Shown: positions 1-64,000, counted from the stretch's first letter. The stretch is DNA of 64,000 nucleotides from Deferribacterales bacterium (GCA_050253075.1 JBFWJS010000004.1:128001-192000), one strand, 5' to 3'. The notes: a model not told the origin generated them from the letters alone. Translations and numbers: made by a program.

Positions 1-2064
1 GTTTGTCCACTCTGTATAAGCTGTGAAGAAATATTTGCCACCTGCTTTTACAAATGAAGCGTCAGCCGTAAGGGACGACATAGGTTTTTTATTAATATCA
101 GCCACCTGAACAGTTGCGGATGTTGTACCGTCTGTGATCCAAAGCTCAGAGCCGTGCTTGTCGTCATCTGCTCTGAAGAACAGCTTCGAACCTGCCGCTG
201 TCATATAATCCACACTGGAAGAGCCTGTATCGTCGTTTATATCCATAACCATGACAGTGCCTGCTTCTGTACCGTCGGACTTCCACAGCTCATGGCCGTG
301 CTCACCGTCATTGGCAGTAAAGAATACTTCATTGCCGAAAACAGTCAGATAGTAAGGCGAGGATTCATCTGTGGCATTAATGTTTTTCACCAGAGTGGCA
401 GACGCACCCTCAGCTTTATAAAGCTCGACATCGCCAGTGACAAAATCTGACCCGCTGAAGAAGAGCGTATCGCCTATCGTCACGAGATAATTAGCATAAA
501 GTACGCTGTTGTCAGATTCATCGAGAACCTCTGTGATGCTCGTACCGTCTATATAGTAAAGTTTCTCTGAGCCTCTCATATACAGCTTTGTGTCACCTGC
601 TGCCATAAAAGTTTTATTGTCGCAGTCGCCCAGATAGCCGAGGTCTGTGGCTGAGGTTCCGCTCACTTTTATCAGCTGGAAATTAGCCTCGAAATACAGA
701 TCACCCGCAAATGCTACCATTCCCTGTATCTCGGAAACAGAGGAATAGACCTTCTCAGTACCTGCACTTGTGCCGTCTGTCATCCATACGCCGTGACCTA
801 TGTTATCATTAGCCGTAAAATAGATATAATCACCGACGACTGTGAAAGAATAAGGAGTGCTTCCGCCTGTGCCCGGATAGATATCTTTAACCGGCACTGT
901 GCCTGCCTCTGTACCGTCTGATATCCACAGCTCATAACCGGCAGCATCTGTATATGCGCCAAAGATCAGCTTTCCGTCGTATGCCGCCATATCTGAGATA
1001 TATGTGGGGTTTCCGCCTTCGTTAATATCGGCGATCATGTATGTACCCGCCGTGGTGCCGTCTGTCGCCCAGAGTTCATAGCCGTATTCGGCTGTCAGAG
1101 CCAGAAAGTATACCTTCCCGCCTGAAGAGATAAAGTACGGACTGGATAAAGAAGATGAACTGCCTTCATAAATATCTTTCAGCATGAATGTGCCTGCATC
1201 TGTACCGTCTGAGACCCACGGCTCATAGCCATGTTCGCTGTCTCTTGCGCCAAATATGACCTTATCACCGAATGCTGCAAAATCCGCAACGGATGCACCA
1301 TATGTCGCTCCGTCGTCCAGATCTTTAAGGAAGCTGAATGTCCTTCCGTCCTGTGTTATCCACAGCTCTTTACCGTGCTCGGCATCATAGCCTGTGAAAA
1401 CCTTATATCTTTCCTCCGCTACGCCGTCGGGCTTCACACCCAGATCGACAATAGCATCATCCATGTGCTGCAGTGCATCCGCAGCAGAGACAAATACCAG
1501 ATGCTCAGGTAGATTTGCACGGAGGAAGTCCTCGAATCCGTCATCTTCAAAATTTATATCACGCAGAGGTGTCAGGTCGGCTTCGTTCGGTGTGATGCCG
1601 TTCGAAGGGTCTCCGTCACTGTCTATACTCTGCAGAAACTGGGCAAGCCTGAGTGCTGCCGTCTCGTTATCGGGATAAATTGTTCTAGGTGTGATGTAAC
1701 CCGCCGCCTGGCACGACCTAAGGGATATACCGCCTATGGAGAAAATTACGGTGTCGCCCGGGTTATAGTTGTAACGTCCCTGAGCGTCTGTAACGCCTGT
1801 CACGCCTGATGATGTCACATATGAGAGACCTGCCACTTCATTATCTATGAATACGCCCGTCTCGCTCCCTGTGACAGGCAGATCGCCTCCGTCACCGCCT
1901 GAATCACCCGAATCTCCGGAGTCACCGGAGCCGCCTGAATCTCCTGAACCGCCGTCGTCGACAACCGCCGTCCCGCTCGAATTCCCTGAACTTCCTAAGA
2001 AGTTACAGCCGTTTAAAACCATAGAAACCAATAGTAGTAATGTCAGTAATAATTTTTTAGACAT
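1..2064 (-). CDS. ELWxxDGT-repeat lipoprotein (3' end lies outside the window)
   Basis: Translated by hand because it is absent from the ORF track. It starts MSKKLLLTLLLLVSMVLNGC (lipobox) after a GAGGAG RBS, has a G/S/D-rich linker, then repeated ELWITQDG / EPWVSDGT / ELWATDGT / ELWISDGT motifs. Confidence 0.85.
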   Translation of the reverse strand, partial: MSKKLLLTLLLLVSMVLNGCNFLGSSGNSSGTAVVDDGGSGDSGGSGDSGDSGDSGGDGGDLPVTGSETGVFIDNEVAGLSYVTSSGVTGVTDAQGRYNYNPGDTVIFSIGGISLRSCQAAGYITPRTIYPDNETAALRLAQFLQSIDSDGDPSNGITPNEADLTPLRDINFEDDGFEDFLRANLPEHLVFVSAADALQHMDDAIVDLGVKPDGVAEERYKVFTGYDAEHGKELWITQDGRTFSFLKDLDDGATYGASVADFAAFGDKVIFGARDSEHGYEPWVSDGTDAGTFMLKDIYEGSSSSLSSPYFISSGGKVYFLALTAEYGYELWATDGTTAGTYMIADINEGGNPTYISDMAAYDGKLIFGAYTDAAGYELWISDGTEAGTVPVKDIYPGTGGSTPYSFTVVGDYIYFTANDNIGHGVWMTDGTSAGTEKVYSSVSEIQGMVAFAGDLYFEANFQLIKVSGTSATDLGYLGDCDNKTFMAAGDTKLYMRGSEKLYYIDGTSITEVLDESDNSVLYANYLVTIGDTLFFSGSDFVTGDVELYKAEGASATLVKNINATDESSPYYLTVFGNEVFFTANDGEHGHELWKSDGTEAGTVMVMDINDDTGSSSVDYMTAAGSKLFFRADDDKHGSELWITDGTTSATVQVADINKKPMSSLTADASFVKAGGKYFFTAYTEWTN

Positions 2065-2275
2065 GTTCTGCTCCTCATAAAATCTACACAATTTCATTAT
2101 ACTACATAACTCGAAATGCAATGGTGAATTATTCACAAATACGTGTAAAAATTTCACTCCTTCAGACAACATCGGCAAACGGGTTTTATTCAAACTATTT
2201 AACTCCACTGAACCCTTGAAAAAATCAGAAAAAATCGGCATAATGCCTGCCTAGCCTTTTTTGGAGGATATTATT

Positions 2276-2569
2276 GTGTCTGAGACAATTTCACTGAAAG
2301 ATGTTAAACACATCGCAACGCTGGCACGCCTCAATTTCGAGGAAGCAGAAGCGGAAAAGATAAAAGACGACCTGAACAGCATTCTGGGATACATGGACAA
2401 GCTGAACGAGCTGAATACGGATAACGTAGAGCCCACATCCCACACGCTGGACATATACACTGTCACCAGACCCGACGTGGCGAAGCCTTCCCTCTCGAAT
2501 GAAGAGGCGCTGGCAAACGCTCCGCTGGCTGAGGACGCCCACTTTAAAGTTCCGAAGGTGATCGAATGA
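2276..2569 (+). CDS. gatC: Asp/Glu-tRNA amidotransferase subunit C
   Basis: HIATLARL...FKVPKVIE; GTG start after GGAGG; overlaps the gatA start. Confidence 0.95.
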   Translation: MSETISLKDVKHIATLARLNFEEAEAEKIKDDLNSILGYMDKLNELNTDNVEPTSHTLDIYTVTRPDVAKPSLSNEEALANAPLAEDAHFKVPKVIE

Positions 2570-4023
2570 GTTTTATAAACCTTAGTCTGAAAGCTCTCAC
2601 GGCAGGGCTAAAAAATAAAGAATTCTCCAGCAGGGAACTCGTGCAGTTCTATCTGGACAGGATAGAGAAATACGACGGCGAAGTGCAGGCCTTCAACCAT
2701 GTGAATGAAAACGCCATTGCACAGGCTGATGCCGTCGATGCTAAAAGAGCAAAGGGCGAAGCACTCCCCGAATTCGCAGGTGTGCCTATCGCTCTGAAAG
2801 ACCTGCTCATCACAAAGGGTATGCCCACCACATGCAGCTCAAAGATACTCGAGGGCTTTAAGCCTCCGTTCAACGGCACAGCCGTAGGGCTCGTGGAGGA
2901 AGCAGGATTTATCAACCTCGGTAAGCTCTCAATGGACGAGTTCGCAATGGGTTCCTCAAACGAGACATCTGCATACGCTAAAACACGCAACCCGTGGGAC
3001 ACAGACAGAGTACCGGGCGGTTCATCGGGCGGTTCTGCCGCTGCCGTTGCTGCCGGTTTCGCACCTGTGACACTCGGCTCCGACACAGGCGGTTCCATCC
3101 GTCAGCCCGCATCACTCTGCGGTATCGTCGGCATGAAGCCCACATACGGACGTGTTTCCCGTTTCGGTCTCGTGGCTTTCGCATCTTCCCTCGACCAGAT
3201 CGGCCCGATGGGTAAATCAGCGGAAGACCTCGCATCCGTACTCTCCATCATAGGCGAGCACGACCCGAAGGACTCCACATCTGCAAAGATAGATAAGAAA
3301 GACTATAACGCTGAGTTCACAGGCGACGTTAAAGGGATGAAGATCGGTGTTCCGAAGGAATACTTCGCCGAGGGACTCTCCGCAGACGTTAAAGCCGCCG
3401 TGGACAGCGCAATCAAAAAATATACAGACCTCGGATGTGAGATGGTGGATATATCTCTGCCTCACACTGACTATGCTCTGGCAACATACTACATCCTCGC
3501 CACGGCAGAGGCATCGAGCAACCTCGGACGTTACGACGGCGTACGCTTTGGACGCAGAGCCGAGGCGGAGAACCTGCGTGACATGTATTTCAAATCACGC
3601 TCTGAGGGATTCGGCGACGAAGTAAAGCGCAGGATCATGCTCGGCACATATGTACTCTCAGCGGGATACTACGACGCATACTACATAAAGGCCCAAAAGG
3701 TGAGAACACTCATCAAGCAGGACTTCGTGGAAGCATTCAAGACAGTCGATGCGATCATCTGCCCAACATCGCCTACCACGGCTTTCAAAGCGGGTGAAAA
3801 GACATCAGATCCTATACAGATGTATCTCAGCGATATCTATACACTCTCCCTCAACCTCTTCGGAGGATGCGGGCTATCCGTTCCTTGCGGATTCGGAGAG
3901 GACGGCATGCCGATAGGCGTTCAGCTCATCGGTAACTATTTTGAAGAAGGGAAGATACTGAACCTTGCACACGCTTTCGAGCAGGAAGTGCAGATAAGCC
4001 GTATCTCCGAAAAACTTAAGTAG
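2566..4023 (+). CDS. gatA: Asp/Glu-tRNA amidotransferase subunit A
   Basis: Amidase signature GGSSGGSAAAVAA and SDTGGSIRQPA. Confidence 0.97.
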   Translation: MSFINLSLKALTAGLKNKEFSSRELVQFYLDRIEKYDGEVQAFNHVNENAIAQADAVDAKRAKGEALPEFAGVPIALKDLLITKGMPTTCSSKILEGFKPPFNGTAVGLVEEAGFINLGKLSMDEFAMGSSNETSAYAKTRNPWDTDRVPGGSSGGSAAAVAAGFAPVTLGSDTGGSIRQPASLCGIVGMKPTYGRVSRFGLVAFASSLDQIGPMGKSAEDLASVLSIIGEHDPKDSTSAKIDKKDYNAEFTGDVKGMKIGVPKEYFAEGLSADVKAAVDSAIKKYTDLGCEMVDISLPHTDYALATYYILATAEASSNLGRYDGVRFGRRAEAENLRDMYFKSRSEGFGDEVKRRIMLGTYVLSAGYYDAYYIKAQKVRTLIKQDFVEAFKTVDAIICPTSPTTAFKAGEKTSDPIQMYLSDIYTLSLNLFGGCGLSVPCGFGEDGMPIGVQLIGNYFEEGKILNLAHAFEQEVQISRISEKLK

Positions 4024-4032
4024 GTACTAAAT

Positions 4033-5457
4033 ATGAGCTATAAACCAGTCATAGGACTTGAAGTACACGTGCAGATGGCAACAGAATCAAAGATATTCTG
4101 CTCATGCTCTAATAAATTCGGATCAGACCCTAACACAAACGTATGCCCCGTATGCCTCGGTATGCCCGGCGTGCTCCCCGTGCTGAATGAAAAGGTCGTG
4201 GAGTTCACCACAAAGGCGGGACTCGCACTCAACTGCGAAATACGTGAGAAGTCAGTCTTCGCACGTAAGAACTACTTTTACCCCGACCTGCCGAAGGCTT
4301 ACCAGATATCCCAGTACGAACTGCCAATCTGTGAGAACGGATACATAGACATCGAGCTGGAAGACGGCACACAAAAGCGCATAGGTATCACACGTATCCA
4401 CATAGAGGAGGACGCAGGTAAACTAGTCCACTCGTCCGACGGCTCAGGCGTGGACCTTAACCGTACCGGTACGCCTCTGATGGAGATAGTGTCCGAGCCG
4501 GACATCCGCAGTGCAGAGGAAGCAAAGGCATACCTTCAGAAGTTGAAAACTATCCTTAAATACGTGGAGGTCTCCGACTGCAACATGGAGGAAGGCTCCA
4601 TGAGATGCGATGCGAACGTGTCACTTCGCAAAAGCGAAGAAGACCCATTCGGCACACGTGCAGAGATAAAGAACGTAAACTCTTTCAAAAACGTCGAAAG
4701 AGCTATCAAATATGAAGAAAAACGTCAGGCGAAAGTGCTCGACGAAGGCGGCACCATCGTACAGGAAACACGCCTCTTCAACGCCGACACAGGCGTTACT
4801 GCTTCCATGAGAGGCAAGGAAGACGCACACGACTACCGCTACTTCCCGGACCCTGACCTTGTGCCTCTAGTACTGGAAAGATCATTCATAGACAACATAA
4901 AGGTAAACCTGCCGGAGCTCCCTGTGGACAGAAAGGCACGCTTCATGAACGACCTTAAGCTGCCCGCCTACGATGCTGATTTCCTCACATCGGAGAAGAG
5001 CTACGCAGACTTTTTCGAAGAATGTTTAAAAGCGCACAACAACCCAAAGGGTATCAGCAACCTCATCATGACAGAGTTGATGCGCCACGTTAACGAAAAG
5101 CAGTGCGAGATATCCGAAGCAGGTATGTCGCCTGAATCACTCGCTGAGATAGTAGCCCTCCTTGATAAAGGCACCATCAGCGGAAACATCTCGAAAAAGC
5201 TTTTCGAAGAAGTGCTCGAAAGCGGAAAGAAACCTTCCGCTATAGTAGAAGAGAAAGGCATGTCTCAGAACTCCGACGAAGGCGAGCTCGAAAAGATCGT
5301 TCAGAAGATCATCGATGCAAACCCTGACGAGACAGAAAGATTCCGTGCGGGGGATAAAAAGCTCCAGGGATTCTTCATGGGACAGATAATGAGAGAATCA
5401 AAAGGGAAAGCAAACCCCGGCGTTGTCTCTCAGCTGCTGAATAAACTTATTAACTAA
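4033..5457 (+). CDS. gatB: Asp/Glu-tRNA amidotransferase subunit B
   Basis: [25 protein letters not shown] and [10 protein letters not shown] motifs. Confidence 0.97.
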
Positions 5458-5461
5458 ATTG

Positions 5462-5538
5462 GTCATTGCGAGGAGTTACTACGACGAAGCAATCTTCACC
5501 TGAGATTCTCACGTCGGCTAAAGTCTCCTCAGAATGAC
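5462..5538. repeat. REP-like palindromic element (GTCATTGCGAGG...CCTCAGAATGAC family)
   Basis: Terminal inverted repeats plus an internal stem; related copies at 14931, 44901, 46523, 47129, 47628 and 54410. Confidence 0.8.
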
Positions 5539-5570
5539 ATTAAGATATGCATATTACTGAGGGGGTCATT

Positions 5571-5978
5571 ATGTTAGAGAAGATAGACCATATCGGCATC
5601 GCCGTTAAATGCCTCGACGAGGCGACAGCTTTTTATAAAACAATGGGGATAGTGCCTTACCACTTTGAAGAGGTAGAGAGCCAGAAGGTTCGTGTTGCCT
5701 TCATCAAAATAGGCGAGTCGAACATAGAGCTCCTCGAGCCCACATCAGACGAAAGCCCCATAGCAAAGTTTATGGAGAAAAAAGGCGAAGGGATACACCA
5801 CATAGCGTATAGAGTGGAAGACATCTATAAAGCTCTGGAGATGCTGAAAGCCGACGGCATAAAGCTGATAAACGAAGAGCCAATGAACGGCGCACACGGC
5901 ATGAAGGTTGCATTCGTACACCCGAAAAGCGTGAACGGAGTGCTCACAGAGCTCTCTCAGCCAGGCGACGAACACTAA
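5571..5978 (+). CDS. mce: Methylmalonyl-CoA epimerase (VOC family)
   Basis: KIDHIGIAV, IELLEP, GEGIHHIAY, FVHPKS..GVLTEL motifs. Confidence 0.9.
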   Translation: MLEKIDHIGIAVKCLDEATAFYKTMGIVPYHFEEVESQKVRVAFIKIGESNIELLEPTSDESPIAKFMEKKGEGIHHIAYRVEDIYKALEMLKADGIKLINEEPMNGAHGMKVAFVHPKSVNGVLTELSQPGDEH

Positions 5979-6002
5979 TAGGATTTTATCGGAAGATATA
6001 TG

Positions 6003-6032
6003 AAAGGCACAGCTTTGGCTGTGCCTTTTTTT
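6003..6032. terminator. Bidirectional intrinsic terminator between convergent mce and glmS
   Basis: AAAGGCACAGC-tttg-GCTGTGCCTTT followed by a T run. Confidence 0.8.
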
Positions 6033-7854
6033 ATTCTACGGTAACTGATTTTGCGAGGTTTCTCGGCTGGTCTACATCCAGTCCGAGCAGATGCGCACAG
6101 TGGTAAGAGAATATCTGCGTAACCACCACGGCAGGGAAAACTGAAAGCTCTTCTATCACATCGGGTATCTCTATGACATGGTCACAGATACCTCTGAGCC
6201 CTTCGTCACCCTCTGTAACGACGGCGATAACTATGCCGTCTCTTGTCTTCACTTCCTCAACGTTTGAGACGACCTTTTCATAAACAGAAGACTTCGGACA
6301 AAGTATAAAAATAGGCAGAGTCTTATCTATCAGGGCGATAGGCCCGTGCTTCATCTCACCTGCGGGGTATCCCTCAGCGTGGATGTATGATATCTCTTTC
6401 AGCTTCAGCGCACCTTCGAGGGCAACGGGATAGTTTACGTTGCGACCCAGATAAAGGAAGTCTGAAGCATCTTTGAATTTCTTCGCCAGTGAGAGTATAT
6501 AGTCTTCCTGAGAGAGGACTTTTTCGATAGCTTCGGGGAGTTTCACCACTTCGCCGAGGTATCTGCCTATCTCGTCTTTTGAGAGCACTCCCCTCTCCTG
6601 TCCCATATAAAGGGCGAGGAGGAAAAGGCTGATCACCTGTGTGGTGAATGCTTTCGTGGATGCCACGCCTATCTCAGGCCCGGCATAAGTATATATCACA
6701 GCGTCGGAATCTCTCGGTATGGATGAGCCCACGGCATTACAGACGGAGAGCACTGTCGCGCCCATCTTTTTCGCCTTACGCAGAGCCATCAGCGTATCTG
6801 CTGTTTCGCCTGACTGGCTGATGCCGAGGAACAGTGTCTTGTCGTCTATCACTAGGTCTCTGTATCTGAACTCGGATGCTATGTCTACCTCTACGGGTAT
6901 CTTGGCGAGCTTTTCTATATAGAATTTAGCGATGAGCCCCGCATGCCAGCTTGTGCCGCATGCCACTATCACTATACGGTTTATCTTATCCATTACGGCG
7001 TCTATCTTTTCAAATTCGGCAAATGAGACGCTGCTGTCATCGAGGGAATATCTCCCCCTGATGGTGTTAATTACGGCTGTTGGCTGTTCGGCTATCTCTT
7101 TCTGCATGAAGTGGTTATAACCTGCTTTCTCAGCCATTACAGGGTTCCAGTCGATTACCTTTACCTCACGGTTGACAGGATTGTCGTTTATATCGAATAT
7201 CACAAAGCTGTCTTTGCTCAGCACTGCCATGTCGCCGTCTTCGAGGAAGACGAACCGGCGTGTGTATGACAGTACCGCAGGCACGTCGCTTGCGGCGAAC
7301 ATTTCACCCTCGCCTATACCGATAACGAGAGGGCTGTCCTTTCGTGCGATGACTATCTTATCAGGTTCATTTTCGGTGATAACACCTAGGGCATATGAGC
7401 CTATTATCTGTTTCAGTGTTTTCTGAACGGCTTTGACAATGTCGCCGTCGTAGTTTGATTTTAAAAGGTGTGCGACAACTTCCGTATCGGTCTCAGAACA
7501 GAATTTCGCACCCTGAGCGATGAGCATTCCTTTCAGCTCAAGGTAGTTCTCGATGATACCGTTGTGCACTATTGTCAGCCCTTCGGAGCTGTGCGGGTGT
7601 GCATTTTCAAAGGATGGCTTGCCGTGGGTCGCCCATCTGGTATGGCCAATGCCCGTGGTAGCGTTAAAAACTTTCTCTTTCAGTTTTTCACTGAGGTTTA
7701 TCAGCTTACCCACGCTGCGTTCCACAGCGATGGAGCCGCCTTCAAGCAGTGCGATGCCTGCCGAGTCGTATCCTCTGTATTCCAGTTTTGAGAGTCCGTT
7801 CATAAGTACGCCGGACGCTTTTCTCTCGCCTATATATCCTACTATTCCACACAT
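6031..7854 (-). CDS. glmS: Glutamine--fructose-6-phosphate transaminase
   Basis: MCGIVG N-terminus, GHTRWATHG, and PRNLAKSVTVE C-terminus. Confidence 0.98.
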   Translation of the reverse strand: MCGIVGYIGERKASGVLMNGLSKLEYRGYDSAGIALLEGGSIAVERSVGKLINLSEKLKEKVFNATTGIGHTRWATHGKPSFENAHPHSSEGLTIVHNGIIENYLELKGMLIAQGAKFCSETDTEVVAHLLKSNYDGDIVKAVQKTLKQIIGSYALGVITENEPDKIVIARKDSPLVIGIGEGEMFAASDVPAVLSYTRRFVFLEDGDMAVLSKDSFVIFDINDNPVNREVKVIDWNPVMAEKAGYNHFMQKEIAEQPTAVINTIRGRYSLDDSSVSFAEFEKIDAVMDKINRIVIVACGTSWHAGLIAKFYIEKLAKIPVEVDIASEFRYRDLVIDDKTLFLGISQSGETADTLMALRKAKKMGATVLSVCNAVGSSIPRDSDAVIYTYAGPEIGVASTKAFTTQVISLFLLALYMGQERGVLSKDEIGRYLGEVVKLPEAIEKVLSQEDYILSLAKKFKDASDFLYLGRNVNYPVALEGALKLKEISYIHAEGYPAGEMKHGPIALIDKTLPIFILCPKSSVYEKVVSNVEEVKTRDGIVIAVVTEGDEGLRGICDHVIEIPDVIEELSVFPAVVVTQIFSYHCAHLLGLDVDQPRNLAKSVTVE

Positions 7855-7868
7855 ACGGTCACCCTAAA

Positions 7869-8132
7869 TCATTCTTTTGTTCTGTATTCGAGTATCTTTA
7901 TAAACTTATCGACATCTTTCTTCGGGACAGAACCCTTTTCCGGCAGAATCACTATTTCAAGTTTCTTATAGTAATTCCACATATCCAGCTCGATAATGTC
8001 TCCGGTCTTCACCTTTGAGCTCGGCTTTGCCTGTCTGCCGTTAAGCAGGACAAATCCCTCGTCCGCCATTTCATTGGCAACGGTACGCCTTTTTATCAGC
8101 ATTAAGACCTTGAGGAGCTTATCAATACGCAT
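7869..8132 (-). CDS. S4-domain RNA-binding protein (Hsp15/YabO-like)
   Basis: MRIDKLLKV..LIKRRTVANEM...G.V.LNG..AKPSSKVK.GD motif. Confidence 0.85.
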   Translation of the reverse strand: MRIDKLLKVLMLIKRRTVANEMADEGFVLLNGRQAKPSSKVKTGDIIELDMWNYYKKLEIVILPEKGSVPKKDVDKFIKILEYRTKE

Positions 8133-9063
8133 ATTTTTTCTGGATAAGGATCTCTTTTCTGCTGTCGGCCAGCCAGTTGTCAAAGATCTCTTTTGAGCGT
8201 TCCTCGGTGAGAGCTCTCACAATGCTGTCCTTTTTTTCTTCGGGGAGTTCGTTTTTATTCTTAAAACCCTCGACATAAAACACACGGAATCCTCCGTCGC
8301 TGTCTTCGATAGGTTTTGCTATGCCTTTTTTGATGCCTGTGATGGCACTTCTGATGTCGTCATCGAGAAATGCGAGCTCTACCCATCCGAGGTAACCGCC
8401 GCTGTCGGCGTTGCCTGCTGTGGAGTATTTCATCGCTGCTTCTCTGAAGTCACCTGTCTTTTCAAAGTCTGCCATAGCTTCGTCCAGCTTTGCTTTGCTG
8501 TCTGTGGTGAGTATTCTCAGCTCGTATGTGTCGGAAAGTTCGAGCTCTGCCGTGTGTCCGTCCACATATTCCTGAATGTCCTGATCCGTGATGATGATCT
8601 TTGGTCTGAATACGGTGCTGACGAGCCTTGCTTTAAGGATGTCTACCTTGATGCTCCATTTATACTGCTCAAGTGTCTGGTTTGAAGCAGCGAGGAGTTC
8701 TCTCAGGCGGATCTCGTCGACGTTGTTCTTCTCCATGATCTCCTGCACTGCGCCGTCGACCTCTCTGTCTGAAACACGCACGCCCTCTTTGGCCGCTGCC
8801 TGTTCGATGACATAGTTGTCCAGCATCAGGTCGAGTGCACCGTTATAATATCTGGCGAGCTCTGTTTCCAGCTCATCGCCTTTGAATTTTTCATAAATGT
8901 ACTGCAGTCTCTTCGGGTTCATAGTTTCCAGCTCGTACTGAGTGATGATCTTCTCACCCACAACGGCATAGACCCTGTTTATGATCTCCGCATAAGAGCT
9001 AGTTGCTGTCAGAAACAGCAGTATCAGGATAGTTAATTTCAGATTTTTCAAATAAGCCATCAA
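8122..9063 (-). CDS. SurA-like periplasmic chaperone / parvulin PPIase
   Basis: Signal peptide, SurA N-terminal motif INRVYAVVG..IIT..EL, and GGYLGW rotamase motif. Confidence 0.8.
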   Translation of the reverse strand: MMAYLKNLKLTILILLFLTATSSYAEIINRVYAVVGEKIITQYELETMNPKRLQYIYEKFKGDELETELARYYNGALDLMLDNYVIEQAAAKEGVRVSDREVDGAVQEIMEKNNVDEIRLRELLAASNQTLEQYKWSIKVDILKARLVSTVFRPKIIITDQDIQEYVDGHTAELELSDTYELRILTTDSKAKLDEAMADFEKTGDFREAAMKYSTAGNADSGGYLGWVELAFLDDDIRSAITGIKKGIAKPIEDSDGGFRVFYVEGFKNKNELPEEKKDSIVRALTEERSKEIFDNWLADSRKEILIQKKYAY

Positions 9064-9955
9064 TATATTCCCTTACAATTTTTTCCTGTTTTAGGCCGTA
9101 AAGTTCGGCATAAAGTTTCTTTTTCAGAGTTTCAAAACCGATGTCGGACTTCTTCTGCACATCTATCAGCTTAAAGATGTGAAAGCCGTATTCAGATTTC
9201 AGAATTCCGCTGACCTGCCCTTTTTTAAGACTGAGCGCCTCTTTAAAGATATCAGGATATTCATTCACGTTTATAAAGCCGAGGTCTCCGCCGTTTTCCT
9301 TCTCTGGTGCTACGGAGAATTTCTCCGCCACTTCAGAGAACGGGATGCCCTGTTTGATCAGAGAGAGGGCATTTTGTGCGGCCTTTTCCTCATACACTAC
9401 TATATGCTGTATATGAGCCGAAACAACGGCGTTAAGTTCATTTTTTTTCTCTTCGTAAAATGCCTTAAGCTCTTCTTCGCTGATTACGATATCAGAGCCT
9501 GCGATCTGCTCCAGCAGCTTGCCTATCATAATGCGCTGACGGAGGAGTTTTTTGAGTGATTCAAAGTCGAGGTTGAGCTGTCTTTCAAATTCGCTCAGCA
9601 TCTTCTGCCCTTTGATGGTCTGGAAGGATTCGACTATCTCGTTAAATTTTGCCTCGTCTACATCAACATTCTCTTCCACAGCTTTCTGCAGGAGGAGCCT
9701 GTGTTCGATGAAGTCCTTTTTAAGTGTCTCCACTATCACAGGGTTTGATCTGGTCTCTATATCCATAACGGAGATAGTATATGCGATGAATGCCTCGTAG
9801 TCTGCCTTTGACACATTTTCACCGTTTACGATGACAAATGTATTCGCCGGGTCGTCCTTGCCGAGACCCTCTTTTTCATCATTTTTACCGGAAAAACATG
9901 ATGCGAGCGACAAGCTCAAAATAGTTATAATTAAAAGAATTAGATATTTTTTCAT
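8999..9955 (-). CDS. PpiC/PrsA-type peptidyl-prolyl isomerase lipoprotein
   Basis: Lipobox LASC, FSEVAEKFS, GGDLGF and SEYGFHIFKL motifs. Confidence 0.85.
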   Translation of the reverse strand: MKKYLILLIITILSLSLASCFSGKNDEKEGLGKDDPANTFVIVNGENVSKADYEAFIAYTISVMDIETRSNPVIVETLKKDFIEHRLLLQKAVEENVDVDEAKFNEIVESFQTIKGQKMLSEFERQLNLDFESLKKLLRQRIMIGKLLEQIAGSDIVISEEELKAFYEEKKNELNAVVSAHIQHIVVYEEKAAQNALSLIKQGIPFSEVAEKFSVAPEKENGGDLGFINVNEYPDIFKEALSLKKGQVSGILKSEYGFHIFKLIDVQKKSDIGFETLKKKLYAELYGLKQEKIVREYIDGLFEKSEINYPDTAVSDSN

Positions 9956-10007
9956 AGCGTATTAGAATACCTTAAACCTGTATATTTTTGCAATAGTCTT
10001 ATTGATA

Positions 10008-13000
10008 TCAGACAGCGGGTATTTTGATCAGTTCACCGATAAAAGTAATTGCCTTGTCCAGCACCCTCTGCTCCTTTTCAAAAAAGAGCGATAAAGTGAA
10101 CTCATTCTCAAATTTCGACCCTGCCCCTGCCTTCTGTATGGATTCCATGATCCGCTGAGGGTTCACGGGAGTGCCTTTGGTGAACACCATCTTCAGCTTA
10201 TTGCTGTATATGAACATTTTCTCCATATTGGCAAATCCTGCCAGTTTCTTTATCAGCATGATCCGACCGAGGTTTTCCGTCTCTTCCTTCAGCTCGCCGT
10301 AAAGCTCCGACAGCTCGTTCAGTATCTCGTACACGCCTTCCATATCCTCCTGTTCGGAGAATTTGCGGTAGTAATCAAGGCGTATCTTCGTGTCCTCGAT
10401 ATAGTCTGCGGGGATAAAGTGAGGTATCGACGTGATAACCTCTGTATCTGCCGAAATGCTGGCGATACCTTTCAGGTCTTTAACAGCCTCGTCTATCATG
10501 GCGATGAAGAGCTCATAGCCCACCTTCACCATGAAGCCCGACTGGTCTGCCCCCAGCAGGTCTCCCGCTCCTCTGAGCTGAAGGTCGTAAAAGGCGATCT
10601 TCACCCCGCTGCCGAGGTCTGAAAGCTGCTGGATTATCTTCAGCCTCTTCTGTGCGACCTCCGTCAGTGCGGAGAACTGCTCGACTATGAGGTAGCAATA
10701 CCCACGTCTGCCCGATCTGCCCACACGTCCTTTGAGCTGATATATCTGCGCCAGCCCGAGGTGGGCGGCGTCGTTTATGATTATGGTATTCGCATTTGCG
10801 ATGTCTATTCCGTTTTCGATGATGGCAGTACAAACAAGCACGTCTGTCTCACCAGAATAAAACTTCATCAATATCTTTTCAAGCTCGCTGCTGCTCATCT
10901 GCCCGTGGGCAATGGCCACAGATGCGCCTGGGAGCATATTCTTCACGCCTGCCGCTATCTGGGTGATGTTCTCCACCCTGTTATGCAGGAAAAAGACCTG
11001 TCCGCCACGCTCAAGCTCACGCTGAATGGCGTTCTTGACCTCCATATCCCTCTTTATCACCTTTGTGATGACAGGCAGTCTGTCCACAGGGGGCGTATCG
11101 ATGGTGGATATGTCACGTATCCCCGAAAGGGATAGCTGAAGTGTACGGGGGATAGGCGTTGCGGAGAGATAAAGCACATCCACGTTACTGCGCATTGCCT
11201 TTATCTTTTCCTTATGGGCGACGCCGAAGCGCTGCTCCTCATCTATTATCAGCAGACCGAGGTCCTGAAATTCTATCTCTTTCGACAGCATCTTGTGCGT
11301 GCCTATCAGTATGTCCAGATTACCCTTAGAGAGCTTCTGCAGTATCTCACGGGTGTCCTTCGCACTGCGGAAACGGCTGACATAGTCCACACTGACGGGC
11401 ATATCGCCGAATCGCTTGTGAAATGTAAGGTAATGCTGACGGGCAAGGACAGTCGTAGGCACAAGCACAGCGACCTGCTTCCCGCCTGCGACGGCTTTAC
11501 ATGCGGCACGCATCGCCACCTCTGTCTTGCCGAAGCCGACATCGCCGCAAACTAGCCTTTCCATAGGCATGCTCGCCTCCATGTCGCTGTATACGTCATG
11601 GATAGCTGCGAGCTGATCGTCTGTCTCGTCATATTCAAATTTATGTTCGAACTCATCGAGCATCTGCCCGTCGTCCGTGAATGAGAATCCCTTCTCCACC
11701 TTACGCTGTGCATAAAGTTTCAGAAGGTCCATAGCTATCTTTTTCGCTCTGGCCTTCGCCTGCGCTTTCACCTTTTTCCACTGCTGAGTCTGCAGTGAGC
11801 TTATTCGTGGGCGGGAGCCTTCCTGACCTATATATTTCTGTATCTGACCGATGGATGAAAGGGGCACATAGAGGAATTCGTTATTATCGTATTCCAGCTG
11901 GATAAAGTCCCCTTCGACACCGCCGATGCTCTGGTGCACCAGCCCGACGTATATACCGATACCGTAATCCACATGGACGACATGGTCGCCCGCCTCGAGG
12001 TCGGATATTGTTGTGGAATACAGCTCTTTCTTTCCACGTTTCGGTCTTTTCTTTGCAGTGCCGAAGATGTCTTCGTCGGTGAAAACGGCAAACATGAGCT
12101 TGTCGTCGACGAATCCTCCACGGAACTTTTCAGGGTGCAGATAAAGCCCTGCCTTATCCACCTCTTTATATTTTGCAACCTCTAGGGGTATGTAAGCGTA
12201 ATCTTTTGAGAATTCAGTGAAAAGTTTTGCAAGTCTGTCACTTTCAATGGAGCAGAGCACCCTGTATCCGTCCGAAGTATAGCCCTTTATGATGTCCATA
12301 GCAGAGGACATGGACTGATACAGATTTCCCTTTTTCCCTGCGAAGATCATGGCACTGCTTTTGTATCTCATGGTCTCGGATTCGGCTGTGGTGATGTCGG
12401 CCATGATGTTCACTTTTTCGGGAGGCATATGCAGGAGCATACGTGATGGAGCAATGAAATTATTCCTCCAAAAATTTTCGCCCTCTGGTATCTTATCATC
12501 TATTAAAACACGGAAATCTGTGAAAATTGTTCTGAAATCTTCTGTGAAAAATAAGAGATTGTAATCCTCTCCCACATAGTCCACAAAGGACTCCATATTA
12601 TGCACCGCAGGGGTCAGCCAGTGACAGCCTGCGTATTTGCCGTAGAGCTCGATCTTATCTTTGATATCAGTGTCGATGATGTTCTTCATCAGGTCGTCCA
12701 CGTCGAAAAGAGCCTCGGACGCAGGGAGCAGTCTCACGCTGTCAGCCGTCTTTTTCGTGCGGCGTGTGCGTGTATCCACATATGCTATCCGCTCCGCCTC
12801 ATCGTCAAAGAACTCTATCAGGCACGGCATGTCGCTGTCAGCGGGGAAGACCTCTAAGGTATCGCCTCGGAATGCGTATTCACCCGCACCTTCCACCATC
12901 TCGACATTTACGTATCCGCTGTAGCCGAGTATATATTCCAGCTCTTCACGCTCATAGCTTTTACCCGCCACGATGTCAGCCGTGGCAGATGCAAAGACAT

Positions 13001-13319
13001 CCTTCGGAGGCAGACTTTTCAGCAGTCCGTACGGAGTGGTGACAACTATGCAGCTCTCTTTGCTGTTTAAAAGGAAATCTAGGGTCGAGGCACGCCTGGC
13101 GAAAACCTCGGGGAGGACACGGGCCTCCTCGTATGGATCCTGCGTGTATTCGGGGAAACCGAGTACACGAACACCCGAAAAGAAGAATTCAGCCTCCTGC
13201 AGGATGAGCTCATACTCACGTTTATTACCTGCGACAAGTATGCTCACACGCCCTTTAGGTCGGTTGTTTAGGAAGTGCCAAACGGACGAACACCCCCACA
13301 GGCTGCTTAAAACTGACAT
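10008..13319 (-). CDS. mfd: Transcription-repair coupling factor
   Basis: CarD/TRCF VVHVDYGIG, GDVGFGKTEVAMRAA, DEEQRFGV and QLKGRVGRS motifs. Confidence 0.97.
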   Translation of the reverse strand: MSVLSSLWGCSSVWHFLNNRPKGRVSILVAGNKREYELILQEAEFFFSGVRVLGFPEYTQDPYEEARVLPEVFARRASTLDFLLNSKESCIVVTTPYGLLKSLPPKDVFASATADIVAGKSYEREELEYILGYSGYVNVEMVEGAGEYAFRGDTLEVFPADSDMPCLIEFFDDEAERIAYVDTRTRRTKKTADSVRLLPASEALFDVDDLMKNIIDTDIKDKIELYGKYAGCHWLTPAVHNMESFVDYVGEDYNLLFFTEDFRTIFTDFRVLIDDKIPEGENFWRNNFIAPSRMLLHMPPEKVNIMADITTAESETMRYKSSAMIFAGKKGNLYQSMSSAMDIIKGYTSDGYRVLCSIESDRLAKLFTEFSKDYAYIPLEVAKYKEVDKAGLYLHPEKFRGGFVDDKLMFAVFTDEDIFGTAKKRPKRGKKELYSTTISDLEAGDHVVHVDYGIGIYVGLVHQSIGGVEGDFIQLEYDNNEFLYVPLSSIGQIQKYIGQEGSRPRISSLQTQQWKKVKAQAKARAKKIAMDLLKLYAQRKVEKGFSFTDDGQMLDEFEHKFEYDETDDQLAAIHDVYSDMEASMPMERLVCGDVGFGKTEVAMRAACKAVAGGKQVAVLVPTTVLARQHYLTFHKRFGDMPVSVDYVSRFRSAKDTREILQKLSKGNLDILIGTHKMLSKEIEFQDLGLLIIDEEQRFGVAHKEKIKAMRSNVDVLYLSATPIPRTLQLSLSGIRDISTIDTPPVDRLPVITKVIKRDMEVKNAIQRELERGGQVFFLHNRVENITQIAAGVKNMLPGASVAIAHGQMSSSELEKILMKFYSGETDVLVCTAIIENGIDIANANTIIINDAAHLGLAQIYQLKGRVGRSGRRGYCYLIVEQFSALTEVAQKRLKIIQQLSDLGSGVKIAFYDLQLRGAGDLLGADQSGFMVKVGYELFIAMIDEAVKDLKGIASISADTEVITSIPHFIPADYIEDTKIRLDYYRKFSEQEDMEGVYEILNELSELYGELKEETENLGRIMLIKKLAGFANMEKMFIYSNKLKMVFTKGTPVNPQRIMESIQKAGAGSKFENEFTLSLFFEKEQRVLDKAITFIGELIKIPAV

Positions 13320-13321
13320 AA

Positions 13322-13903
13322 TTAACCGGCGAATTTACCGAACATTATTTCATCTACAAGCTGACAGATGATGTGCGCTGCCGCTATGTGTATCTCCTGA
13401 ATACGGCCTGTATTTTCCGATGGAGACTGAAAGAGCAGGTCGCAAAGGCCTTTCATCTTTCCGCCGTCTCTGCCGGTGAAGCCGATGATCTTCATATTGC
13501 CTCTGGCCGCTTCACGGAGGGCACGAACCACATTCTCGGAATTACCGCTGGTGGATATACCCCACACAAGGTCGTCTTCGTTACCGAGGGCGGACACCTG
13601 TTTTATGAATATATCGTTGAACTCGTAGTCGTTGCCTATGGATGTGAGTATCGACGTATCGGTGGTGAAAGCTATCGCAGGAAGGGGCGGACGCTCCATC
13701 TTATACCTGTTTACAAACTCGGCTGCGATGTGCTGAGCGTCGGAAGCCGAGCCTCCGTTGCCGAATATCATCAGCTTACCGCCATTAATGAAGCACTGGG
13801 CTATCTCTGTGGCGATGGCTATCAGCACGGGGGCAGACTCAGCGATGAATCTGTTCTGCGTTTCACGCATCTCGTCGAATATATCTGAAATGTATTTTTC
13901 CAT
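13322..13903 (-). CDS. gmhA: D-sedoheptulose 7-phosphate isomerase
   Basis: GNGGSASDAQHIAAE, ISTSGNS and RIQEIH motifs. Confidence 0.95.
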   Translation of the reverse strand: MEKYISDIFDEMRETQNRFIAESAPVLIAIATEIAQCFINGGKLMIFGNGGSASDAQHIAAEFVNRYKMERPPLPAIAFTTDTSILTSIGNDYEFNDIFIKQVSALGNEDDLVWGISTSGNSENVVRALREAARGNMKIIGFTGRDGGKMKGLCDLLFQSPSENTGRIQEIHIAAAHIICQLVDEIMFGKFAG

Positions 13904-13960
13904 AAAAATTACCTTTAAATTTCTATACTTATTACAGTATTTTCCAATTAAATAAAAATA

Positions 13961-14560
13961 TCAATAGCTAACAGGAGGACGGGTCATTATAAAATATTCA
14001 GTGCTTGTCAAAGGCTCTGTGAATGATGCAGATTCCGCATATCCCAGCCTTTTATAGAAAGACATGTTCCTCGGAGTGAATGTCTCCAGATATGTCGGGA
14101 CGCCTGCCTCGTCGGCCTCTTTCAGCACACTTTCCACCAATCCGACACCGAGCCCCTGCCCCTGATATTCGGGGAGTACGCCCAGTATCGAGAGATACCA
14201 GTATTCATCCGTGACAGCCTCTTCCGCCCTCGCAGACATGAATTCCACGATGGTTTTATAAGTGTCCAGACTCCCCTTCCCCATGTGCTCCATGATAAAG
14301 CTCTTTTTAAGTGAGGAACGCTCCGCCTCACGCTCTGCACTGAGCGGCTTTGACCATATGGACACCCCGCACCTGTGGGACTGCGGTATATACAGCCTGC
14401 CGTACTCGGCCGCCTCTTTCATCGAAAAGTCCATATACCTCAGCATTGCTTCCTTACCGTCGCCGTCGGCACTGTTTTCCATAGCGATGTAAAAAGCATC
14501 CTCTTTCAGCGCATGATACAGCGCTTCGGCGAGGTCGGGATAGTGAAAAACATAAGACAT
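13961..14560 (-). CDS. GNAT family N-acetyltransferase
   Basis: WYLSILGVLPEYQGQGLG, YLET...N..FYKRLG motifs. Confidence 0.9.
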   Translation of the reverse strand: MSYVFHYPDLAEALYHALKEDAFYIAMENSADGDGKEAMLRYMDFSMKEAAEYGRLYIPQSHRCGVSIWSKPLSAEREAERSSLKKSFIMEHMGKGSLDTYKTIVEFMSARAEEAVTDEYWYLSILGVLPEYQGQGLGVGLVESVLKEADEAGVPTYLETFTPRNMSFYKRLGYAESASFTEPLTSTEYFIMTRPPVSY

Positions 14561-14653
14561 AAATGCTCCGTCATATTATTGATAACCAATATTTATCTCA
14601 GCCGTGAGAAATCCGCAAGCCATTAAACCTGCATATCCTAACAAAAAAAATCA

Positions 14654-14682
14654 TTGACACTAAACTCGATATAGTTTATTTG
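14654..14682 (+). promoter_or_regulatory. Putative sigma70 promoter of the aroF leader
   Basis: TTGACA at 14654-14659, 17-bp spacer, weak -10 TATTTG. Confidence 0.45.
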
Positions 14683-14689
14683 AACTTAT

Positions 14690-14773
14690 ATGAATAACAG
14701 GACAAATTTCGAACTTAACTTTTTTGGTTTCTTTTTTAGCTGGTATTTTAGCACTAGGAGTGTAGCCGTATAA
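14690..14773 (+). CDS. Aromatic-amino-acid-rich leader peptide MNNRTNFELNFFGFFFSWYFSTRSVAV
   Basis: 27 codons with 7 Phe, 1 Trp and 1 Tyr, directly before a terminator hairpin and the DAHP synthase gene. Confidence 0.8.
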   Translation: MNNRTNFELNFFGFFFSWYFSTRSVAV

Positions 14774-14806
14774 GTTCGACCTGTTGACAGAATAATAAGA
14801 TTAAAC

Positions 14807-14850
14807 AGGCCGCAGCGGCTTCACTTTCGAAGCTGTTGCGGCCTTTTTTT
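14807..14850 (+). terminator. Attenuator terminator upstream of aroF
   Basis: AGGCCGCAGCGGCTTC-actttc-GAAGCTGTTGCGGCCT plus a T run. Confidence 0.85.
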
Positions 14851-14930
14851 GTGCCTATCAGCATAGGCAGGCACACCGGAGAGCGCATTTTGTACCGCCA
14901 CTCTTCACAGCTCACGATGCTCGCATAAGA

Positions 14931-14966
14931 GTCATTGCGAGGAGCAGAAGGCGACACGGCAATCTC
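14931..14966. repeat. Left half of a REP-like element
   Basis: GTCATTGCGAGGAGCAGAAGGCGACACGGCAATCTC matches the element at 5462. Confidence 0.65.
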
Positions 14967-15022
14967 CGGGTTTACAAGGGAAATTAGATTTAGGTTTTTA
15001 AATAAAAATACGGAGGATCAAA

Positions 15023-16042
15023 ATGATCGTAGTAATGAAGATCGGAGCAACAAAGGATGAAATGGCTAAAGTGACTCAGTCTGCTGAGGAGCTTGGTTTC
15101 TCCACACACATCATCGAGGGTAAAGAGCGCAACGTTATCGGGCTTGTCGGCGTTTCCGGACAGAGAGACAAGGTAAACGTTATCTGGCAGCTCCCCGGTG
15201 TTGAAAACATCGTACCAATAAGCAAACCTTACAAGCTCTCCAGCAAAGAGGTTAAGCGTGAGCCCAGCATCATTGATGTCTGCGGTGTAAAATTCGGCGG
15301 AGAGGATGTGCCCGTCATAGCGGGGCCATGTTCCGTAGAGAGCGAATTACAGGTTATCAAAACTGCTGAATTCATCAAAGCAGGGGGCGCAAAGATGCTC
15401 CGTGGAGGCGCATTCAAACCGAGAACATCTCCATACTCTTTCCAGGGTCTCGAAGAGGACGGCCTGAAGATACTCGCTAAAGCAAGGGAAGAGACAGGTC
15501 TGCCTATCGTCACAGAGGTCACAAACCCGAAATACGTCGATATGGTATACAAGTACGCAGATATGTTTCAGGTGGGTGCGAGAAACGTTCAGAACTTCGC
15601 CCTGCTCTCCGAACTCGGTAAAACAGATAAGCCCGTGCTGCTGAAAAGAGGCATGTCCACAACGATAGAGGAATACCTTAACGCATGTGAGTACATCCTT
15701 TCCGAAGGGAACAGCAAAGTTATCCTTTGCGAGAGAGGACTCAGAACATTTGAAACAGCCACAAGAAACACGCTCGACATCAGCGCCGTGCCTGTTATAA
15801 AGGAAAAGTCCCACCTGCCTATCATCATAGACCCAAGCCATGCGGCAGGTCACTGGCAGTATGTAGGCCCTCTGTCTAAGGCGGCTGTTGCTATCGGCGC
15901 AGACGGTCTCATCATAGAGGTTCACCCCGAGCCTGAAAAAGCATGGTCAGACGGCGCACAGTCTCTGACACCTACACAGTTCCTCGAGCTGATGGGCAGC
16001 ATGCGTTCTATCGCCCTCGCAGTAGGACGTACAATAGGCTGA
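15023..16042 (+). CDS. aroF: DAHP synthase, class I-beta with N-terminal ACT-like domain
   Basis: IAGPCSVES, RGGAFKPRTSPYSFQG and DPSHA motifs. Confidence 0.95.
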   Translation: MIVVMKIGATKDEMAKVTQSAEELGFSTHIIEGKERNVIGLVGVSGQRDKVNVIWQLPGVENIVPISKPYKLSSKEVKREPSIIDVCGVKFGGEDVPVIAGPCSVESELQVIKTAEFIKAGGAKMLRGGAFKPRTSPYSFQGLEEDGLKILAKAREETGLPIVTEVTNPKYVDMVYKYADMFQVGARNVQNFALLSELGKTDKPVLLKRGMSTTIEEYLNACEYILSEGNSKVILCERGLRTFETATRNTLDISAVPVIKEKSHLPIIIDPSHAAGHWQYVGPLSKAAVAIGADGLIIEVHPEPEKAWSDGAQSLTPTQFLELMGSMRSIALAVGRTIG

Positions 16043-16054
16043 TAATATATCGGA

Positions 16055-16082
16055 TTTCCCCCTTCGGCTAAGAAGGGGGAAA
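16055..16082 (+). terminator. Hairpin downstream of aroF
   Basis: TTTCCCCCTTC / GAAGGGGGAAA inverted repeat. Confidence 0.6.
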
Positions 16083-16188
16083 CATTTACGCCGCTGATAA
16101 ATCTTTTTTAAAAAGTTATGAAATAGATATTGACAACGAAGGCGTTTTTCGATATTTTTAGACCTCGCTTTTGAGAGCAACCTAAATT

Positions 16189-16264
16189 GCCCAGGTAGCT
16201 CAGTCGGTAGAGCAGGGGACTGAAAATCCCCGTGTCGATGGTTCGATTCCGTCCCTGGGCACCA
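16189..16264 (+). tRNA. tRNA-Phe(GAA)
   Basis: 76-nt cloverleaf GCCCAGG...CCTGGGCACCA, anticodon loop CTGAAAA, GGTTCGATTCC T-arm; TTGACA at 16130 upstream. Confidence 0.97.
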
Positions 16265-16293
16265 TTTTTTATAATACTATCAATGATTTACAC

Positions 16294-16326
16294 AAAGACT
16301 AGTGTTTCGGCACTGGTCTTTTTTTT
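16294..16326 (+). terminator. Island-supplied terminator after tRNA-Phe
   Basis: AAAGACTAGTG-tttcgg-CACTGGTCTTT followed by a T run. Confidence 0.75.
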
Positions 16327-16438
16327 GTGGTACACTCGTGGTACATTTTTGATTGAGATCTTGTGGTTAGGATTGGTTAAAAGTAGTGTATTATGAAATG
16401 TTTAGCCTTTGTTAAAGCATGAGTAATATAACATAGAG

Positions 16439-16825
16439 CTATTTTTCTAAAATATTGATAGATTTCGCCACCAAATATTCTGGAAATAATTCTAAGCTAA
16501 ATCCATTAATAATCAGATATATCTTCTTTTCAACTTCATTGAGTTTCGGATAAATCTCATCATTCAAGAATCCTTCATCCACTAAGTTCTTTAGTTTAAG
16601 GTCTCTTTCGGCTAAATCTTCCTCAAGCTCTTCTTTAGAATTAAACTCGCTGCCATTTATTAAAATACAAGCGACTAAATTCTTATATATTTCATCGTCA
16701 GTATTGACTGAATCTACCGTGTCTTGATAAATCTTCTTAAATGTATTCTTAGCTGATCTATCTTTGAAAAAGATCACAGCTGATACTCCGATGATAACCA
16801 TTACAAACATAGTTACTAATTTCAT
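16439..16825 (-). CDS. Hypothetical membrane-anchored protein
   Basis: 128-aa ORF with an N-terminal hydrophobic helix and GAGG RBS. Confidence 0.6.
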   Translation of the reverse strand: MKLVTMFVMVIIGVSAVIFFKDRSAKNTFKKIYQDTVDSVNTDDEIYKNLVACILINGSEFNSKEELEEDLAERDLKLKNLVDEGFLNDEIYPKLNEVEKKIYLIINGFSLELFPEYLVAKSINILEK

Positions 16826-16895
16826 ATTCTTGACCTCGCTATAAACTTTCCCAATTATGAATTAACTCAAAATAAATCGCCACTGAATTGGTCGG

Positions 16896-17231
16896 CTATC
16901 TGTCTAATTCTAGTTCCAATTCAATAATTCTTTCCTCTAGCTCATTAATTTTCTCTTCTAGCGTTGTTGCCTCATCGAAAGTGTTTTTGTTACTTATGTT
17001 TTGATAAACTTTGTTGAAATGGAAATTGGCTTCTAATGTATTTAAATGGTTTTGGAATGAATTTGATTCTATGCTGAAAATCAAGTATCCAATAACTACA
17101 TATAATCCATACTCGAAATAAATTATCATTAATATAGCAATAATTAGCTTAATTGCAGTAAATGAAATAATGCTAAAATATTTGCTATCCTTTTTTGATT
17201 GGATATTAATGTCATAATCAAGCATAAACAC
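16896..17231 (-). CDS. Hypothetical membrane protein with C-terminal coiled coil
   Basis: AGGAG RBS, two hydrophobic segments, LEEKINELEERIIELELE tail. Confidence 0.6.
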   Translation of the reverse strand: MFMLDYDINIQSKKDSKYFSIISFTAIKLIIAILMIIYFEYGLYVVIGYLIFSIESNSFQNHLNTLEANFHFNKVYQNISNKNTFDEATTLEEKINELEERIIELELELDR

Positions 17232-17324
17232 GCTCCTACGAATTTATTACTTAAATCATAACTCATATTTTACATAATTGTGTATTTGATTGTACTTATG
17301 CTATTATCAATGTGAGGTATTGAT

Positions 17325-17996
17325 ATGGAATTAACAAAAATCATGATGTTGGTATGTTTCGCACTCGTTTTGGTTTCATGTGGCAGTAGGTATGGACTAG
17401 ATGTTACAGGATATGGCGATATTAGTAATGAAATAAAAACTTATGATGTTGCATTAACACCACAGCTGAAAAAAGACCTCGAATATATGGAATATGTGAA
17501 GTTGCTTGATAATAAAATGAGATGTCTGGGGTGGACTAAAACAACTGACAATCCTATATACCTTGTGCATCTTCAAGCTGGAATTGATGGAGGACGTAAT
17601 TCTACCTCTGCTGTACCAATATTTGGGCAAACAGGTGGTGGCTCAAGTTATACTACTGGTTCTTTTAATACAACAAGCACATATGGAACGTACACAGCGC
17701 GAACAACTTACTCTCCAAGTTTCGGAATGGTAGGAGTATTACCTGTAAATGTAACAACCTATACTCGATATGTTACGATATCCTTATATGATCCGACTAA
17801 TAGTACAGAAACTCCTGTATGGATGGGAAAAACCATTAGTAGAGGGTCAACGGGAGTCCTAAACAAAGTAATGCCTGTGTTGATGGAGTATACAGTTAAA
17901 GAAATTGGTAAAAGTACTAATGGAACAAAAAGTTTTACTGTAACATTATCTGAAAAAGACGTTGAGCAGCTACGAACAACCTGTAGTGTCAGGTAA
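17325..17996 (+). CDS. Lipoprotein (DUF4136-like)
   Basis: Lipobox LVSC, G/T/Y-rich middle, PVWMGK motif; the family call is an inference. Confidence 0.65.
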   Translation: MELTKIMMLVCFALVLVSCGSRYGLDVTGYGDISNEIKTYDVALTPQLKKDLEYMEYVKLLDNKMRCLGWTKTTDNPIYLVHLQAGIDGGRNSTSAVPIFGQTGGGSSYTTGSFNTTSTYGTYTARTTYSPSFGMVGVLPVNVTTYTRYVTISLYDPTNSTETPVWMGKTISRGSTGVLNKVMPVLMEYTVKEIGKSTNGTKSFTVTLSEKDVEQLRTTCSVR

Positions 17997-17999
17997 TTC

Positions 18000-18026
18000 T
18001 ACTCAGCCCATTTTTCGTTCTAAATT
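18000..18026 (+). repeat. 27-bp recombinase-type site, copy 1 (TACTCAGCCC ATTTTTC GTTCTAAATT)
   Basis: Shares arms and 7-bp spacer with four other copies in the island. Confidence 0.75.
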
Positions 18027-18124
18027 GAATCTCGCCCAATTCTGTCCAAAACTTATAAAAATTCAGTAACTGCATCCTGTAATAATGAACAATAAATATG
18101 TATTTGCTCGTTAGTGGTGCTTAC

Positions 18125-18178
18125 GTGAAAATCATTAAGAACTTAAAAGACGACAATGTAGAAATATATCAGCGAGGA
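18125..18178 (+). pseudogene. 5' remnant of an integrase paralog
   Basis: VKIIKNLKDDNVEIYQRG aligns with VKIIKSLQDGDVALYQRG at 21554; similarity ends at the palindrome. Confidence 0.65.
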
Positions 18179-18188
18179 ATATTCCTCG
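18173..18188. repeat. CGAGGAATATTCCTCG palindrome, copy 1
   Basis: Perfect 16-bp palindrome; further copies at 19130, 21422 and 27154. Confidence 0.85.
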
Positions 18189-18338
18189 TTGAACAGATTA
18201 TTATTATGTTCAAACTGTTCATAGATTGTTACAATATCACACTGAAAATCACTTATGATGTTACGGCTATCTGTATCATGATAGTCATATTATATTTCGT
18301 TGGTAAAAGCACAAAAGAGATGAAGGTAAAGTTGAGCT

Positions 18339-19118
18339 ATGACATCTGAAAAATTTGGTTATTCTGAAAAATCATCTAAAGAGATAATGCATATTTTCTG
18401 GAAAAATTTGCAAAAAGATCCTAAGAACAGAAAATTTCTGTTTTTCTACATTATGATAAGTGAGAAACAGTGCTTCACAAGTAATGAAAGTTTCATGCAC
18501 ATTTTAGAAATGATACCTGCTCTAACCCCAGAGCAAGAAATAAAAGACTTATATATTGAATTGCTTGCAGTTATAAAAAAAATAATGCCAGATACAGGGC
18601 TAACAAACAAAGAGGAACTGGTTAATAATTGTCTCGAAAATCCTGAACTTATAACAAGTATGACAGAAGTAGCAAAAGAAGATAGAGACTATTACGATGC
18701 ATTAAAAGAAGTTATCAGGATTTATATCGAAGATGTTGACCTTGACGTATCACAGATACCTTTCAAAACACAAGTAGCATTCTTAGACTGTTTTTCCGAA
18801 ACTCAAAAAGCACCTATAAGCAAAAAGAAAAATTTGATCCGAACGGATTACAGAAAAGCTTTTTCCGTATGGGCATTAAACGCATTTTTTGGGATAAACC
18901 CAACAAGAAATGACAAAACAGATCGGAATACTAATCCATGTGGATGTGATTTTGTCGCAGATGCTGAAAATTGTAAGTACGGTGAAATAAAAGAGCTTTG
19001 GTTCGATCATAAATTTAAGTTTTACCGTATGTCTGAGATCGAAGATATTTCATACATAATTAAAGATAAAGAAAATAACAAAACTTTATTTTCTCTGGGT
19101 TCAGGGCTAAGTAAGTAG
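18339..19118 (+). CDS. Hypothetical protein (paralog of 19252..20052)
   Basis: Shares SEKQ.F, RDYYDA, FSVWALN.FF and KFYR.SEIED motifs with the next ORF. Confidence 0.75.
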   Translation: MTSEKFGYSEKSSKEIMHIFWKNLQKDPKNRKFLFFYIMISEKQCFTSNESFMHILEMIPALTPEQEIKDLYIELLAVIKKIMPDTGLTNKEELVNNCLENPELITSMTEVAKEDRDYYDALKEVIRIYIEDVDLDVSQIPFKTQVAFLDCFSETQKAPISKKKNLIRTDYRKAFSVWALNAFFGINPTRNDKTDRNTNPCGCDFVADAENCKYGEIKELWFDHKFKFYRMSEIEDISYIIKDKENNKTLFSLGSGLSK

Positions 19119-19129
19119 CTTTATATCAT

Positions 19130-19144
19130 CGAGGAATATTCCTC
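19130..19144. repeat. Palindrome copy 2 (CGAGGAATATTCCTC)
   Basis: 14-bp perfect core. Confidence 0.75.
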
Positions 19145-19251
19145 TCTGCCCAAGACACAAGTTACTTATGAACGCCTTGCTGACTCATAAGAGAAGACAT
19201 ATGAAGCAGTGTTGAATTGACTAATAGATAATTTCTGAGAGGCAAGCCAAT

Positions 19252-20052
19252 ATGTTTACAGATAATAACGAGTACAAAAATGAAATAGAACTTTTGTGTG
19301 AAGAAGAAGCAAAAGAACGGATGAAGTCCTTTTGGTCAGCATTAATAGCTAATCCAGATTATAAAAAATTTCTTTATTATTATATTTTGACAAGTGAAAA
19401 GCAATATTTCAAAAATGACGAGGCTTACAGGCAAATTGAAGAAGAGTTAGAAACCATAACCAAAAATCAAAACGAAGAAGATGTCTATCATGAATTTCTT
19501 GAAGTCATAAAGAAATTGTTGCCCGACACAGAACCAACAAACAAAGATCAGATTATTAAAAAATGTGTCAGCAATCCAGATTTTATAAGACATGTTGCAA
19601 TAAATTCAAAAACAGACAGAGACTACTACGATGCTTTCATGGAAGTCATGAAAATGCTTTTTGAAGATAAGATAAGCATATTAGAGCTACCACCAGAAGC
19701 ATATACTGTATGGTTAAGTTTTACTTGTGGTGCATTAAATCCTACTCAGGCTAAGAAGAAAGTTCTAATCACTGAAGAGCATAGAAAAGTATTTTCCGTA
19801 TGGGCACTAAATGAGTTTTTTAAAGTAAAGCCAAGCACAACTGTTAATGGGGACAAAAACGGTGTTGTTAAGACTTGTGGATTCGACTTAGTAGCCAATG
19901 CTGAATATACTAGTTATGAAGCAATGAAAACACTCTGGAGTAATTATAGGCGTAAAAATACTTACAAATTTTATCGCTTATCTGAAATTGAAGATTTGCC
20001 AGTGATAATAACTGATGAAAACAAAAAGCTACTATTCGAAATAAACGACTGA
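19252..20052 (+). CDS. Hypothetical protein (paralog of 18339..19118)
   Basis: Collinear motif similarity to the upstream ORF. Confidence 0.75.
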   Translation: MFTDNNEYKNEIELLCEEEAKERMKSFWSALIANPDYKKFLYYYILTSEKQYFKNDEAYRQIEEELETITKNQNEEDVYHEFLEVIKKLLPDTEPTNKDQIIKKCVSNPDFIRHVAINSKTDRDYYDAFMEVMKMLFEDKISILELPPEAYTVWLSFTCGALNPTQAKKKVLITEEHRKVFSVWALNEFFKVKPSTTVNGDKNGVVKTCGFDLVANAEYTSYEAMKTLWSNYRRKNTYKFYRLSEIEDLPVIITDENKKLLFEIND

Positions 20053-20202
20053 TCATACATGATATTTAACCTCATCATCCTGAATTAATAATCTCCGTGT
20101 GGCACAACCACATCAAATCTTCCCCACTTATTTTTACCACTCATCACAGATATAGTTTTCTTAACAAATGGCTCGCAAGAGTCAAAAAAAGGAGACACTA
20201 TT

Positions 20203-20784
20203 ATGTGTAAATTAAACAATGTATCAAAAATGTCCGAAGAACAAAAAACTATGTCAGCAGAGCTTAATGACTATCTGTATCGAATTCATGAAGCTATCAG
20301 CGAAGCCAGAAAATCATCTTATAACATTTTCGCTGTATTTCTTGAGGCGCATGAGAATCTTAGCAACATTGAGTTCAATGATTTCTTAGACAAGGTTGAG
20401 TATGAAAAGAGCAGTATCAACAAGATGATGAAAATCTGTAAAAACAAGACTCTAGTCAAGCACATCGGCTTAGGGGGGCTTCCTGAAAGTTGGGGCACAC
20501 TTCATCAAATCGCATTTCTGAAAGAAAGTGATATTGATAACTTCATTAGTGACGGTTCACTAAACAAGAACTCGACCTTTAATGACGTTACGAAGTTACG
20601 TGATTCTACCAAGACTAACTCTGCTAGTACTGGCAGTAAACGTTACGTTCTTCAATTTAAAGAATCTGTCGAAATAGACAACATTGCAAAAAATGAAATA
20701 AAGCAAGCCATAAAAATATTTGAGAAGTACTTTTCTACTGATGGCAAATTATTCAACAAAATATTTGGAAATAGTGAAGGTTAA
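20203..20784 (+). CDS. Phage/MGE-type protein (DUF3102-like, tentative)
   Basis: AGGAG RBS; LPESWGTLHQI motif resembles proteins of mobile elements; family call is uncertain. Confidence 0.55.
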   Translation: MCKLNNVSKMSEEQKTMSAELNDYLYRIHEAISEARKSSYNIFAVFLEAHENLSNIEFNDFLDKVEYEKSSINKMMKICKNKTLVKHIGLGGLPESWGTLHQIAFLKESDIDNFISDGSLNKNSTFNDVTKLRDSTKTNSASTGSKRYVLQFKESVEIDNIAKNEIKQAIKIFEKYFSTDGKLFNKIFGNSEG

Positions 20785-20786
20785 TC

Positions 20787-21407
20787 ATGAATAACATGAA
20801 AACATTCGATGATTTCATATTTCATTCAGTACTAAGGAATGAACTAAAATATCTGCTAAATAACCCAGAGAGGATTCCAAGTCCTCTCTGCTTCTACGGC
20901 AGACCAGGCAACGGCAAGACATCTTTTGCTAATTATATAGCAGAAACATTTTGCTCTGAAGGATTTTACTATGACATGAATGAATACAAAAAGAGTGGTG
21001 CAAGTAGTGGGAAACTGCTGGAAACCATTAACCGTTATGCGTCTATGGCAACAATAAATGATGAAAGCAAACCTCTAGGTAAATGTATAATACTCGATGA
21101 ATGGCACAACGCCACATACTCGCAACAAGATGCATATAAAGTGCCTTTTGAAACGTACTCGCAAAAAGCAAACGTACTATTCATACTATGCTTAAACACA
21201 GACTGGAGCCTGCCCATTGAAAAGGCTCTTAGTCCTGCTATTAAGTCTAGGTGTCACTGTGTTTCATTTGATACAAGAAGTTCACAGTTGCCAGAACTTA
21301 AAGCACTAGTTAGTGAGCGATACCCTAATTTGAGTGAGACACAAATAGCTACTGCTTTACCAGACATGCGGGTAATACAGAGACTTGCTGATATGTACTC
21401 AGCTTAA
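20787..21407 (+). CDS. AAA+ ATPase, clamp-loader (RFC small subunit / T4 gp44)-like
   Basis: Walker A GRPGNGKT, Walker B IILDE, AIKSRC arginine-finger motif, DMR sensor-2. Confidence 0.75.
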   Translation: MNNMKTFDDFIFHSVLRNELKYLLNNPERIPSPLCFYGRPGNGKTSFANYIAETFCSEGFYYDMNEYKKSGASSGKLLETINRYASMATINDESKPLGKCIILDEWHNATYSQQDAYKVPFETYSQKANVLFILCLNTDWSLPIEKALSPAIKSRCHCVSFDTRSSQLPELKALVSERYPNLSETQIATALPDMRVIQRLADMYSA

Positions 21408-21421
21408 GTTCATCAATAATG

Positions 21422-21447
21422 ATCAGCGAGGAATATTCCTCGCTGAT
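21422..21447. repeat. Palindrome copy 3 (ATCAGCGAGGAATATTCCTCGCTGAT)
   Basis: 26-bp perfect palindrome about 107 bp upstream of the integrase gene. Confidence 0.85.
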
Positions 21448-21553
21448 TTATTTTCTGAATGCCTGACCGTTTTTATGCAACTCCCCAGCATAACCATTAA
21501 CTAAAGATGTATTTCTTAAACTAGGAATATTATAATCACTACGAGGTGTTTAA

Positions 21554-22759
21554 GTGAAGATTATCAAGAGTTTACAAGACGGTGACGTAGCTCTTTACCA
21601 GAGAGGTAAATACTACCACTGCCGACTGAAAGTGAATAACGAATATATTAAAAAATCATGCAAAACAAAGCATTTAAATGAGGCTGAGAAGTTCGCCTTA
21701 GACAAGTACCTTGAGATCAGGTACAGAGCGGAACATAACCTTCCGATTGAGTCTAAAAAATTCCAGAATGTTGCACATATAGCAATCAGGAACTTACAGA
21801 ACCAACTGGATTCAGGGGATGGCAAGGAGGTCTATTCTCACTACATTGGTTGCTTGAGGCGATATTTCATTCCTTTTTTCAAAAACAAGAACATCGACCT
21901 GATCGGGTACAAAGAAATGAAAGAGTTTGACGAATTCAGAAGAAAGAAGATGGGTAGAGTCCCATCTGCATCTACAATCAAGACTCACACTTCTGCCCTG
22001 AACTATGTCTTTGACATTGCAATTCAGCATCAGTGGATATTGAAGTCACAAATTCCACACCCCAAAAATCAAGGGCGTAAAGCGAGCAGAAGACCGCATT
22101 TTACTAGAGAAGAGTACAGGAAACTCGTTAGGAACATGACTGAATGGTCTAAAACAGGTCACAGAAAAACAACTCGTGATATCAGAGTGCTACTGAGAGA
22201 CTATGTACTGATTCTGGCACATACTGGCATGAGGTGTGGTAGGGAAAGTCTAAACCTTAAATGGAATCAAATCGAGTTCTTTAAGCATAATGGTGATGAA
22301 TATCTCAAGTTCTATGTTGATGGAAAAACAGGTAAGAGAGAACTGATTGCTCACAATAATATAAGAACCTATCTGGAGCGGATTAAGGACAGATTTGAGG
22401 ATTTGAAAGACTTATCTCTGAAAGAATGTACCAATTCAAATGAGTATGTTTTCAGAACTCCTGACGGTAGGAGACCGGGAAATCTGCTTAGAAGTTTTGA
22501 ACAGCTTCTGGTTTATTGTGACCTGTTACATGACAAGTACGGAGACAGAAGAACCCTTTACTCTATTCGCCACACATACGCTACAAAACAACTGAGCAAA
22601 GGAGTTAATATTCACCTACTCGCAAAACAGATGGGGACATCGGTAAAAATGATTGAGGAACACTACTCGCATCTGGTTCCGTCCATGTCTGCGGATATGT
22701 TATCTGGCAGGAATCATTTCAAAGAAGAAATAAATAGTATAAAAGTGGTGGTTAAATGA
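21554..22759 (+). CDS. Tyrosine site-specific integrase
   Basis: HTGMRCGRE (catalytic R), YSIRHTYAT, QMGTSVKMIEEHY; N-terminal arm-binding-like region. Confidence 0.92.
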   Translation: MKIIKSLQDGDVALYQRGKYYHCRLKVNNEYIKKSCKTKHLNEAEKFALDKYLEIRYRAEHNLPIESKKFQNVAHIAIRNLQNQLDSGDGKEVYSHYIGCLRRYFIPFFKNKNIDLIGYKEMKEFDEFRRKKMGRVPSASTIKTHTSALNYVFDIAIQHQWILKSQIPHPKNQGRKASRRPHFTREEYRKLVRNMTEWSKTGHRKTTRDIRVLLRDYVLILAHTGMRCGRESLNLKWNQIEFFKHNGDEYLKFYVDGKTGKRELIAHNNIRTYLERIKDRFEDLKDLSLKECTNSNEYVFRTPDGRRPGNLLRSFEQLLVYCDLLHDKYGDRRTLYSIRHTYATKQLSKGVNIHLLAKQMGTSVKMIEEHYSHLVPSMSADMLSGRNHFKEEINSIKVVVK

Positions 22760-22941
22760 GTTTCATAGAAATGCTAAAAAAATCTGATAAGAATTGCTTT
22801 GAGTACGACGGGGCTTATATCCTGATTTCAGAGACTAAGGCAGAAATTGTTCATGTCCGAGAAGGTCAGGTTAAGTCCTCGTACTTCAAGCTAAAAATCC
22901 CCAAGAGATTAAAGAGATCTGAGATCATCTATCTCGGATAA
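22756..22941 (+). CDS. Small hypothetical protein
   Basis: 61-aa ORF overlapping the integrase 3' end. Confidence 0.4.
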   Translation: MSFIEMLKKSDKNCFEYDGAYILISETKAEIVHVREGQVKSSYFKLKIPKRLKRSEIIYLG

Positions 22942-23016
22942 TTGGCAGAACAATTATGAATTACCGTCGTTGTGAGCTCAAAAAGGTCATCAACTTGAAG
23001 CCTACCAGATTATAAT

Positions 23017-24129
23017 TTAATTTTCTGTTACCTCACAATATTCAATCGAACTATTTATAATGCGTACTTTTTTTATGTCTCCATTTGGTTTTGCTGAATC
23101 AACGCCGAAAAGAACATAATTATCACCTGTAGCTTTATTACTCTTGTATTTAACCCCATGAACAAAAGGTTTTCTACGGTCATCAGATCGTAATGATTTA
23201 AGATATTCACACAAATATTGTGTTGGTAGATATTCAAATTCACTGTTTTCTTCTAATACCGGCTTATTTAACTCCTGTGCAACATAATTCAAAAGGTCAC
23301 GGTAACGTAATTTATCTTTAAATCCATCAACAAACGGAGACTCAATAACCATTTCTTTTCCCAAATCAAGAATTCTCAATTTTTTAACAGCATTAAACTT
23401 TACATAACAGACTTCTGTCTTTACAGGTGGTCGAACCTCATTTATTGCTGTATCAACGTCTGAAGCTAAATACAAGTACGGTATCCCTTTTGGGTTAGCT
23501 CTTCCAGAATTAGCCTTACCAAATGGAGGAGCTTTCAAATCTTTAAATTTGTATTTAGCACCTCCATCATGAATCCGTGCTCTATAAAAGATTTTAGATG
23601 CGTCTACAATTTCATAATTTTTGAATGTAGCGATTCCTGTTTTAATTAAACTTTCAAAATCTTCAAAATCTCTGCCTCTTAATAAAAATCTATTCTTGAA
23701 AATTATGCTTTGAGATATTTTTTGAAAACAAATCTTTCCGTATTCACTATATAAAGAGGAACGATTAGGGAAAATACGACCTATACTATTTGCTGATAAC
23801 TGCAATATAGAATCTTTCTCATCTTTAAAAAGATCGCTTAGTATCAATTCGCATCTCGATTGAGCGATAAACATGTCCCAATCTTTCTGTATTCCTTGAA
23901 AAAGATTAATTTCCCATTTTGATAAAAATGCTGCTCCAAAAATGGAATCGTTGTTATTGATAACTTTATAGAAATTGATTAATTCTAGGAATCTTTCTTT
24001 TAAGGCTAAAATATCTATGACATGATCTCTTATGGCATTACAGTAAGAGCATTTCCCACTGTGCCCTGACTTCAATATATCATTTTTAATAATTTTATCG
24101 TTAAAACACTCTGTACAACAATAACTCAT
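23017..24129 (-). CDS. RES-domain protein with Cys-rich N-terminal domain (putative NAD+ phosphorylase toxin)
   Basis: CCTECF.D and CSYC; FYRAR, GRANPKGIPYLYLAS..DTAINEVRP, YLPTQYLCEY, GVKYKS motifs. Confidence 0.85.
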   Translation of the reverse strand: MSYCCTECFNDKIIKNDILKSGHSGKCSYCNAIRDHVIDILALKERFLELINFYKVINNNDSIFGAAFLSKWEINLFQGIQKDWDMFIAQSRCELILSDLFKDEKDSILQLSANSIGRIFPNRSSLYSEYGKICFQKISQSIIFKNRFLLRGRDFEDFESLIKTGIATFKNYEIVDASKIFYRARIHDGGAKYKFKDLKAPPFGKANSGRANPKGIPYLYLASDVDTAINEVRPPVKTEVCYVKFNAVKKLRILDLGKEMVIESPFVDGFKDKLRYRDLLNYVAQELNKPVLEENSEFEYLPTQYLCEYLKSLRSDDRRKPFVHGVKYKSNKATGDNYVLFGVDSAKPNGDIKKVRIINSSIEYCEVTEN

Positions 24130-24212
24130 GTCTTGCCTCACAATTTTTACGTTAATAAAAACACAACTAAATTGCAATTCAATTACGATATGTTTAGAGT
24201 GTACTTCTAAGT

Positions 24213-24845
24213 CTAAAATAAATCCATTGTGCTGTTCGACTGATCTATAGAGTTGAACAATTCCTCGTTATGATATTTCAGATAAATCAGCGTGTTATTG
24301 ATTGATTTATGTCCCAAGAATTTCTGTAAGAGAACTATGTTCATACCTGTTGAGAGAAGGTGAATTGCTCTGGAATGGCGGAACATATGAGAATGTCCGA
24401 AACTCTCTTTAGACTCTCCCAGAGTCCTCCTGATTAGTTTTCTCAGCCTGTACCAGATAGCAGGGTTGGAGATTTGCTTCTTTCCAGATTTCTTTGAAAA
24501 GATGTAGTCCGAATTATTCATATAGTTTTCAGTCTTATGAAGCATGAGTAATTTGGTGAGTTCGGACGAGAGTTTCAGGATACGAAAAGAGGGTTTTCTT
24601 TGCTTAAGTGTCATGACCTTAACCTTGTTCTCATAGAACATAACATCATCAAATTTCACGTTCATCCCTTCTGTTATTCTACATCCAGTCTCGAACATGA
24701 ACAGGAACACCATTTTCCAGAATTTTGAATCCTCTGCCGAAATCAGGGTCATTATATCGGACACATGAAGGTACTTGATTTCGTCTGATTTTTCAGATTT
24801 GACCACTTGAACTAATGTAGTATCACAGATTTGTATTTCTTGCAT
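24213..24845 (-). CDS. Small tyrosine recombinase (catalytic domain only)
   Basis: [20 protein letters not shown] and [12 protein letters not shown] motifs. Confidence 0.9.
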
Positions 24846-24989
24846 AAATAGCTCCTAGATTTAGACTTTTACCACTTGGTTATTATATTAAATCTAGGAG
24901 AGAAATACAGAGAAGAAATAGCATAAAGCTATTAAATACCAATAGTTTAGTTATCAGCATTTAACATTATAGTTCATTCTATTAAATTC

Positions 24990-25016
24990 AATTCAGACCG
25001 TTTTTCGTTCTAAATT
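24990..25016 (+). repeat. 27-bp recombinase-type site, copy 2 (AATTCAGACC GTTTTTC GTTCTAAATT)
   Basis: 145 bp upstream of the small recombinase gene; overlaps the stop codon of 25015..26463. Confidence 0.8.
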
Positions 25017-26463
25017 AATAGGTCTTTTCAGAGAAGCCAATAATCATGTTCAGTTCTTGGTAGATGAATTGCCTCAGTTCATTTACATCAATTTTACCAT
25101 CAAAGATTACACAGTCATGTATCTGGTAAAAATCAGCGATTCCTTTGCTTTCAATAAATTCAATCATCTTTAATCTAACCTGCCGTTCAACCAGTTCATA
25201 GATTCTGTAAATTCTCCTATCATCTAGAGATTTGCCCCTGCCTTTCCCTTTAAGTGTTTGATTATGTTCCTGTATCTCAGCATCAATCATGTCTTTGAAA
25301 TCCTTAACCCTGATATTGCCAATCTTGAAGAATTCATTTGAATCAGAATTTTGGTGATAGAACTTTTCAAGAACTCTTTCCCTTAGTTTATTTGTTTCTG
25401 CGATATACGGTTCAACTAGTTTCTTGCATTGAAGAATTGATTTTGGCGAAAAAAGATTATTCCTCTGTTTGCAGTATTTGTATATGATTCTGCTCTTTGG
25501 CGAGTAGCTAATAGAAGTAATGATCTCTTTTGCCAGCGGTTCACTGCATCTGAAAACATTGGTGTATTTCCATCTGAACATTGACTTATTGGTTATCAAT
25601 GAATAATGGGCTGGGAAATCTTCTTTAAGATAACTCAGAGAATTCCTCTTGCTCTGAATAATCGTGTTCATGTAATACAGGTTCACCAGAACAGATTGAA
25701 TGGCAGAGTTAATATCTATTTCCGTGTATCCCTTCAATATCACTGACCTGAAATTCTTTGAAAACATACCTATTGTCGTGTATTCCCTTCCGTGCCCCTC
25801 AAGGCTCGACTTTAAGACCTCGTTTTCAGCATATACATATTCACTATCACTACCGATGCAGTTATTCAGCAGTATAAGGAAATCATCACAAAGCCCTTTC
25901 TTAAACTCCTTGTACAGCTTCAAGAAGATGTCTTTTCTCACTTTGATAAAACTATCTGCTTTTTGATCTGCATCGGTTCTGAGAACTGTTCTAATCTTCT
26001 CTTTATGAGCATCTTCGTAATATTGGAACTTATCTAAGTACTTGATCTGTCTAACTGTCAGCCACATTGCAGTATCAACAGCTTTATTGATTAAATCAGA
26101 ATATGTATACCAATGTGGGTAGCCATTACGCTCTGAACCTTTGCTGTTGTTTCTGTGATATGTCGAGTTATCCCCCCTTCGGAAGAATACAAAATACTTA
26201 CTGAGCTTGTTCCTCTTTAATATTGCTAAGTCAGTACTGAAAATGTGGTATTCGTCAACATGTCCGCTACTGGGAAGGTGCTTATTCTGGTAAGAATAAC
26301 TGATTATCTTGGCTAATGTTTCAACCAACCCTTTCAGCGTTAAATGATGGTACTTCACATCCTTGTACTTTCTCAGGATTCTAATCTGGTTTAATATCTT
26401 TTTATTCAGAACTAATTCTAACTTCTCTTGAAATATCTGTTTCATATCTGGCATGTTATTCAA
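25015..26463 (-). CDS. Family-A polymerase-related protein (TV-Pol-like), putative primase/replicase
   Basis: GREY, motif A EIDINSA, motif B AKEIITSISY and motif C QIHDCV in the expected order; start codon uncertain. Confidence 0.65.
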   Translation of the reverse strand: MNNMPDMKQIFQEKLELVLNKKILNQIRILRKYKDVKYHHLTLKGLVETLAKIISYSYQNKHLPSSGHVDEYHIFSTDLAILKRNKLSKYFVFFRRGDNSTYHRNNSKGSERNGYPHWYTYSDLINKAVDTAMWLTVRQIKYLDKFQYYEDAHKEKIRTVLRTDADQKADSFIKVRKDIFLKLYKEFKKGLCDDFLILLNNCIGSDSEYVYAENEVLKSSLEGHGREYTTIGMFSKNFRSVILKGYTEIDINSAIQSVLVNLYYMNTIIQSKRNSLSYLKEDFPAHYSLITNKSMFRWKYTNVFRCSEPLAKEIITSISYSPKSRIIYKYCKQRNNLFSPKSILQCKKLVEPYIAETNKLRERVLEKFYHQNSDSNEFFKIGNIRVKDFKDMIDAEIQEHNQTLKGKGRGKSLDDRRIYRIYELVERQVRLKMIEFIESKGIADFYQIHDCVIFDGKIDVNELRQFIYQELNMIIGFSEKTY

Positions 26464-26714
26464 TTAAGTGATTTGACCGAGAAGCTCACGAGCGGAAACT
26501 AAGAGTTCTAATACAGTAATGTTTGATGAACCAAAACCAAACAAAAAAGCAACTTTTACTGCTAAGGAAAACTAATCCCTTCTTTGTGTTCCTTTAGTTC
26601 CCTTCTATTAGTTCTAACCTCTTATTTCTTTATTTCTCTTTAATCACCTTTCCTTTAATTTTCCTCTATTATGTTGAACAAGTAACAACCACTTAACCTA
26701 GTTAAATGGCTTTT

Positions 26715-26741
26715 AATTCAGAATATTTTTCGTTCTGAATT
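26715..26741 (+). repeat. 27-bp recombinase-type site, copy 3 (AATTCAGAAT ATTTTTC GTTCTGAATT)
   Basis: Near-perfect arms; overlaps the stop codon of 26740..26982. Confidence 0.8.
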
Positions 26742-26982
26742 AGTCCTGTCTTTCTCTTAGTTCTCTGATTAGATCGGCTGTACTGATTGGTTGTATTGCA
26801 GGTTTCATGACCTCTTGTTCCTGAACAATATTGCTTCTTGTACTCTCAGTACCATGCTTGTAATGATGCTCTTTTACCAGATCACAGATAAATGAACTCA
26901 TATTGTTTGACGATGTTTTCAGAATCTCGTAAACCTCTTCTGTAACTGATATTGTCATTGCCTTTTTCTTGTAGTTTTTCAT
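26740..26982 (-). CDS. Small ribbon-helix-helix (CopG-like) DNA-binding protein
   Basis: MTISVTEEVYEIL....NMSSFICDLV pattern; AGGAG RBS. Confidence 0.6.
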   Translation of the reverse strand: MKNYKKKAMTISVTEEVYEILKTSSNNMSSFICDLVKEHHYKHGTESTRSNIVQEQEVMKPAIQPISTADLIRELRERQD

Positions 26983-27153
26983 GATTTTATCTCCTTTAGA
27001 TAATATTATTTATATCTCTAAATAGGCATTTAAATACTCACAGCGACACAGATAATGGCTAAATAATAGTTTATTACCATATGTTTAACTAAAGAGAGTA
27101 TGAGTCATTTATGAATATTAAGGAATGAACAGGATAAATCCCGAAAGTTATAT

Positions 27154-27173
27154 AGCGAGGAATATTCCTCGCT
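27154..27173. repeat. Palindrome copy 4 (AGCGAGGAATATTCCTCGCT)
   Basis: 20-bp perfect palindrome in a divergent intergenic region. Confidence 0.85.
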
Positions 27174-27266
27174 TGTTAGATTTTTTCATATATGGACGTA
27201 CTTGGTTTTAGAGTAAATTGTCTTTGTATCTTTTTGGTGCTAAAATCACCATTAGTGAGGTCAAAC

Positions 27267-27620
27267 ATGAGAACAAACTCTAAAAGCTACATTCAAAATA
27301 ATTTCCCCGACTTACTTCAATATAAATGTACTACTAGTCGCATGTATGAGAGCAAAGATAAATCTAGCTATAATGATAACTGGTGGTTCAACTTCAATCT
27401 TAATGATTTAGGGAAGGACGATTACATAGTATTTGCAGGAGCTTTAGACTACAATAATCAGGATTTTCGCATTTACAAAGTACCAGTTGATTTCATTAAG
27501 AATAATCTCCAACATCTTTATAACAAAGAAGGATTTGTAATTTTGTATATCACTATGGAATCATCTATCGACATCAGGACAAAAAACAAAATTTCTTTCA
27601 ATGCTTTTAGATTAAATTAA
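27267..27620 (+). CDS. Hypothetical protein
   Basis: ATG after GAGG; 117 aa with an NWWFNF motif. Confidence 0.55.
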   Translation: MRTNSKSYIQNNFPDLLQYKCTTSRMYESKDKSSYNDNWWFNFNLNDLGKDDYIVFAGALDYNNQDFRIYKVPVDFIKNNLQHLYNKEGFVILYITMESSIDIRTKNKISFNAFRLN

Positions 27621-27645
27621 GCATAAACTTGGCAAGATAAAGTTC

Positions 27646-27677
27646 AAAAAAGGAGCCTCCCTATCGGGAGACTCCTT
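27646..27677 (-). terminator. Terminator-like hairpin after the lipoprotein gene
   Basis: AAGGAGCCTCCC-tatc-GGGAGACTCCTT preceded by an A run. Confidence 0.55.
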
Positions 27678-27715
27678 GAGACCTATATTATTCCCTTTGT
27701 TTGTAGATTTAGCTG

Positions 27716-28969
27716 TTATAAGGAACTGGCATAGCCAATGAGTTCATTGTAATCCAGAGTTCCGTAGTTATCTGAGAAATTGAACCAACCAGAAAGACCA
27801 AATGGTGCTGATTCTGTATTCTGCTCTGATACAGAGTCAATTCGGGTGAGAATATTCCTTGTTGTTGCTTCAAGCTCAAAATCATCGACAGTACAGCCGT
27901 CAAAATCAGCAGACGATTTATTCACGATGTTCTGAATCTCGTACATGTTCTGAGTTCCGGCAATGTCATTCAGAATGTCTTCATCAGCATAGATGTAACC
28001 CTCTGAACTCTGACATGTATAATCGGAATCATCACCGAGCCTTGATTCAAAAGTGGTGAATGTATAGACCTCAGTGTTCGAGTCAGGATTCTGTCTCACT
28101 CTTTCACTATAAGATATTGGTCTGATTTCGGTTTCCAGATCATCTTCTACTTTAGTGAGTTCGTAGATTGTTCTCTCGTTAGTGAACACGATTACGTCTT
28201 TATACCAAGCATCTGGATAAGCATTTTTGTTGTCGATTTCACTGCCCTGATAGTATTGAACCATTACAAAGTTAGTGTCACCGTACTGTGCTTTGAGAGC
28301 AAGTGTGTCCTCAAGAGACTTGGCAAGGACAGGTACAATGTCTCCTGCAAGGTCATGAGCGACAGCATTCTGTTCTTCTACATAGTCAGAATAGAGTTCT
28401 TCTTCTGTAAGCCCAAGTGTCTGAGACACGTTCTGAACTGTTTCATCCATGAGCAAAAGAATGTCCTGAACTGCTGATGGGTTTGATGAGAAATAGTCAC
28501 ATGTTACATCTGCACCATATTCCTGAAATATCATGCTCTGAATCTTAGTCCAGAGAACAGAAGTTAAAGGTGTGATGTGAGCTGTTGTTTTCTCAGTTGT
28601 GCCGCCAAAATTTGGTGTTCTGAACATCTGATATGCTTCTGTTACTGTGCCATTCTCTAGGTCAACTGCACCGACAGGAACATCAACCACGAGTGGCGAG
28701 TTCCAAGCACATGCTTTCTGTGTTTCATCTTCAAAAGTCAGGTTAAAGAGTCCGCCTTCTCCAGATACTACAGATGGTTCACCATCATCAAGCTCACCGT
28801 TGTAGTTCAGGTCATAAAAGATTGTTGCTCCTTCAATGTAACCATCAATGACCTTACCTGCCATATCAGCAGTGGTTAAGTCTGAATCTGATGAACTGGA
28901 AGACGAACCGCCACCTCCACATGCAGTCAAGGAAAGAAGCACTAATAACATCAAGCAGTATCTTTTCAT
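27716..28969 (-). CDS. Acidic surface lipoprotein
   Basis: Lipobox LTAC, G/S linker, GKVIDGYIEGATIFYDLNYNGELDDGEP motif. Confidence 0.75.
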   Translation of the reverse strand: MKRYCLMLLVLLSLTACGGGGSSSSSSDSDLTTADMAGKVIDGYIEGATIFYDLNYNGELDDGEPSVVSGEGGLFNLTFEDETQKACAWNSPLVVDVPVGAVDLENGTVTEAYQMFRTPNFGGTTEKTTAHITPLTSVLWTKIQSMIFQEYGADVTCDYFSSNPSAVQDILLLMDETVQNVSQTLGLTEEELYSDYVEEQNAVAHDLAGDIVPVLAKSLEDTLALKAQYGDTNFVMVQYYQGSEIDNKNAYPDAWYKDVIVFTNERTIYELTKVEDDLETEIRPISYSERVRQNPDSNTEVYTFTTFESRLGDDSDYTCQSSEGYIYADEDILNDIAGTQNMYEIQNIVNKSSADFDGCTVDDFELEATTRNILTRIDSVSEQNTESAPFGLSGWFNFSDNYGTLDYNELIGYASSL

Positions 28970-29092
28970 TGTAAAACCTCCATAAATGATTGTAAAAATT
29001 AGATTTTATAAGGTTATTCACTTATAAATCTTCGACAATAGAACCGCATATATGCGGTGTATAAACTTTAAACTTTAATGCAGAATTTGTAA

Positions 29093-29311
29093 ATGGATAA
29101 TATCAATTTAAGATTTGCAAAAACGCTTAGAATGTTACGAACTGAAAGGAACATGACTCAGGAAGAACTGGCAGAAAAGTCAGGTATTGACTATAAGTAT
29201 CTTCAGAAATTAGAAGGGCAAAATCCTTCATCACCAACATTATCGACCCTTGAAAAACTTGCCAAAGGGTTGAGTATAACAATAATACAGCTTTTAGCAG
29301 ATATTCAGTAA
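29093..29311 (+). CDS. XRE-family HTH regulator
   Basis: LRTERNMTQEELAEKSGIDYKYLQKLE...PTLSTLEKLAKGL. Confidence 0.9.
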   Translation: MDNINLRFAKTLRMLRTERNMTQEELAEKSGIDYKYLQKLEGQNPSSPTLSTLEKLAKGLSITIIQLLADIQ

Positions 29312-29501
29312 TACACGCAGCATTTCAGCCGTGTTATTGAACGATATTTCTGTTGCTCTTAATGTGTCAATTTCAGAGCTAATGCAACACGACCACAAAG
29401 ACGATAGCGAACTTCTAAAGAAAGAGGTCATAAAGTATATCAACAATGCCAGCCCAGAAACCATTCAGAAGATATACTTCTTTATTAAGAATATATTATA
29501 G
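29310..29501 (+). pseudogene. C-terminal remnant of a second XRE regulator
   Basis: Hand translation NTRSISAVLLNDISVALNVSISELMQHD...KIYFFIKNIL*; the HTH N-terminus is missing. Confidence 0.55.
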
Positions 29502-29516
29502 ATGACTATATGATAC

Positions 29517-29543
29517 AATTTAGACCATTTTTCCTTCTGAATT
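29517..29543 (+). repeat. 27-bp recombinase-type site, copy 4 (AATTTAGACC ATTTTTC CTTCTGAATT)
   Basis: Same arms and spacer; lies between convergent gene ends. Confidence 0.8.
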
Positions 29544-29599
29544 AACAGGATTATTGCCTGAATTGACTTTCAAAGATCATAAATGTTAAACTAAATTCA

Positions 29600-30322
29600 C
29601 TAAATGATATTTTTAAAAACAACAATAAAAGCACAAAGAATAAGCATCAAGTTAACTATTACAGAGAAAGTCCTGTCGCTAATTTTCCTGAGGAATTTAC
29701 GACCAAAATAATTACCCGTAACCGCCCCAACTCCTGCTATAACCCCAATAAGCAAGACTTTGGAATCTATCATGCCAACTGTAGTGTATGTGCCTGCTTT
29801 GAATAATTGCATAACAATAACAACAGCAGCTTTTGTGCCTAGTAGCATTTCTTTTTGCATGCCATAGTTCATGTAAAACGGATTCATTAAAGGACCGCCC
29901 ACACCAACAATCCCTGATATAAAAGAAGAGATTGTTCCGGCTATTGGAAAGTGCCAGTTTTTAACTTGAAACAGCTTTTTCTCTTTGAAAAATAGTGCCC
30001 ATACGCCATTTAACAAATAGAATCCTGCCAAAAAATATGCAATTACCACAGGGTTAACAAAAGAGAATAGGTAAGCTCCAGACACCGCTCCGATTATGAC
30101 ACCCGGCATAACAAGCAATGAGACTCTAACATTAATTGATTTTCTGTATAAGACTATTCTGCTTAAACCAGACAACAAACCTGCAACAGCGACAGCAGGT
30201 GCTACTGTCTGTATCGAAAAGAACATTCCTGAAACAGGGACAAAAATCATTGCCCCTCCGCCACCAGCCAGAGTACTGAAAAACCAAGATAAAGCACCTA
30301 AAACAAAAGGTAATAAAAGCAT
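29600..30322 (-). CDS. TauE/SafE family membrane exporter
   Basis: AGGGGAMIFVP and SGIVGVGGP repeats; multiple transmembrane segments. Confidence 0.85.
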   Translation of the reverse strand: MLLLPFVLGALSWFFSTLAGGGGAMIFVPVSGMFFSIQTVAPAVAVAGLLSGLSRIVLYRKSINVRVSLLVMPGVIIGAVSGAYLFSFVNPVVIAYFLAGFYLLNGVWALFFKEKKLFQVKNWHFPIAGTISSFISGIVGVGGPLMNPFYMNYGMQKEMLLGTKAAVVIVMQLFKAGTYTTVGMIDSKVLLIGVIAGVGAVTGNYFGRKFLRKISDRTFSVIVNLMLILCAFIVVFKNII

Positions 30323-30343
30323 AATCCCTCATGTAATAATGTA

Positions 30344-31255
30344 TTAAAATTCTATAACTATCTTTCCCATATCTTTTGTGTCGTAACCGCCAATATGGGC
30401 AAATTCATCTCTGAAAGCATCTGAACGTATTATGCTTAATAAAGATTCAATCTCAGGAGTCCCCATATCTTCTCTCTTGAATACTAAGTCATACCTTTCT
30501 TTTTTGATTGGAACAAATTCAATGCCTTCAACTTGTTTAGCGATTTTCTCAGAACCGATAGCGACATCAGCCTTTCCTGAAGCAACAACACTTGCGACAG
30601 TTAAATGAGACTGGATTTCTTTTTCGTATCCTGAAATATCCTTTCCGAAAATACCTAAAAGTCTGAGGTTCTCATCCAGCAGTACCCTAGAGCCTGAGCC
30701 TTGTTCACGGTTGACCATCGTTATGTCATCACGCCTAAAGTCTTCCCATTTTATTATATTTTTCGGGTTTCCTTTGGCGACATAAAAACCTTGGATGCGA
30801 CAGGTTAAGTGGACAATAACAGCAGGAATCCCAGGTAGCAGTCTACGCACATAAGGAACATTGTATGTGTCAGTGTCGCTGTCCCAGAGGTGGGCTGATG
30901 CAACACTTACCTGATTCCGATAAAGAGCGACAAGGCTATCATAGCTCCCAATGTATGCTCGCAATGCAGGTGTATTATGCTGACGCATATAGTTTGAGAG
31001 TATATCCAGTATTATATCCTGACCACATAACACAAACCCTTTATTTGCGATACCACTGATTGCTTCATTTTTAACGGGGATATTCGCTTGTTTGCGACCT
31101 TTAATATATGATTTGACATCATCTTCTGAAAAACGAATTTTCCGTCCAACTTTGTAAGATGGTAACTCACCGTTTTTTATTAAGCTATAAACCTTGCTCT
31201 TACTGATTTTTAGCATTTCGCTAATATCTTCTACAGAAAGCTCATCTCTTGACAT
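30344..31255 (-). CDS. Excisionase-type HTH + periplasmic-binding-fold (molybdate-binding-like) regulator
   Basis: LSVEDISEMLKISKSKVYSLIKNGELPSYKVG, GSYDSL, NREQGSGSR and ERYDLV motifs. Confidence 0.85.
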   Translation of the reverse strand: MSRDELSVEDISEMLKISKSKVYSLIKNGELPSYKVGRKIRFSEDDVKSYIKGRKQANIPVKNEAISGIANKGFVLCGQDIILDILSNYMRQHNTPALRAYIGSYDSLVALYRNQVSVASAHLWDSDTDTYNVPYVRRLLPGIPAVIVHLTCRIQGFYVAKGNPKNIIKWEDFRRDDITMVNREQGSGSRVLLDENLRLLGIFGKDISGYEKEIQSHLTVASVVASGKADVAIGSEKIAKQVEGIEFVPIKKERYDLVFKREDMGTPEIESLLSIIRSDAFRDEFAHIGGYDTKDMGKIVIEF

Positions 31256-31422
31256 CATAAAGCCTCCAAATCTTGACAAATACGCCAATTAATTTAAAAT
31301 AAGACATAAAGCATAATTTATACATGTTTTAGTGTTATTTAATCTATTTAAGCACAGCTCAAGACGAGAAACAAGAACATTTAAGTTGAAAATTATTTCT
31401 TAATAAAACAAGGAGTGATTCT

Positions 31423-32454
31423 ATGAATAAAAAAATTGCAATTAATGGATTTGGAAGGATAGGTAGAGTTTTATTTAAACAGATTATTAACGATGACAGA
31501 TATGAAGTAAAAATAATAAACGATCCCGCAACAACAGAGATGATGGTTTACTTATTAAAACATGATAGTACTCTTGGCACAATGGATATGCAAAACGAAT
31601 TGAAAACGGGCTGTGATTTCATAGATGTACATGGACAACATATACATACAACACATGAAATTGAGCCAGATAACCTATTATGGGGTAAATACGATATAGA
31701 TATTGTAATCGACTGCTCAGGCACTTACCTTTCTAAAGAGAAAGCACAGAAGCATCTTGATGCCGGAGCAAAGAAAGTCATATTGTCTGCCCCTGCTGGT
31801 CATGATATACCAACTGTCGTATACGGAGTTAATACAGAAATATTGACATCAGATGACCGTATCATTTCTGCGGCATCTTGTTCTACCAATGCACTTGCGC
31901 CTATGGTGAAAGCCTTGAGTCAGTATGCCAATATTTTAGCTGGGAACATGCTTACAGTTCACGGATATACTGCAAGCCAAGTTCTTGTGGATAATGCACA
32001 AAAAAACAATGACTTTAGACGATCAAGAGCCGCAGCATGCAATATTATACCAACCTCAGCAGAAGCAGCTACCGCAGTAGGGAGGGTTATTCCTTCTTTA
32101 GATGGCAAATTGCACGGTTCAGCTGTCAGAGTTCCAGTTCAAGCAGGATGTTACATAAATTTTATTGCTGAAATAGAAAGAAAAAATGTCTCAGCAAAAG
32201 AACTTAATAATGTAATGAAATCAGCCTCCTCAGATTTCTTTGGATATACAGAGGAAGAATTAGTTTCTTCTGACATAATAGGTATTCGTTATGCATCACT
32301 TTTTGATGCCACACAAACAGAAGTCTGTAGAACATCTCAAAATACTTTTCAGATAAAACTGTCAGCATGGTTTGACAACGAAAGCTCTTTTGTATCACAA
32401 ATTATTCGCTGTTTAAGCATTGATGCTTTAAGGATTGACAAGACAAGACATTAA
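31423..32454 (+). CDS. gap: Type I glyceraldehyde-3-phosphate dehydrogenase (divergent accessory copy)
   Basis: INGFGRIGR, ASCSTNALAP, RVPV and WFDNE motifs. Confidence 0.85.
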   Translation: MNKKIAINGFGRIGRVLFKQIINDDRYEVKIINDPATTEMMVYLLKHDSTLGTMDMQNELKTGCDFIDVHGQHIHTTHEIEPDNLLWGKYDIDIVIDCSGTYLSKEKAQKHLDAGAKKVILSAPAGHDIPTVVYGVNTEILTSDDRIISAASCSTNALAPMVKALSQYANILAGNMLTVHGYTASQVLVDNAQKNNDFRRSRAAACNIIPTSAEAATAVGRVIPSLDGKLHGSAVRVPVQAGCYINFIAEIERKNVSAKELNNVMKSASSDFFGYTEEELVSSDIIGIRYASLFDATQTEVCRTSQNTFQIKLSAWFDNESSFVSQIIRCLSIDALRIDKTRH

Positions 32455-32485
32455 CCAGCTAATTGTTTATATTTTTCCTGAAACT

Positions 32486-32512
32486 AATATGGAACATTTT
32501 TCGTTCTAAATT
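32486..32512 (+). repeat. 27-bp recombinase-type site, copy 5 (AATATGGAAC ATTTTTC GTTCTAAATT)
   Basis: 31 bp after the gap stop codon and 165 bp before attR. Confidence 0.8.
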
Positions 32513-32676
32513 AAATGTACTTTTAGACACAATAAACTGAAGTGGTACAAAAAGCCCATTGCTGTCGCCATAAACTACTGATAATGCTAGAGAAATTCTC
32601 AAATACATTTTTTGGTACAATTTTTAGATTAACTTAAAGTTCAATATTATTAACAATTTAACTAATGTGTAACTTT

Positions 32677-32724
32677 CTGAAAATCCCCGTGTCGATGGTT
32701 CGATTCCGTCCCTGGGCACCATTT
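32677..32724 (+). repeat. attR: duplicated 3' half of tRNA-Phe
   Basis: Identical to 16220-16267. Confidence 0.95.
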
Positions 32725-32732
32725 AAAATAAT

Positions 32733-32761
32733 AAAGGCTTCCCTTTTGGGAGGCCTTTTTT
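32733..32761 (+). terminator. Probable original tRNA-Phe terminator
   Basis: AAAGGCTTCCC-tttt-GGGAGGCCTTT followed by a T run. Confidence 0.75.
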
Positions 32762-32796
32762 GTTATATATATTGTCTAAGGAATTAAAGCCTGTGC

Positions 32797-33648
32797 TCAA
32801 TCCCTGTTTATCAGCCAAAGAGATACAAATATTATTAATGCTCCGGCCAGCATATTCAGCGTAAATTTCTCATTCAAAAGAAATATGCCAAGCACTGAGG
32901 CACTTACAGGTATCAGATATGTGACAAGCAGTAACTTAACTGCGCCAACCCTGAACAATAGAGTGAAATAGATGACATAGGCCATGGATGTAGACACTAA
33001 TGACAGCAATATCAGGTCTTTGAACTCATACAGGGATTCGACATGCAGACTGTTTATCGAAGTAAAGAATAAGCAGTACATTATTAATGCACTTGAGCTG
33101 AGCATACCGAATACATTTAATACAGGGTCGTAGCCCTTCAGTCTTTTCCCGAATATCCCCGCACAAGCATACGAGACCGCACCCATTATGGCAAACATAC
33201 CCGCTGACTCAAAGCTCCCAAATCCGCTAGGAAGCAGTAGAATCACCATCCCTGCAAAACCTGTCAGTATGCCCAGAGCTTTTAGTGGAGATATCTTTTC
33301 ATCTTTCGTGAGAACGTGTGCGAAAGCGGCGGTAAAGATGGGGGTTGTCGCATTGAACAAAGATGCCAGAGACGCCGTGATGCTCTCCTGAGCGTAGGTA
33401 ATGCCTAGGAAAGGAATGACATTATTTAAGCTGCCCATAATTAAGAACATCCCCCACAGCCTTAGGTCTAGGACTATCCTGACCCTTTTGACTATAAGGA
33501 CCGGCAGAATAAAAACAGCAGCAAATAGAACCCTGAAAAACACTACCTGCTCGAAGGCAAAATAAACCAGTGACTTCTCTATGAAATAAAATGATCCGCC
33601 CCATACTATAGACAGTGTTATCAAAAGCAGCCAGTTTCTGTAATTCAT
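32797..33648 (-). CDS. EamA/DMT family transporter
   Basis: WGGSF, ASLFNATTPIFT and YLIPVSA motifs; about 10 transmembrane segments. Confidence 0.9.
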   Translation of the reverse strand: MNYRNWLLLITLSIVWGGSFYFIEKSLVYFAFEQVVFFRVLFAAVFILPVLIVKRVRIVLDLRLWGMFLIMGSLNNVIPFLGITYAQESITASLASLFNATTPIFTAAFAHVLTKDEKISPLKALGILTGFAGMVILLLPSGFGSFESAGMFAIMGAVSYACAGIFGKRLKGYDPVLNVFGMLSSSALIMYCLFFTSINSLHVESLYEFKDLILLSLVSTSMAYVIYFTLLFRVGAVKLLLVTYLIPVSASVLGIFLLNEKFTLNMLAGALIIFVSLWLINRD

Positions 33649-33901
33649 ATCACACCCCTTTTTCCAATAATTATATTTTTATGGCGGGGTGGAACAATCC
33701 GATTCTTGCTGTTTTTGAACATTAACTGAAAGAAATTAAGCAGGTATACTTATATTGAACAAAAGACTTATTTTAAGCAATAATTACAACAATATGCAAT
33801 ATGACAAGATGATATATATCAAGGATATAAATGATATCTATGCCGGCTGAAAGTTAACAAAAATTAAAGCCTGCAATTCTAAAATAACAGAATACTGCTT
33901 A

Positions 33902-34681
33902 TTATTTATTTATTACCAACAGCTGCTGAATGCCTATACCCCCACCGTTATAGTTTTTCTGTATTTCATAAAACTGCTTATTAATGGGGTTGGAGTATCC
34001 TTCGAATGACTCATAATCCGTCACAAGCTCACGAAAAACTCTTGAGCCCATATAGTATATAGAGGAAATATCTTTGAAATTATAGTTATAGCCTTTGCTA
34101 TCTAGCCAGATTTTCAATCTTTCTTGTTTCAAATATCTATTAAAATCGTGTTCGACAAGTGGTTCCAAACCAAGTAACAATCTTATTGCATTCAGCCTCA
34201 TAAGAGGTTCCCAGAAACCTTCACAGAAGATGACTTTTCCGCCTTTTTTCACTACTCTGAGACACTCATTTATCCCATTAAGCTGTTCCTCCCATGTGGG
34301 GAGATTTATAATAACCCGTGTAGTATAAGCAATATCGAAAGATTCGTTACCAAACGGTAGCTTTCTGACATCTCCATTCTCAAAGGTAACGAGCTCTTGC
34401 TCATCTTTACTTAGAGTTTTCTTCCTCTCGTTAGCTCCTGCAACCATACTTTCTGAGAAATCTATACCTGTGATGGACTTTAATTTAGTAGCTTTAAGCT
34501 GCTGAATAGTTGAGTAACCGTTGGCACACCCAACGTCCAGGACTTTACATTCTGCATCAATATATTCTCTTATGTTTGATATCTCCAGGTCTATCATAAA
34601 GTTATCACCCCACGAAGCCCAATGAGAATCCTTAAATGTTTCTGCCTGGTTCTCCCAATATTCTTTTATATGATCAGTCAT
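33902..34681 (-). CDS. Class I SAM-dependent methyltransferase
   Basis: VLDVGCANG, GIDFS and LPFGNESFD motifs. Confidence 0.9.
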   Translation of the reverse strand: MTDHIKEYWENQAETFKDSHWASWGDNFMIDLEISNIREYIDAECKVLDVGCANGYSTIQQLKATKLKSITGIDFSESMVAGANERKKTLSKDEQELVTFENGDVRKLPFGNESFDIAYTTRVIINLPTWEEQLNGINECLRVVKKGGKVIFCEGFWEPLMRLNAIRLLLGLEPLVEHDFNRYLKQERLKIWLDSKGYNYNFKDISSIYYMGSRVFRELVTDYESFEGYSNPINKQFYEIQKNYNGGGIGIQQLLVINK

Positions 34682-34704
34682 CGCCTCACCTTTATCTCTA
34701 ATAA

Positions 34705-35634
34705 CTACTCGAATGTTGTTTCGGAAACAATATAAATTGGCCTACCTTTTATTTCATCAAACATCTTACCTATATATAAACCTAATATCCCCATGTTTGC
34801 GATTATCAACCCGCCTATAAAATAGATAGAAACCATAACACTAGCCCAGCCCTGTACAGGGATTCCATACGTAAAATACCTGAACACTAACCAAACAGTG
34901 TATAACAAGCTGAACAAAGAGGATATGAATCCGATTTTAACACTAATCACAAGTGGTTTATTAGATTGAGAAACAACACTTTCTATCGCAAAACCAATAA
35001 GTGCTGCGAAAGAATATGAGCTCTTCCCATACGTACGTGGAGCATGTTCTACATCAACACTTGCTGTTCTAAATCCAAGCCAATTGATCAGAAGATAGTA
35101 TGATCTTTGCTTTTCTTTTAACATGTTAAAAACATCGAGGACTTTTCTATTTATGATGCTGAAATTCGCAACCTTGTGGTCAACTTTATTATCAGCGAGA
35201 AAACCATATATTTTATAAAATAAGTAAGAAGACAGTCTCTTCGTAAAATTATCTTTACGGGACGAGCGTCTTGCAAAAACAATATCAAAGCCATCAGTTA
35301 TTTTCTTATAAAGTTTAAGAATTTCTTCAGGTTGGTCTTGCAGGTCACAATCCATCACAACGGTATACTCGCCTCTCGAATAATTGAGTCCGGCAGTAAT
35401 AGCTGAATGCTGTCCAAAATTTCTTGAGAGTCTGATACCCCTTATCTTCTTATTACTATCTACTTGAGCTTTTATCTCATCCCATGAATTATCCGGACAC
35501 ATATCATCAATGAGAATTATCTCATAATCCTCACTAATCTCACTTAATGTACCTGCTAACCTAGAACACAGTTCCGGCAATGCCTTTTTACACTTATACA
35601 CCGGGACAACAACAGATATATGGACACTACCCAT
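34705..35634 (-). CDS. GT2 glycosyltransferase (GtrB/ArnC-like)
   Basis: ISVVVPVY, SRNFGQHSAI, MDCDLQDQPE, two C-terminal TMs, RPIYIV. Confidence 0.9.
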   Translation of the reverse strand: MGSVHISVVVPVYKCKKALPELCSRLAGTLSEISEDYEIILIDDMCPDNSWDEIKAQVDSNKKIRGIRLSRNFGQHSAITAGLNYSRGEYTVVMDCDLQDQPEEILKLYKKITDGFDIVFARRSSRKDNFTKRLSSYLFYKIYGFLADNKVDHKVANFSIINRKVLDVFNMLKEKQRSYYLLINWLGFRTASVDVEHAPRTYGKSSYSFAALIGFAIESVVSQSNKPLVISVKIGFISSLFSLLYTVWLVFRYFTYGIPVQGWASVMVSIYFIGGLIIANMGILGLYIGKMFDEIKGRPIYIVSETTFE

Positions 35635-35845
35635 AGCAACTCTCTCACTCTAACATCATTTTCACACTGTCTCTTAAATAGTTCTACATCATCATTATTA
35701 CCAATTCAACCTTTATAGCATTAAATAGGTTAATACCAAACATATCGAATAGATAAATCTGGACGAAACACAGTAACTTTAGACTACTTTCTACATTTGA
35801 AAACAATTAGCAGACACGCAACTTAAGTTATTTTAATGTATACAC

Positions 35846-36277
35846 CTATGATGCGATGTGGTTACCTCGTGCTTTCTTAGCGAGGAAGGTGAGGTTTTCT
35901 TCGGTGTGGAGGCTGGCACGCAGTCTGCCCGACATGATGCCGTTTAAAACTGCTTTCACGAGGTTCAGCGTTATCGGCTTTGGTATCACGTTTACGTCGA
36001 GGGATCTGACCCAGTCCATAGCCGAGACGATAACGACGGGCGTCTTTTTATCCAGCTTACGTATTTTGGATATCAGCTCGCAGCCTGTCATACCGGGCAT
36101 GTCGAGGTCGGTAAAGATGATATCGGGCTTATATTTAATGAAATACTCATAAGCATCTGCACCGTTGTGCTCCGCATGCACATGGTCAGAAACGAGACTC
36201 AGGACGGATACGCCCATCTTATTAGCAAATCTACTGTCTTCGACGTACAGTATTTTAAGGTCTTTATACAGTTTCAT
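35846..36277 (-). CDS. Single-domain response regulator
   Basis: ILYVED, DIIFTDLDMPGMTG and KP motifs. Confidence 0.88.
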   Translation of the reverse strand: MKLYKDLKILYVEDSRFANKMGVSVLSLVSDHVHAEHNGADAYEYFIKYKPDIIFTDLDMPGMTGCELISKIRKLDKKTPVVIVSAMDWVRSLDVNVIPKPITLNLVKAVLNGIMSGRLRASLHTEENLTFLAKKARGNHIAS

Positions 36278-36428
36278 AATCAGCTCTTCAATAATATTGT
36301 GTATTTATTGTGTTTCCCCTAAGTTACCTTTTTTCCTACATATTCCTAGAGTAAAATTTATTTACACAACTATCGAATCACCATATATCTCTATATACAC
36401 AACGAAATGTTTATAATAAAATGGATTT

Positions 36429-36797
36429 ATGAGTGATTTAATAACCGAAATAAAAACAGACTGCGCCACATGCAGGCTCAGAAAAAGCGAGGCGGACATT
36501 TTGCTGACAGGGGACTGTAAGCTATTCGAATGCTTAAAGTTCCGCAATGAGCACTGCCGTAAAAAAATGGCCTTTGAAATAATTAATAGTCAGGACAGCA
36601 TAATCACTCAGACTTGGTTTGACGATTCTAACTTCATCGTCCACATCACTCATAAATATAAGACCTTAGATGATATCATCCTTCTCCTTAACAAGCTGAT
36701 CGATATCTGGGGCAATCTGGAGGGCGACGGCTGCGACTGTCCTTTCGAAGATGTGATAAAAGAGCTTATAACCAAGATATCCGCCAAATCAGCCTAA
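36429..36797 (+). CDS. Hypothetical Cys-rich protein
   Basis: 122-aa ORF filling the gap, with a CATC motif. Confidence 0.55.
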   Translation: MSDLITEIKTDCATCRLRKSEADILLTGDCKLFECLKFRNEHCRKKMAFEIINSQDSIITQTWFDDSNFIVHITHKYKTLDDIILLLNKLIDIWGNLEGDGCDCPFEDVIKELITKISAKSA

Positions 36798-39016
36798 GCC
36801 TTCGGCATTCTGACCACAACCTCTATACCGTTCTCAATATTTGAAATGTTTATATCCCCGCCCATTTTATTAATCATCTGACCGCACATATACATGCCGA
36901 TGCCTGTACCTGTACTGCTTTTTGTAGTGTTATACGGCTCAAACATCTTTTCCATGACGCTTTCGGGGATGCCTCCGCAGTTGTCTCTGTATATGATAAC
37001 GAGCATGTCGCTCTCAGCATCTATAGACACCTGTATATCACCGCTGACTATAGGCTCGTATTCCTTCAGATGCCTTCTCTCCAGATACGCATCCTTTGAG
37101 TTATTAAAGAGGTTAAGGAATATCTGCTTCAGATCATTCGGGCTGCCTGTTATCTCCTCATCCGATTTGATCTCTATATGCATAGAGAGCCCTGCGGAGC
37201 TGTACTGATACTCCATCATCTTAAACAGTTTTGTGATAACGGCTGCAGGAGAATATTGTCTTACGTCGCTGGCAGGTTTAAAGAAATTTGAAAAATCGTC
37301 TATGGTGTCAGAGAGAAATTCGACCTGTTCGCCCATTTTCGAAACATAGTCCTGCAGGTCTTCTATACATCCCCCCCTCCCCTTCATAGTATCTTCGATG
37401 CATTCCTCCATCAGCCCTGATATAAGGCTCATGACATTGAGCGGCTGTTTCCACTGGTGAGTGATGGAGCGTATCATCTCGCCCATAGCAGACAGCTTTG
37501 CCTGCTGGGTTATTATTTGTTCTTTAAGTATGTTTTCGCTTTCGAGCTGTTTCCTGTCTGTCACGTCTCTTATAGATGTAAAGACCATCCTCTTGCCCTG
37601 ATAGTCGATAACCTTCGAGTGCAGCTCAGCTATAAAGACAGTGCCGTCCTTACGAAGCAGATCAGCTTCGAAATCGAGATAGCCCTGCTCGTGTATGAGG
37701 TTCGCAGTGGCACTCAGCTCTTCTGTAATGTCCATTGTATGAAGGTTTATGGGTTTCAGCTTCATCAATTCTTCTCTGCTGTAGCCGAACATTTCGACCA
37801 TCCTGTCATTCACCTCGATGAACTCTGTCGGCAGGTTTTCATCGTCGAAGTAATGTATGCAGAACCCTTCCGCCATACTGTTGAAAAGGTATTCATAACG
37901 CTTTTCAGAATCTGTTCTTTTTAAAACCTCAGCCTCAACCATCTTTTCCAGCTTATGCTGATAGCTCTCCAGCAGGGTTATATCGATGAATGAGACCACA
38001 TAAAGCGGCTTTTCACTGTCTATCTCCGTACCTTTTACACAAAAGATATGCTCTGCTCCCCCTTTCATCATCTTTACTTTATAGTCCACGCCTTCGTTTT
38101 TTATAATCTTTGTGACCCACCTGCCATCTTTCTTATCTTCACCCGTGAGGAAGTCTTTGCCTTCGGCTTCCTGGAAATAATCACAAATGCACAGCCCGCT
38201 CTCTACAAAAGCGGCGACATCCTTATACTGAGGGAAAAACTCGAAAAAGCAGGTATTGGTATCTATAAGAGTGTTACCCGTTGTGACCAGCACTATGTCC
38301 TTTTGTGCATCCAGAACGCTCCTTATGAACTGGTTCTTATCCTGATGCTCTTCTATGCTGTTTTGTATTGAACACCGTACACGTTCGAATTCTTTCAGGG
38401 AAAAGTTGGGCATCGTGCCTGCCGTGCCTTCGATAAAGCCTGCGATATTTTTTATAGGCACTATGATCAGCTTGTATTCCAGGAGTATGATGATAATAAA
38501 GACTACAACCCCGCCGATAAATACATACAGCAGGGAATGATGTGTATAGTAGAGCACTTCTTCGCGGAAATAATCCTTTTCCATCTGTCCGGTAATGTAA
38601 TACACGTCGACCTTTCCGTCGTGTTCATACACCACAGGCATAAAGTATTTCACATTGCTGAAGAGGTTCTCCATAGTGATATCGTTAATGTCGATAAGGT
38701 CGGAATCGCATTTCAGGTTCAGCCTGTTCCTTGTGGTGGAGAGCATTATGGTCTTTTCACTATCCAGCACATTTATCTCCTGAAGATACTGATTCACATT
38801 CTTCACTTCGTCCATCTTAGGCAGAAAGGACTGTATCTTCCCTGAATATAGATAGTCAGAGAATGTATAATTCAGTTCGTAGAATTCACGTTTAACATCG
38901 CTGATGACATGCCTTTTGAATATGGTCTGGCTGGATTCATAGTAATAGAACATGATGAGCACGAATCCGGCGATGAGAGCAAAGTATACAAGGAACCTAT
39001 AACGTATATATGTCAT
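36794..39016 (-). CDS. Membrane PAS-domain sensor histidine kinase
   Basis: Two TMs, PAS domain, H-box ITHQWKQPLN, N-box, DNCGGI and GTGIGMY motifs. Confidence 0.92.
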   Translation of the reverse strand: MTYIRYRFLVYFALIAGFVLIMFYYYESSQTIFKRHVISDVKREFYELNYTFSDYLYSGKIQSFLPKMDEVKNVNQYLQEINVLDSEKTIMLSTTRNRLNLKCDSDLIDINDITMENLFSNVKYFMPVVYEHDGKVDVYYITGQMEKDYFREEVLYYTHHSLLYVFIGGVVVFIIIILLEYKLIIVPIKNIAGFIEGTAGTMPNFSLKEFERVRCSIQNSIEEHQDKNQFIRSVLDAQKDIVLVTTGNTLIDTNTCFFEFFPQYKDVAAFVESGLCICDYFQEAEGKDFLTGEDKKDGRWVTKIIKNEGVDYKVKMMKGGAEHIFCVKGTEIDSEKPLYVVSFIDITLLESYQHKLEKMVEAEVLKRTDSEKRYEYLFNSMAEGFCIHYFDDENLPTEFIEVNDRMVEMFGYSREELMKLKPINLHTMDITEELSATANLIHEQGYLDFEADLLRKDGTVFIAELHSKVIDYQGKRMVFTSIRDVTDRKQLESENILKEQIITQQAKLSAMGEMIRSITHQWKQPLNVMSLISGLMEECIEDTMKGRGGCIEDLQDYVSKMGEQVEFLSDTIDDFSNFFKPASDVRQYSPAAVITKLFKMMEYQYSSAGLSMHIEIKSDEEITGSPNDLKQIFLNLFNNSKDAYLERRHLKEYEPIVSGDIQVSIDAESDMLVIIYRDNCGGIPESVMEKMFEPYNTTKSSTGTGIGMYMCGQMINKMGGDINISNIENGIEVVVRMPKA

Positions 39017-39755
39017 TTCAGCACCTTGTCATACGGCATACCGATCATATCCAGCCCTTTTTTAAGGCTGTCGTTCAGCTCTCCGGTTATCCACTCAATA
39101 TCATCTAAAGACTCAAAGAATTCATCATATGTCAGCCCGTCCAGATAAGGCAGAACTGTGATGTAGTACTCCATCGGATCATTTTTCAAGACATCCAGAG
39201 CCCTGTTGAATAGGGTTCATATGTAACCATGATGAGTTTATCAGCCGCAGGCTGCAGCTTAGAGATATTGAACTGATTCATGTTTATAAGGTTCAGCTCA
39301 CAGTCGCCCAGATCATACTTCTCGACAAACCGCTGAAATATAATGGAGTTTATCGTCTGCAGCTCCAGATAAACGTCTATCCTGCCGTGCAGGTTGTCCT
39401 TATCTGTTATATCAAAGTTACTGAGGACAACATCGCCCCCTTTAGAGACCTCTATGAGTATCACAGGCACTGTGGATTCTTTAAGCAGGTTTGAGTGACG
39501 GTATTCGTATTGGGTTCCGCAGAAGCCGTCTGTTATCCCAGCCTGAAACATCTTAACGCTCTCCTCCAGTGAAACCACGCTGTGAAACTCTATCTCGCTG
39601 TCCATCCAGCCCTTCTCTTTTACATAATACACAGGGGAATAGCCTATCCAGCTATTGAGAGATATCCGCAGCTTGCTTTCGTTATGATTTCCGCAGCCGT
39701 ATATAAAAAAAACAGACATGCATAAACATAATAATAATATATATAGTCTTCTCAT
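39013..39755 (-). pseudogene. ABC-type (NMT1/SsuA-like) substrate-binding lipoprotein, frameshifted
   Basis: The ORF with WIGYSP stops at 39186; another frame continues NRALDVLKNDP...YDKVLK to a TGA overlapping the kinase ATG. Confidence 0.7.
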
Positions 39756-39876
39756 AACCCACCTTGTGTATATATTAATATTTTACCACTTATAGAATAT
39801 TTAACAAATTATTCATGTGTATTAATTAACATCGTAAGTATTGGTCAGATAAGAGAATGATTTACAAAAATAGGAC

Positions 39877-39906
39877 AAAAAAAGCCCGTTCAAACGAACG
39901 GGCTTT
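39877..39906 (-). terminator. Terminator after secF
   Basis: AAAGCCCGTTC-aaac-GAACGGGCTTT with an A run. Confidence 0.8.
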
Positions 39907-39934
39907 CTCTAAATATTAATATGTATCAAACAGT

Positions 39935-40852
39935 CTATTCGGCTGCTTCAGCCTTAAGCTGTTTCTTCTTTGCGAGGAGATAAACGAACGCACTGGCGAT
40001 ACCTATGGAAGAGTATGTACCGACAATAATACCGATAAGCAGTGCGAAAGCAAATCCGTTGATAACAGCTCCGCCGAAGATGTAAAGAGATGCAACGGCA
40101 AGAAGTGTCGTACCGGATGTAAGTATCGTACGGCTGAGGGTTTCGTTTATCGATCTGTTGATGATAGCCTTAAACCCGACCTGACCTTTTGTCTCTTTCA
40201 TATTTTCACGGATACGGTCAAACACAACGATGGTGTCGTTCAGCGAGTAACCAACGATGGTAAGGAGCGCAGCGATGATAGTAAGGCTGATCTCTTTACC
40301 CGCAAGGCTGAAAATACCGAGCGTGATGATAACGTCGTGAGTAAGCGCAAGCACGGCACCGACAGCAAAAGCAAGCTGGAATCTAAAAGCGATGTATATA
40401 AGAACACCGATAAGTGAATAGATAACAGCGTATGTAGCTTTGCTCTTCAGCTCAGAGCCGACCTGCGGACCGACCTGCTCTACCCTTTCCACGATGAACT
40501 TGTTCTCGGGAAAAGTTGTAGTAAGGCTGTCCTTTATGTTGTTTGCGACTTTGTTAAGGTCGCCTTCGTTCTTTTCAACACGGATGAGGATCTCTTCGGG
40601 AGCACCGAAGTTCTGGATCACTACCTCACCGAGCTTAAGCTCGTCCATAGTCTTTCTGATATCGTCCACATTGGGGGCAGTCTCGAATTGCAGCTGGATG
40701 ATAGTACCACCGGCGAAATCGATACCAAAGTTAAATCCCTTTGTTACCACGATACCTATACTAAGAACACATACAAGACCTGATATGATGAAGAATATCT
40801 TGGCCTTGGACATGAAATCAAATCTTGTTCCTTGTTTTATCAACTCAAACAT
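39935..40852 (-). CDS. secF: Protein translocase subunit SecF
   Basis: GIDFAGG and GYSLNDTIVVFDRIRE motifs. Confidence 0.96.
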   Translation of the reverse strand: MFELIKQGTRFDFMSKAKIFFIISGLVCVLSIGIVVTKGFNFGIDFAGGTIIQLQFETAPNVDDIRKTMDELKLGEVVIQNFGAPEEILIRVEKNEGDLNKVANNIKDSLTTTFPENKFIVERVEQVGPQVGSELKSKATYAVIYSLIGVLIYIAFRFQLAFAVGAVLALTHDVIITLGIFSLAGKEISLTIIAALLTIVGYSLNDTIVVFDRIRENMKETKGQVGFKAIINRSINETLSRTILTSGTTLLAVASLYIFGGAVINGFAFALLIGIIVGTYSSIGIASAFVYLLAKKKQLKAEAAE

Positions 40853-40867
40853 TATTTATACCTCGAC

Positions 40868-42412
40868 CTAGATACTCAGTTTATTCACATCTTTGCCGGT
40901 CAGGAATGTCCAGAAGACAGCCTTAGTGACGAAGATAGCCGTGAACAGCGATGCCAGGATACCGATAGACAGTGTAACGGCAAATCCTTTAATAGGACCT
41001 GTACCGAACTGGAACAGTACGATGGCAGCGATGATTGTTGTTATGTTTGCATCCATAATGGTGGAGAAGGCTTTCTCGTAGCCGTACTCCAGAGCATTAA
41101 GAGGCGTACGCCCCATACGGAGCTCTTCACGCACACGCTCAAAGATAAGAACGTTCGCATCCACAGACATACCGATGGTCAGGATGATACCTGCGATACC
41201 GGGGAGCGTCAGTGTAGCGCCGAACTGGCTCATTATACCGAGGATAATGATAAAGTTTGTGGCGAGCGCGATGTTAGCAACCAGACCTGAAAGACGGTAG
41301 TATATAGCCATGAATATAACGATAAGTGCGAGACCGATACCGGCCGCCTTTATACCGCTATTGATGGAGTCCTGACCGAGGGATGGTCCTACTGTCCTGT
41401 TTTCCTCGATGGAAACAGGAGCAGGGAGAGAACCGGCTCTCAGAACGATAGCGAGGTCTTTAGCCTCTGCCAGAGTATCTATACCGTCGATGTATGCAGA
41501 GCCTCCGGGTATCCGAGAACGGATAACGGGAGCAGAGTATACGTTGTCGTCAAGGACGATGGCCATACGGTTGCCTATGTTGTCTGCTGTGATCTCTTCG
41601 AAGAGTTTGCTGCCTGCTGCGTCCAGGCTGAACTGAACGATAGGCGTGTTGTAAGAGTTGCTGAAGCTGACCTCAGCATCCACAAGATACTCTCCTGTGA
41701 GCACGGCATCCTTTTTAACCACGAAAGGCACACGTCCGATAGTGTTCCCCTGTGCGTCTGTCTGCTTCTGATAGAGGATGATATCGTCAAAGGGGATATT
41801 CCCGCCCTCAGCTTCCTGAGCGCTGACGTTGTCGTCCACTATATAGAATTTAAGCTGTGCAGTCTTACCGATGAGGCCGATAGCCCTGTCCGGGTCAGTA
41901 ACACCGGGGAGCTGTACCACAACGGAGCTCTTGCCCTGTCTCTGAATGATGGGTTCGGACACGCCGAATTCGTCGATACGGTTACGTACGACCTCGAGAG
42001 ACTGATCAACAGCATATTCTCTAACCCTGTCGACTGTCTGGGAATCGAGCATAAAGGAGAGTGTGTTCTCCTTGCCTATGCTGATGTCCTGAAGCGACGG
42101 ATAATTATCTGCTATAAGTGCCTTTGCTTTTTCAAAAGCCTCCGGTGATTTCAGAGAGACTGAAAGGCTCTTCATGTCTGTTTTCTGTACGAAAGCAAAA
42201 TCAATTTTTTCTGTAGCCAGCTCTTTTCTGAGCTGATTGGCGATGGCTTCGACCTTTGCCTCAACGGCTTTGTCTGTGTCCACCCCGAGCACAACATGCA
42301 TACCGCCCTGAAGGTCAAGACCGAGCTTGAGCTTCTCGTTCAGCGGAAACATGGAAAAGATGGTCCACGCCAGGACTACGATAATAAATGCCCAACGGAG
42401 TTTGAGGTTCAT
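40868..42412 (-). CDS. secD: Protein translocase subunit SecD
   Basis: LGLDLQGG and DANVLIFER motifs. Confidence 0.96.
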   Translation of the reverse strand: MNLKLRWAFIIVVLAWTIFSMFPLNEKLKLGLDLQGGMHVVLGVDTDKAVEAKVEAIANQLRKELATEKIDFAFVQKTDMKSLSVSLKSPEAFEKAKALIADNYPSLQDISIGKENTLSFMLDSQTVDRVREYAVDQSLEVVRNRIDEFGVSEPIIQRQGKSSVVVQLPGVTDPDRAIGLIGKTAQLKFYIVDDNVSAQEAEGGNIPFDDIILYQKQTDAQGNTIGRVPFVVKKDAVLTGEYLVDAEVSFSNSYNTPIVQFSLDAAGSKLFEEITADNIGNRMAIVLDDNVYSAPVIRSRIPGGSAYIDGIDTLAEAKDLAIVLRAGSLPAPVSIEENRTVGPSLGQDSINSGIKAAGIGLALIVIFMAIYYRLSGLVANIALATNFIIILGIMSQFGATLTLPGIAGIILTIGMSVDANVLIFERVREELRMGRTPLNALEYGYEKAFSTIMDANITTIIAAIVLFQFGTGPIKGFAVTLSIGILASLFTAIFVTKAVFWTFLTGKDVNKLSI

Positions 42413-42414
42413 AC

Positions 42415-42744
42415 TTACTTTTTCTCCTCTGCGGTTTCGCCGTTTACCTTCTGGGCGATACCGTTCTTAGCAAGTTTGATAGTAACGCCAGCGGCGATCT
42501 CTACTATGTATGTATTGTTGTCTATTACTTTCAGAACTTTGCCGTAGATGCCGCCTCCTGTCATGATCTCATCGCCTGCTGCGATAGAGTTAAGCATGCT
42601 CATGTGCTGCTTCTGCTTTTTCTGCTGTGGTCTGATAAGCAAAAAGTAGAAAATTGCGAATATAAGGATAAGTGGAATGAATGGAGCGAACGGGCTTCCC
42701 TGTGCTGCTGCACCGTCTGCTGCGTATGCGATACTGTTAAACAT
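42415..42744 (-). CDS. yajC: Preprotein translocase subunit YajC
   Basis: FYFLLIRPQQKKQK and GDEIMTGGGIYG motifs. Confidence 0.93.
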   Translation of the reverse strand: MFNSIAYAADGAAAQGSPFAPFIPLILIFAIFYFLLIRPQQKKQKQHMSMLNSIAAGDEIMTGGGIYGKVLKVIDNNTYIVEIAAGVTIKLAKNGIAQKVNGETAEEKK

Positions 42745-43914
<1,170 letters not shown>

Positions 43915-43994
43915 TTATTTATTTTCTATCAGGCGACCGTAGGAAGCCGTTAAGTCTGCAAATTTAAAATGCGTTCACAGTGTTGTGTCATGCC

Positions 43995-45089
43995 TCAAGG
44001 CGCTGCCTTGATATACATTGCATCGCCGTAGCTGAAGAATTTATATCCGTTCGCCTTGGCGTGTTCGTATGCTTTCAGCATGTTTTCCCTGCCTGCCAGC
44101 TGGCTCACCAGCACGAAGAGTGTGGACTTGGGCAGATGGAAGTTAGTGATAAGCTCACTTATCACCTGAAATCTGTATCCGGGTTTGATGAAGAGGTTAG
44201 TCTCTCCGTACCCTGCTTTTATCATACCATTTTCGGCAGAGGATTCCAGCGCACGCACAGCAGTCGTCCCCACGGCGACGAGCTTCTTCCCCTCTTTTAA
44301 GAGACAGTTGATACGCTCGGAAGTTTCCTCGGATATATAGTATTTCTCCGTATGCATGTCGTGGTCTTCGAGATAGTGTGCTTTAACAGGGCGGAATGTA
44401 CCTATCCCTATATTCAGCGTAACTTCGAGAACCTCTATCCCCTTTGCCTTCACGGCGGACATTATCTCCGGAGTGAAGTGCAGCCCGGCCGTCGGCGCAG
44501 CCACAGAGCCCTCATCCTTTGAGTATATCGTCTGATAGCGTTCCGCATCGGATTCATTATCCGAACGCTCTATATAAGGAGGCAGAGGCATGTGCCCGCA
44601 CTCCTCCATGACACTGCTCACATCCGAGTCGAACTCTATTATGCGTGAGCCGTCTTCGAGTATCTCTGTAACTGTTGCTTTATATTTATCGACGAGAACT
44701 TCCGTCCCCTCTTTGACCTTGCCTTTGGTGATGGCCATCGCCCTGTTTTCAGACAGCTTTTCCAGGATGAGTATCTCTACCTGTCCGCCGGTCGGCTTAT
44801 TGCCGTATATACGGGCCTTCATGACCTTTGTGCTGTTCACCACGAGGAAAGAATTTTCATCTATAAGGTCTACGATATCCGTAAATACCTTATCGGAAAA
44901 GTCATTCTGAACAGGGTGAAGAGTCTGCTTTTCAAATGTTTCAGATCCTTCGGGTATCCCCTCAGGATGACTGTTTTTATTCACGACGAGCAGCTTAGAC
45001 ATCCCCCTCTTTTCAGCGGGGAACTGGGCTATCATCTCATCAGGCAGTTCAAAATCGAAGTCTGATATCGGTGTTCTTATCTCAGACAT
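43995..45089 (-). CDS. queA: S-adenosylmethionine:tRNA ribosyltransferase-isomerase
   Basis: DFDFELP, PLPPYI, SVAAPTAGLHF, TNFHLPKSTL and FFSYGDAM motifs. Confidence 0.96.
   Translation of the reverse strand: MSEIRTPISDFDFELPDEMIAQFPAEKRGMSKLLVVNKNSHPEGIPEGSETFEKQTLHPVQNDFSDKVFTDIVDLIDENSFLVVNSTKVMKARIYGNKPTGGQVEILILEKLSENRAMAITKGKVKEGTEVLVDKYKATVTEILEDGSRIIEFDSDVSSVMEECGHMPLPPYIERSDNESDAERYQTIYSKDEGSVAAPTAGLHFTPEIMSAVKAKGIEVLEVTLNIGIGTFRPVKAHYLEDHDMHTEKYYISEETSERINCLLKEGKKLVAVGTTAVRALESSAENGMIKAGYGETNLFIKPGYRFQVISELITNFHLPKSTLFVLVSQLAGRENMLKAYEHAKANGYKFFSYGDAMYIKAAP
44901..44971. repeat. REP-like palindromic element inserted in frame in queA
   Basis: GTCATTCTGA...TCAGGATGAC termini as in the intergenic copy at 46523. 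Confidence 0.8.
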
Positions 45090-46455
45090 TAGAGGCAACG
45101 AATTCCTTCACCTTATCCAGATCGTTCTCTATCACGGAGCATCTTTTCTCCAGCGATTCCAGCTTTGCTATCCCTTCAGGCTTTTCGGGTGCTTTGCCTG
45201 TGGCTTTTACAACCACATCGGGGAATTTCGCAGGGTGCGCAGTAGAGAGACAGACATAGTCTGCATCAGCCAGCTCAAGTGCCGCCGCCACACCGCAGGC
45301 AGTGTGAGGGTCGAGAACGTATCCTGTGGATTCGTAGAATGATTTTATTGTTGATTCTGTCAGTTCGTTTGATGTGGAGAATGTGCCGAATTCAGCGTGA
45401 ACCTTCTCCATGTCACTGTCAGAAAATGTTATTTTTCCGTTTGCTTTCAGCTCTGCCATCTTTTCACGGATGACTGCGGAGTCTTTTCCGTAGAGGAAGT
45501 AGAGATATCTCTCAAAGTTTGAAGCTATCTGTATATCCATAGACGGGCTGTATGTCTGCACCACTTCCTTTGTGCTGTAGTCGCCGTCTTTGATGAACCT
45601 TGCAAGGATGTTGTTCTCGTTTGTGGCGAGTATCATCTTATCCAGAGGGAGCCCCATCTGCTTTGCAAAGTATCCTGCGAATATATTGCCGAAGTTGCCT
45701 GTGGGAACGATGAAGCGAACCTTCTCCGCACCCTGCTTCTGCGCCTGAAAGTATCCGTAGAAGTAATATACTATCTGTGCCAGCACACGTGCCCAGTTTA
45801 TGGAGTTCACTGCGCCCAGCTTATATTTCTTTTTATAGTCTATGTCGCCGAATGCCGCTTTAACGATATCCTGCGCATCGTCGAACGTCCCTTCGATGGC
45901 GAGGTTATAAACGTTTGCATCGGTGACGGATGTCATCTGCATCTCCTGCACTGCGCTCACACGTCCTTTCGGATGCAGGATAAAGATGTTTATATTATCC
46001 TTTCCTCTGACGCCGTATATAGCAGCAGAGCCTGTATCGCCGGATGTAGCTCCGATGATGTTGAGCTGCTCGTTGCGCTCTTTGAGGATGTATTCAAACA
46101 GATTACCCAGAAGCTGAAGAGCGACATCTTTGAAAGCGAATGTCGGCCCGTGGAAGAGCTCCTGAATGTATACGCCCCCCTTTTTCACAACTGGTGCGAC
46201 CTCAGGGGTTTCAAATGTTGAGTAGCTTTTCTCTATCAGCGTTCTCAGGTCAGATTCAGGGATGTCGGTGGCAAAGAGGGATATGATCTCATAAGCCAGC
46301 TCTTTATACGAGAGCGTGGCGAGCTTATCCAGCTTTTCTGCGACAGACGGGACAGTCTCGGGGAGGAGGAGTCCTCCGTCCTCTGCGAGCCCCATCATAA
46401 CGGCATCTTTGAAAGAAACCTTCTCAGTTTTTCCTCTTGTGCTGATATATTTCAT
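45082..46455 (-). CDS. thrC: Threonine synthase
   Basis: MKYISTRG, ELFHGPTFAFKD, ATSGDTG and NSINWAR motifs. Confidence 0.96.
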   Translation of the reverse strand: MKYISTRGKTEKVSFKDAVMMGLAEDGGLLLPETVPSVAEKLDKLATLSYKELAYEIISLFATDIPESDLRTLIEKSYSTFETPEVAPVVKKGGVYIQELFHGPTFAFKDVALQLLGNLFEYILKERNEQLNIIGATSGDTGSAAIYGVRGKDNINIFILHPKGRVSAVQEMQMTSVTDANVYNLAIEGTFDDAQDIVKAAFGDIDYKKKYKLGAVNSINWARVLAQIVYYFYGYFQAQKQGAEKVRFIVPTGNFGNIFAGYFAKQMGLPLDKMILATNENNILARFIKDGDYSTKEVVQTYSPSMDIQIASNFERYLYFLYGKDSAVIREKMAELKANGKITFSDSDMEKVHAEFGTFSTSNELTESTIKSFYESTGYVLDPHTACGVAAALELADADYVCLSTAHPAKFPDVVVKATGKAPEKPEGIAKLESLEKRCSVIENDLDKVKEFVASNV

Positions 46456-46522
46456 TTGAAACCTCATTAAACAGTTAGAGGGGACATCTCTGTCCCCTCG
46501 TTTATATAGCATATAAATTATT

Positions 46523-46600
46523 GTCATTCTGAGGAATATCATGACGAAGAATCTAAAAGCAACAGAGTGCCCAGATCCTTCGCTTATCGCTCAGGATGAC
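46523..46600. repeat. REP-like palindromic element
   Basis: GTCATTCTGAG...CTCAGGATGAC. Confidence 0.8.
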
Positions 46601-46613
46601 GTTTTATATAGTC

Positions 46614-47027
46614 TTAGACCAGTTCGAGTTCGGAGAAGAAGAAAGCCATCTCGTAAGCGGCTGTCTCAGGAGCATCAGAACCGTGTGTTGCGTTGTTGTC
46701 GATGCTTACGCCGAATTCTTTTCTAAGTGTGCCTTCTGCAGCGTCTTTAGGGTTTGTAGCACCCATAAGGTCTCTCCATGCTTTGATAGCGCCCTCTTTC
46801 TCAAGTATCATAACGACACAAGGACCGGAGCACATGAAATCTGTGAGCTCGCCGTAGAATGGTCTCTCTTTATGTACAGCGTAGAAGCCTTCAGCCTCTT
46901 TTTTAGAAAGGTGGATCTTTTTAAGTCCGATAACTTTGAATCCTTCTTTCTCGATTCTTGTGAGGATAGCTCCTGCGTTGCCTGCTGCTGTAGCATCAGG
47001 TTTGATGATTGCGAATGTTCTTTCCAT
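46614..47027 (-). CDS. ndk: Nucleoside diphosphate kinase
   Basis: [11 protein letters not shown] and NATHGSD motifs. Confidence 0.97.
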
Positions 47028-47128
47028 TATCTTAACCTCTAAAAGTGTAATTATTTTATTAAGCTCAGATTCATTAGCATACTGAACGTCTATAATCAAG
47101 ACATATATATTTCAAGCCTCGGCAATGG

Positions 47129-47201
47129 GGCATCCTGAATGAAATGAAGGATCTGATACCGATTTTCGAAACAGATTCTTCGCCTTTCGTCTCAGAATGA
47201 C
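47129..47201. repeat. REP-like palindromic element
   Basis: GGCATCCTGA...CTCAGAATGAC with GAAGGATCTG / CAGATTCTTC inner stem. Confidence 0.75.
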
Positions 47202-47211
47202 AAAAACTGAC

Positions 47212-47559
47212 CTAGTGCTTTACTATAAGCGCAAGGAATGTGAGCGGTTCGAGGGTGTCGTTTTCCAGAGAGTGATTCTCACCGTCTTTGGTAACGGTGA
47301 GGTCGCCTGCTGTGACTCTCTCTAACTGGCCGTTGTCGTTAAATCTGCCTTCTCCGTCAAGGATAAGGTAAAACTCCATATCACCGCTGTGTCCGTGATA
47401 TCCTATAGAACTGCCAGGCTCGAGCTGCATCATGGCGAAGTTTGTTATCTCGCCGTTGAATCCTGCCGCCGCTTCATAAGCCATACGCATAGCTTTGCCT
47501 GTTCCGCCTCTGGGCTTTTCCATAGTCTGCTGTTCGAGTTCCTGTCCTCTTATTATCAC
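47212..47559 (-). CDS. Cupin domain protein
   Basis: PGSSIGYHGH...EFYLILDGEG and GENHSLEN motifs; GTG start after GAGGAG. Confidence 0.85.
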   Translation of the reverse strand: MIIRGQELEQQTMEKPRGGTGKAMRMAYEAAAGFNGEITNFAMMQLEPGSSIGYHGHSGDMEFYLILDGEGRFNDNGQLERVTAGDLTVTKDGENHSLENDTLEPLTFLALIVKH

Positions 47560-47627
47560 GATAATGCTCCTCAAGTATCAGTTTAGTATTGTTATATTAA
47601 TGTATGGCTGATTTGTAAAGTTGAGAT

Positions 47628-47704
47628 GTTGCCATGAGTAAAACGAAGGACCTGAACCCGATGCGAGCTTTCAGATTCTTCGTCATGCCATTCCTCAGAA
47701 TGAC
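47628..47704. repeat. Degenerate REP-like palindromic element
   Basis: Right end CAGATTCTTCG...CCTCAGAATGAC. Confidence 0.65.
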
Positions 47705-47718
47705 TTTAAATAAAGGCT

Positions 47719-48114
47719 TTACCTTGCCTCTCCTGCTTTCTTTAATGCCCACTTGAACCCAATAGACACTGATTAATCAAAAGCTAATTCTCAATCCTAG
47801 AGAATTAGCTCTACACTCAGCAGGAACAAGTACCTGCCTCGTTTACGCTCCATTAAAACCTGCGGTTCATTCCGCAAGGCACATCCTGTGGCTTATCGGG
47901 CCTCTCCTGCTTTTTTGAGTGCCCATTTGAACCCAATAGGCACTGATTAATCTAGAGCTAATTCTCAATCCTAGAGAATTAGCTCTACACTCCGCAGGAA
48001 CAAGTACCTGCCTCGTTTACGCTCCATTAAAACCTGCGGTTCATTCCGCGAGGCACATCCTGTGCCTTATCGGGCCTCTCCTGCTTTTTTGAGTGCCCAT
48101 TTAAACCCAATAGG
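47719..48114. repeat. 174-bp tandem repeat (about 2.3 units) including the antiporter gene 3' end
   Basis: Units start at 47719, 47893 and 48067; each begins with the reverse complement of ...IGFKWALKKAGEAR*. Confidence 0.9.
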
Positions 48115-49317
48115 CCCGATGATCTGGTTTATGGCGACGATGGCGAGGATGAGTGTCTGGAGCTGTATGCCCCAGTCGCCGAAATTCGCCCCGATTATCT
48201 TCGCAAAGCCTATGCTGACACCCGCCTGACCTATAAAGCCGAGGAACGAATATTTCTTAATATTATCCCCCTCTCTGATGATCATCCCGCCGATGTAGCA
48301 CCCTGCGAATGTCGCAAATGTCCTGAGTAAGACTATGGCAATGGCAGCCGCCCACATAACCTTCAAAGCGGTGAGGTCAACCACAGTGCCTGCGATGAAA
48401 AAGAATATAAGGTATATTATCCCCGAATTATCCTCGACATTCTTCACCAGTGAATGACCGTATTTCGAGAAGTTGTTAACGCCTATCCCCACAAAGAGGA
48501 AAACCAGCAGCGGATTAAGGTGCAGACTCTTCGCCAGCCATGTCATAGATATGGTGAAAAGGATGATGAAGACACCCTGATTCGCCTTTATATACTGTTT
48601 ATAAGATACGACAACAAGGCTGAGCGCCAGCCCCGCCAGTATCGATAAAAACTCCTCCAGCACAACACCCGTAACGGTGACCTCGCCGTCTGAGCTGTAT
48701 AAAGACAGCACAAAGGCAAAGAGTATGATGATGATAATATCCTTTATGATGGCACTGGTGAGTGTATAGTCCGTCATCTTGCCTTTTGCTTCGGACTCTA
48801 TTATCACGGCGACGGTCGTCGCAGGGGATTTCGCATTTGCTATAACGCTCATGAATATAATGGCTGTCATACCCGCAAAAACTGCATTAGGGAACATATC
48901 CCTGAAAAAGTACAGAAACACAAATACAATGCTGAATGTGATGACTATCTGCGACGCCACAAAGGTGAAAACTTTCCGCAGGTCTATACGGCTGTTGCGG
49001 AAGTGTATCTCTCCCCCTGCCGTCATGGCTATGATGCTGAGAGCAACATCATCTATGAAGCGGAGCTCGCTTATCATATCCGTGGTGAAGACGTTCATCA
49101 CATACGGCCCCAGCAGTATCCCCATGATGAGGAAGCTGGTGATGGTGGGCAGTCCGAACCTGCTGAGCAGTCTGCCCGAAACAAACGCCATGAAAAGCGC
49201 AAAGCCGAAAACCATAAATAGCGATTCAGGGCGAGCGGATATGCCCGACGTCTGTATTATATATAATATTGTAAGTCCTGCCGTCAGAGACAGCGCATCA
49301 ATCAGTTTTTCTTTCAT
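48067..49317 (-). CDS. Cation:proton antiporter
   Basis: LPTITSFLIMGILLGP, SPATTVAVI and GQAGVSIG motifs; polytopic membrane protein. Confidence 0.85.
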   Translation of the reverse strand: MKEKLIDALSLTAGLTILYIIQTSGISARPESLFMVFGFALFMAFVSGRLLSRFGLPTITSFLIMGILLGPYVMNVFTTDMISELRFIDDVALSIIAMTAGGEIHFRNSRIDLRKVFTFVASQIVITFSIVFVFLYFFRDMFPNAVFAGMTAIIFMSVIANAKSPATTVAVIIESEAKGKMTDYTLTSAIIKDIIIIILFAFVLSLYSSDGEVTVTGVVLEEFLSILAGLALSLVVVSYKQYIKANQGVFIILFTISMTWLAKSLHLNPLLVFLFVGIGVNNFSKYGHSLVKNVEDNSGIIYLIFFFIAGTVVDLTALKVMWAAAIAIVLLRTFATFAGCYIGGMIIREGDNIKKYSFLGFIGQAGVSIGFAKIIGANFGDWGIQLQTLILAIVAINQIIGPIGFKWALKKAGEAR

Positions 49318-50410
49318 TTTTCATCATTAAATATGTAGTGATCTCTGTGGCCAAATGCACGAGGAAGAACGGACCGAAAAGCCCCGCAACAGACTCGTAC
49401 CCATGACGTGAGCCAAAGTCAAGGAGCATCACGGCGGGGAGTATCCCCGTGGATACCAGCATTATCAGCTCGCCCTTTGTGGGCATCAGCCTTTCCGCCA
49501 GCACCTTTGCCATTACCATACGCACCAGCATAAAGCAGACGTATATCCCACCTGCGGTTATCACAACCTCAAAGCTGAAGGTGAAGCCGTAAGCCAGCAT
49601 TACACCCAGAGCGACGTAAAAGAATATATAAAGTATGCGCTCGAACGTGATGGACATATTCTGAAAGATGTTGCCGTATTTCGTATCCGAAGTGACAAAC
49701 CCCACGAGGAAGCCGAGCACCAGCGGAGATATCTTATAAAAAACAGCTATCCCCGATATCAGCACCACGAAGAGTATGCTGAGGTTATGCACGCTCTTCT
49801 TCGAGCGTATCTTTCCGTAATGGAGAAATACAGCGGCGAGAGCCAGCGCAGACACAAACGACTTCATAAAATCCACCGGACGGTAGTCCTCCACCCCTGC
49901 GGCAAATGTGTATGCGAGGAGCGTTATCAGGGGGAACAGCGAAGCCGTCAGGTTCGATATAAAGACCTTATCCTTCGGCACACGGAAGAGCTTCATAGTC
50001 AGATTCACCGAATAAGGCATAAGCGTGTTCAAAGCGATGCTCATCATCAGCGGATACCTACACTTCAGATTCAGCAGTACTATGTATAAAAGAGGGATCA
50101 TCACAATGTATATGATGCCCGAGAATATGAAAAATCTGTACGGCACAGTCATCAGCAGCTTTATGCTGAAATGCGTCCCCAATGCCAGCCCCATAAAGGC
50201 AAGGAGCAGATACATTATGCCGTTCATCGTCGTTATTGGTATCGGCAGCTTATCCGTAAGAAAGAAAAGCACAATCCCCACAATAACATACTCAAGCTCT
50301 AGGTTTATCAGATAGCTGAACAGAGACTCACGCTTCTTCTTTCTACTGTAAAGAAGACTGGCGGTGAAAAGGAATACAAAAAATATTATAAGTGTCTCTA
50401 TCTCGCTCAT
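49298..50410 (-). CDS. Polytopic membrane protein (divergent antiporter-like partner)
   Basis: Highly hydrophobic 370-aa ORF overlapping the antiporter gene. Confidence 0.65.
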   Translation of the reverse strand: MSEIETLIIFFVFLFTASLLYSRKKKRESLFSYLINLELEYVIVGIVLFFLTDKLPIPITTMNGIMYLLLAFMGLALGTHFSIKLLMTVPYRFFIFSGIIYIVMIPLLYIVLLNLKCRYPLMMSIALNTLMPYSVNLTMKLFRVPKDKVFISNLTASLFPLITLLAYTFAAGVEDYRPVDFMKSFVSALALAAVFLHYGKIRSKKSVHNLSILFVVLISGIAVFYKISPLVLGFLVGFVTSDTKYGNIFQNMSITFERILYIFFYVALGVMLAYGFTFSFEVVITAGGIYVCFMLVRMVMAKVLAERLMPTKGELIMLVSTGILPAVMLLDFGSRHGYESVAGLFGPFFLVHLATEITTYLMMKNERKTD

Positions 50411-50457
50411 TAAGACATTCTACAGTAACTTTTAAACCTCTGCTACTAATTAACAAC

Positions 50458-51066
50458 CTATCCAAAAGCAAGGAACACCCCAAGGGTGATAATGACGAAT
50501 CCCGACATCTGTTCGATGCGGTATGTATATGCATTCAGCATCCCCTTTATCTTTTTATTCCCCACGGAAAAGGCAATGAACATATCCCAGAAAAGTACGG
50601 CGGAGAACATCCATAAACCGTAAAGAAACTGTATGTGCACCCCTGTGGTTCGGCTGATGAAGAGACTGTAGAGGCTGAGATAGAATATCGGATTCTTCGG
50701 ATTCAGTATCGCAGACATAAAGCCCGTCATGAACAGCTTCCCTGCCGAGTCTCTCATCTGCACGGCATCTGCACCGATAAATAACTCCCTTTTGCTCGAG
50801 CGCAAAAGCATAAAGCCGATATAGCAGAGGAATGCCGCTCCGCCCACCTTCATAACCGTCAGCAGCCATGTGTGCTCCCGCACGACGGAAAAGCCCACCA
50901 GGGCAAATATGATATAGACACCGTTTGCGACGGCTATGCCGAGACATGTGAAAAAGGCTCTGGCGGAACCGTTCCGCAAAGACATGGATATAATGATGAA
51001 AAAGTCGGGCCCCGGACTGATAAGTGCGAGAAAATGTGCAAGCGCAACCGCTATGAATTCTGCCAT
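50458..51066 (-). CDS. LysE/RhtB family translocator
   Basis: SPGPDF and LNPKN motifs. Confidence 0.9.
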   Translation of the reverse strand: MAEFIAVALAHFLALISPGPDFFIIISMSLRNGSARAFFTCLGIAVANGVYIIFALVGFSVVREHTWLLTVMKVGGAAFLCYIGFMLLRSSKRELFIGADAVQMRDSAGKLFMTGFMSAILNPKNPIFYLSLYSLFISRTTGVHIQFLYGLWMFSAVLFWDMFIAFSVGNKKIKGMLNAYTYRIEQMSGFVIITLGVFLAFG

Positions 51067-51120
51067 GTGCATCCTCCTGATGAGTGAAGATGCCCGAAAG
51101 GCGTTTAAAAATATTGTATA

Positions 51121-51915
51121 TTATTGACGATATTCGCCCGGAGTCGCCGCTGTTATCTTTTTAAATATGCGGTGAAAGTGGCTCTGGTCTGTGAATCCGG
51201 TGTCTGCGGCGGTGTCTGCTATGGACTTTCCGCTTTTCAGCATGTCTTTTGCCCGCTCTATGCGGATGTTCATCTGATATGCGTGGGGAGGCAGTCCATA
51301 TGTGTTGCGGAAACAGCGTAAAAGGTGAAATCTGTTCTGCCTGAATTTATCCGCCAGCTCTTCCAGAGTTATATTTTCAAATGGGTTTTCCTCGATGTAT
51401 TCCGCCACTTCTTTCAGGATTACGGACGGTATCTCGTCCAGAGGCTTTTCCGTGCAGTATTTTTCGAATATCCTAGTGACTATGCGTATCAGCTCGTATT
51501 CGCCGTCGTAATATTCCTCTTCATCCATTACGGCACGGCAGTAATTACAGAAATCGCCGAAGAGCTCCTCGTCTGTGACACATCCAGACACAAGGGGGAC
51601 AAAGCTATCCGAGCCGAACATCTCTCTCTGCATGTCCTCGCACCATTTCACATCCAGATGCATCATCCAGTATGACCTGCTCTTCTTATTTATAGGGTTA
51701 CAGCTATGTGGGTCGTTCGGGTTAAAAAAAACGAGCATACCCGCAGAGACGACACTATCCTCTCCGCAGCAGTTCATCACTGTTTCCCCGCCGTCCACTG
51801 CGCCGATGGAGAGGTATTCCACATGAGAGTGCGATTTATACGGCACATTGCTCATGTCCGTTCTGCGTATTTCCATATGCGGGAGCTTTTCGCTCCGCCA
51901 GAAGTTATTGCTCAT
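51121..51915 (-). CDS. AraC family transcriptional regulator
   Basis: Cupin HSH, GLPPHAYQ and GFTDQSHFHRIFK..TPGEY motifs. Confidence 0.93.
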   Translation of the reverse strand: MSNNFWRSEKLPHMEIRRTDMSNVPYKSHSHVEYLSIGAVDGGETVMNCCGEDSVVSAGMLVFFNPNDPHSCNPINKKSRSYWMMHLDVKWCEDMQREMFGSDSFVPLVSGCVTDEELFGDFCNYCRAVMDEEEYYDGEYELIRIVTRIFEKYCTEKPLDEIPSVILKEVAEYIEENPFENITLEELADKFRQNRFHLLRCFRNTYGLPPHAYQMNIRIERAKDMLKSGKSIADTAADTGFTDQSHFHRIFKKITAATPGEYRQ

Positions 51916-51916
51916 A

Positions 51917-53830
51917 TTATGATTTCAGCAGACCGCCCATCTTAGTTATATCTTTATCACTGCCCATCACGAGCAGTTCGTCACGCTCTATTATAGTAAA
52001 GTCGCACGGAGGATTGCTCATCACCTTTGCGCCTCTGGTGACAGACAGCACCGTCACGCCGTGCTTATAGCGCAGGTCGAGTGTACGGAGGTTTTTACCT
52101 GTTATCTTCGAGCCCACGGGCACGGTTATCCTGCGTACCTCCACGCCTGAGAGCGCATTGCCCATATCTTTCACGCCTGATTCCTCATAGCGCCCCATCA
52201 CCTCTGCCACCAGCTTATTGGCCGATTCTATCTCTTCGGAAATTACGGCATTTGCGCCCAGCTTTTTCAGCGGAGCCAGCTCCAGAGCATATCTGGTACG
52301 TGCCACGATGTGTATGTACGGGTGTTCCTTTCTGGCGGTTTCGACTATCTTTCTCACTGCCACAGGGTCGGGCACGGTTATGGCTATCGCACGGGCAGAG
52401 TCGAGGTGTGCGTGTTCCAGCACCTCTATGCTCGATGCGTCTCCGTACATTATATCTGTCCCTTTTGCGTGTTCGTTCTTCACCGTTTCGGGGTTCATCT
52501 CTATTGCGATGAACTTCACCCCTTCCTTACGGCAGGATGCCGCTAGCCTGCGCCCTGCGAGTCCGTAGCCCACTATCACTATATGATCTTCGAAAACAGT
52601 AGCGGGACGTGTCACTATGCTCTGTGTACCTTCACGGAGCTGTTCAGATACGGGGAGCTTTAAGACCAGCGCAGCCACCTTGTCTCCGTAGCGTATCATG
52701 AAGGGGGCGACAGCCATCGTAAGCACTATCACAGCCACTGCGAATTTATAATGGTCGTCTGTGAGCACACCTGCGTTCACGCCTGTTTTCGCCATGATGA
52801 ATGAGAATTCTCCCACCTGACCAAGGGCGAGACCAGTCACCACGGCGGTCTTCAGCGGATATTTCAATATCAGTATCGACAGAGCCGAGAGTACGGATTT
52901 ACCAAACAGTATCAAAAGGGCAGTGCATACGATCAGTGTCGGATACGCCGCATATATCTGAAAATCTATCAGCATGCCGATAGAAACAAAGAAGAATCCT
53001 GTGAAAATATCCTTGAAAGGGATAACGCTGGAAAGAGCCTGCTGACCATAGCCCGACTCGCTCACCATGATGCCCGCAAGGAATGCTCCGAGCGCAAGGG
53101 ACAGCCCCGCCTTGTATGTCAGCGATGCAGTGCCCAGCCCCGCCAGTACCACGACAAGGAGGAAGAGCTCACGGTTTTTCGAAGCGGCTACATAATACAA
53201 CACCTTCGGCACGAGGGTACGTGCGCCTATAAAAACTGCTGCAACTATCACAACAGCCTTCAGCCCGGTGAAGCCTAGCTCAGCATAAACATTGCCCCCC
53301 TGACCGGCCATAACAGGGATAGCGAGCATCATCGGAATAACTGCTATATCCTGAAATATCAGCACGGCCGTGGAGAGGCGTCCGTGGGGAGAGTCTGTCT
53401 CACCCCTGCCCGCCAGCACCTTCAGCACTATGGCAGTGGAAGAGAGCGAAACCATCATACCCGATATCACCGCAAGGGAGAGGTTGTTATCTGAAAGATA
53501 ATAGACCACCCCGCCTGTGACTATACCCGTGGCAAAGACCTGAAAGCCTCCGCCGAGCAGAGCGGGCTTCTTCAAAGCTAACAGATGCGAAAGTGAAAAT
53601 TCGAGCCCCACCGCAAAAAGGAGAAGGACAACGCCTATCTCCGCCATCATCTCTACCTCGTGCAGAGCGTGTATCACCGAGAGCCCGTTCGGCCCGAGTA
53701 GTACGCCTGTAATAAGGTAGCCAAGTATCTCAGGCACGTTCAGCCTGGAACATATAGCGAGAGAAACGGCAGCAGTAGCAAATATTACTGTAATATCAGC
53801 CAAAATAGGTATTTCCATATCCACATCCAT
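51917..53830 (-). CDS. CPA2 (Kef-type) K+/H+ antiporter with TrkA-N and TrkA-C domains
   Basis: AEIGVVLLLFAVGLE, FQDIAV, GEFSF and IVGYGLAG motifs; start may be 53818. Confidence 0.9.
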   Translation of the reverse strand: MDVDMEIPILADITVIFATAAVSLAICSRLNVPEILGYLITGVLLGPNGLSVIHALHEVEMMAEIGVVLLLFAVGLEFSLSHLLALKKPALLGGGFQVFATGIVTGGVVYYLSDNNLSLAVISGMMVSLSSTAIVLKVLAGRGETDSPHGRLSTAVLIFQDIAVIPMMLAIPVMAGQGGNVYAELGFTGLKAVVIVAAVFIGARTLVPKVLYYVAASKNRELFLLVVVLAGLGTASLTYKAGLSLALGAFLAGIMVSESGYGQQALSSVIPFKDIFTGFFFVSIGMLIDFQIYAAYPTLIVCTALLILFGKSVLSALSILILKYPLKTAVVTGLALGQVGEFSFIMAKTGVNAGVLTDDHYKFAVAVIVLTMAVAPFMIRYGDKVAALVLKLPVSEQLREGTQSIVTRPATVFEDHIVIVGYGLAGRRLAASCRKEGVKFIAIEMNPETVKNEHAKGTDIMYGDASSIEVLEHAHLDSARAIAITVPDPVAVRKIVETARKEHPYIHIVARTRYALELAPLKKLGANAVISEEIESANKLVAEVMGRYEESGVKDMGNALSGVEVRRITVPVGSKITGKNLRTLDLRYKHGVTVLSVTRGAKVMSNPPCDFTIIERDELLVMGSDKDITKMGGLLKS

Positions 53831-53907
53831 CAGAATAATTTTTATTGATAGAATATCAGGCTTTTGATCTTATGTAAAATACTGTATATCTATCTATGAG
53901 GGAATTT

Positions 53908-54387
53908 ATGAAGATAAAGACCGGCATCGGATTCGACGCACACAGATTTAAGGCGGACAGAGATATGATCATCGGCGGGGTGAAGATCGACGCTCCTTAC
54001 GGGCTCGACGGACACAGCGATGCCGATGTGCTCATACACGCCGTAATAGACGCCCTTGCGGGGCCTTCCCTCGGCAGAGATATCGGAAATCTATTCCCCG
54101 ACACTGACGATAAATATAAGGGTATCGACTCAAAGATACTTTTGAAAGACGCCGTAAAGCTCATCCGAGAAGCCGGCTACGACATATCAAATATAGATGC
54201 GCAGATAATAGCCCAGAAACCGAAGATGGCGAAATACATCCCCGAAATGCGTAAAATCATGGCTGAGATAATAGGCATCGAATTCGACGACATCACTGTC
54301 AAAGCCACCACCACAGAAAAAATGGGCTTTACAGGCAGAGGCGAAGGTATCGCAGCTCTCGCAACTTGCACGCTAATCAAACCTTAA
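53908..54387 (+). CDS. ispF: 2-C-methyl-D-erythritol 2,4-cyclodiphosphate synthase
   Basis: GIGFDAH, GHSDADV and KATTTEKMGFTGRGEG motifs. Confidence 0.96.
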   Translation: MKIKTGIGFDAHRFKADRDMIIGGVKIDAPYGLDGHSDADVLIHAVIDALAGPSLGRDIGNLFPDTDDKYKGIDSKILLKDAVKLIREAGYDISNIDAQIIAQKPKMAKYIPEMRKIMAEIIGIEFDDITVKATTTEKMGFTGRGEGIAALATCTLIKP

Positions 54388-54620
54388 CAGCACACAATAG
54401 TATTGTAATGAGACTCCTACGCTGACATATGTCAGCTCAGAGTGACGCATAAACACACACAAGGTGCAAGGACGCACCTCACGCAGTGAAAGCGAGGCAG
54501 ATCACACATGGGTTTGTGTTCAGAAGCGAGTAGTTCTAGGCGGCTTTTAATATAAATTTTCTGAGCATACATAGAGTATGTGATGAAAATTTTATTAAAA
54601 ACAACGAAGAAATACGAAGG

Positions 54621-54827
54621 TTATGCTAGGAGATCGATGTTAGAACCTGTGGGGTTCCCGGCCTGCGCCTTATTAACGTCTCCGCCCTCTAAAAGGCTGA
54701 GTACTGATCTCCCTGTCTGTTCCTGAACATCCAGAGCATTTTTCATAACCTTTACACTGGCTTCATACTGTGTTTTCTCAGCTTTCATTGCTGATATGTC
54801 GTTCACGAGTCCTGTCATAAGGTCCAT
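54621..54827 (-). CDS. Small YjfB-like (putative motility) protein
   Basis: SVKVMKNALDVQEQ...GSNIDLLA pattern; AGGAG RBS. Confidence 0.6.
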   Translation of the reverse strand: MDLMTGLVNDISAMKAEKTQYEASVKVMKNALDVQEQTGRSVLSLLEGGDVNKAQAGNPTGSNIDLLA

Positions 54828-55036
54828 AGTATATTCTCCTTAATCGTATAATCGGCAGTCTGCCGAAAACTTTAAATAAAAAATAAAAAAAATGATTTAA
54901 TTTCACTAAACACTGTTTAATTTTATGAAAAAATAGTGTATGGTTGAAAACTTTCCCGATGAGATAATCAGCGAAAGTTAAAATTTGAACTACAAGTTAT
55001 AATGTTAACTGAAGATAAGTTTTTTTTGGAGGTTTT

Positions 55037-56155
55037 ATGAAAAAGTTACTCATGCTCATCATTATCACAGCTTTTGCCTGCAGCGCATACGCTGAGATCA
55101 GGCTCGGAGCTCTCTTTGCCGTTACAGGCGGAGCCAGCTTCCTCGGAGATCCTGAAAAAAGGACTCTTGAAATGCTGGTGGATGAAGCAAACGCCGCCGG
55201 AGGCATCAACGGAGAGAAGATAAAGCTCTTCCTCTATGATACTCAGGGACGTGAAGACAGAGCGATCAACTACCTGAACAGGCTCGCACAGAAAGATAAG
55301 GTACTCGCCATCATCGGACCTTCCACAACAGGCGAATCCCTCGCTGTAAAAGACCGTGCGGCATCTTTCAAAGTTCCGCTCATATCCTGCGCAGCATCTG
55401 CAAAGATCGTGACACCTGCCAACGTGTTCGTATATAAGACACCTCAGTCTGACGTACACATCGTGGAGCGTCTTTTCAGCTACCTCCAGTCACAGGGGAA
55501 AAAGACCGTGGCACTCATCTCCGTACAGAACGGTTTCGGCCAGACAGGACGTGACGCAGTGCTCGAAACAGCCCCTAAATACGGCATAGAGGTTGTCGCA
55601 GACGAAAAATACATGGACAAAGACAAGGACGTAACCGTTCAGCTTTCAAAAATAAAAGATACTAACGCAGACGCTGTACTCTGCTGGGCTGCGGGCGGTT
55701 CACCTGCCATCGTAGCCAGAAACGCAGCACAGCTCGGCATCACAAATATGTATATGTCACACGGTGTTGCATCACCTAAATTCATACAGCTCGCAGGGGA
55801 TGCGGCAAACGGCATAAAGCTCGCAGCAGGCCGTATCGTCGTAACCGATAAACTCGACGAAGGCGACAGATACAAAGCTCTCCTGACAAAATATACTCAG
55901 GACTATGAAAAAACAACGAGCAACCCTGTGTCTCAGTTCGGCGGGTATGCATACGACGGCTTCGAACTCTTCAAAGCCGCATACGCCACAGCAGGCAACG
56001 ACAGAGTTAAACTGGCGGAAGCACTGCAGGAGCTGAAAGGAATAGTATCCGTAACAGGCGAGTTCAACATGACAGAAGACGACCACAACGGTCTTTCAAA
56101 AGAAGCAGCGATCATGCTCGAGATCAAAGACGGACAGTTCCAGCCGCTTAAATAA
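55037..56155 (+). CDS. Branched-chain amino acid-type ABC substrate-binding protein
   Basis: Signal peptide, TGGASFLG and NAAGGINGEKI motifs. Confidence 0.9.
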   Translation: MKKLLMLIIITAFACSAYAEIRLGALFAVTGGASFLGDPEKRTLEMLVDEANAAGGINGEKIKLFLYDTQGREDRAINYLNRLAQKDKVLAIIGPSTTGESLAVKDRAASFKVPLISCAASAKIVTPANVFVYKTPQSDVHIVERLFSYLQSQGKKTVALISVQNGFGQTGRDAVLETAPKYGIEVVADEKYMDKDKDVTVQLSKIKDTNADAVLCWAAGGSPAIVARNAAQLGITNMYMSHGVASPKFIQLAGDAANGIKLAAGRIVVTDKLDEGDRYKALLTKYTQDYEKTTSNPVSQFGGYAYDGFELFKAAYATAGNDRVKLAEALQELKGIVSVTGEFNMTEDDHNGLSKEAAIMLEIKDGQFQPLK

Positions 56156-56178
56156 GCATCAATTTGTTCACTATAGAT

Positions 56179-56207
56179 AAAAGCAGGCGCAAAAACGCCT
56201 GCTTTTT
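56179..56207 (+). terminator. Intrinsic terminator
   Basis: AAAAGCAGGCG-caaaaa-CGCCTGCTTTT. Confidence 0.8.
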
Positions 56208-56419
56208 CAATTTAACACTGTTTAGTCTGATTATACTTTCAGCCTTTAAATAAAATAATTCTCTCTCTGTGATACCTATTAATAGCTGATAAAATAGTTT
56301 ACACACAAAATTAATTGTATACTCTAATCAAAAAAGATATAGAATTTAACTTTTCAACACACACCTCTTGGTGTATAACTAATGCTAACCATATTAAGAT
56401 TCGTACTTATGGAGTTGTT

Positions 56420-57538
56420 ATGAAAAAGTTACTTCTTGTTGCGCTTATGCTGTGCTTTTCCCTTACAGCATTTGCTGAAATCAGACTTGGCGGGCTTTTC
56501 TCTGTTACCGGCCCTGCCAGCTTTCTGGGAAACCCTGAGAAACTTACAGCCGAGATGCTCGTAGACGAGATAAACGCCGCAGGCGGCATCAACGGCGAAA
56601 AGATCAAACTCTTCGTTTACGACACACAAGGACGCGAAGACAGAGCCATCTCTTACTTCAAAAGACTGGTGACAAAAGATAAGGTAATTGCTGTCCTCGG
56701 GCCTAGCCGTACAGGATGCGCACTCGCCATCAAAGACCTCGCAATCAAATTTAAAGTTCCTCTCATCGCATGCGCAGCCAGCGCAAAAATCGTCGAGCCT
56801 TCCACTCCTTATGTATATAAGACACCTCAGTCTGACATACACGTAGCAGAGAAGCTCTTCGACTATCTCAAAAGCCACGGCAAAACAAACGTAGCACTCA
56901 TCTCTGCTTCCAGCGGATACGGCGCTACAGGGCGTGATGCTGTCCTTGAGAACGCTGAGAGATTCGGCATAAATATCATAGCTGACGAAAAATTCATGGA
57001 CACAGATAAGGAAATGACTGCTCAGCTTTCAAAGATAAAATCTAAGAACCCTGATGCTATCATCTGCTGGGCTGCGGGCGCTGCCCCTGCCATCGTCGCC
57101 AGAAACGCTCAGGCGCTCGGCATCGACAATCTTTACATGACACAAGGCATCGCATCCAAAAAGTTCATAGAGCTCGCGGGAGACGCTGCTAACGGCGTGA
57201 AGCTCACAGCGGGCAGACTCATTGTGGCAGATAAACTTTCCGATGACGACAGATTCAAGCCTATGCTTATGAAATATAAAACAGACTACGAGACAAAATT
57301 CGGGACAGCAGTATCTGTCTTCGGCGGACACGCTTACGATGCTTTCGGTCTCTTCGCCGCTGCATATGCTAAATCCGGAAACGACTCTGAAAAGCTCGCT
57401 CAGGCTCTTCAGCAGGTGAAAGGATATATGGGAACAGCGGGTGAGTTCAACATGACAGAAGACGACCACACAGGTCTCTCAATGGACTCATTCATCATTG
57501 CCGAGATAAAGAATGGAGAATTTGTTCCTGCGGAATAA
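56420..57538 (+). CDS. Branched-chain amino acid-type ABC substrate-binding protein (tandem paralog)
   Basis: Collinear and highly similar to 55037..56155. Confidence 0.9.
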   Translation: MKKLLLVALMLCFSLTAFAEIRLGGLFSVTGPASFLGNPEKLTAEMLVDEINAAGGINGEKIKLFVYDTQGREDRAISYFKRLVTKDKVIAVLGPSRTGCALAIKDLAIKFKVPLIACAASAKIVEPSTPYVYKTPQSDIHVAEKLFDYLKSHGKTNVALISASSGYGATGRDAVLENAERFGINIIADEKFMDTDKEMTAQLSKIKSKNPDAIICWAAGAAPAIVARNAQALGIDNLYMTQGIASKKFIELAGDAANGVKLTAGRLIVADKLSDDDRFKPMLMKYKTDYETKFGTAVSVFGGHAYDAFGLFAAAYAKSGNDSEKLAQALQQVKGYMGTAGEFNMTEDDHTGLSMDSFIIAEIKNGEFVPAE

Positions 57539-57546
57539 GTTTTTTG

Positions 57547-57575
57547 TTGACTGACTATAAAAGATAGGGTATAAA
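57547..57575 (+). promoter_or_regulatory. Sigma70 promoter of tRNA-Met
   Basis: TTGACT-N17-TATAAA. Confidence 0.65.
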
Positions 57576-57587
57576 ATCATCCCTGTC

Positions 57588-57661
57588 GGCGGTGTAGCTC
57601 AGGTGGTTAGAGCATGCGGCTCATATCCGCAGTGTCCGGGGTTCAAGTCCCTGCACCGCCA
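57588..57661 (+). tRNA. tRNA-Met(CAT), probably elongator; CCA not encoded
   Basis: GGCGGTG/CACCGCC acceptor stem, CTCATAT loop, GGTTCAAGTCC T-arm. Confidence 0.92.
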
Positions 57662-57672
57662 TATGATGAGAG

Positions 57673-57705
57673 AAAGGGGTTCAGATTTATCTGAGCCCCT
57701 TTTTT
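57673..57705. terminator. Terminator after tRNA-Met
   Basis: AAAGGGGTTCAGAT-tt-ATCTGAGCCCCTTT followed by a T run. Confidence 0.8.
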
Positions 57706-57714
57706 ATTGTCTGA

Positions 57715-58797
57715 TTAATTATCTCTGACACATTTAGCCGACGGAACAGTCGTCGTAAATGCATTCAGCGCTGTAACATTGCCTTCCACAGGAAATGTTG
57801 AAAAGAAATACGTTACATTCTGCGCACTTGCACCAATGACGAATTCATTGTAAAACCAGTCATTATCAGTATCATTCCCTGAAACTGAAGTCGGCATAAG
57901 GATTGTATTTCCGCTGAAATCAACTGTCACAGCACCAGGTTCTGCCACAGAAGTATCCTGCACGGAAGAAGACCAATAGTTTTCCATACCATCATTCACA
58001 AAAACACCATACATTCCGGTATTTTCAGCATCGAGTATGCTTTTCAGCTCACGCACATTTGGAAGCCTCCAGTCTGAATAGCCACCCAGATCAAGATTTT
58101 CGCAATAGTTCACAGCATCTGCAAAGAGTATGTTTTCTGAGGCTGCATCGGCATTATCCTGCCACATAAGTCCTGTCTCGTCGGAATAAACTATTTCTGA
58201 TGATGATATGCGGGTATAAGAGATATCTACATCATTGCCTTTACGAACGCATCTCGCAGGCATTTCAGTTGTTTTAGCAGCAATTGTATCTGACAAACCT
58301 GCCATATTCATGAACTGAAACCTAGCTGTACCTGCACCTGTATAAACCCATGCTGTATTATCCACAGACTCTGTAGCCGTCCATGAAGATGAAAGGTTTT
58401 CAAACGCCCCTGCAAGAGAATGCAGGCCGTAATCTAGTGCAGACTCAAACTCGTCTATCTCAGGAAGACGCCAGTCGCTGTATCCTGCATAAACTAAATT
58501 GTCACAATATCCTACTGCTCCGACCCATGTGTATTTTACATTGCTGGTATTACTGCTGTCCTGCCACATGAAACCGTTCAGATCGTCTTTGACGACACCG
58601 TCGGCAGCGTCCCTTACAAACTGGCTGTCTTCGCCTTTCCGGTAGTAGCCGTCGTCATAGTTTATGTATGATGACGTAATACCTGTCTTAGTCAGTTTGA
58701 ATTCAGCATTCTTATAAACTGCGTCATCCTCGCCCCCGCATGCCGTGAGAAGGATCGAAAAAGAAATGCCCAATACACACATCAATAATTTCCTCAT
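57715..58797 (-). CDS. DUF1566 (Lcl-type) domain lipoprotein
   Basis: Lipobox LTAC; two xMWQD...A..YC.NL...GYSDWRLP...E repeats. Confidence 0.85.
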   Translation of the reverse strand: MRKLLMCVLGISFSILLTACGGEDDAVYKNAEFKLTKTGITSSYINYDDGYYRKGEDSQFVRDAADGVVKDDLNGFMWQDSSNTSNVKYTWVGAVGYCDNLVYAGYSDWRLPEIDEFESALDYGLHSLAGAFENLSSSWTATESVDNTAWVYTGAGTARFQFMNMAGLSDTIAAKTTEMPARCVRKGNDVDISYTRISSSEIVYSDETGLMWQDNADAASENILFADAVNYCENLDLGGYSDWRLPNVRELKSILDAENTGMYGVFVNDGMENYWSSSVQDTSVAEPGAVTVDFSGNTILMPTSVSGNDTDNDWFYNEFVIGASAQNVTYFFSTFPVEGNVTALNAFTTTVPSAKCVRDN

Positions 58798-58910
58798 AAA
58801 CCTCTCCATATTCTGTTATTTACCTAATAATAAAAATAATTATTATATTACTTTCTATTCTAACAGACAAAAATAATTACACAAGGTTCATTAAGTGTGA
58901 ATTATCCCTA

Positions 58911-61502
58911 TTATGAAGAAATAATTACGAAGGAAGACCAGTAGTAAGGGTTGCTGTACCCTTTGAATTCTCTCTGAGTGTGTGATTTGGATTTGATAGC
59001 CCTGTCTTCCGAGGCACCGTCGGCAGACGCTGACTGAAGCAGTTTTTTCGCTTTATAAAGCGCATCGGACACATTCATGCCATTTGCTACATTTTTATAA
59101 AAAAGCTCCATAAGGCTCTTTGTCGCCATCGAGTCCACAGGCCATAACGAAGCGACAACAGTGTCTGCCCCCGCCAGTTTAAAAGCTCTGGCGATTCCTG
59201 TGACCCCCTCACCCCTGAAATACTGCCCGCTGCCCGTATTACAGGCCGACAGCACCACAAGACTGGAATCCAGCTTAAGAGAGGCTATCTCGGACGCAGT
59301 AAGGAGAGAATCCTCACCCTTTTCACCGGAAAGCACAAGAGCAGGCTCATCCATGTCTGGCAGTTCACCGCCGAGTATGCCGTGGGTGGCGAAGTGTATC
59401 ACGCTGTATTTCGAAAGAGGCATAGACTTTAAAAGGCTCTCAGAGGCATCCTTTCCCAGGAGGAAATCCGCACTGATCATGCCTGCGGCGACGGCTTTGA
59501 CCTCTTCTCTTGTCTCAGGCAGCGGAGCGAAATAGCCCGCAATGGCTGCGGAACGCTTAAGCGTCACCTGCACCCGAGATATCTCTTGCGGTTTAGTGTC
59601 ATACACAGGGTCTGCAACCCCGAGAAAAGTAAGGCGTGTGTCGCTATCTGCTTTCTTCAGCTTATCCAGTGTTACCATATAGTCCACCTTATAATCCTCA
59701 AAAAGCATCTTCCCGCCTATGGGGTATATATCCAGCGGGAGAATCGACAGCTCTCCGTCTATGACGGCGTGTATATTACCCTTTGATCTATACGATGCAA
59801 TGGGCTCTATTATCTCTGATGTCAGTTTTTTCAGCACATCCATGTCATAGACATTCTGATTTATAAGCTTATCCTTGAATACCTTAAGCGACTTGCCGAA
59901 TCCTTTCGGTTTACTGATAATGCTTATCCCTTTATCCGTATTTGTGATGCCCGCCGTGATTATCTTATCCTCTGCGTCTATCACCATGTATATAAGGTCA
60001 TCATCACCGAGGGATGCCTGTATAGCATGTATATCTGCCACAGTCTGCTGACCGCTCAGCTCTCTGAACTGTCTGGAGTTCATCATCTCCACAGCATTCA
60101 GGAAAGACTCAAAGCCCGCAGTATCTTTACGAACCATAAAAGCCATAGCACGGTTTTCGATCAGTCCTATATATGCATTCTTAGAATAACCTCTGAAAAA
60201 TCCTCGTCTGAGCTGTACAGGAAGGCTCTCACGCACTTTCTCATAATAATTTATCAGCTCGGTGTATGTGCCGTCTGCCAAGGCAAAATTCATCCTGCGT
60301 TTGGCCACTAGTGCTTTTGAAAGTATCTGCATCGGAAAGTCATCATCTATCTTATCTATATATGAATACTCTTTTGGGAGTTCACTATAGTACATTTGCA
60401 TTTCGTTGTATCTTTTTTCAGCTTTTTCAAGCTCTTTGGCTGATTCATCGTAATTTCCGAGTTCTGAGAGTATTTCAGCCCTGTAAACGCTTTCCAGATA
60501 TGCATAGCGCACAGAGATCCTTTGAACTACACTGGTCTCAGTCGACGTGGTTCCGCCTGCTCTATGTATCTCTTTGCTAGGTATATTATTAGCGTCCAGA
60601 ATCGAAAGACTGCCGCTGCCGTTGGACCTTACAGCCTTTTCAGCTTCAGAAAGAGCTCTCAGGGCGCGTTCTTTGTCACCGTTTACAGCAAAAAATCTGG
60701 CAAAATTATACATAACCTCATAATTAGTGTAGTAATGTTCATATGCTATATTTTTTTTGGAATAACTTATAAAGGACGTCTCTGAAGACATCACTCCGGC
60801 GAGCTGCATAAAAGGCATGTAATAATACTTATCATACGACCGGATAAGTATATCAAAAATTTTCTGTTTATCAGCAAGTAGCTTATGCGAATCACCCTCT
60901 ATGAGGGCAAGTCTGATAAGCGCTTTGCAGTATTCAGCATAAACTATTATCGAGTACGGGTCTGATTCCTCGATATCATCCGCATCAGTGATAAAAAAGT
61001 CATCAATTACAGCTTTCAGGCTGCTTATAAGTTCTTTTGCAGCTTCTGCCTGTCCCAATGTTAAGTAGATGTCGATGAGCCGGATAGAAGATTCGGCCTG
61101 TACATCAACCAGATATATTCTGGCCGAGTCATCAACCAGACTTCGAAGATAGGGGACGGATTTATATATCCGCCCCACTGAATTGTAATATGCGACCACC
61201 GCATCACACAGGTTTCTATAACCATACTGGGATGCTATCATAAATTGCTGTTTTGCCCCTTCTGCCTGCCAAAGTTCGCTCCCTCTGTCGAAAAGAGCCC
61301 TGATGCGCTCATCTTGAGCATCGCCGTCATTCATAGGGTTCAGCTTTGTGATGTCTATCACCACCTGATCAAAGCTGAGTGCCGTATCAGAATAGATTCC
61401 GGTACGTTTCTTAATGTCCAACTGATACTCAAAACCTGTTTCAGCATAAACATTTATGCCAAGAAACAAGCAGAAGGTAATGGCAAAAGCAATTTTACTC
61501 AT
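58911..61502 (-). CDS. Exported CHAT-domain (caspase-like) protein
   Basis: Signal peptide, helical N-region, IHFATHG and VVLSACNTG dyad, SLWPVD, NPYYWSSF. Confidence 0.9.
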   Translation of the reverse strand: MSKIAFAITFCLFLGINVYAETGFEYQLDIKKRTGIYSDTALSFDQVVIDITKLNPMNDGDAQDERIRALFDRGSELWQAEGAKQQFMIASQYGYRNLCDAVVAYYNSVGRIYKSVPYLRSLVDDSARIYLVDVQAESSIRLIDIYLTLGQAEAAKELISSLKAVIDDFFITDADDIEESDPYSIIVYAEYCKALIRLALIEGDSHKLLADKQKIFDILIRSYDKYYYMPFMQLAGVMSSETSFISYSKKNIAYEHYYTNYEVMYNFARFFAVNGDKERALRALSEAEKAVRSNGSGSLSILDANNIPSKEIHRAGGTTSTETSVVQRISVRYAYLESVYRAEILSELGNYDESAKELEKAEKRYNEMQMYYSELPKEYSYIDKIDDDFPMQILSKALVAKRRMNFALADGTYTELINYYEKVRESLPVQLRRGFFRGYSKNAYIGLIENRAMAFMVRKDTAGFESFLNAVEMMNSRQFRELSGQQTVADIHAIQASLGDDDLIYMVIDAEDKIITAGITNTDKGISIISKPKGFGKSLKVFKDKLINQNVYDMDVLKKLTSEIIEPIASYRSKGNIHAVIDGELSILPLDIYPIGGKMLFEDYKVDYMVTLDKLKKADSDTRLTFLGVADPVYDTKPQEISRVQVTLKRSAAIAGYFAPLPETREEVKAVAAGMISADFLLGKDASESLLKSMPLSKYSVIHFATHGILGGELPDMDEPALVLSGEKGEDSLLTASEIASLKLDSSLVVLSACNTGSGQYFRGEGVTGIARAFKLAGADTVVASLWPVDSMATKSLMELFYKNVANGMNVSDALYKAKKLLQSASADGASEDRAIKSKSHTQREFKGYSNPYYWSSFVIISS

Positions 61503-62454
61503 ATTCCATCTTCATCATATTGAGGATGATTGAGCCATCTTCATTTTTAACCACTACACTAAAAGTACTAGGCATATTTTTAGGTCCGATATTGCCGGAT
61601 TTAGTACTCCATGAATACTTATAGAAAGTTATCGCATCATCACTGTTATCTGCGCTGTCTCTCTTTTTCTCAAAATATGCGAGCATATTTTCATTCTTTT
61701 CAAGGTCTCTCTTGACCCTGTCAGTGTAATCCTTCATCTTTGGATTGTCGCCATAGTCCTCGAGCTGTTTCTTTTGGAGAGCGATAGTGTCTTTCATTGT
61801 TTCGATTGCATCCTCATTGGACTGCTTAACCAGGTTATCTGTTTTAGTCCATTTATCGCTTTGCAAAAGAAAAGAATCGATGGCTGCTTTGATATCCTCT
61901 TTGACCTTACCAGGGTTTGCCGTATCCATAGGGAACATGAAGTACAGATACTTGCTTGTCTTTCTGGAAAGATACTGAGTTGTGTTTCCCTGTATTTCTC
62001 TGATAATACCGATAGAAGCACCTTCTGGAAGATCTGCAACTTCCCAATAAGGACGCTTGAGATCCTCTTCAGTACTTTTTATCATCTGAGCCAGCATAGC
62101 CTTGTTCATGCCTGATTGTTTCGCTGACTTCATCAGACCTCTTCTGGCAAGTGCAATATCTTTTTCATACTGGGCTGCCGCTTCAGGGTTAGTAGCAGGA
62201 TCCATATATTTAGCAGGTATTGCATCAGGGTTAGAGCTTACACCATCAATGTAATAAAACAGCTTCTTTGCCAGAGGGGTCTGAGCGTACTGCTCAAGAG
62301 GCTTCAGGTCAGGCGGTGTCGACTGCAGATTAAGCCTTGTGGCATTCTTTTTCTTAATTTTCTGAACGTTGTTATATGCCATCATTGTAGTGCCGCATCC
62401 GACAAGCAATGTTGACATCATTAATAAAACAAGAAACACGGTAATTCTTTTCAT
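61495..62454 (-). CDS. Hypothetical lipoprotein
   Basis: Lipobox LVGC; overlaps the CHAT gene start. Confidence 0.7.
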   Translation of the reverse strand: MKRITVFLVLLMMSTLLVGCGTTMMAYNNVQKIKKKNATRLNLQSTPPDLKPLEQYAQTPLAKKLFYYIDGVSSNPDAIPAKYMDPATNPEAAAQYEKDIALARRGLMKSAKQSGMNKAMLAQMIKSTEEDLKRPYWEVADLPEGASIGIIREIQGNTTQYLSRKTSKYLYFMFPMDTANPGKVKEDIKAAIDSFLLQSDKWTKTDNLVKQSNEDAIETMKDTIALQKKQLEDYGDNPKMKDYTDRVKRDLEKNENMLAYFEKKRDSADNSDDAITFYKYSWSTKSGNIGPKNMPSTFSVVVKNEDGSIILNMMKMEYE

Positions 62455-62550
62455 ATTTTCCTCCTAGATATTTACACTTTGTAACAATACCATATATGCA
62501 TTTATACATGTATGCAAATTTCAAAATAGCGGTAATTTTCACAAAGGCAT

Positions 62551-62577
62551 AAAAAAAGGGCAGCCGAAGCTGCCCTT
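62551..62577 (-). terminator. Terminator after ugd
   Basis: AAGGGCAGC-cgaa-GCTGCCCTT preceded by an A run. Confidence 0.8.
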
Positions 62578-62585
62578 GTGGTTGA

Positions 62586-63917
62586 TTATTTAGGCTGAAC
62601 ACCTATCTGGAAGTAATCGAAGCCGAGCTCTTTCAGTCGCTTTCCGCTGTACTGGTTTCGTCCGTCGAATATCACAGGGTTCTTAAGTCTCTTTTTGATC
62701 TCTTCGAAATCAGGGCTTCTGAACTCTTTCCACTCGGTGACGAGTATCATAGCATCGCACCCTGTGAGAGCAGTATACTTGCTGTCGAGGTACTCTATCT
62801 CCTTCACATCTTTCAGATAGCATGTCTGAGCTTCGTGGTATGCTTTCGGGTCATATGCCTTGATTTTTGCGCCTTTAGCCACCAGTTCTTTGATAATGGT
62901 GATAGATGCCGCATCGCGCATATCGTCTGTCTCAGGCTTAAATGAAAGCCCCCAAACGGCAAATGTCATACCGCTGAGGTCTTCGCCGAATTTCTTGATG
63001 ATCTTTTTAGGGATGCTCTTCTTCTGCTCATAGTTTACTTCCTCCACAGAGGCAAGCAGTTTCGGCTCGTATCCGTTAACCTTTGCAGTGCGCACGAGAG
63101 CCTGAACATCTTTAGGAAAGCAGCTTCCGCCGTATCCGCATCCCGGGTAGATGAAGCTGTATCCGATACGGGAGTCGCTTCCTATACCGATGCGAACCTT
63201 ATTAACGTCTGCGCCTACGAGCTCGCAAATGTTTGCTATCTCGTTCATGAAGGATATCTTTGTGGCGAGCATAGAGTTCGCCGCATATTTTGTCATCTCG
63301 GATGAACGCACATCCATAGAGATAAATCTTTCGTGGTTTACAGTAAACGGAGCGTAGAGCTCTTTCATCACTTCGAGAGCGCCTTCGTTGTCGGTACCGA
63401 CGACAACCCTGTCGGGCTTCATAAAGTCCGCAACTGCCGCACCCTCTTTGAGGAATTCAGGGTTTGATATCACGTCGAAAGTGATGTTCGCACCACGCTC
63501 TGCGAGAGCTTTTGAAACAGCCTCACGCACTTTATCCGCTGTGCCCACGGGCACTGTCGATTTGTTTATGATGTAGGTGTGCTTTGTGATGTGTCGGCCT
63601 ATCTCGGAGGCAACAGCCAGCACATACTGAAGATCTGCGCTTCCGTCCTCACCCATAGGTGTACCAACTGCGATGAAGCAGATGTCTGTCTTGTCCAGAG
63701 CACCCTTTATATCAGTGGTGAAGTTGAGCCTCTCAGCCTTGTTATTCTCTATCACCATGCGCTCGAGCCCGGGCTCGTATATTGGGATGATGCCTTCGTT
63801 CAGCTTATCGATCTTATCTTTGTTAACATCGACGCATATTACATAGTTTCCCATCTCTGCAAAACATGTTCCTGTTACGAGACCAACGTATCCCGTTCCT
63901 ACTACTGAGATATTCAT
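62586..63917 (-). CDS. ugd: UDP-glucose 6-dehydrogenase
   Basis: GTGYVGL, SNPEFLKEG, GYGGSCFPKD and FKPETDDMR motifs. Confidence 0.95.
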   Translation of the reverse strand: MNISVVGTGYVGLVTGTCFAEMGNYVICVDVNKDKIDKLNEGIIPIYEPGLERMVIENNKAERLNFTTDIKGALDKTDICFIAVGTPMGEDGSADLQYVLAVASEIGRHITKHTYIINKSTVPVGTADKVREAVSKALAERGANITFDVISNPEFLKEGAAVADFMKPDRVVVGTDNEGALEVMKELYAPFTVNHERFISMDVRSSEMTKYAANSMLATKISFMNEIANICELVGADVNKVRIGIGSDSRIGYSFIYPGCGYGGSCFPKDVQALVRTAKVNGYEPKLLASVEEVNYEQKKSIPKKIIKKFGEDLSGMTFAVWGLSFKPETDDMRDAASITIIKELVAKGAKIKAYDPKAYHEAQTCYLKDVKEIEYLDSKYTALTGCDAMILVTEWKEFRSPDFEEIKKRLKNPVIFDGRNQYSGKRLKELGFDYFQIGVQPK

Positions 63918-64000
63918 TACATTCCACCTTTCTCTTTCAATAATCTGTCAAAGTATTCGACAGTTTTCACAAGCCCCTCTTCCAGCATGATAGAAGGCTC
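63917..64000 (-). CDS. 3' end of a probable NAD-dependent sugar epimerase/decarboxylase
   Basis: EPSIMLEEGLVKTVEYFDRLL C-terminal motif; stop overlaps the ugd start. Confidence 0.6.
   Translation of the reverse strand, partial: EPSIMLEEGLVKTVEYFDRLLKEKGGM

Follow-up and report, generated by a model that had tools for sequence, protein, structure and literature searches.

The tRNA-Phe island and its 27-bp repeats

The window analysed here, a stretch of 64,000 nucleotides from the genome of a Deferribacterales bacterium (G000), carries at a tRNA-Phe gene a tRNA-integrated genomic island that extends from 16265 to 32733 (Table 1). The 3' end of the tRNA gene is duplicated at the far border as a 57-bp repeat, the two copies of which are 94.7% identical and are absent from the preliminary description of this DNA, and the GC content is low inside the island as compared to its surroundings (0.31-0.42 and about 0.47-0.50, respectively). 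Three site-bearing relatives (G001, G008 and G009) share the segment that follows the tRNA gene as far as 16384-16397; G002 and G003 lack it behind their tRNA-Phe gene. The gene blocks of the island measure 1.7-7 kb and comprise 1-5 genes each, which lie on either strand and bring their own signals; conjugation genes were not found in the island. The 482-aa gene of Module C had been labelled a polymerase, a name that finds no backing in Pfam, NCBIfam or PADLOC matches, and weak structure-level leads would point to phage primase/D5-like proteins instead.

Table 1. Position of the tRNA gene, repeats, 27-bp sites and genes of the island in the window
Feature	Position	Strand	Sequence or remark
tRNA-Phe(gaa), island integration target	16189..16264	+	ARAGORN; Rfam tRNA 70.7 bits
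Left 57-bp direct repeat, attL of whole island	16220..16276	+	tRNA-Phe 3' end + 12 nt
Conserved post-tRNA segment, part of island	16265..16384	+	GTGGTACA-like repeats
Variable block: 128-aa, 111-aa, DUF4136 lipoprotein genes	16385..17999	.	post-tRNA segment to site 1
Site 1	18000..18026	+	TACTCAGCCC-ATTTTTC-GTTCTAAATT; profile E 1.3e-7
Conserved ~100-bp leader ('flank') 3' of site 1	18027..18124	+	78-86% identity, G001, G008, G005, G000 C3
Duplicated first 18 codons of 401-aa integrase gene	18125..18178	+	VKIIKNLKDDNVEIYQRG
Module A cargo: paralogues (259, 266 aa), 193-aa gene, 206-aa AAA/clamp-loader-like ATPase	18339..21407	+	
Possible half-site, tentative	21459..21475	+	ATGCCTGACC-GTTTTTA, ahead of second partial leader copy
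int401, 401-aa tyrosine integrase	21554..22759	+	Pfam Phage_integrase 29.8 bits
RES-domain protein, 386 aa	23017..24177	-	Pfam RES
rec210, 210-aa tyrosine recombinase	24213..24845	-	Xer-like, catalytic domain only (CB-less)
Inverted repeat at rec210 5' end	24852..24900	-	kept with homologues, L002/L056 alignment
Site 2	24990..25016	+	AATTCAGACC-GTTTTTC-GTTCTAAATT; profile E 5e-9
Module C: 482-aa gene	25015..26463	-	family unassigned
Site 3	26715..26741	+	AATTCAGAAT-ATTTTTC-GTTCTGAATT
Module D: 80-aa antitoxin-like, 142-aa, 417-aa genes, XRE regulator	26740..29311	.	
Site 4	29517..29543	+	AATTTAGACC-ATTTTTC-CTTCTGAATT
Module E: TauE exporter, PBP_like/HTH_17 regulator, GAPDH	29600..32454	.	
Site 5	32486..32512	+	AATATGGAAC-ATTTTTC-GTTCTAAATT
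Right 57-bp tRNA-Phe 3'-end repeat, attR of whole island	32677..32733	+	

All five of the direct 27-bp sites that had been described for the island are present at their reported positions, on the plus strand and in the same orientation, and their core TTTTTCNTTCTRAATT was counted 5 times in the window, 100 shuffles giving an expectation of 0.00. Imperfect 10-bp inverted arms, the right one better conserved than the left, enclose an asymmetric 7-bp spacer that reads ATTTTTC in four of the five sites and GTTTTTC in the other. The reported location at gene 3' ends, with two stop codons overlapped, likewise agrees with our coordinates: site 1 begins 4 bp past the DUF4136 stop codon, the 482-aa and 80-aa genes have their stops overlapped by sites 2 and 3, respectively, and sites 4 and 5 lie 56 bp past the TauE stop and 31 bp past the GAPDH stop. 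The distance of 145 bp between site 2 and the downstream start of rec210 was verified as well. The tentative half-site was not significant in the profile search.

Distribution of the site and rearrangement of the blocks

No copy had been noticed outside the island. This is correct for the window, but the genome contains two further copies on another contig (C3:91746 and C3:95319). A position weight matrix (PWM) scan of the whole genome (3.04 Mb) yielded 7 sites with scores of 43-51, the next best score being 17.3; all of them lie within two tRNA-adjacent low-GC blocks and none in the 3-Mb backbone. The C3 pair flanks a 3.6-kb block next to tRNA-Leu which encodes a BbrUII-type restriction enzyme and a Dcm methylase and in which no recombinase gene was found. 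Like Modules C, D and E, this block has kept both of its sites and lacks recombination genes, and in some of the blocks the sites are clean and no remnant of a decayed integrase is seen. With a profile made from 13 sites we obtained 15 matches with E <= 3.6e-5 (the window and 14 loci), the following match having an E value of 2. Among the 16 genomes of the family comparison set, which is small and made up of mutually related members, five bear the site (G000, its congener G001, G005, G008 and G009), G001 with five copies of which one is inverted. Beyond the family we obtained single matches, not more often than with a reversed-pattern control.

The link of the site to rec210 that had been inferred is not supported; the site is physically coupled to the int401 gene instead. 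Site, leader and integrase start occur together in G000 (site 1, with the 18 duplicated codons), G001, G005 and G008, and judged by this conservation they form one unit in four genomes. Parts of it are seen elsewhere, namely leader and integrase remnant in G004, site and leader as far as the integrase ribosome-binding site in C3 of G000, and the site with 31 bp of leader in G009. Homologues of int401 itself were found in G001 (97% identity but truncated) and G010 (52%) and as remnants in G002 and G004.

The preliminary description had proposed to look for synteny breakpoints at the sites, and many do lie within 0-20 bp of them, both between genomes and between strains, even though the sites cover only about 1% of the island. 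In G001 and in metagenome contigs the site-bounded blocks are reordered, relocated, replaced or absent; the contigs compared came from four runs, X1 (the likely source sample), X3, X5 and X8. The order in G001 is tRNA-Phe, site, TauE block, site, leader, core. G001 thus shows the junction predicted for a circle formed by sites 5 and 1, and its order is therefore a circular permutation of that of G000; homology between the two genomes begins at 18003 in the core and stops at 32519 in the TauE block. Module E hence adjoins tRNA-Phe between two sites in G001, while Module D sits there at the tRNA-Leu locus and Module A is shared but interrupted by IS21-type insertions; a third copy of Module E lies in G000 at C3:8059-11013 and has no good sites. 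The variable block ahead of site 1 is skipped in metagenome contigs from three studies, those of X5 and X8 among them (joint 16384>18001), and its position is taken by different cargo in G008 and G009. One X8 contig terminates exactly at 25016, the end of site 2, the block of the 482-aa gene is uncovered or almost so in X3, X5 and X8 (depth 0 in bins 25644-26277 and 0 to 0.33 in bin 25010-25643), and the contigs from the three studies have a site-like end after 27622. Other breakpoints lie away from the sites: an indel of the RES gene (joint 22942>24213 in X3, X5 and X8), a stretch replaced at 28918-29318, 355 nt inserted at 27695 and the IS insertions of G001. The left boundary of Module D falls 18 bp to the left of site 3 in G001, by an IS, and 55 bp to its left in X3, X5 and X8. 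X1 showed none of the joints listed here, and neither excision circles nor deletion joints nor any other product of recombination came to light in it; all four runs were searched as contigs, a type of data that drops rare forms.

Probable nature of the sites and candidate enzymes

We think it probable that the 27-bp repeats are att-type core sites of an integrase-bearing, tRNA-linked element family and that the composite island has been both assembled and reshuffled by site-specific accretion, its integrase-less modules resembling cis-mobilizable elements. The repeats would then be core-type crossover sites of a tyrosine recombinase with ATTTTTC as the overlap, strand exchange presumably taking place within the spacer, and site, leader and the 401-aa integrase gene would represent the conserved end of the element family in this bacterial family. 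The island would be composed of an integrase-bearing core and of integrase-less blocks, each of them bounded by sites. A direct pair of sites would recombine to release one block or several as a circle, and a second exchange, between this circle and a further copy of the site, would put it back into the DNA, leading to accretion and cis-mobilisation and therefore to the differences in block order, location and content between relatives. Simple decay of whole elements does not account for the clean sites on both sides of integrase-less blocks. Should the sites be inactive fossils, the island would be an ordinary decayed composite.

But might the repeats simply be an intergenic repeat of the donor genome, such as a terminator, a REP-like element or an operator, that came in with the DNA of the island, with the nearby breakpoints being coincidental or due to short-homology events? 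The position of every site at a gene 3' end, the several breakpoints off the sites and the presence of some hairpins, that of site 3 with a z value of -6.8, would suit this explanation. Yet the RNA hairpin energies of sites 1 to 5 (0, -2.9, -10.5, -3.6 and -6.0 kcal/mol) are not conserved, site 1 remains entirely unfolded, and it is the spacer, or loop, that is the most conserved part while the arms vary; the conserved property of the site is its sequence and not hairpin stability. Moreover, no T-run was found 3' of the sites, and the window sites share one orientation while the surrounding genes occupy both strands. Together with the site-free backbone, the control-level matches outside the family and the clustering of breakpoints at so small a fraction of the island, this makes an intergenic repeat very improbable. 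Also very improbable, in our opinion, is that the sites are used, as in IMEX or pdif modules, by a recombinase of the host chromosome (XerC/D or some other conserved enzyme) and by neither island enzyme. Generic Xer-like recombinases are encoded in all 16 family genomes, and fossil-looking arrays persist in genomes that lack an intact int401 or rec210, both of which would suit this explanation. Nevertheless, the site does not resemble the host dif as far as this can be judged from the best candidate (C6:29899, an 11-6-11 arrangement with a TTATGTTAAAT arm, found with an assumed dif consensus), its spacer has 7 bp and not the 6 of dif, and the window sites are direct and do not alternate in orientation as pdif sites do.

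With respect to the island enzymes, we put the likelihood that int401 rather than rec210 acts on the sites at somewhat short of even, and that of rec210 distinctly lower. The coupling of the site to the int401 gene speaks for the former. On the other hand, int401 homologues in L002 and L056 adjoin tRNA-Leu with tRNA-end repeats and have no 27-bp site, and because of these homologues and of the 57-bp duplication int401 may be a tRNA-end integrase, the site being merely part of the conserved end of the element. This would leave the 27-bp sites to a second enzyme and thus favours the earlier proposal, which we regard as doubtful, that rec210 is the dedicated enzyme, site 2 is attI-like and the blocks are cassettes moved through simple sites in an integron- or pdif-like manner. 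Its catalytic set is intact (R56, H153, R156, H179 and Y188/Y191 are conserved), an Xer-like enzyme consisting of the catalytic domain only would suit simple sites, three consecutive recombinase-less blocks follow site 2, and the pairing of rec210 with int401 is kept in three element lineages. However, a close homologue is present in 2 of the 16 family genomes and in none of the site-bearing G001, G005, G008 and G009 (best identity 28-29% where listed), while the loci with 58-72% identical homologues (L002 and L056/L059, in tRNA-Leu islands) have no 27-bp site nearby. In 79 metagenome loci (734,237 bases) there were 0 matches above a PWM score of 14.5, true sites scoring 35.8-43.4. What travels with rec210 and its homologues as a cis element is another palindrome, located at the 5' end of the gene, and blocks with genes on either strand and signals of their own are unlike integron cassettes. 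Assignment of rec210 to the FimB/FimE-type invertases or to the Xer family was rejected as it falls below the curated cutoffs of proteins of the same fold class (95 bits for XerA with a cutoff of 220, 78 for XerD with one of 330, and 38 and 35 for the FimE/FimB-type invertase models with cutoffs of about 222).

A further and likewise rather unlikely possibility is that the site-leader-integrase end serves as a platform which captures small recombinase-less modules, each with one 27-bp duplex site, and that these can be integrated, excised and traded between two tRNA loci, secondary sites included, in an integron-like fashion, with simple sites in place of attC hairpins and possibly with rec210 acting together with the integrase. 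The restriction-modification pair, the TauE/GAPDH set and the antitoxin-like/XRE set are examples of what such modules might be. Provided that the sites are active, the island would be a compact and tractable set of interchangeable gene blocks joined by one short site, in a little-studied phylum and with rare recombinase lineages (13 protein clusters for rec210 among 5.8 billion), and a new simple site with one or two recombinases is a directly testable pairing. It would then also illustrate how defence and metabolic modules travel between tRNA hot spots in the absence of transposases.

Relation to known systems

The suggestion of an undescribed cassette system was overstated, as passages in PMC5704250 and PMC4057263 already describe composites that have att sites in their interior and modules devoid of a recombinase, the former including the concept of cis-mobilizable elements and tandem accretion and the latter modular excision via internal repeats. 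In the ICESt1-type composites with CIMEs of Streptococcus, as portrayed in PMC5704250, every junction has a direct repeat of the att core, the integrase is found in a single unit, the others have attL and attR without recombination genes, and complex excision occurs. Similarly, the same att core would be directly repeated at the unit junctions here (five in the window, two in C3, five including an inverted one in G001), an integrase gene adjoins the site in at least one unit, and Modules C, D and E and the C3 block keep both sites without recombination genes. Different from these composites, the blocks are small, some with clean sites and no integrase trace, conjugation genes are lacking, the array is nested in a tRNA-end duplication and the same site recurs at a second tRNA locus.

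Modular excision is also reported for PAISt of Streptomyces turgidiscabies, which has an 8-bp palindrome and large modules, whereas the present site has 27 bp and exists in five or more copies. With integrons the island shares a recombinase gene by a primary site, an array of recombinase-less units behind it and a content that varies between strains. It differs in that neither rec210 (49.2 bits) nor int401 (19.1 bits) has an IntI signature in the NCBIfam integron integrase models (cutoff 265), in that attC hairpins are lacking from sites of 27 bp with the variable folding energies given above, and in that its units are multi-gene, on both strands and with their own signals, while integron cassettes are mostly promoterless single genes in one orientation. 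The pdif modules of Acinetobacter plasmids, which depend on XerC/D, are small, have short sites with inverted arms and a short spacer, and move between replicons. The island resembles them in that its gene modules are small and lie between short simple sites whose arms are inverted, and it differs from pdif and IMEX in sites that are unlike dif (as judged from the candidate), have a 7-bp spacer and are all direct in the window. Finally, tandem site-specific islands accumulate in Dehalococcoides at one small-RNA gene, ssrA, according to a passage in PMC3146451. Taken together, known ways of site-specific island building would seem to fit the island better than a wholly new cassette system.

Occurrence of the 27-bp repeats and the island that contains them

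The five directly oriented 27-bp repeats are present where the preliminary description had placed them. A pattern search with their core, TTTTTCNTTCTRAATT, yields five matches in the window, all on the + strand, against an expected count of 0 in 100 dinucleotide-preserving shuffles, and their placement at gene 3' ends is likewise confirmed. Alignment with 60-nt flanks reveals no conservation beyond the 27 bp, within which the left arm varies more and conservation peaks in the 7-bp spacer and right arm. When the entire 3.04-Mb assembly of the source genome (G000) was scanned with a PWM, seven sites scored 43-51, and the match ranked after them reached 17.3. The two sites outside the window both lie on another contig, C3, so that the motif is absent from the host backbone but is not unique to the island.

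Features of the island and its surroundings in the window
Feature	Position	Remarks
tRNA-Phe	16189-16264	
tRNA-Phe end repeat, left copy	16220-16276	last 45 nt of the tRNA and 12 downstream nt
Post-tRNA segment	16265-16384	
Three small genes		one for a DUF4136 lipoprotein
Site 1	18000	core match at 18011
Leader	18027-18124	
Two paralogues (259 and 266 aa), 193-aa gene, clamp-loader-like AAA ATPase		paralogous stretches 18431-18715 and 19365-19649
Palindrome AGCGAGGAATATTCCTCGCT, four copies	18162-18202, 19122-19144, 21415-21453, 27154-27173	GC-rich; scored terminator-like
int401	21554-22759 (+)	401-aa tyrosine integrase
RES-domain protein	23017-24177	
rec210	24213-24845 (-)	210-aa recombinase, catalytic domain only
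Inverted repeat at rec210 5' end	24852-24900 (-)	
Site 2	24990	core match at 25001
482-aa protein		outside known families; weak structural leads to phage primase/D5-type proteins
Site 3	26715	core match at 26726
Block D: antitoxin-like 80-aa gene, 142-aa and 417-aa genes, XRE regulator	26740-29311	
Site 4	29517	core match at 29528
TauE block: TauE, PBP_like/HTH_17 regulator, GAPDH	29600-32454	
Site 5	32486	core match at 32497
tRNA-Phe end repeat, right copy	32677-32733	94.7% identical to left copy
Low-GC variable region	32734-~40000	EamA transporter, methyltransferase, GT2 glycosyltransferase, response regulator, 740-aa protein

Among the relatives, the core with at most one mismatch occurs in four of 16 family genomes (G000, its congener G001, G008 and G009), and the reversed-pattern control gives one match. 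At the order level 12 of 63 genomes match. In order- and phylum-wide scans the non-family matches occur singly, have one mismatch each and are about as frequent as those of the reversed-pattern control, for which reason we treat them as chance and not as true sites. When a profile built from 13 sites was searched in the window and 14 loci, it returned 15 sites at E <= 3.6e-5, namely the 13 training sites, one site of G005 with an 8-nt spacer and one variant of G001; the next match has E = 2. Extra degenerate sites seen by eye at ~16433 and 21459, and candidates in G001 (locus L026, ~15715), in G008 (locus L027, 10424) and at the junctions of a TauE copy on C3, fall short of significance in this profile search (E >= 2). 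Viral contigs contain no match to the site pattern, and the int401 relatives found in them are only 25-36% identical. Searches of open-access papers turned up no account of the site or of comparable islands from the phylum.

Between about 16 and 40 kb the GC content falls from ~0.47-0.50 to 0.31-0.42. Given the duplicated 3' end of tRNA-Phe, 16265-32733 is a classical tRNA-Phe island, and site 5 falls 164 bp short of its right border. Past tRNA-Phe, the backbone of the site-less genome G003 resumes only at ~39996 of the window, and thus a second variable region lies beyond the island. Rfam finds the tRNA alone in 15500-34000, the rest being sub-threshold noise, and defence annotation of the island's unknown genes with PADLOC gives weak matches only. 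The two paralogous genes share 67.6% DNA identity over 287 nt; their products are outside known families, the 266-aa protein having a weak AbiJ-like match (E = 0.002). Two of the four copies of AGCGAGGAATATTCCTCGCT bracket the paralogue/ATPase block.

Breakpoints in related genomes and strains

G001 belongs to the same genus as G000, the backbone DNA of the two being ~76-87% identical. At its tRNA-Phe, the tRNA and the post-tRNA segment are followed by ~90 bp resembling the right end of block D, a site, the TauE block (84.6% identical to the window copy), another site, the leader and the core. The core genes share 91-95% DNA identity, are broken by IS21-type insertions and include a truncated integrase. 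The block orders of the two genomes are circular permutations of one another, and the TauE-to-core junction of G001, which runs through one site, is the product expected from recombination between sites 5 and 1 in a G000-like array; homology to the window begins at 18003 for the core and ends at 32519 for the TauE block. Block D is found in G001 at a tRNA-Leu locus, where a site marks its start, one inverted site lies 11 bp from an internal breakpoint, and decayed site-like sequence stands in the position of site 4. The 18 bp to the left of site 3 are also common to G001, there adjoining an IS5-type insertion.

Related strains are represented in metagenome runs X3, X5 and X8 from three independent studies, with most aligned contigs 90-99% identical to the window. 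In contigs of X5 and X8, 16384 is followed straight by 18001 at the left edge of site 1; a contig of X8 breaks off at the right edge of site 2 (25016). The 482-aa block has zero or almost zero depth in all three runs, contigs picking up again at 26660; a 21-nt site-like end follows 27622 in X5 and X8, and one X3 contig covers 29511-32724. Other breakpoints lie off the sites. Besides the IS insertions of G001, they comprise an exchanged XRE region (28918-29318), 355 nt inserted at 27695 and, at 22942>24213, an indel by which the related strains of the three runs lack the RES gene, five other letters standing at the joint. When circles or deletion joints were sought in run X1, the likely source sample, none of the listed joints appeared; the result is neutral, as all four runs consist of Logan contigs, from which rare variants are lost. 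Many block breakpoints in G001 and in the metagenome contigs coincide with sites, several others being off-site, and in an informal comparison across the related genomes breakpoints within 20 bp of a site appear far more frequent than the ~2% share of the island that such windows occupy. In G009 (locus L028) a 563-aa reverse transcriptase (10255-11946) is encoded between the post-tRNA segment and the site, in a region bracketed by a 33-bp repeat of tRNA-Phe-downstream sequence (9934-9966, 12318-12350).

The two sites on C3 are 3.6 kb apart, the first beginning 69 bp past tRNA-Leu(taa), and bracket a low-GC block with a BbrUII/HgiDII-type restriction enzyme and a Dcm methylase but no recombinase. 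A third copy of the TauE/regulator/GAPDH genes is located at C3:8059-11013 (L029) in a low-GC variable region, without good flanking sites. This copy is 95.5% identical to that of G001, as compared to 84.6% for the island copy; the backbone restarts 9 bp from its end, and its right junction has AATATG in common with the unusual left arm of site 5. As the syntenic G001 locus is itself variable, no clean empty site can be defined for it.

Candidate enzymes of the sites

But which recombinase would act on these sites? The preliminary description had named rec210, an assignment that its distribution does not support. The protein keeps the conserved catalytic residues, resembles XerA, XerD and XerC in their catalytic halves only, with every score below the family cutoff, and is rare (13 clusters in a 5.8-billion-cluster protein set). 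Within the family it occurs only in G000 and G010 (61%). The site-bearing genomes G001, G005, G008 and G009 have no close homologue: the best listed matches in G001, G008 and G009 stay at the generic-recombinase level of 28-29% identity, and that of G005 is no stronger by E-value. Likewise, the 27-bp site is absent at the loci of distant rec210 homologues (L002-L012 and 79 metagenome loci searched). Homologues with 58% (L002) and 71-72% identity (L056, L059) are located in islands bounded by tRNA-Leu-end repeats, in which an int401 homologue adjoins the tRNA (45-53% identical; 51% in L002). Repeats detected de novo in L002-L004 and L056 were limited to tRNA ends, a CRISPR array and chance pairs. 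What is kept with rec210 is the palindrome right at its 5' end: the inverted repeat CTCCTAGATTTAATAT ... AAATCTAGGAG overlaps the ribosome-binding site and recurs upstream of the 58-72% homologues (L002, ~9950-10000; L056, 9945-9991), possibly serving as an operator or as a site for rec210 itself. In the Spirochaetota record L003, a CRISPR-like array of five 66-bp-spaced repeats (18455-18765) lies 8 kb from a 43% homologue.

As to int401, a leader of ~100 bp that ends in the integrase start is conserved to the right of site 1. With 78-86% identity it recurs in like form at the second C3 site and in G001, G005 and G008; only its end, followed by an integrase remnant, is left in G004, and the site with 31 bp of it in G009. 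Directly after the leader, G000 and G001 carry a second copy of the first 18 integrase codons (18125-18178 in G000, VKIIKNLKDDNVEIYQRG vs VKIIKSLQDGDVALYQRG in int401), and the paralogue/ATPase block separates this remnant from the full gene, which has a partial leader of its own and perhaps a half-site (21459-21475). The site is thus physically linked to the integrase gene, the usual situation for att cores of integrative elements. The same adjacency would also follow if the site were simply part of the element's conserved end, with int401 serving the tRNA-end repeat. Moreover, in genomes with sites and without rec210 int401 is likewise truncated or a remnant, so that co-occurrence cannot tell the two enzymes apart. 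We hold it quite possible, if short of probable, that int401 is the enzyme of the sites; that both enzymes together, or another one, act on them seems rather doubtful, and for rec210 we consider this role unlikely. The junction of the tRNA-Phe 3' end with the downstream T-run (CACC-ATTTTTT, 16257-16270) shares with most sites the 9-mer ACCATTTTT, spanning the end of the left arm and the spacer, which could be chance or a hint of one integrase reading both.

Nature of the sites and relation to known systems

Predicted RNA folding energies of sites 1 to 5 are 0, -2.9, -10.5, -3.6 and -6.0 kcal/mol. Site 1 is thus unfolded, arm changes are non-compensatory, the would-be loop is the most conserved part and T-runs are absent after the sites; all window sites share one orientation, with flanking genes on both strands. 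These features fit a protein-bound duplex with an asymmetric overlap, and do not suit terminators, REP elements or hairpins of the attC kind. The best dif candidate in G000, retrieved with what we take to be the dif consensus (C6:29899-29926; 11-6-11 layout, ACGTCCGATAA-GATATA-TTATGTTAAAT), is unrelated to the site, and the locus is not a dif-type module system. It is not an integron either, because it has no IntI signature and no attC and its units lie on both strands.

Taken together, the comparisons support the original interpretation in part: the repeats are recombination-type sites bounding exchangeable blocks, although their activity we infer, since a recombination product was never seen directly. 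The assignment of the enzyme and the claim of a new kind of system are not supported. Among described systems, the growth of islands by tandem accretion comes closest. In such islands one unit keeps its integrase, decayed units that keep attL and attR are called cis-mobilizable elements, and excision follows composite patterns (PMC5704250); for PAISt, excision of modules by way of internal repeats has been shown (PMC4057263). Different from accretion islands however, the blocks described here are small and sometimes clean-edged, the same site is found at a second tRNA locus, one block is copied at a place without sites, and the array is nested inside the tRNA-end duplication.
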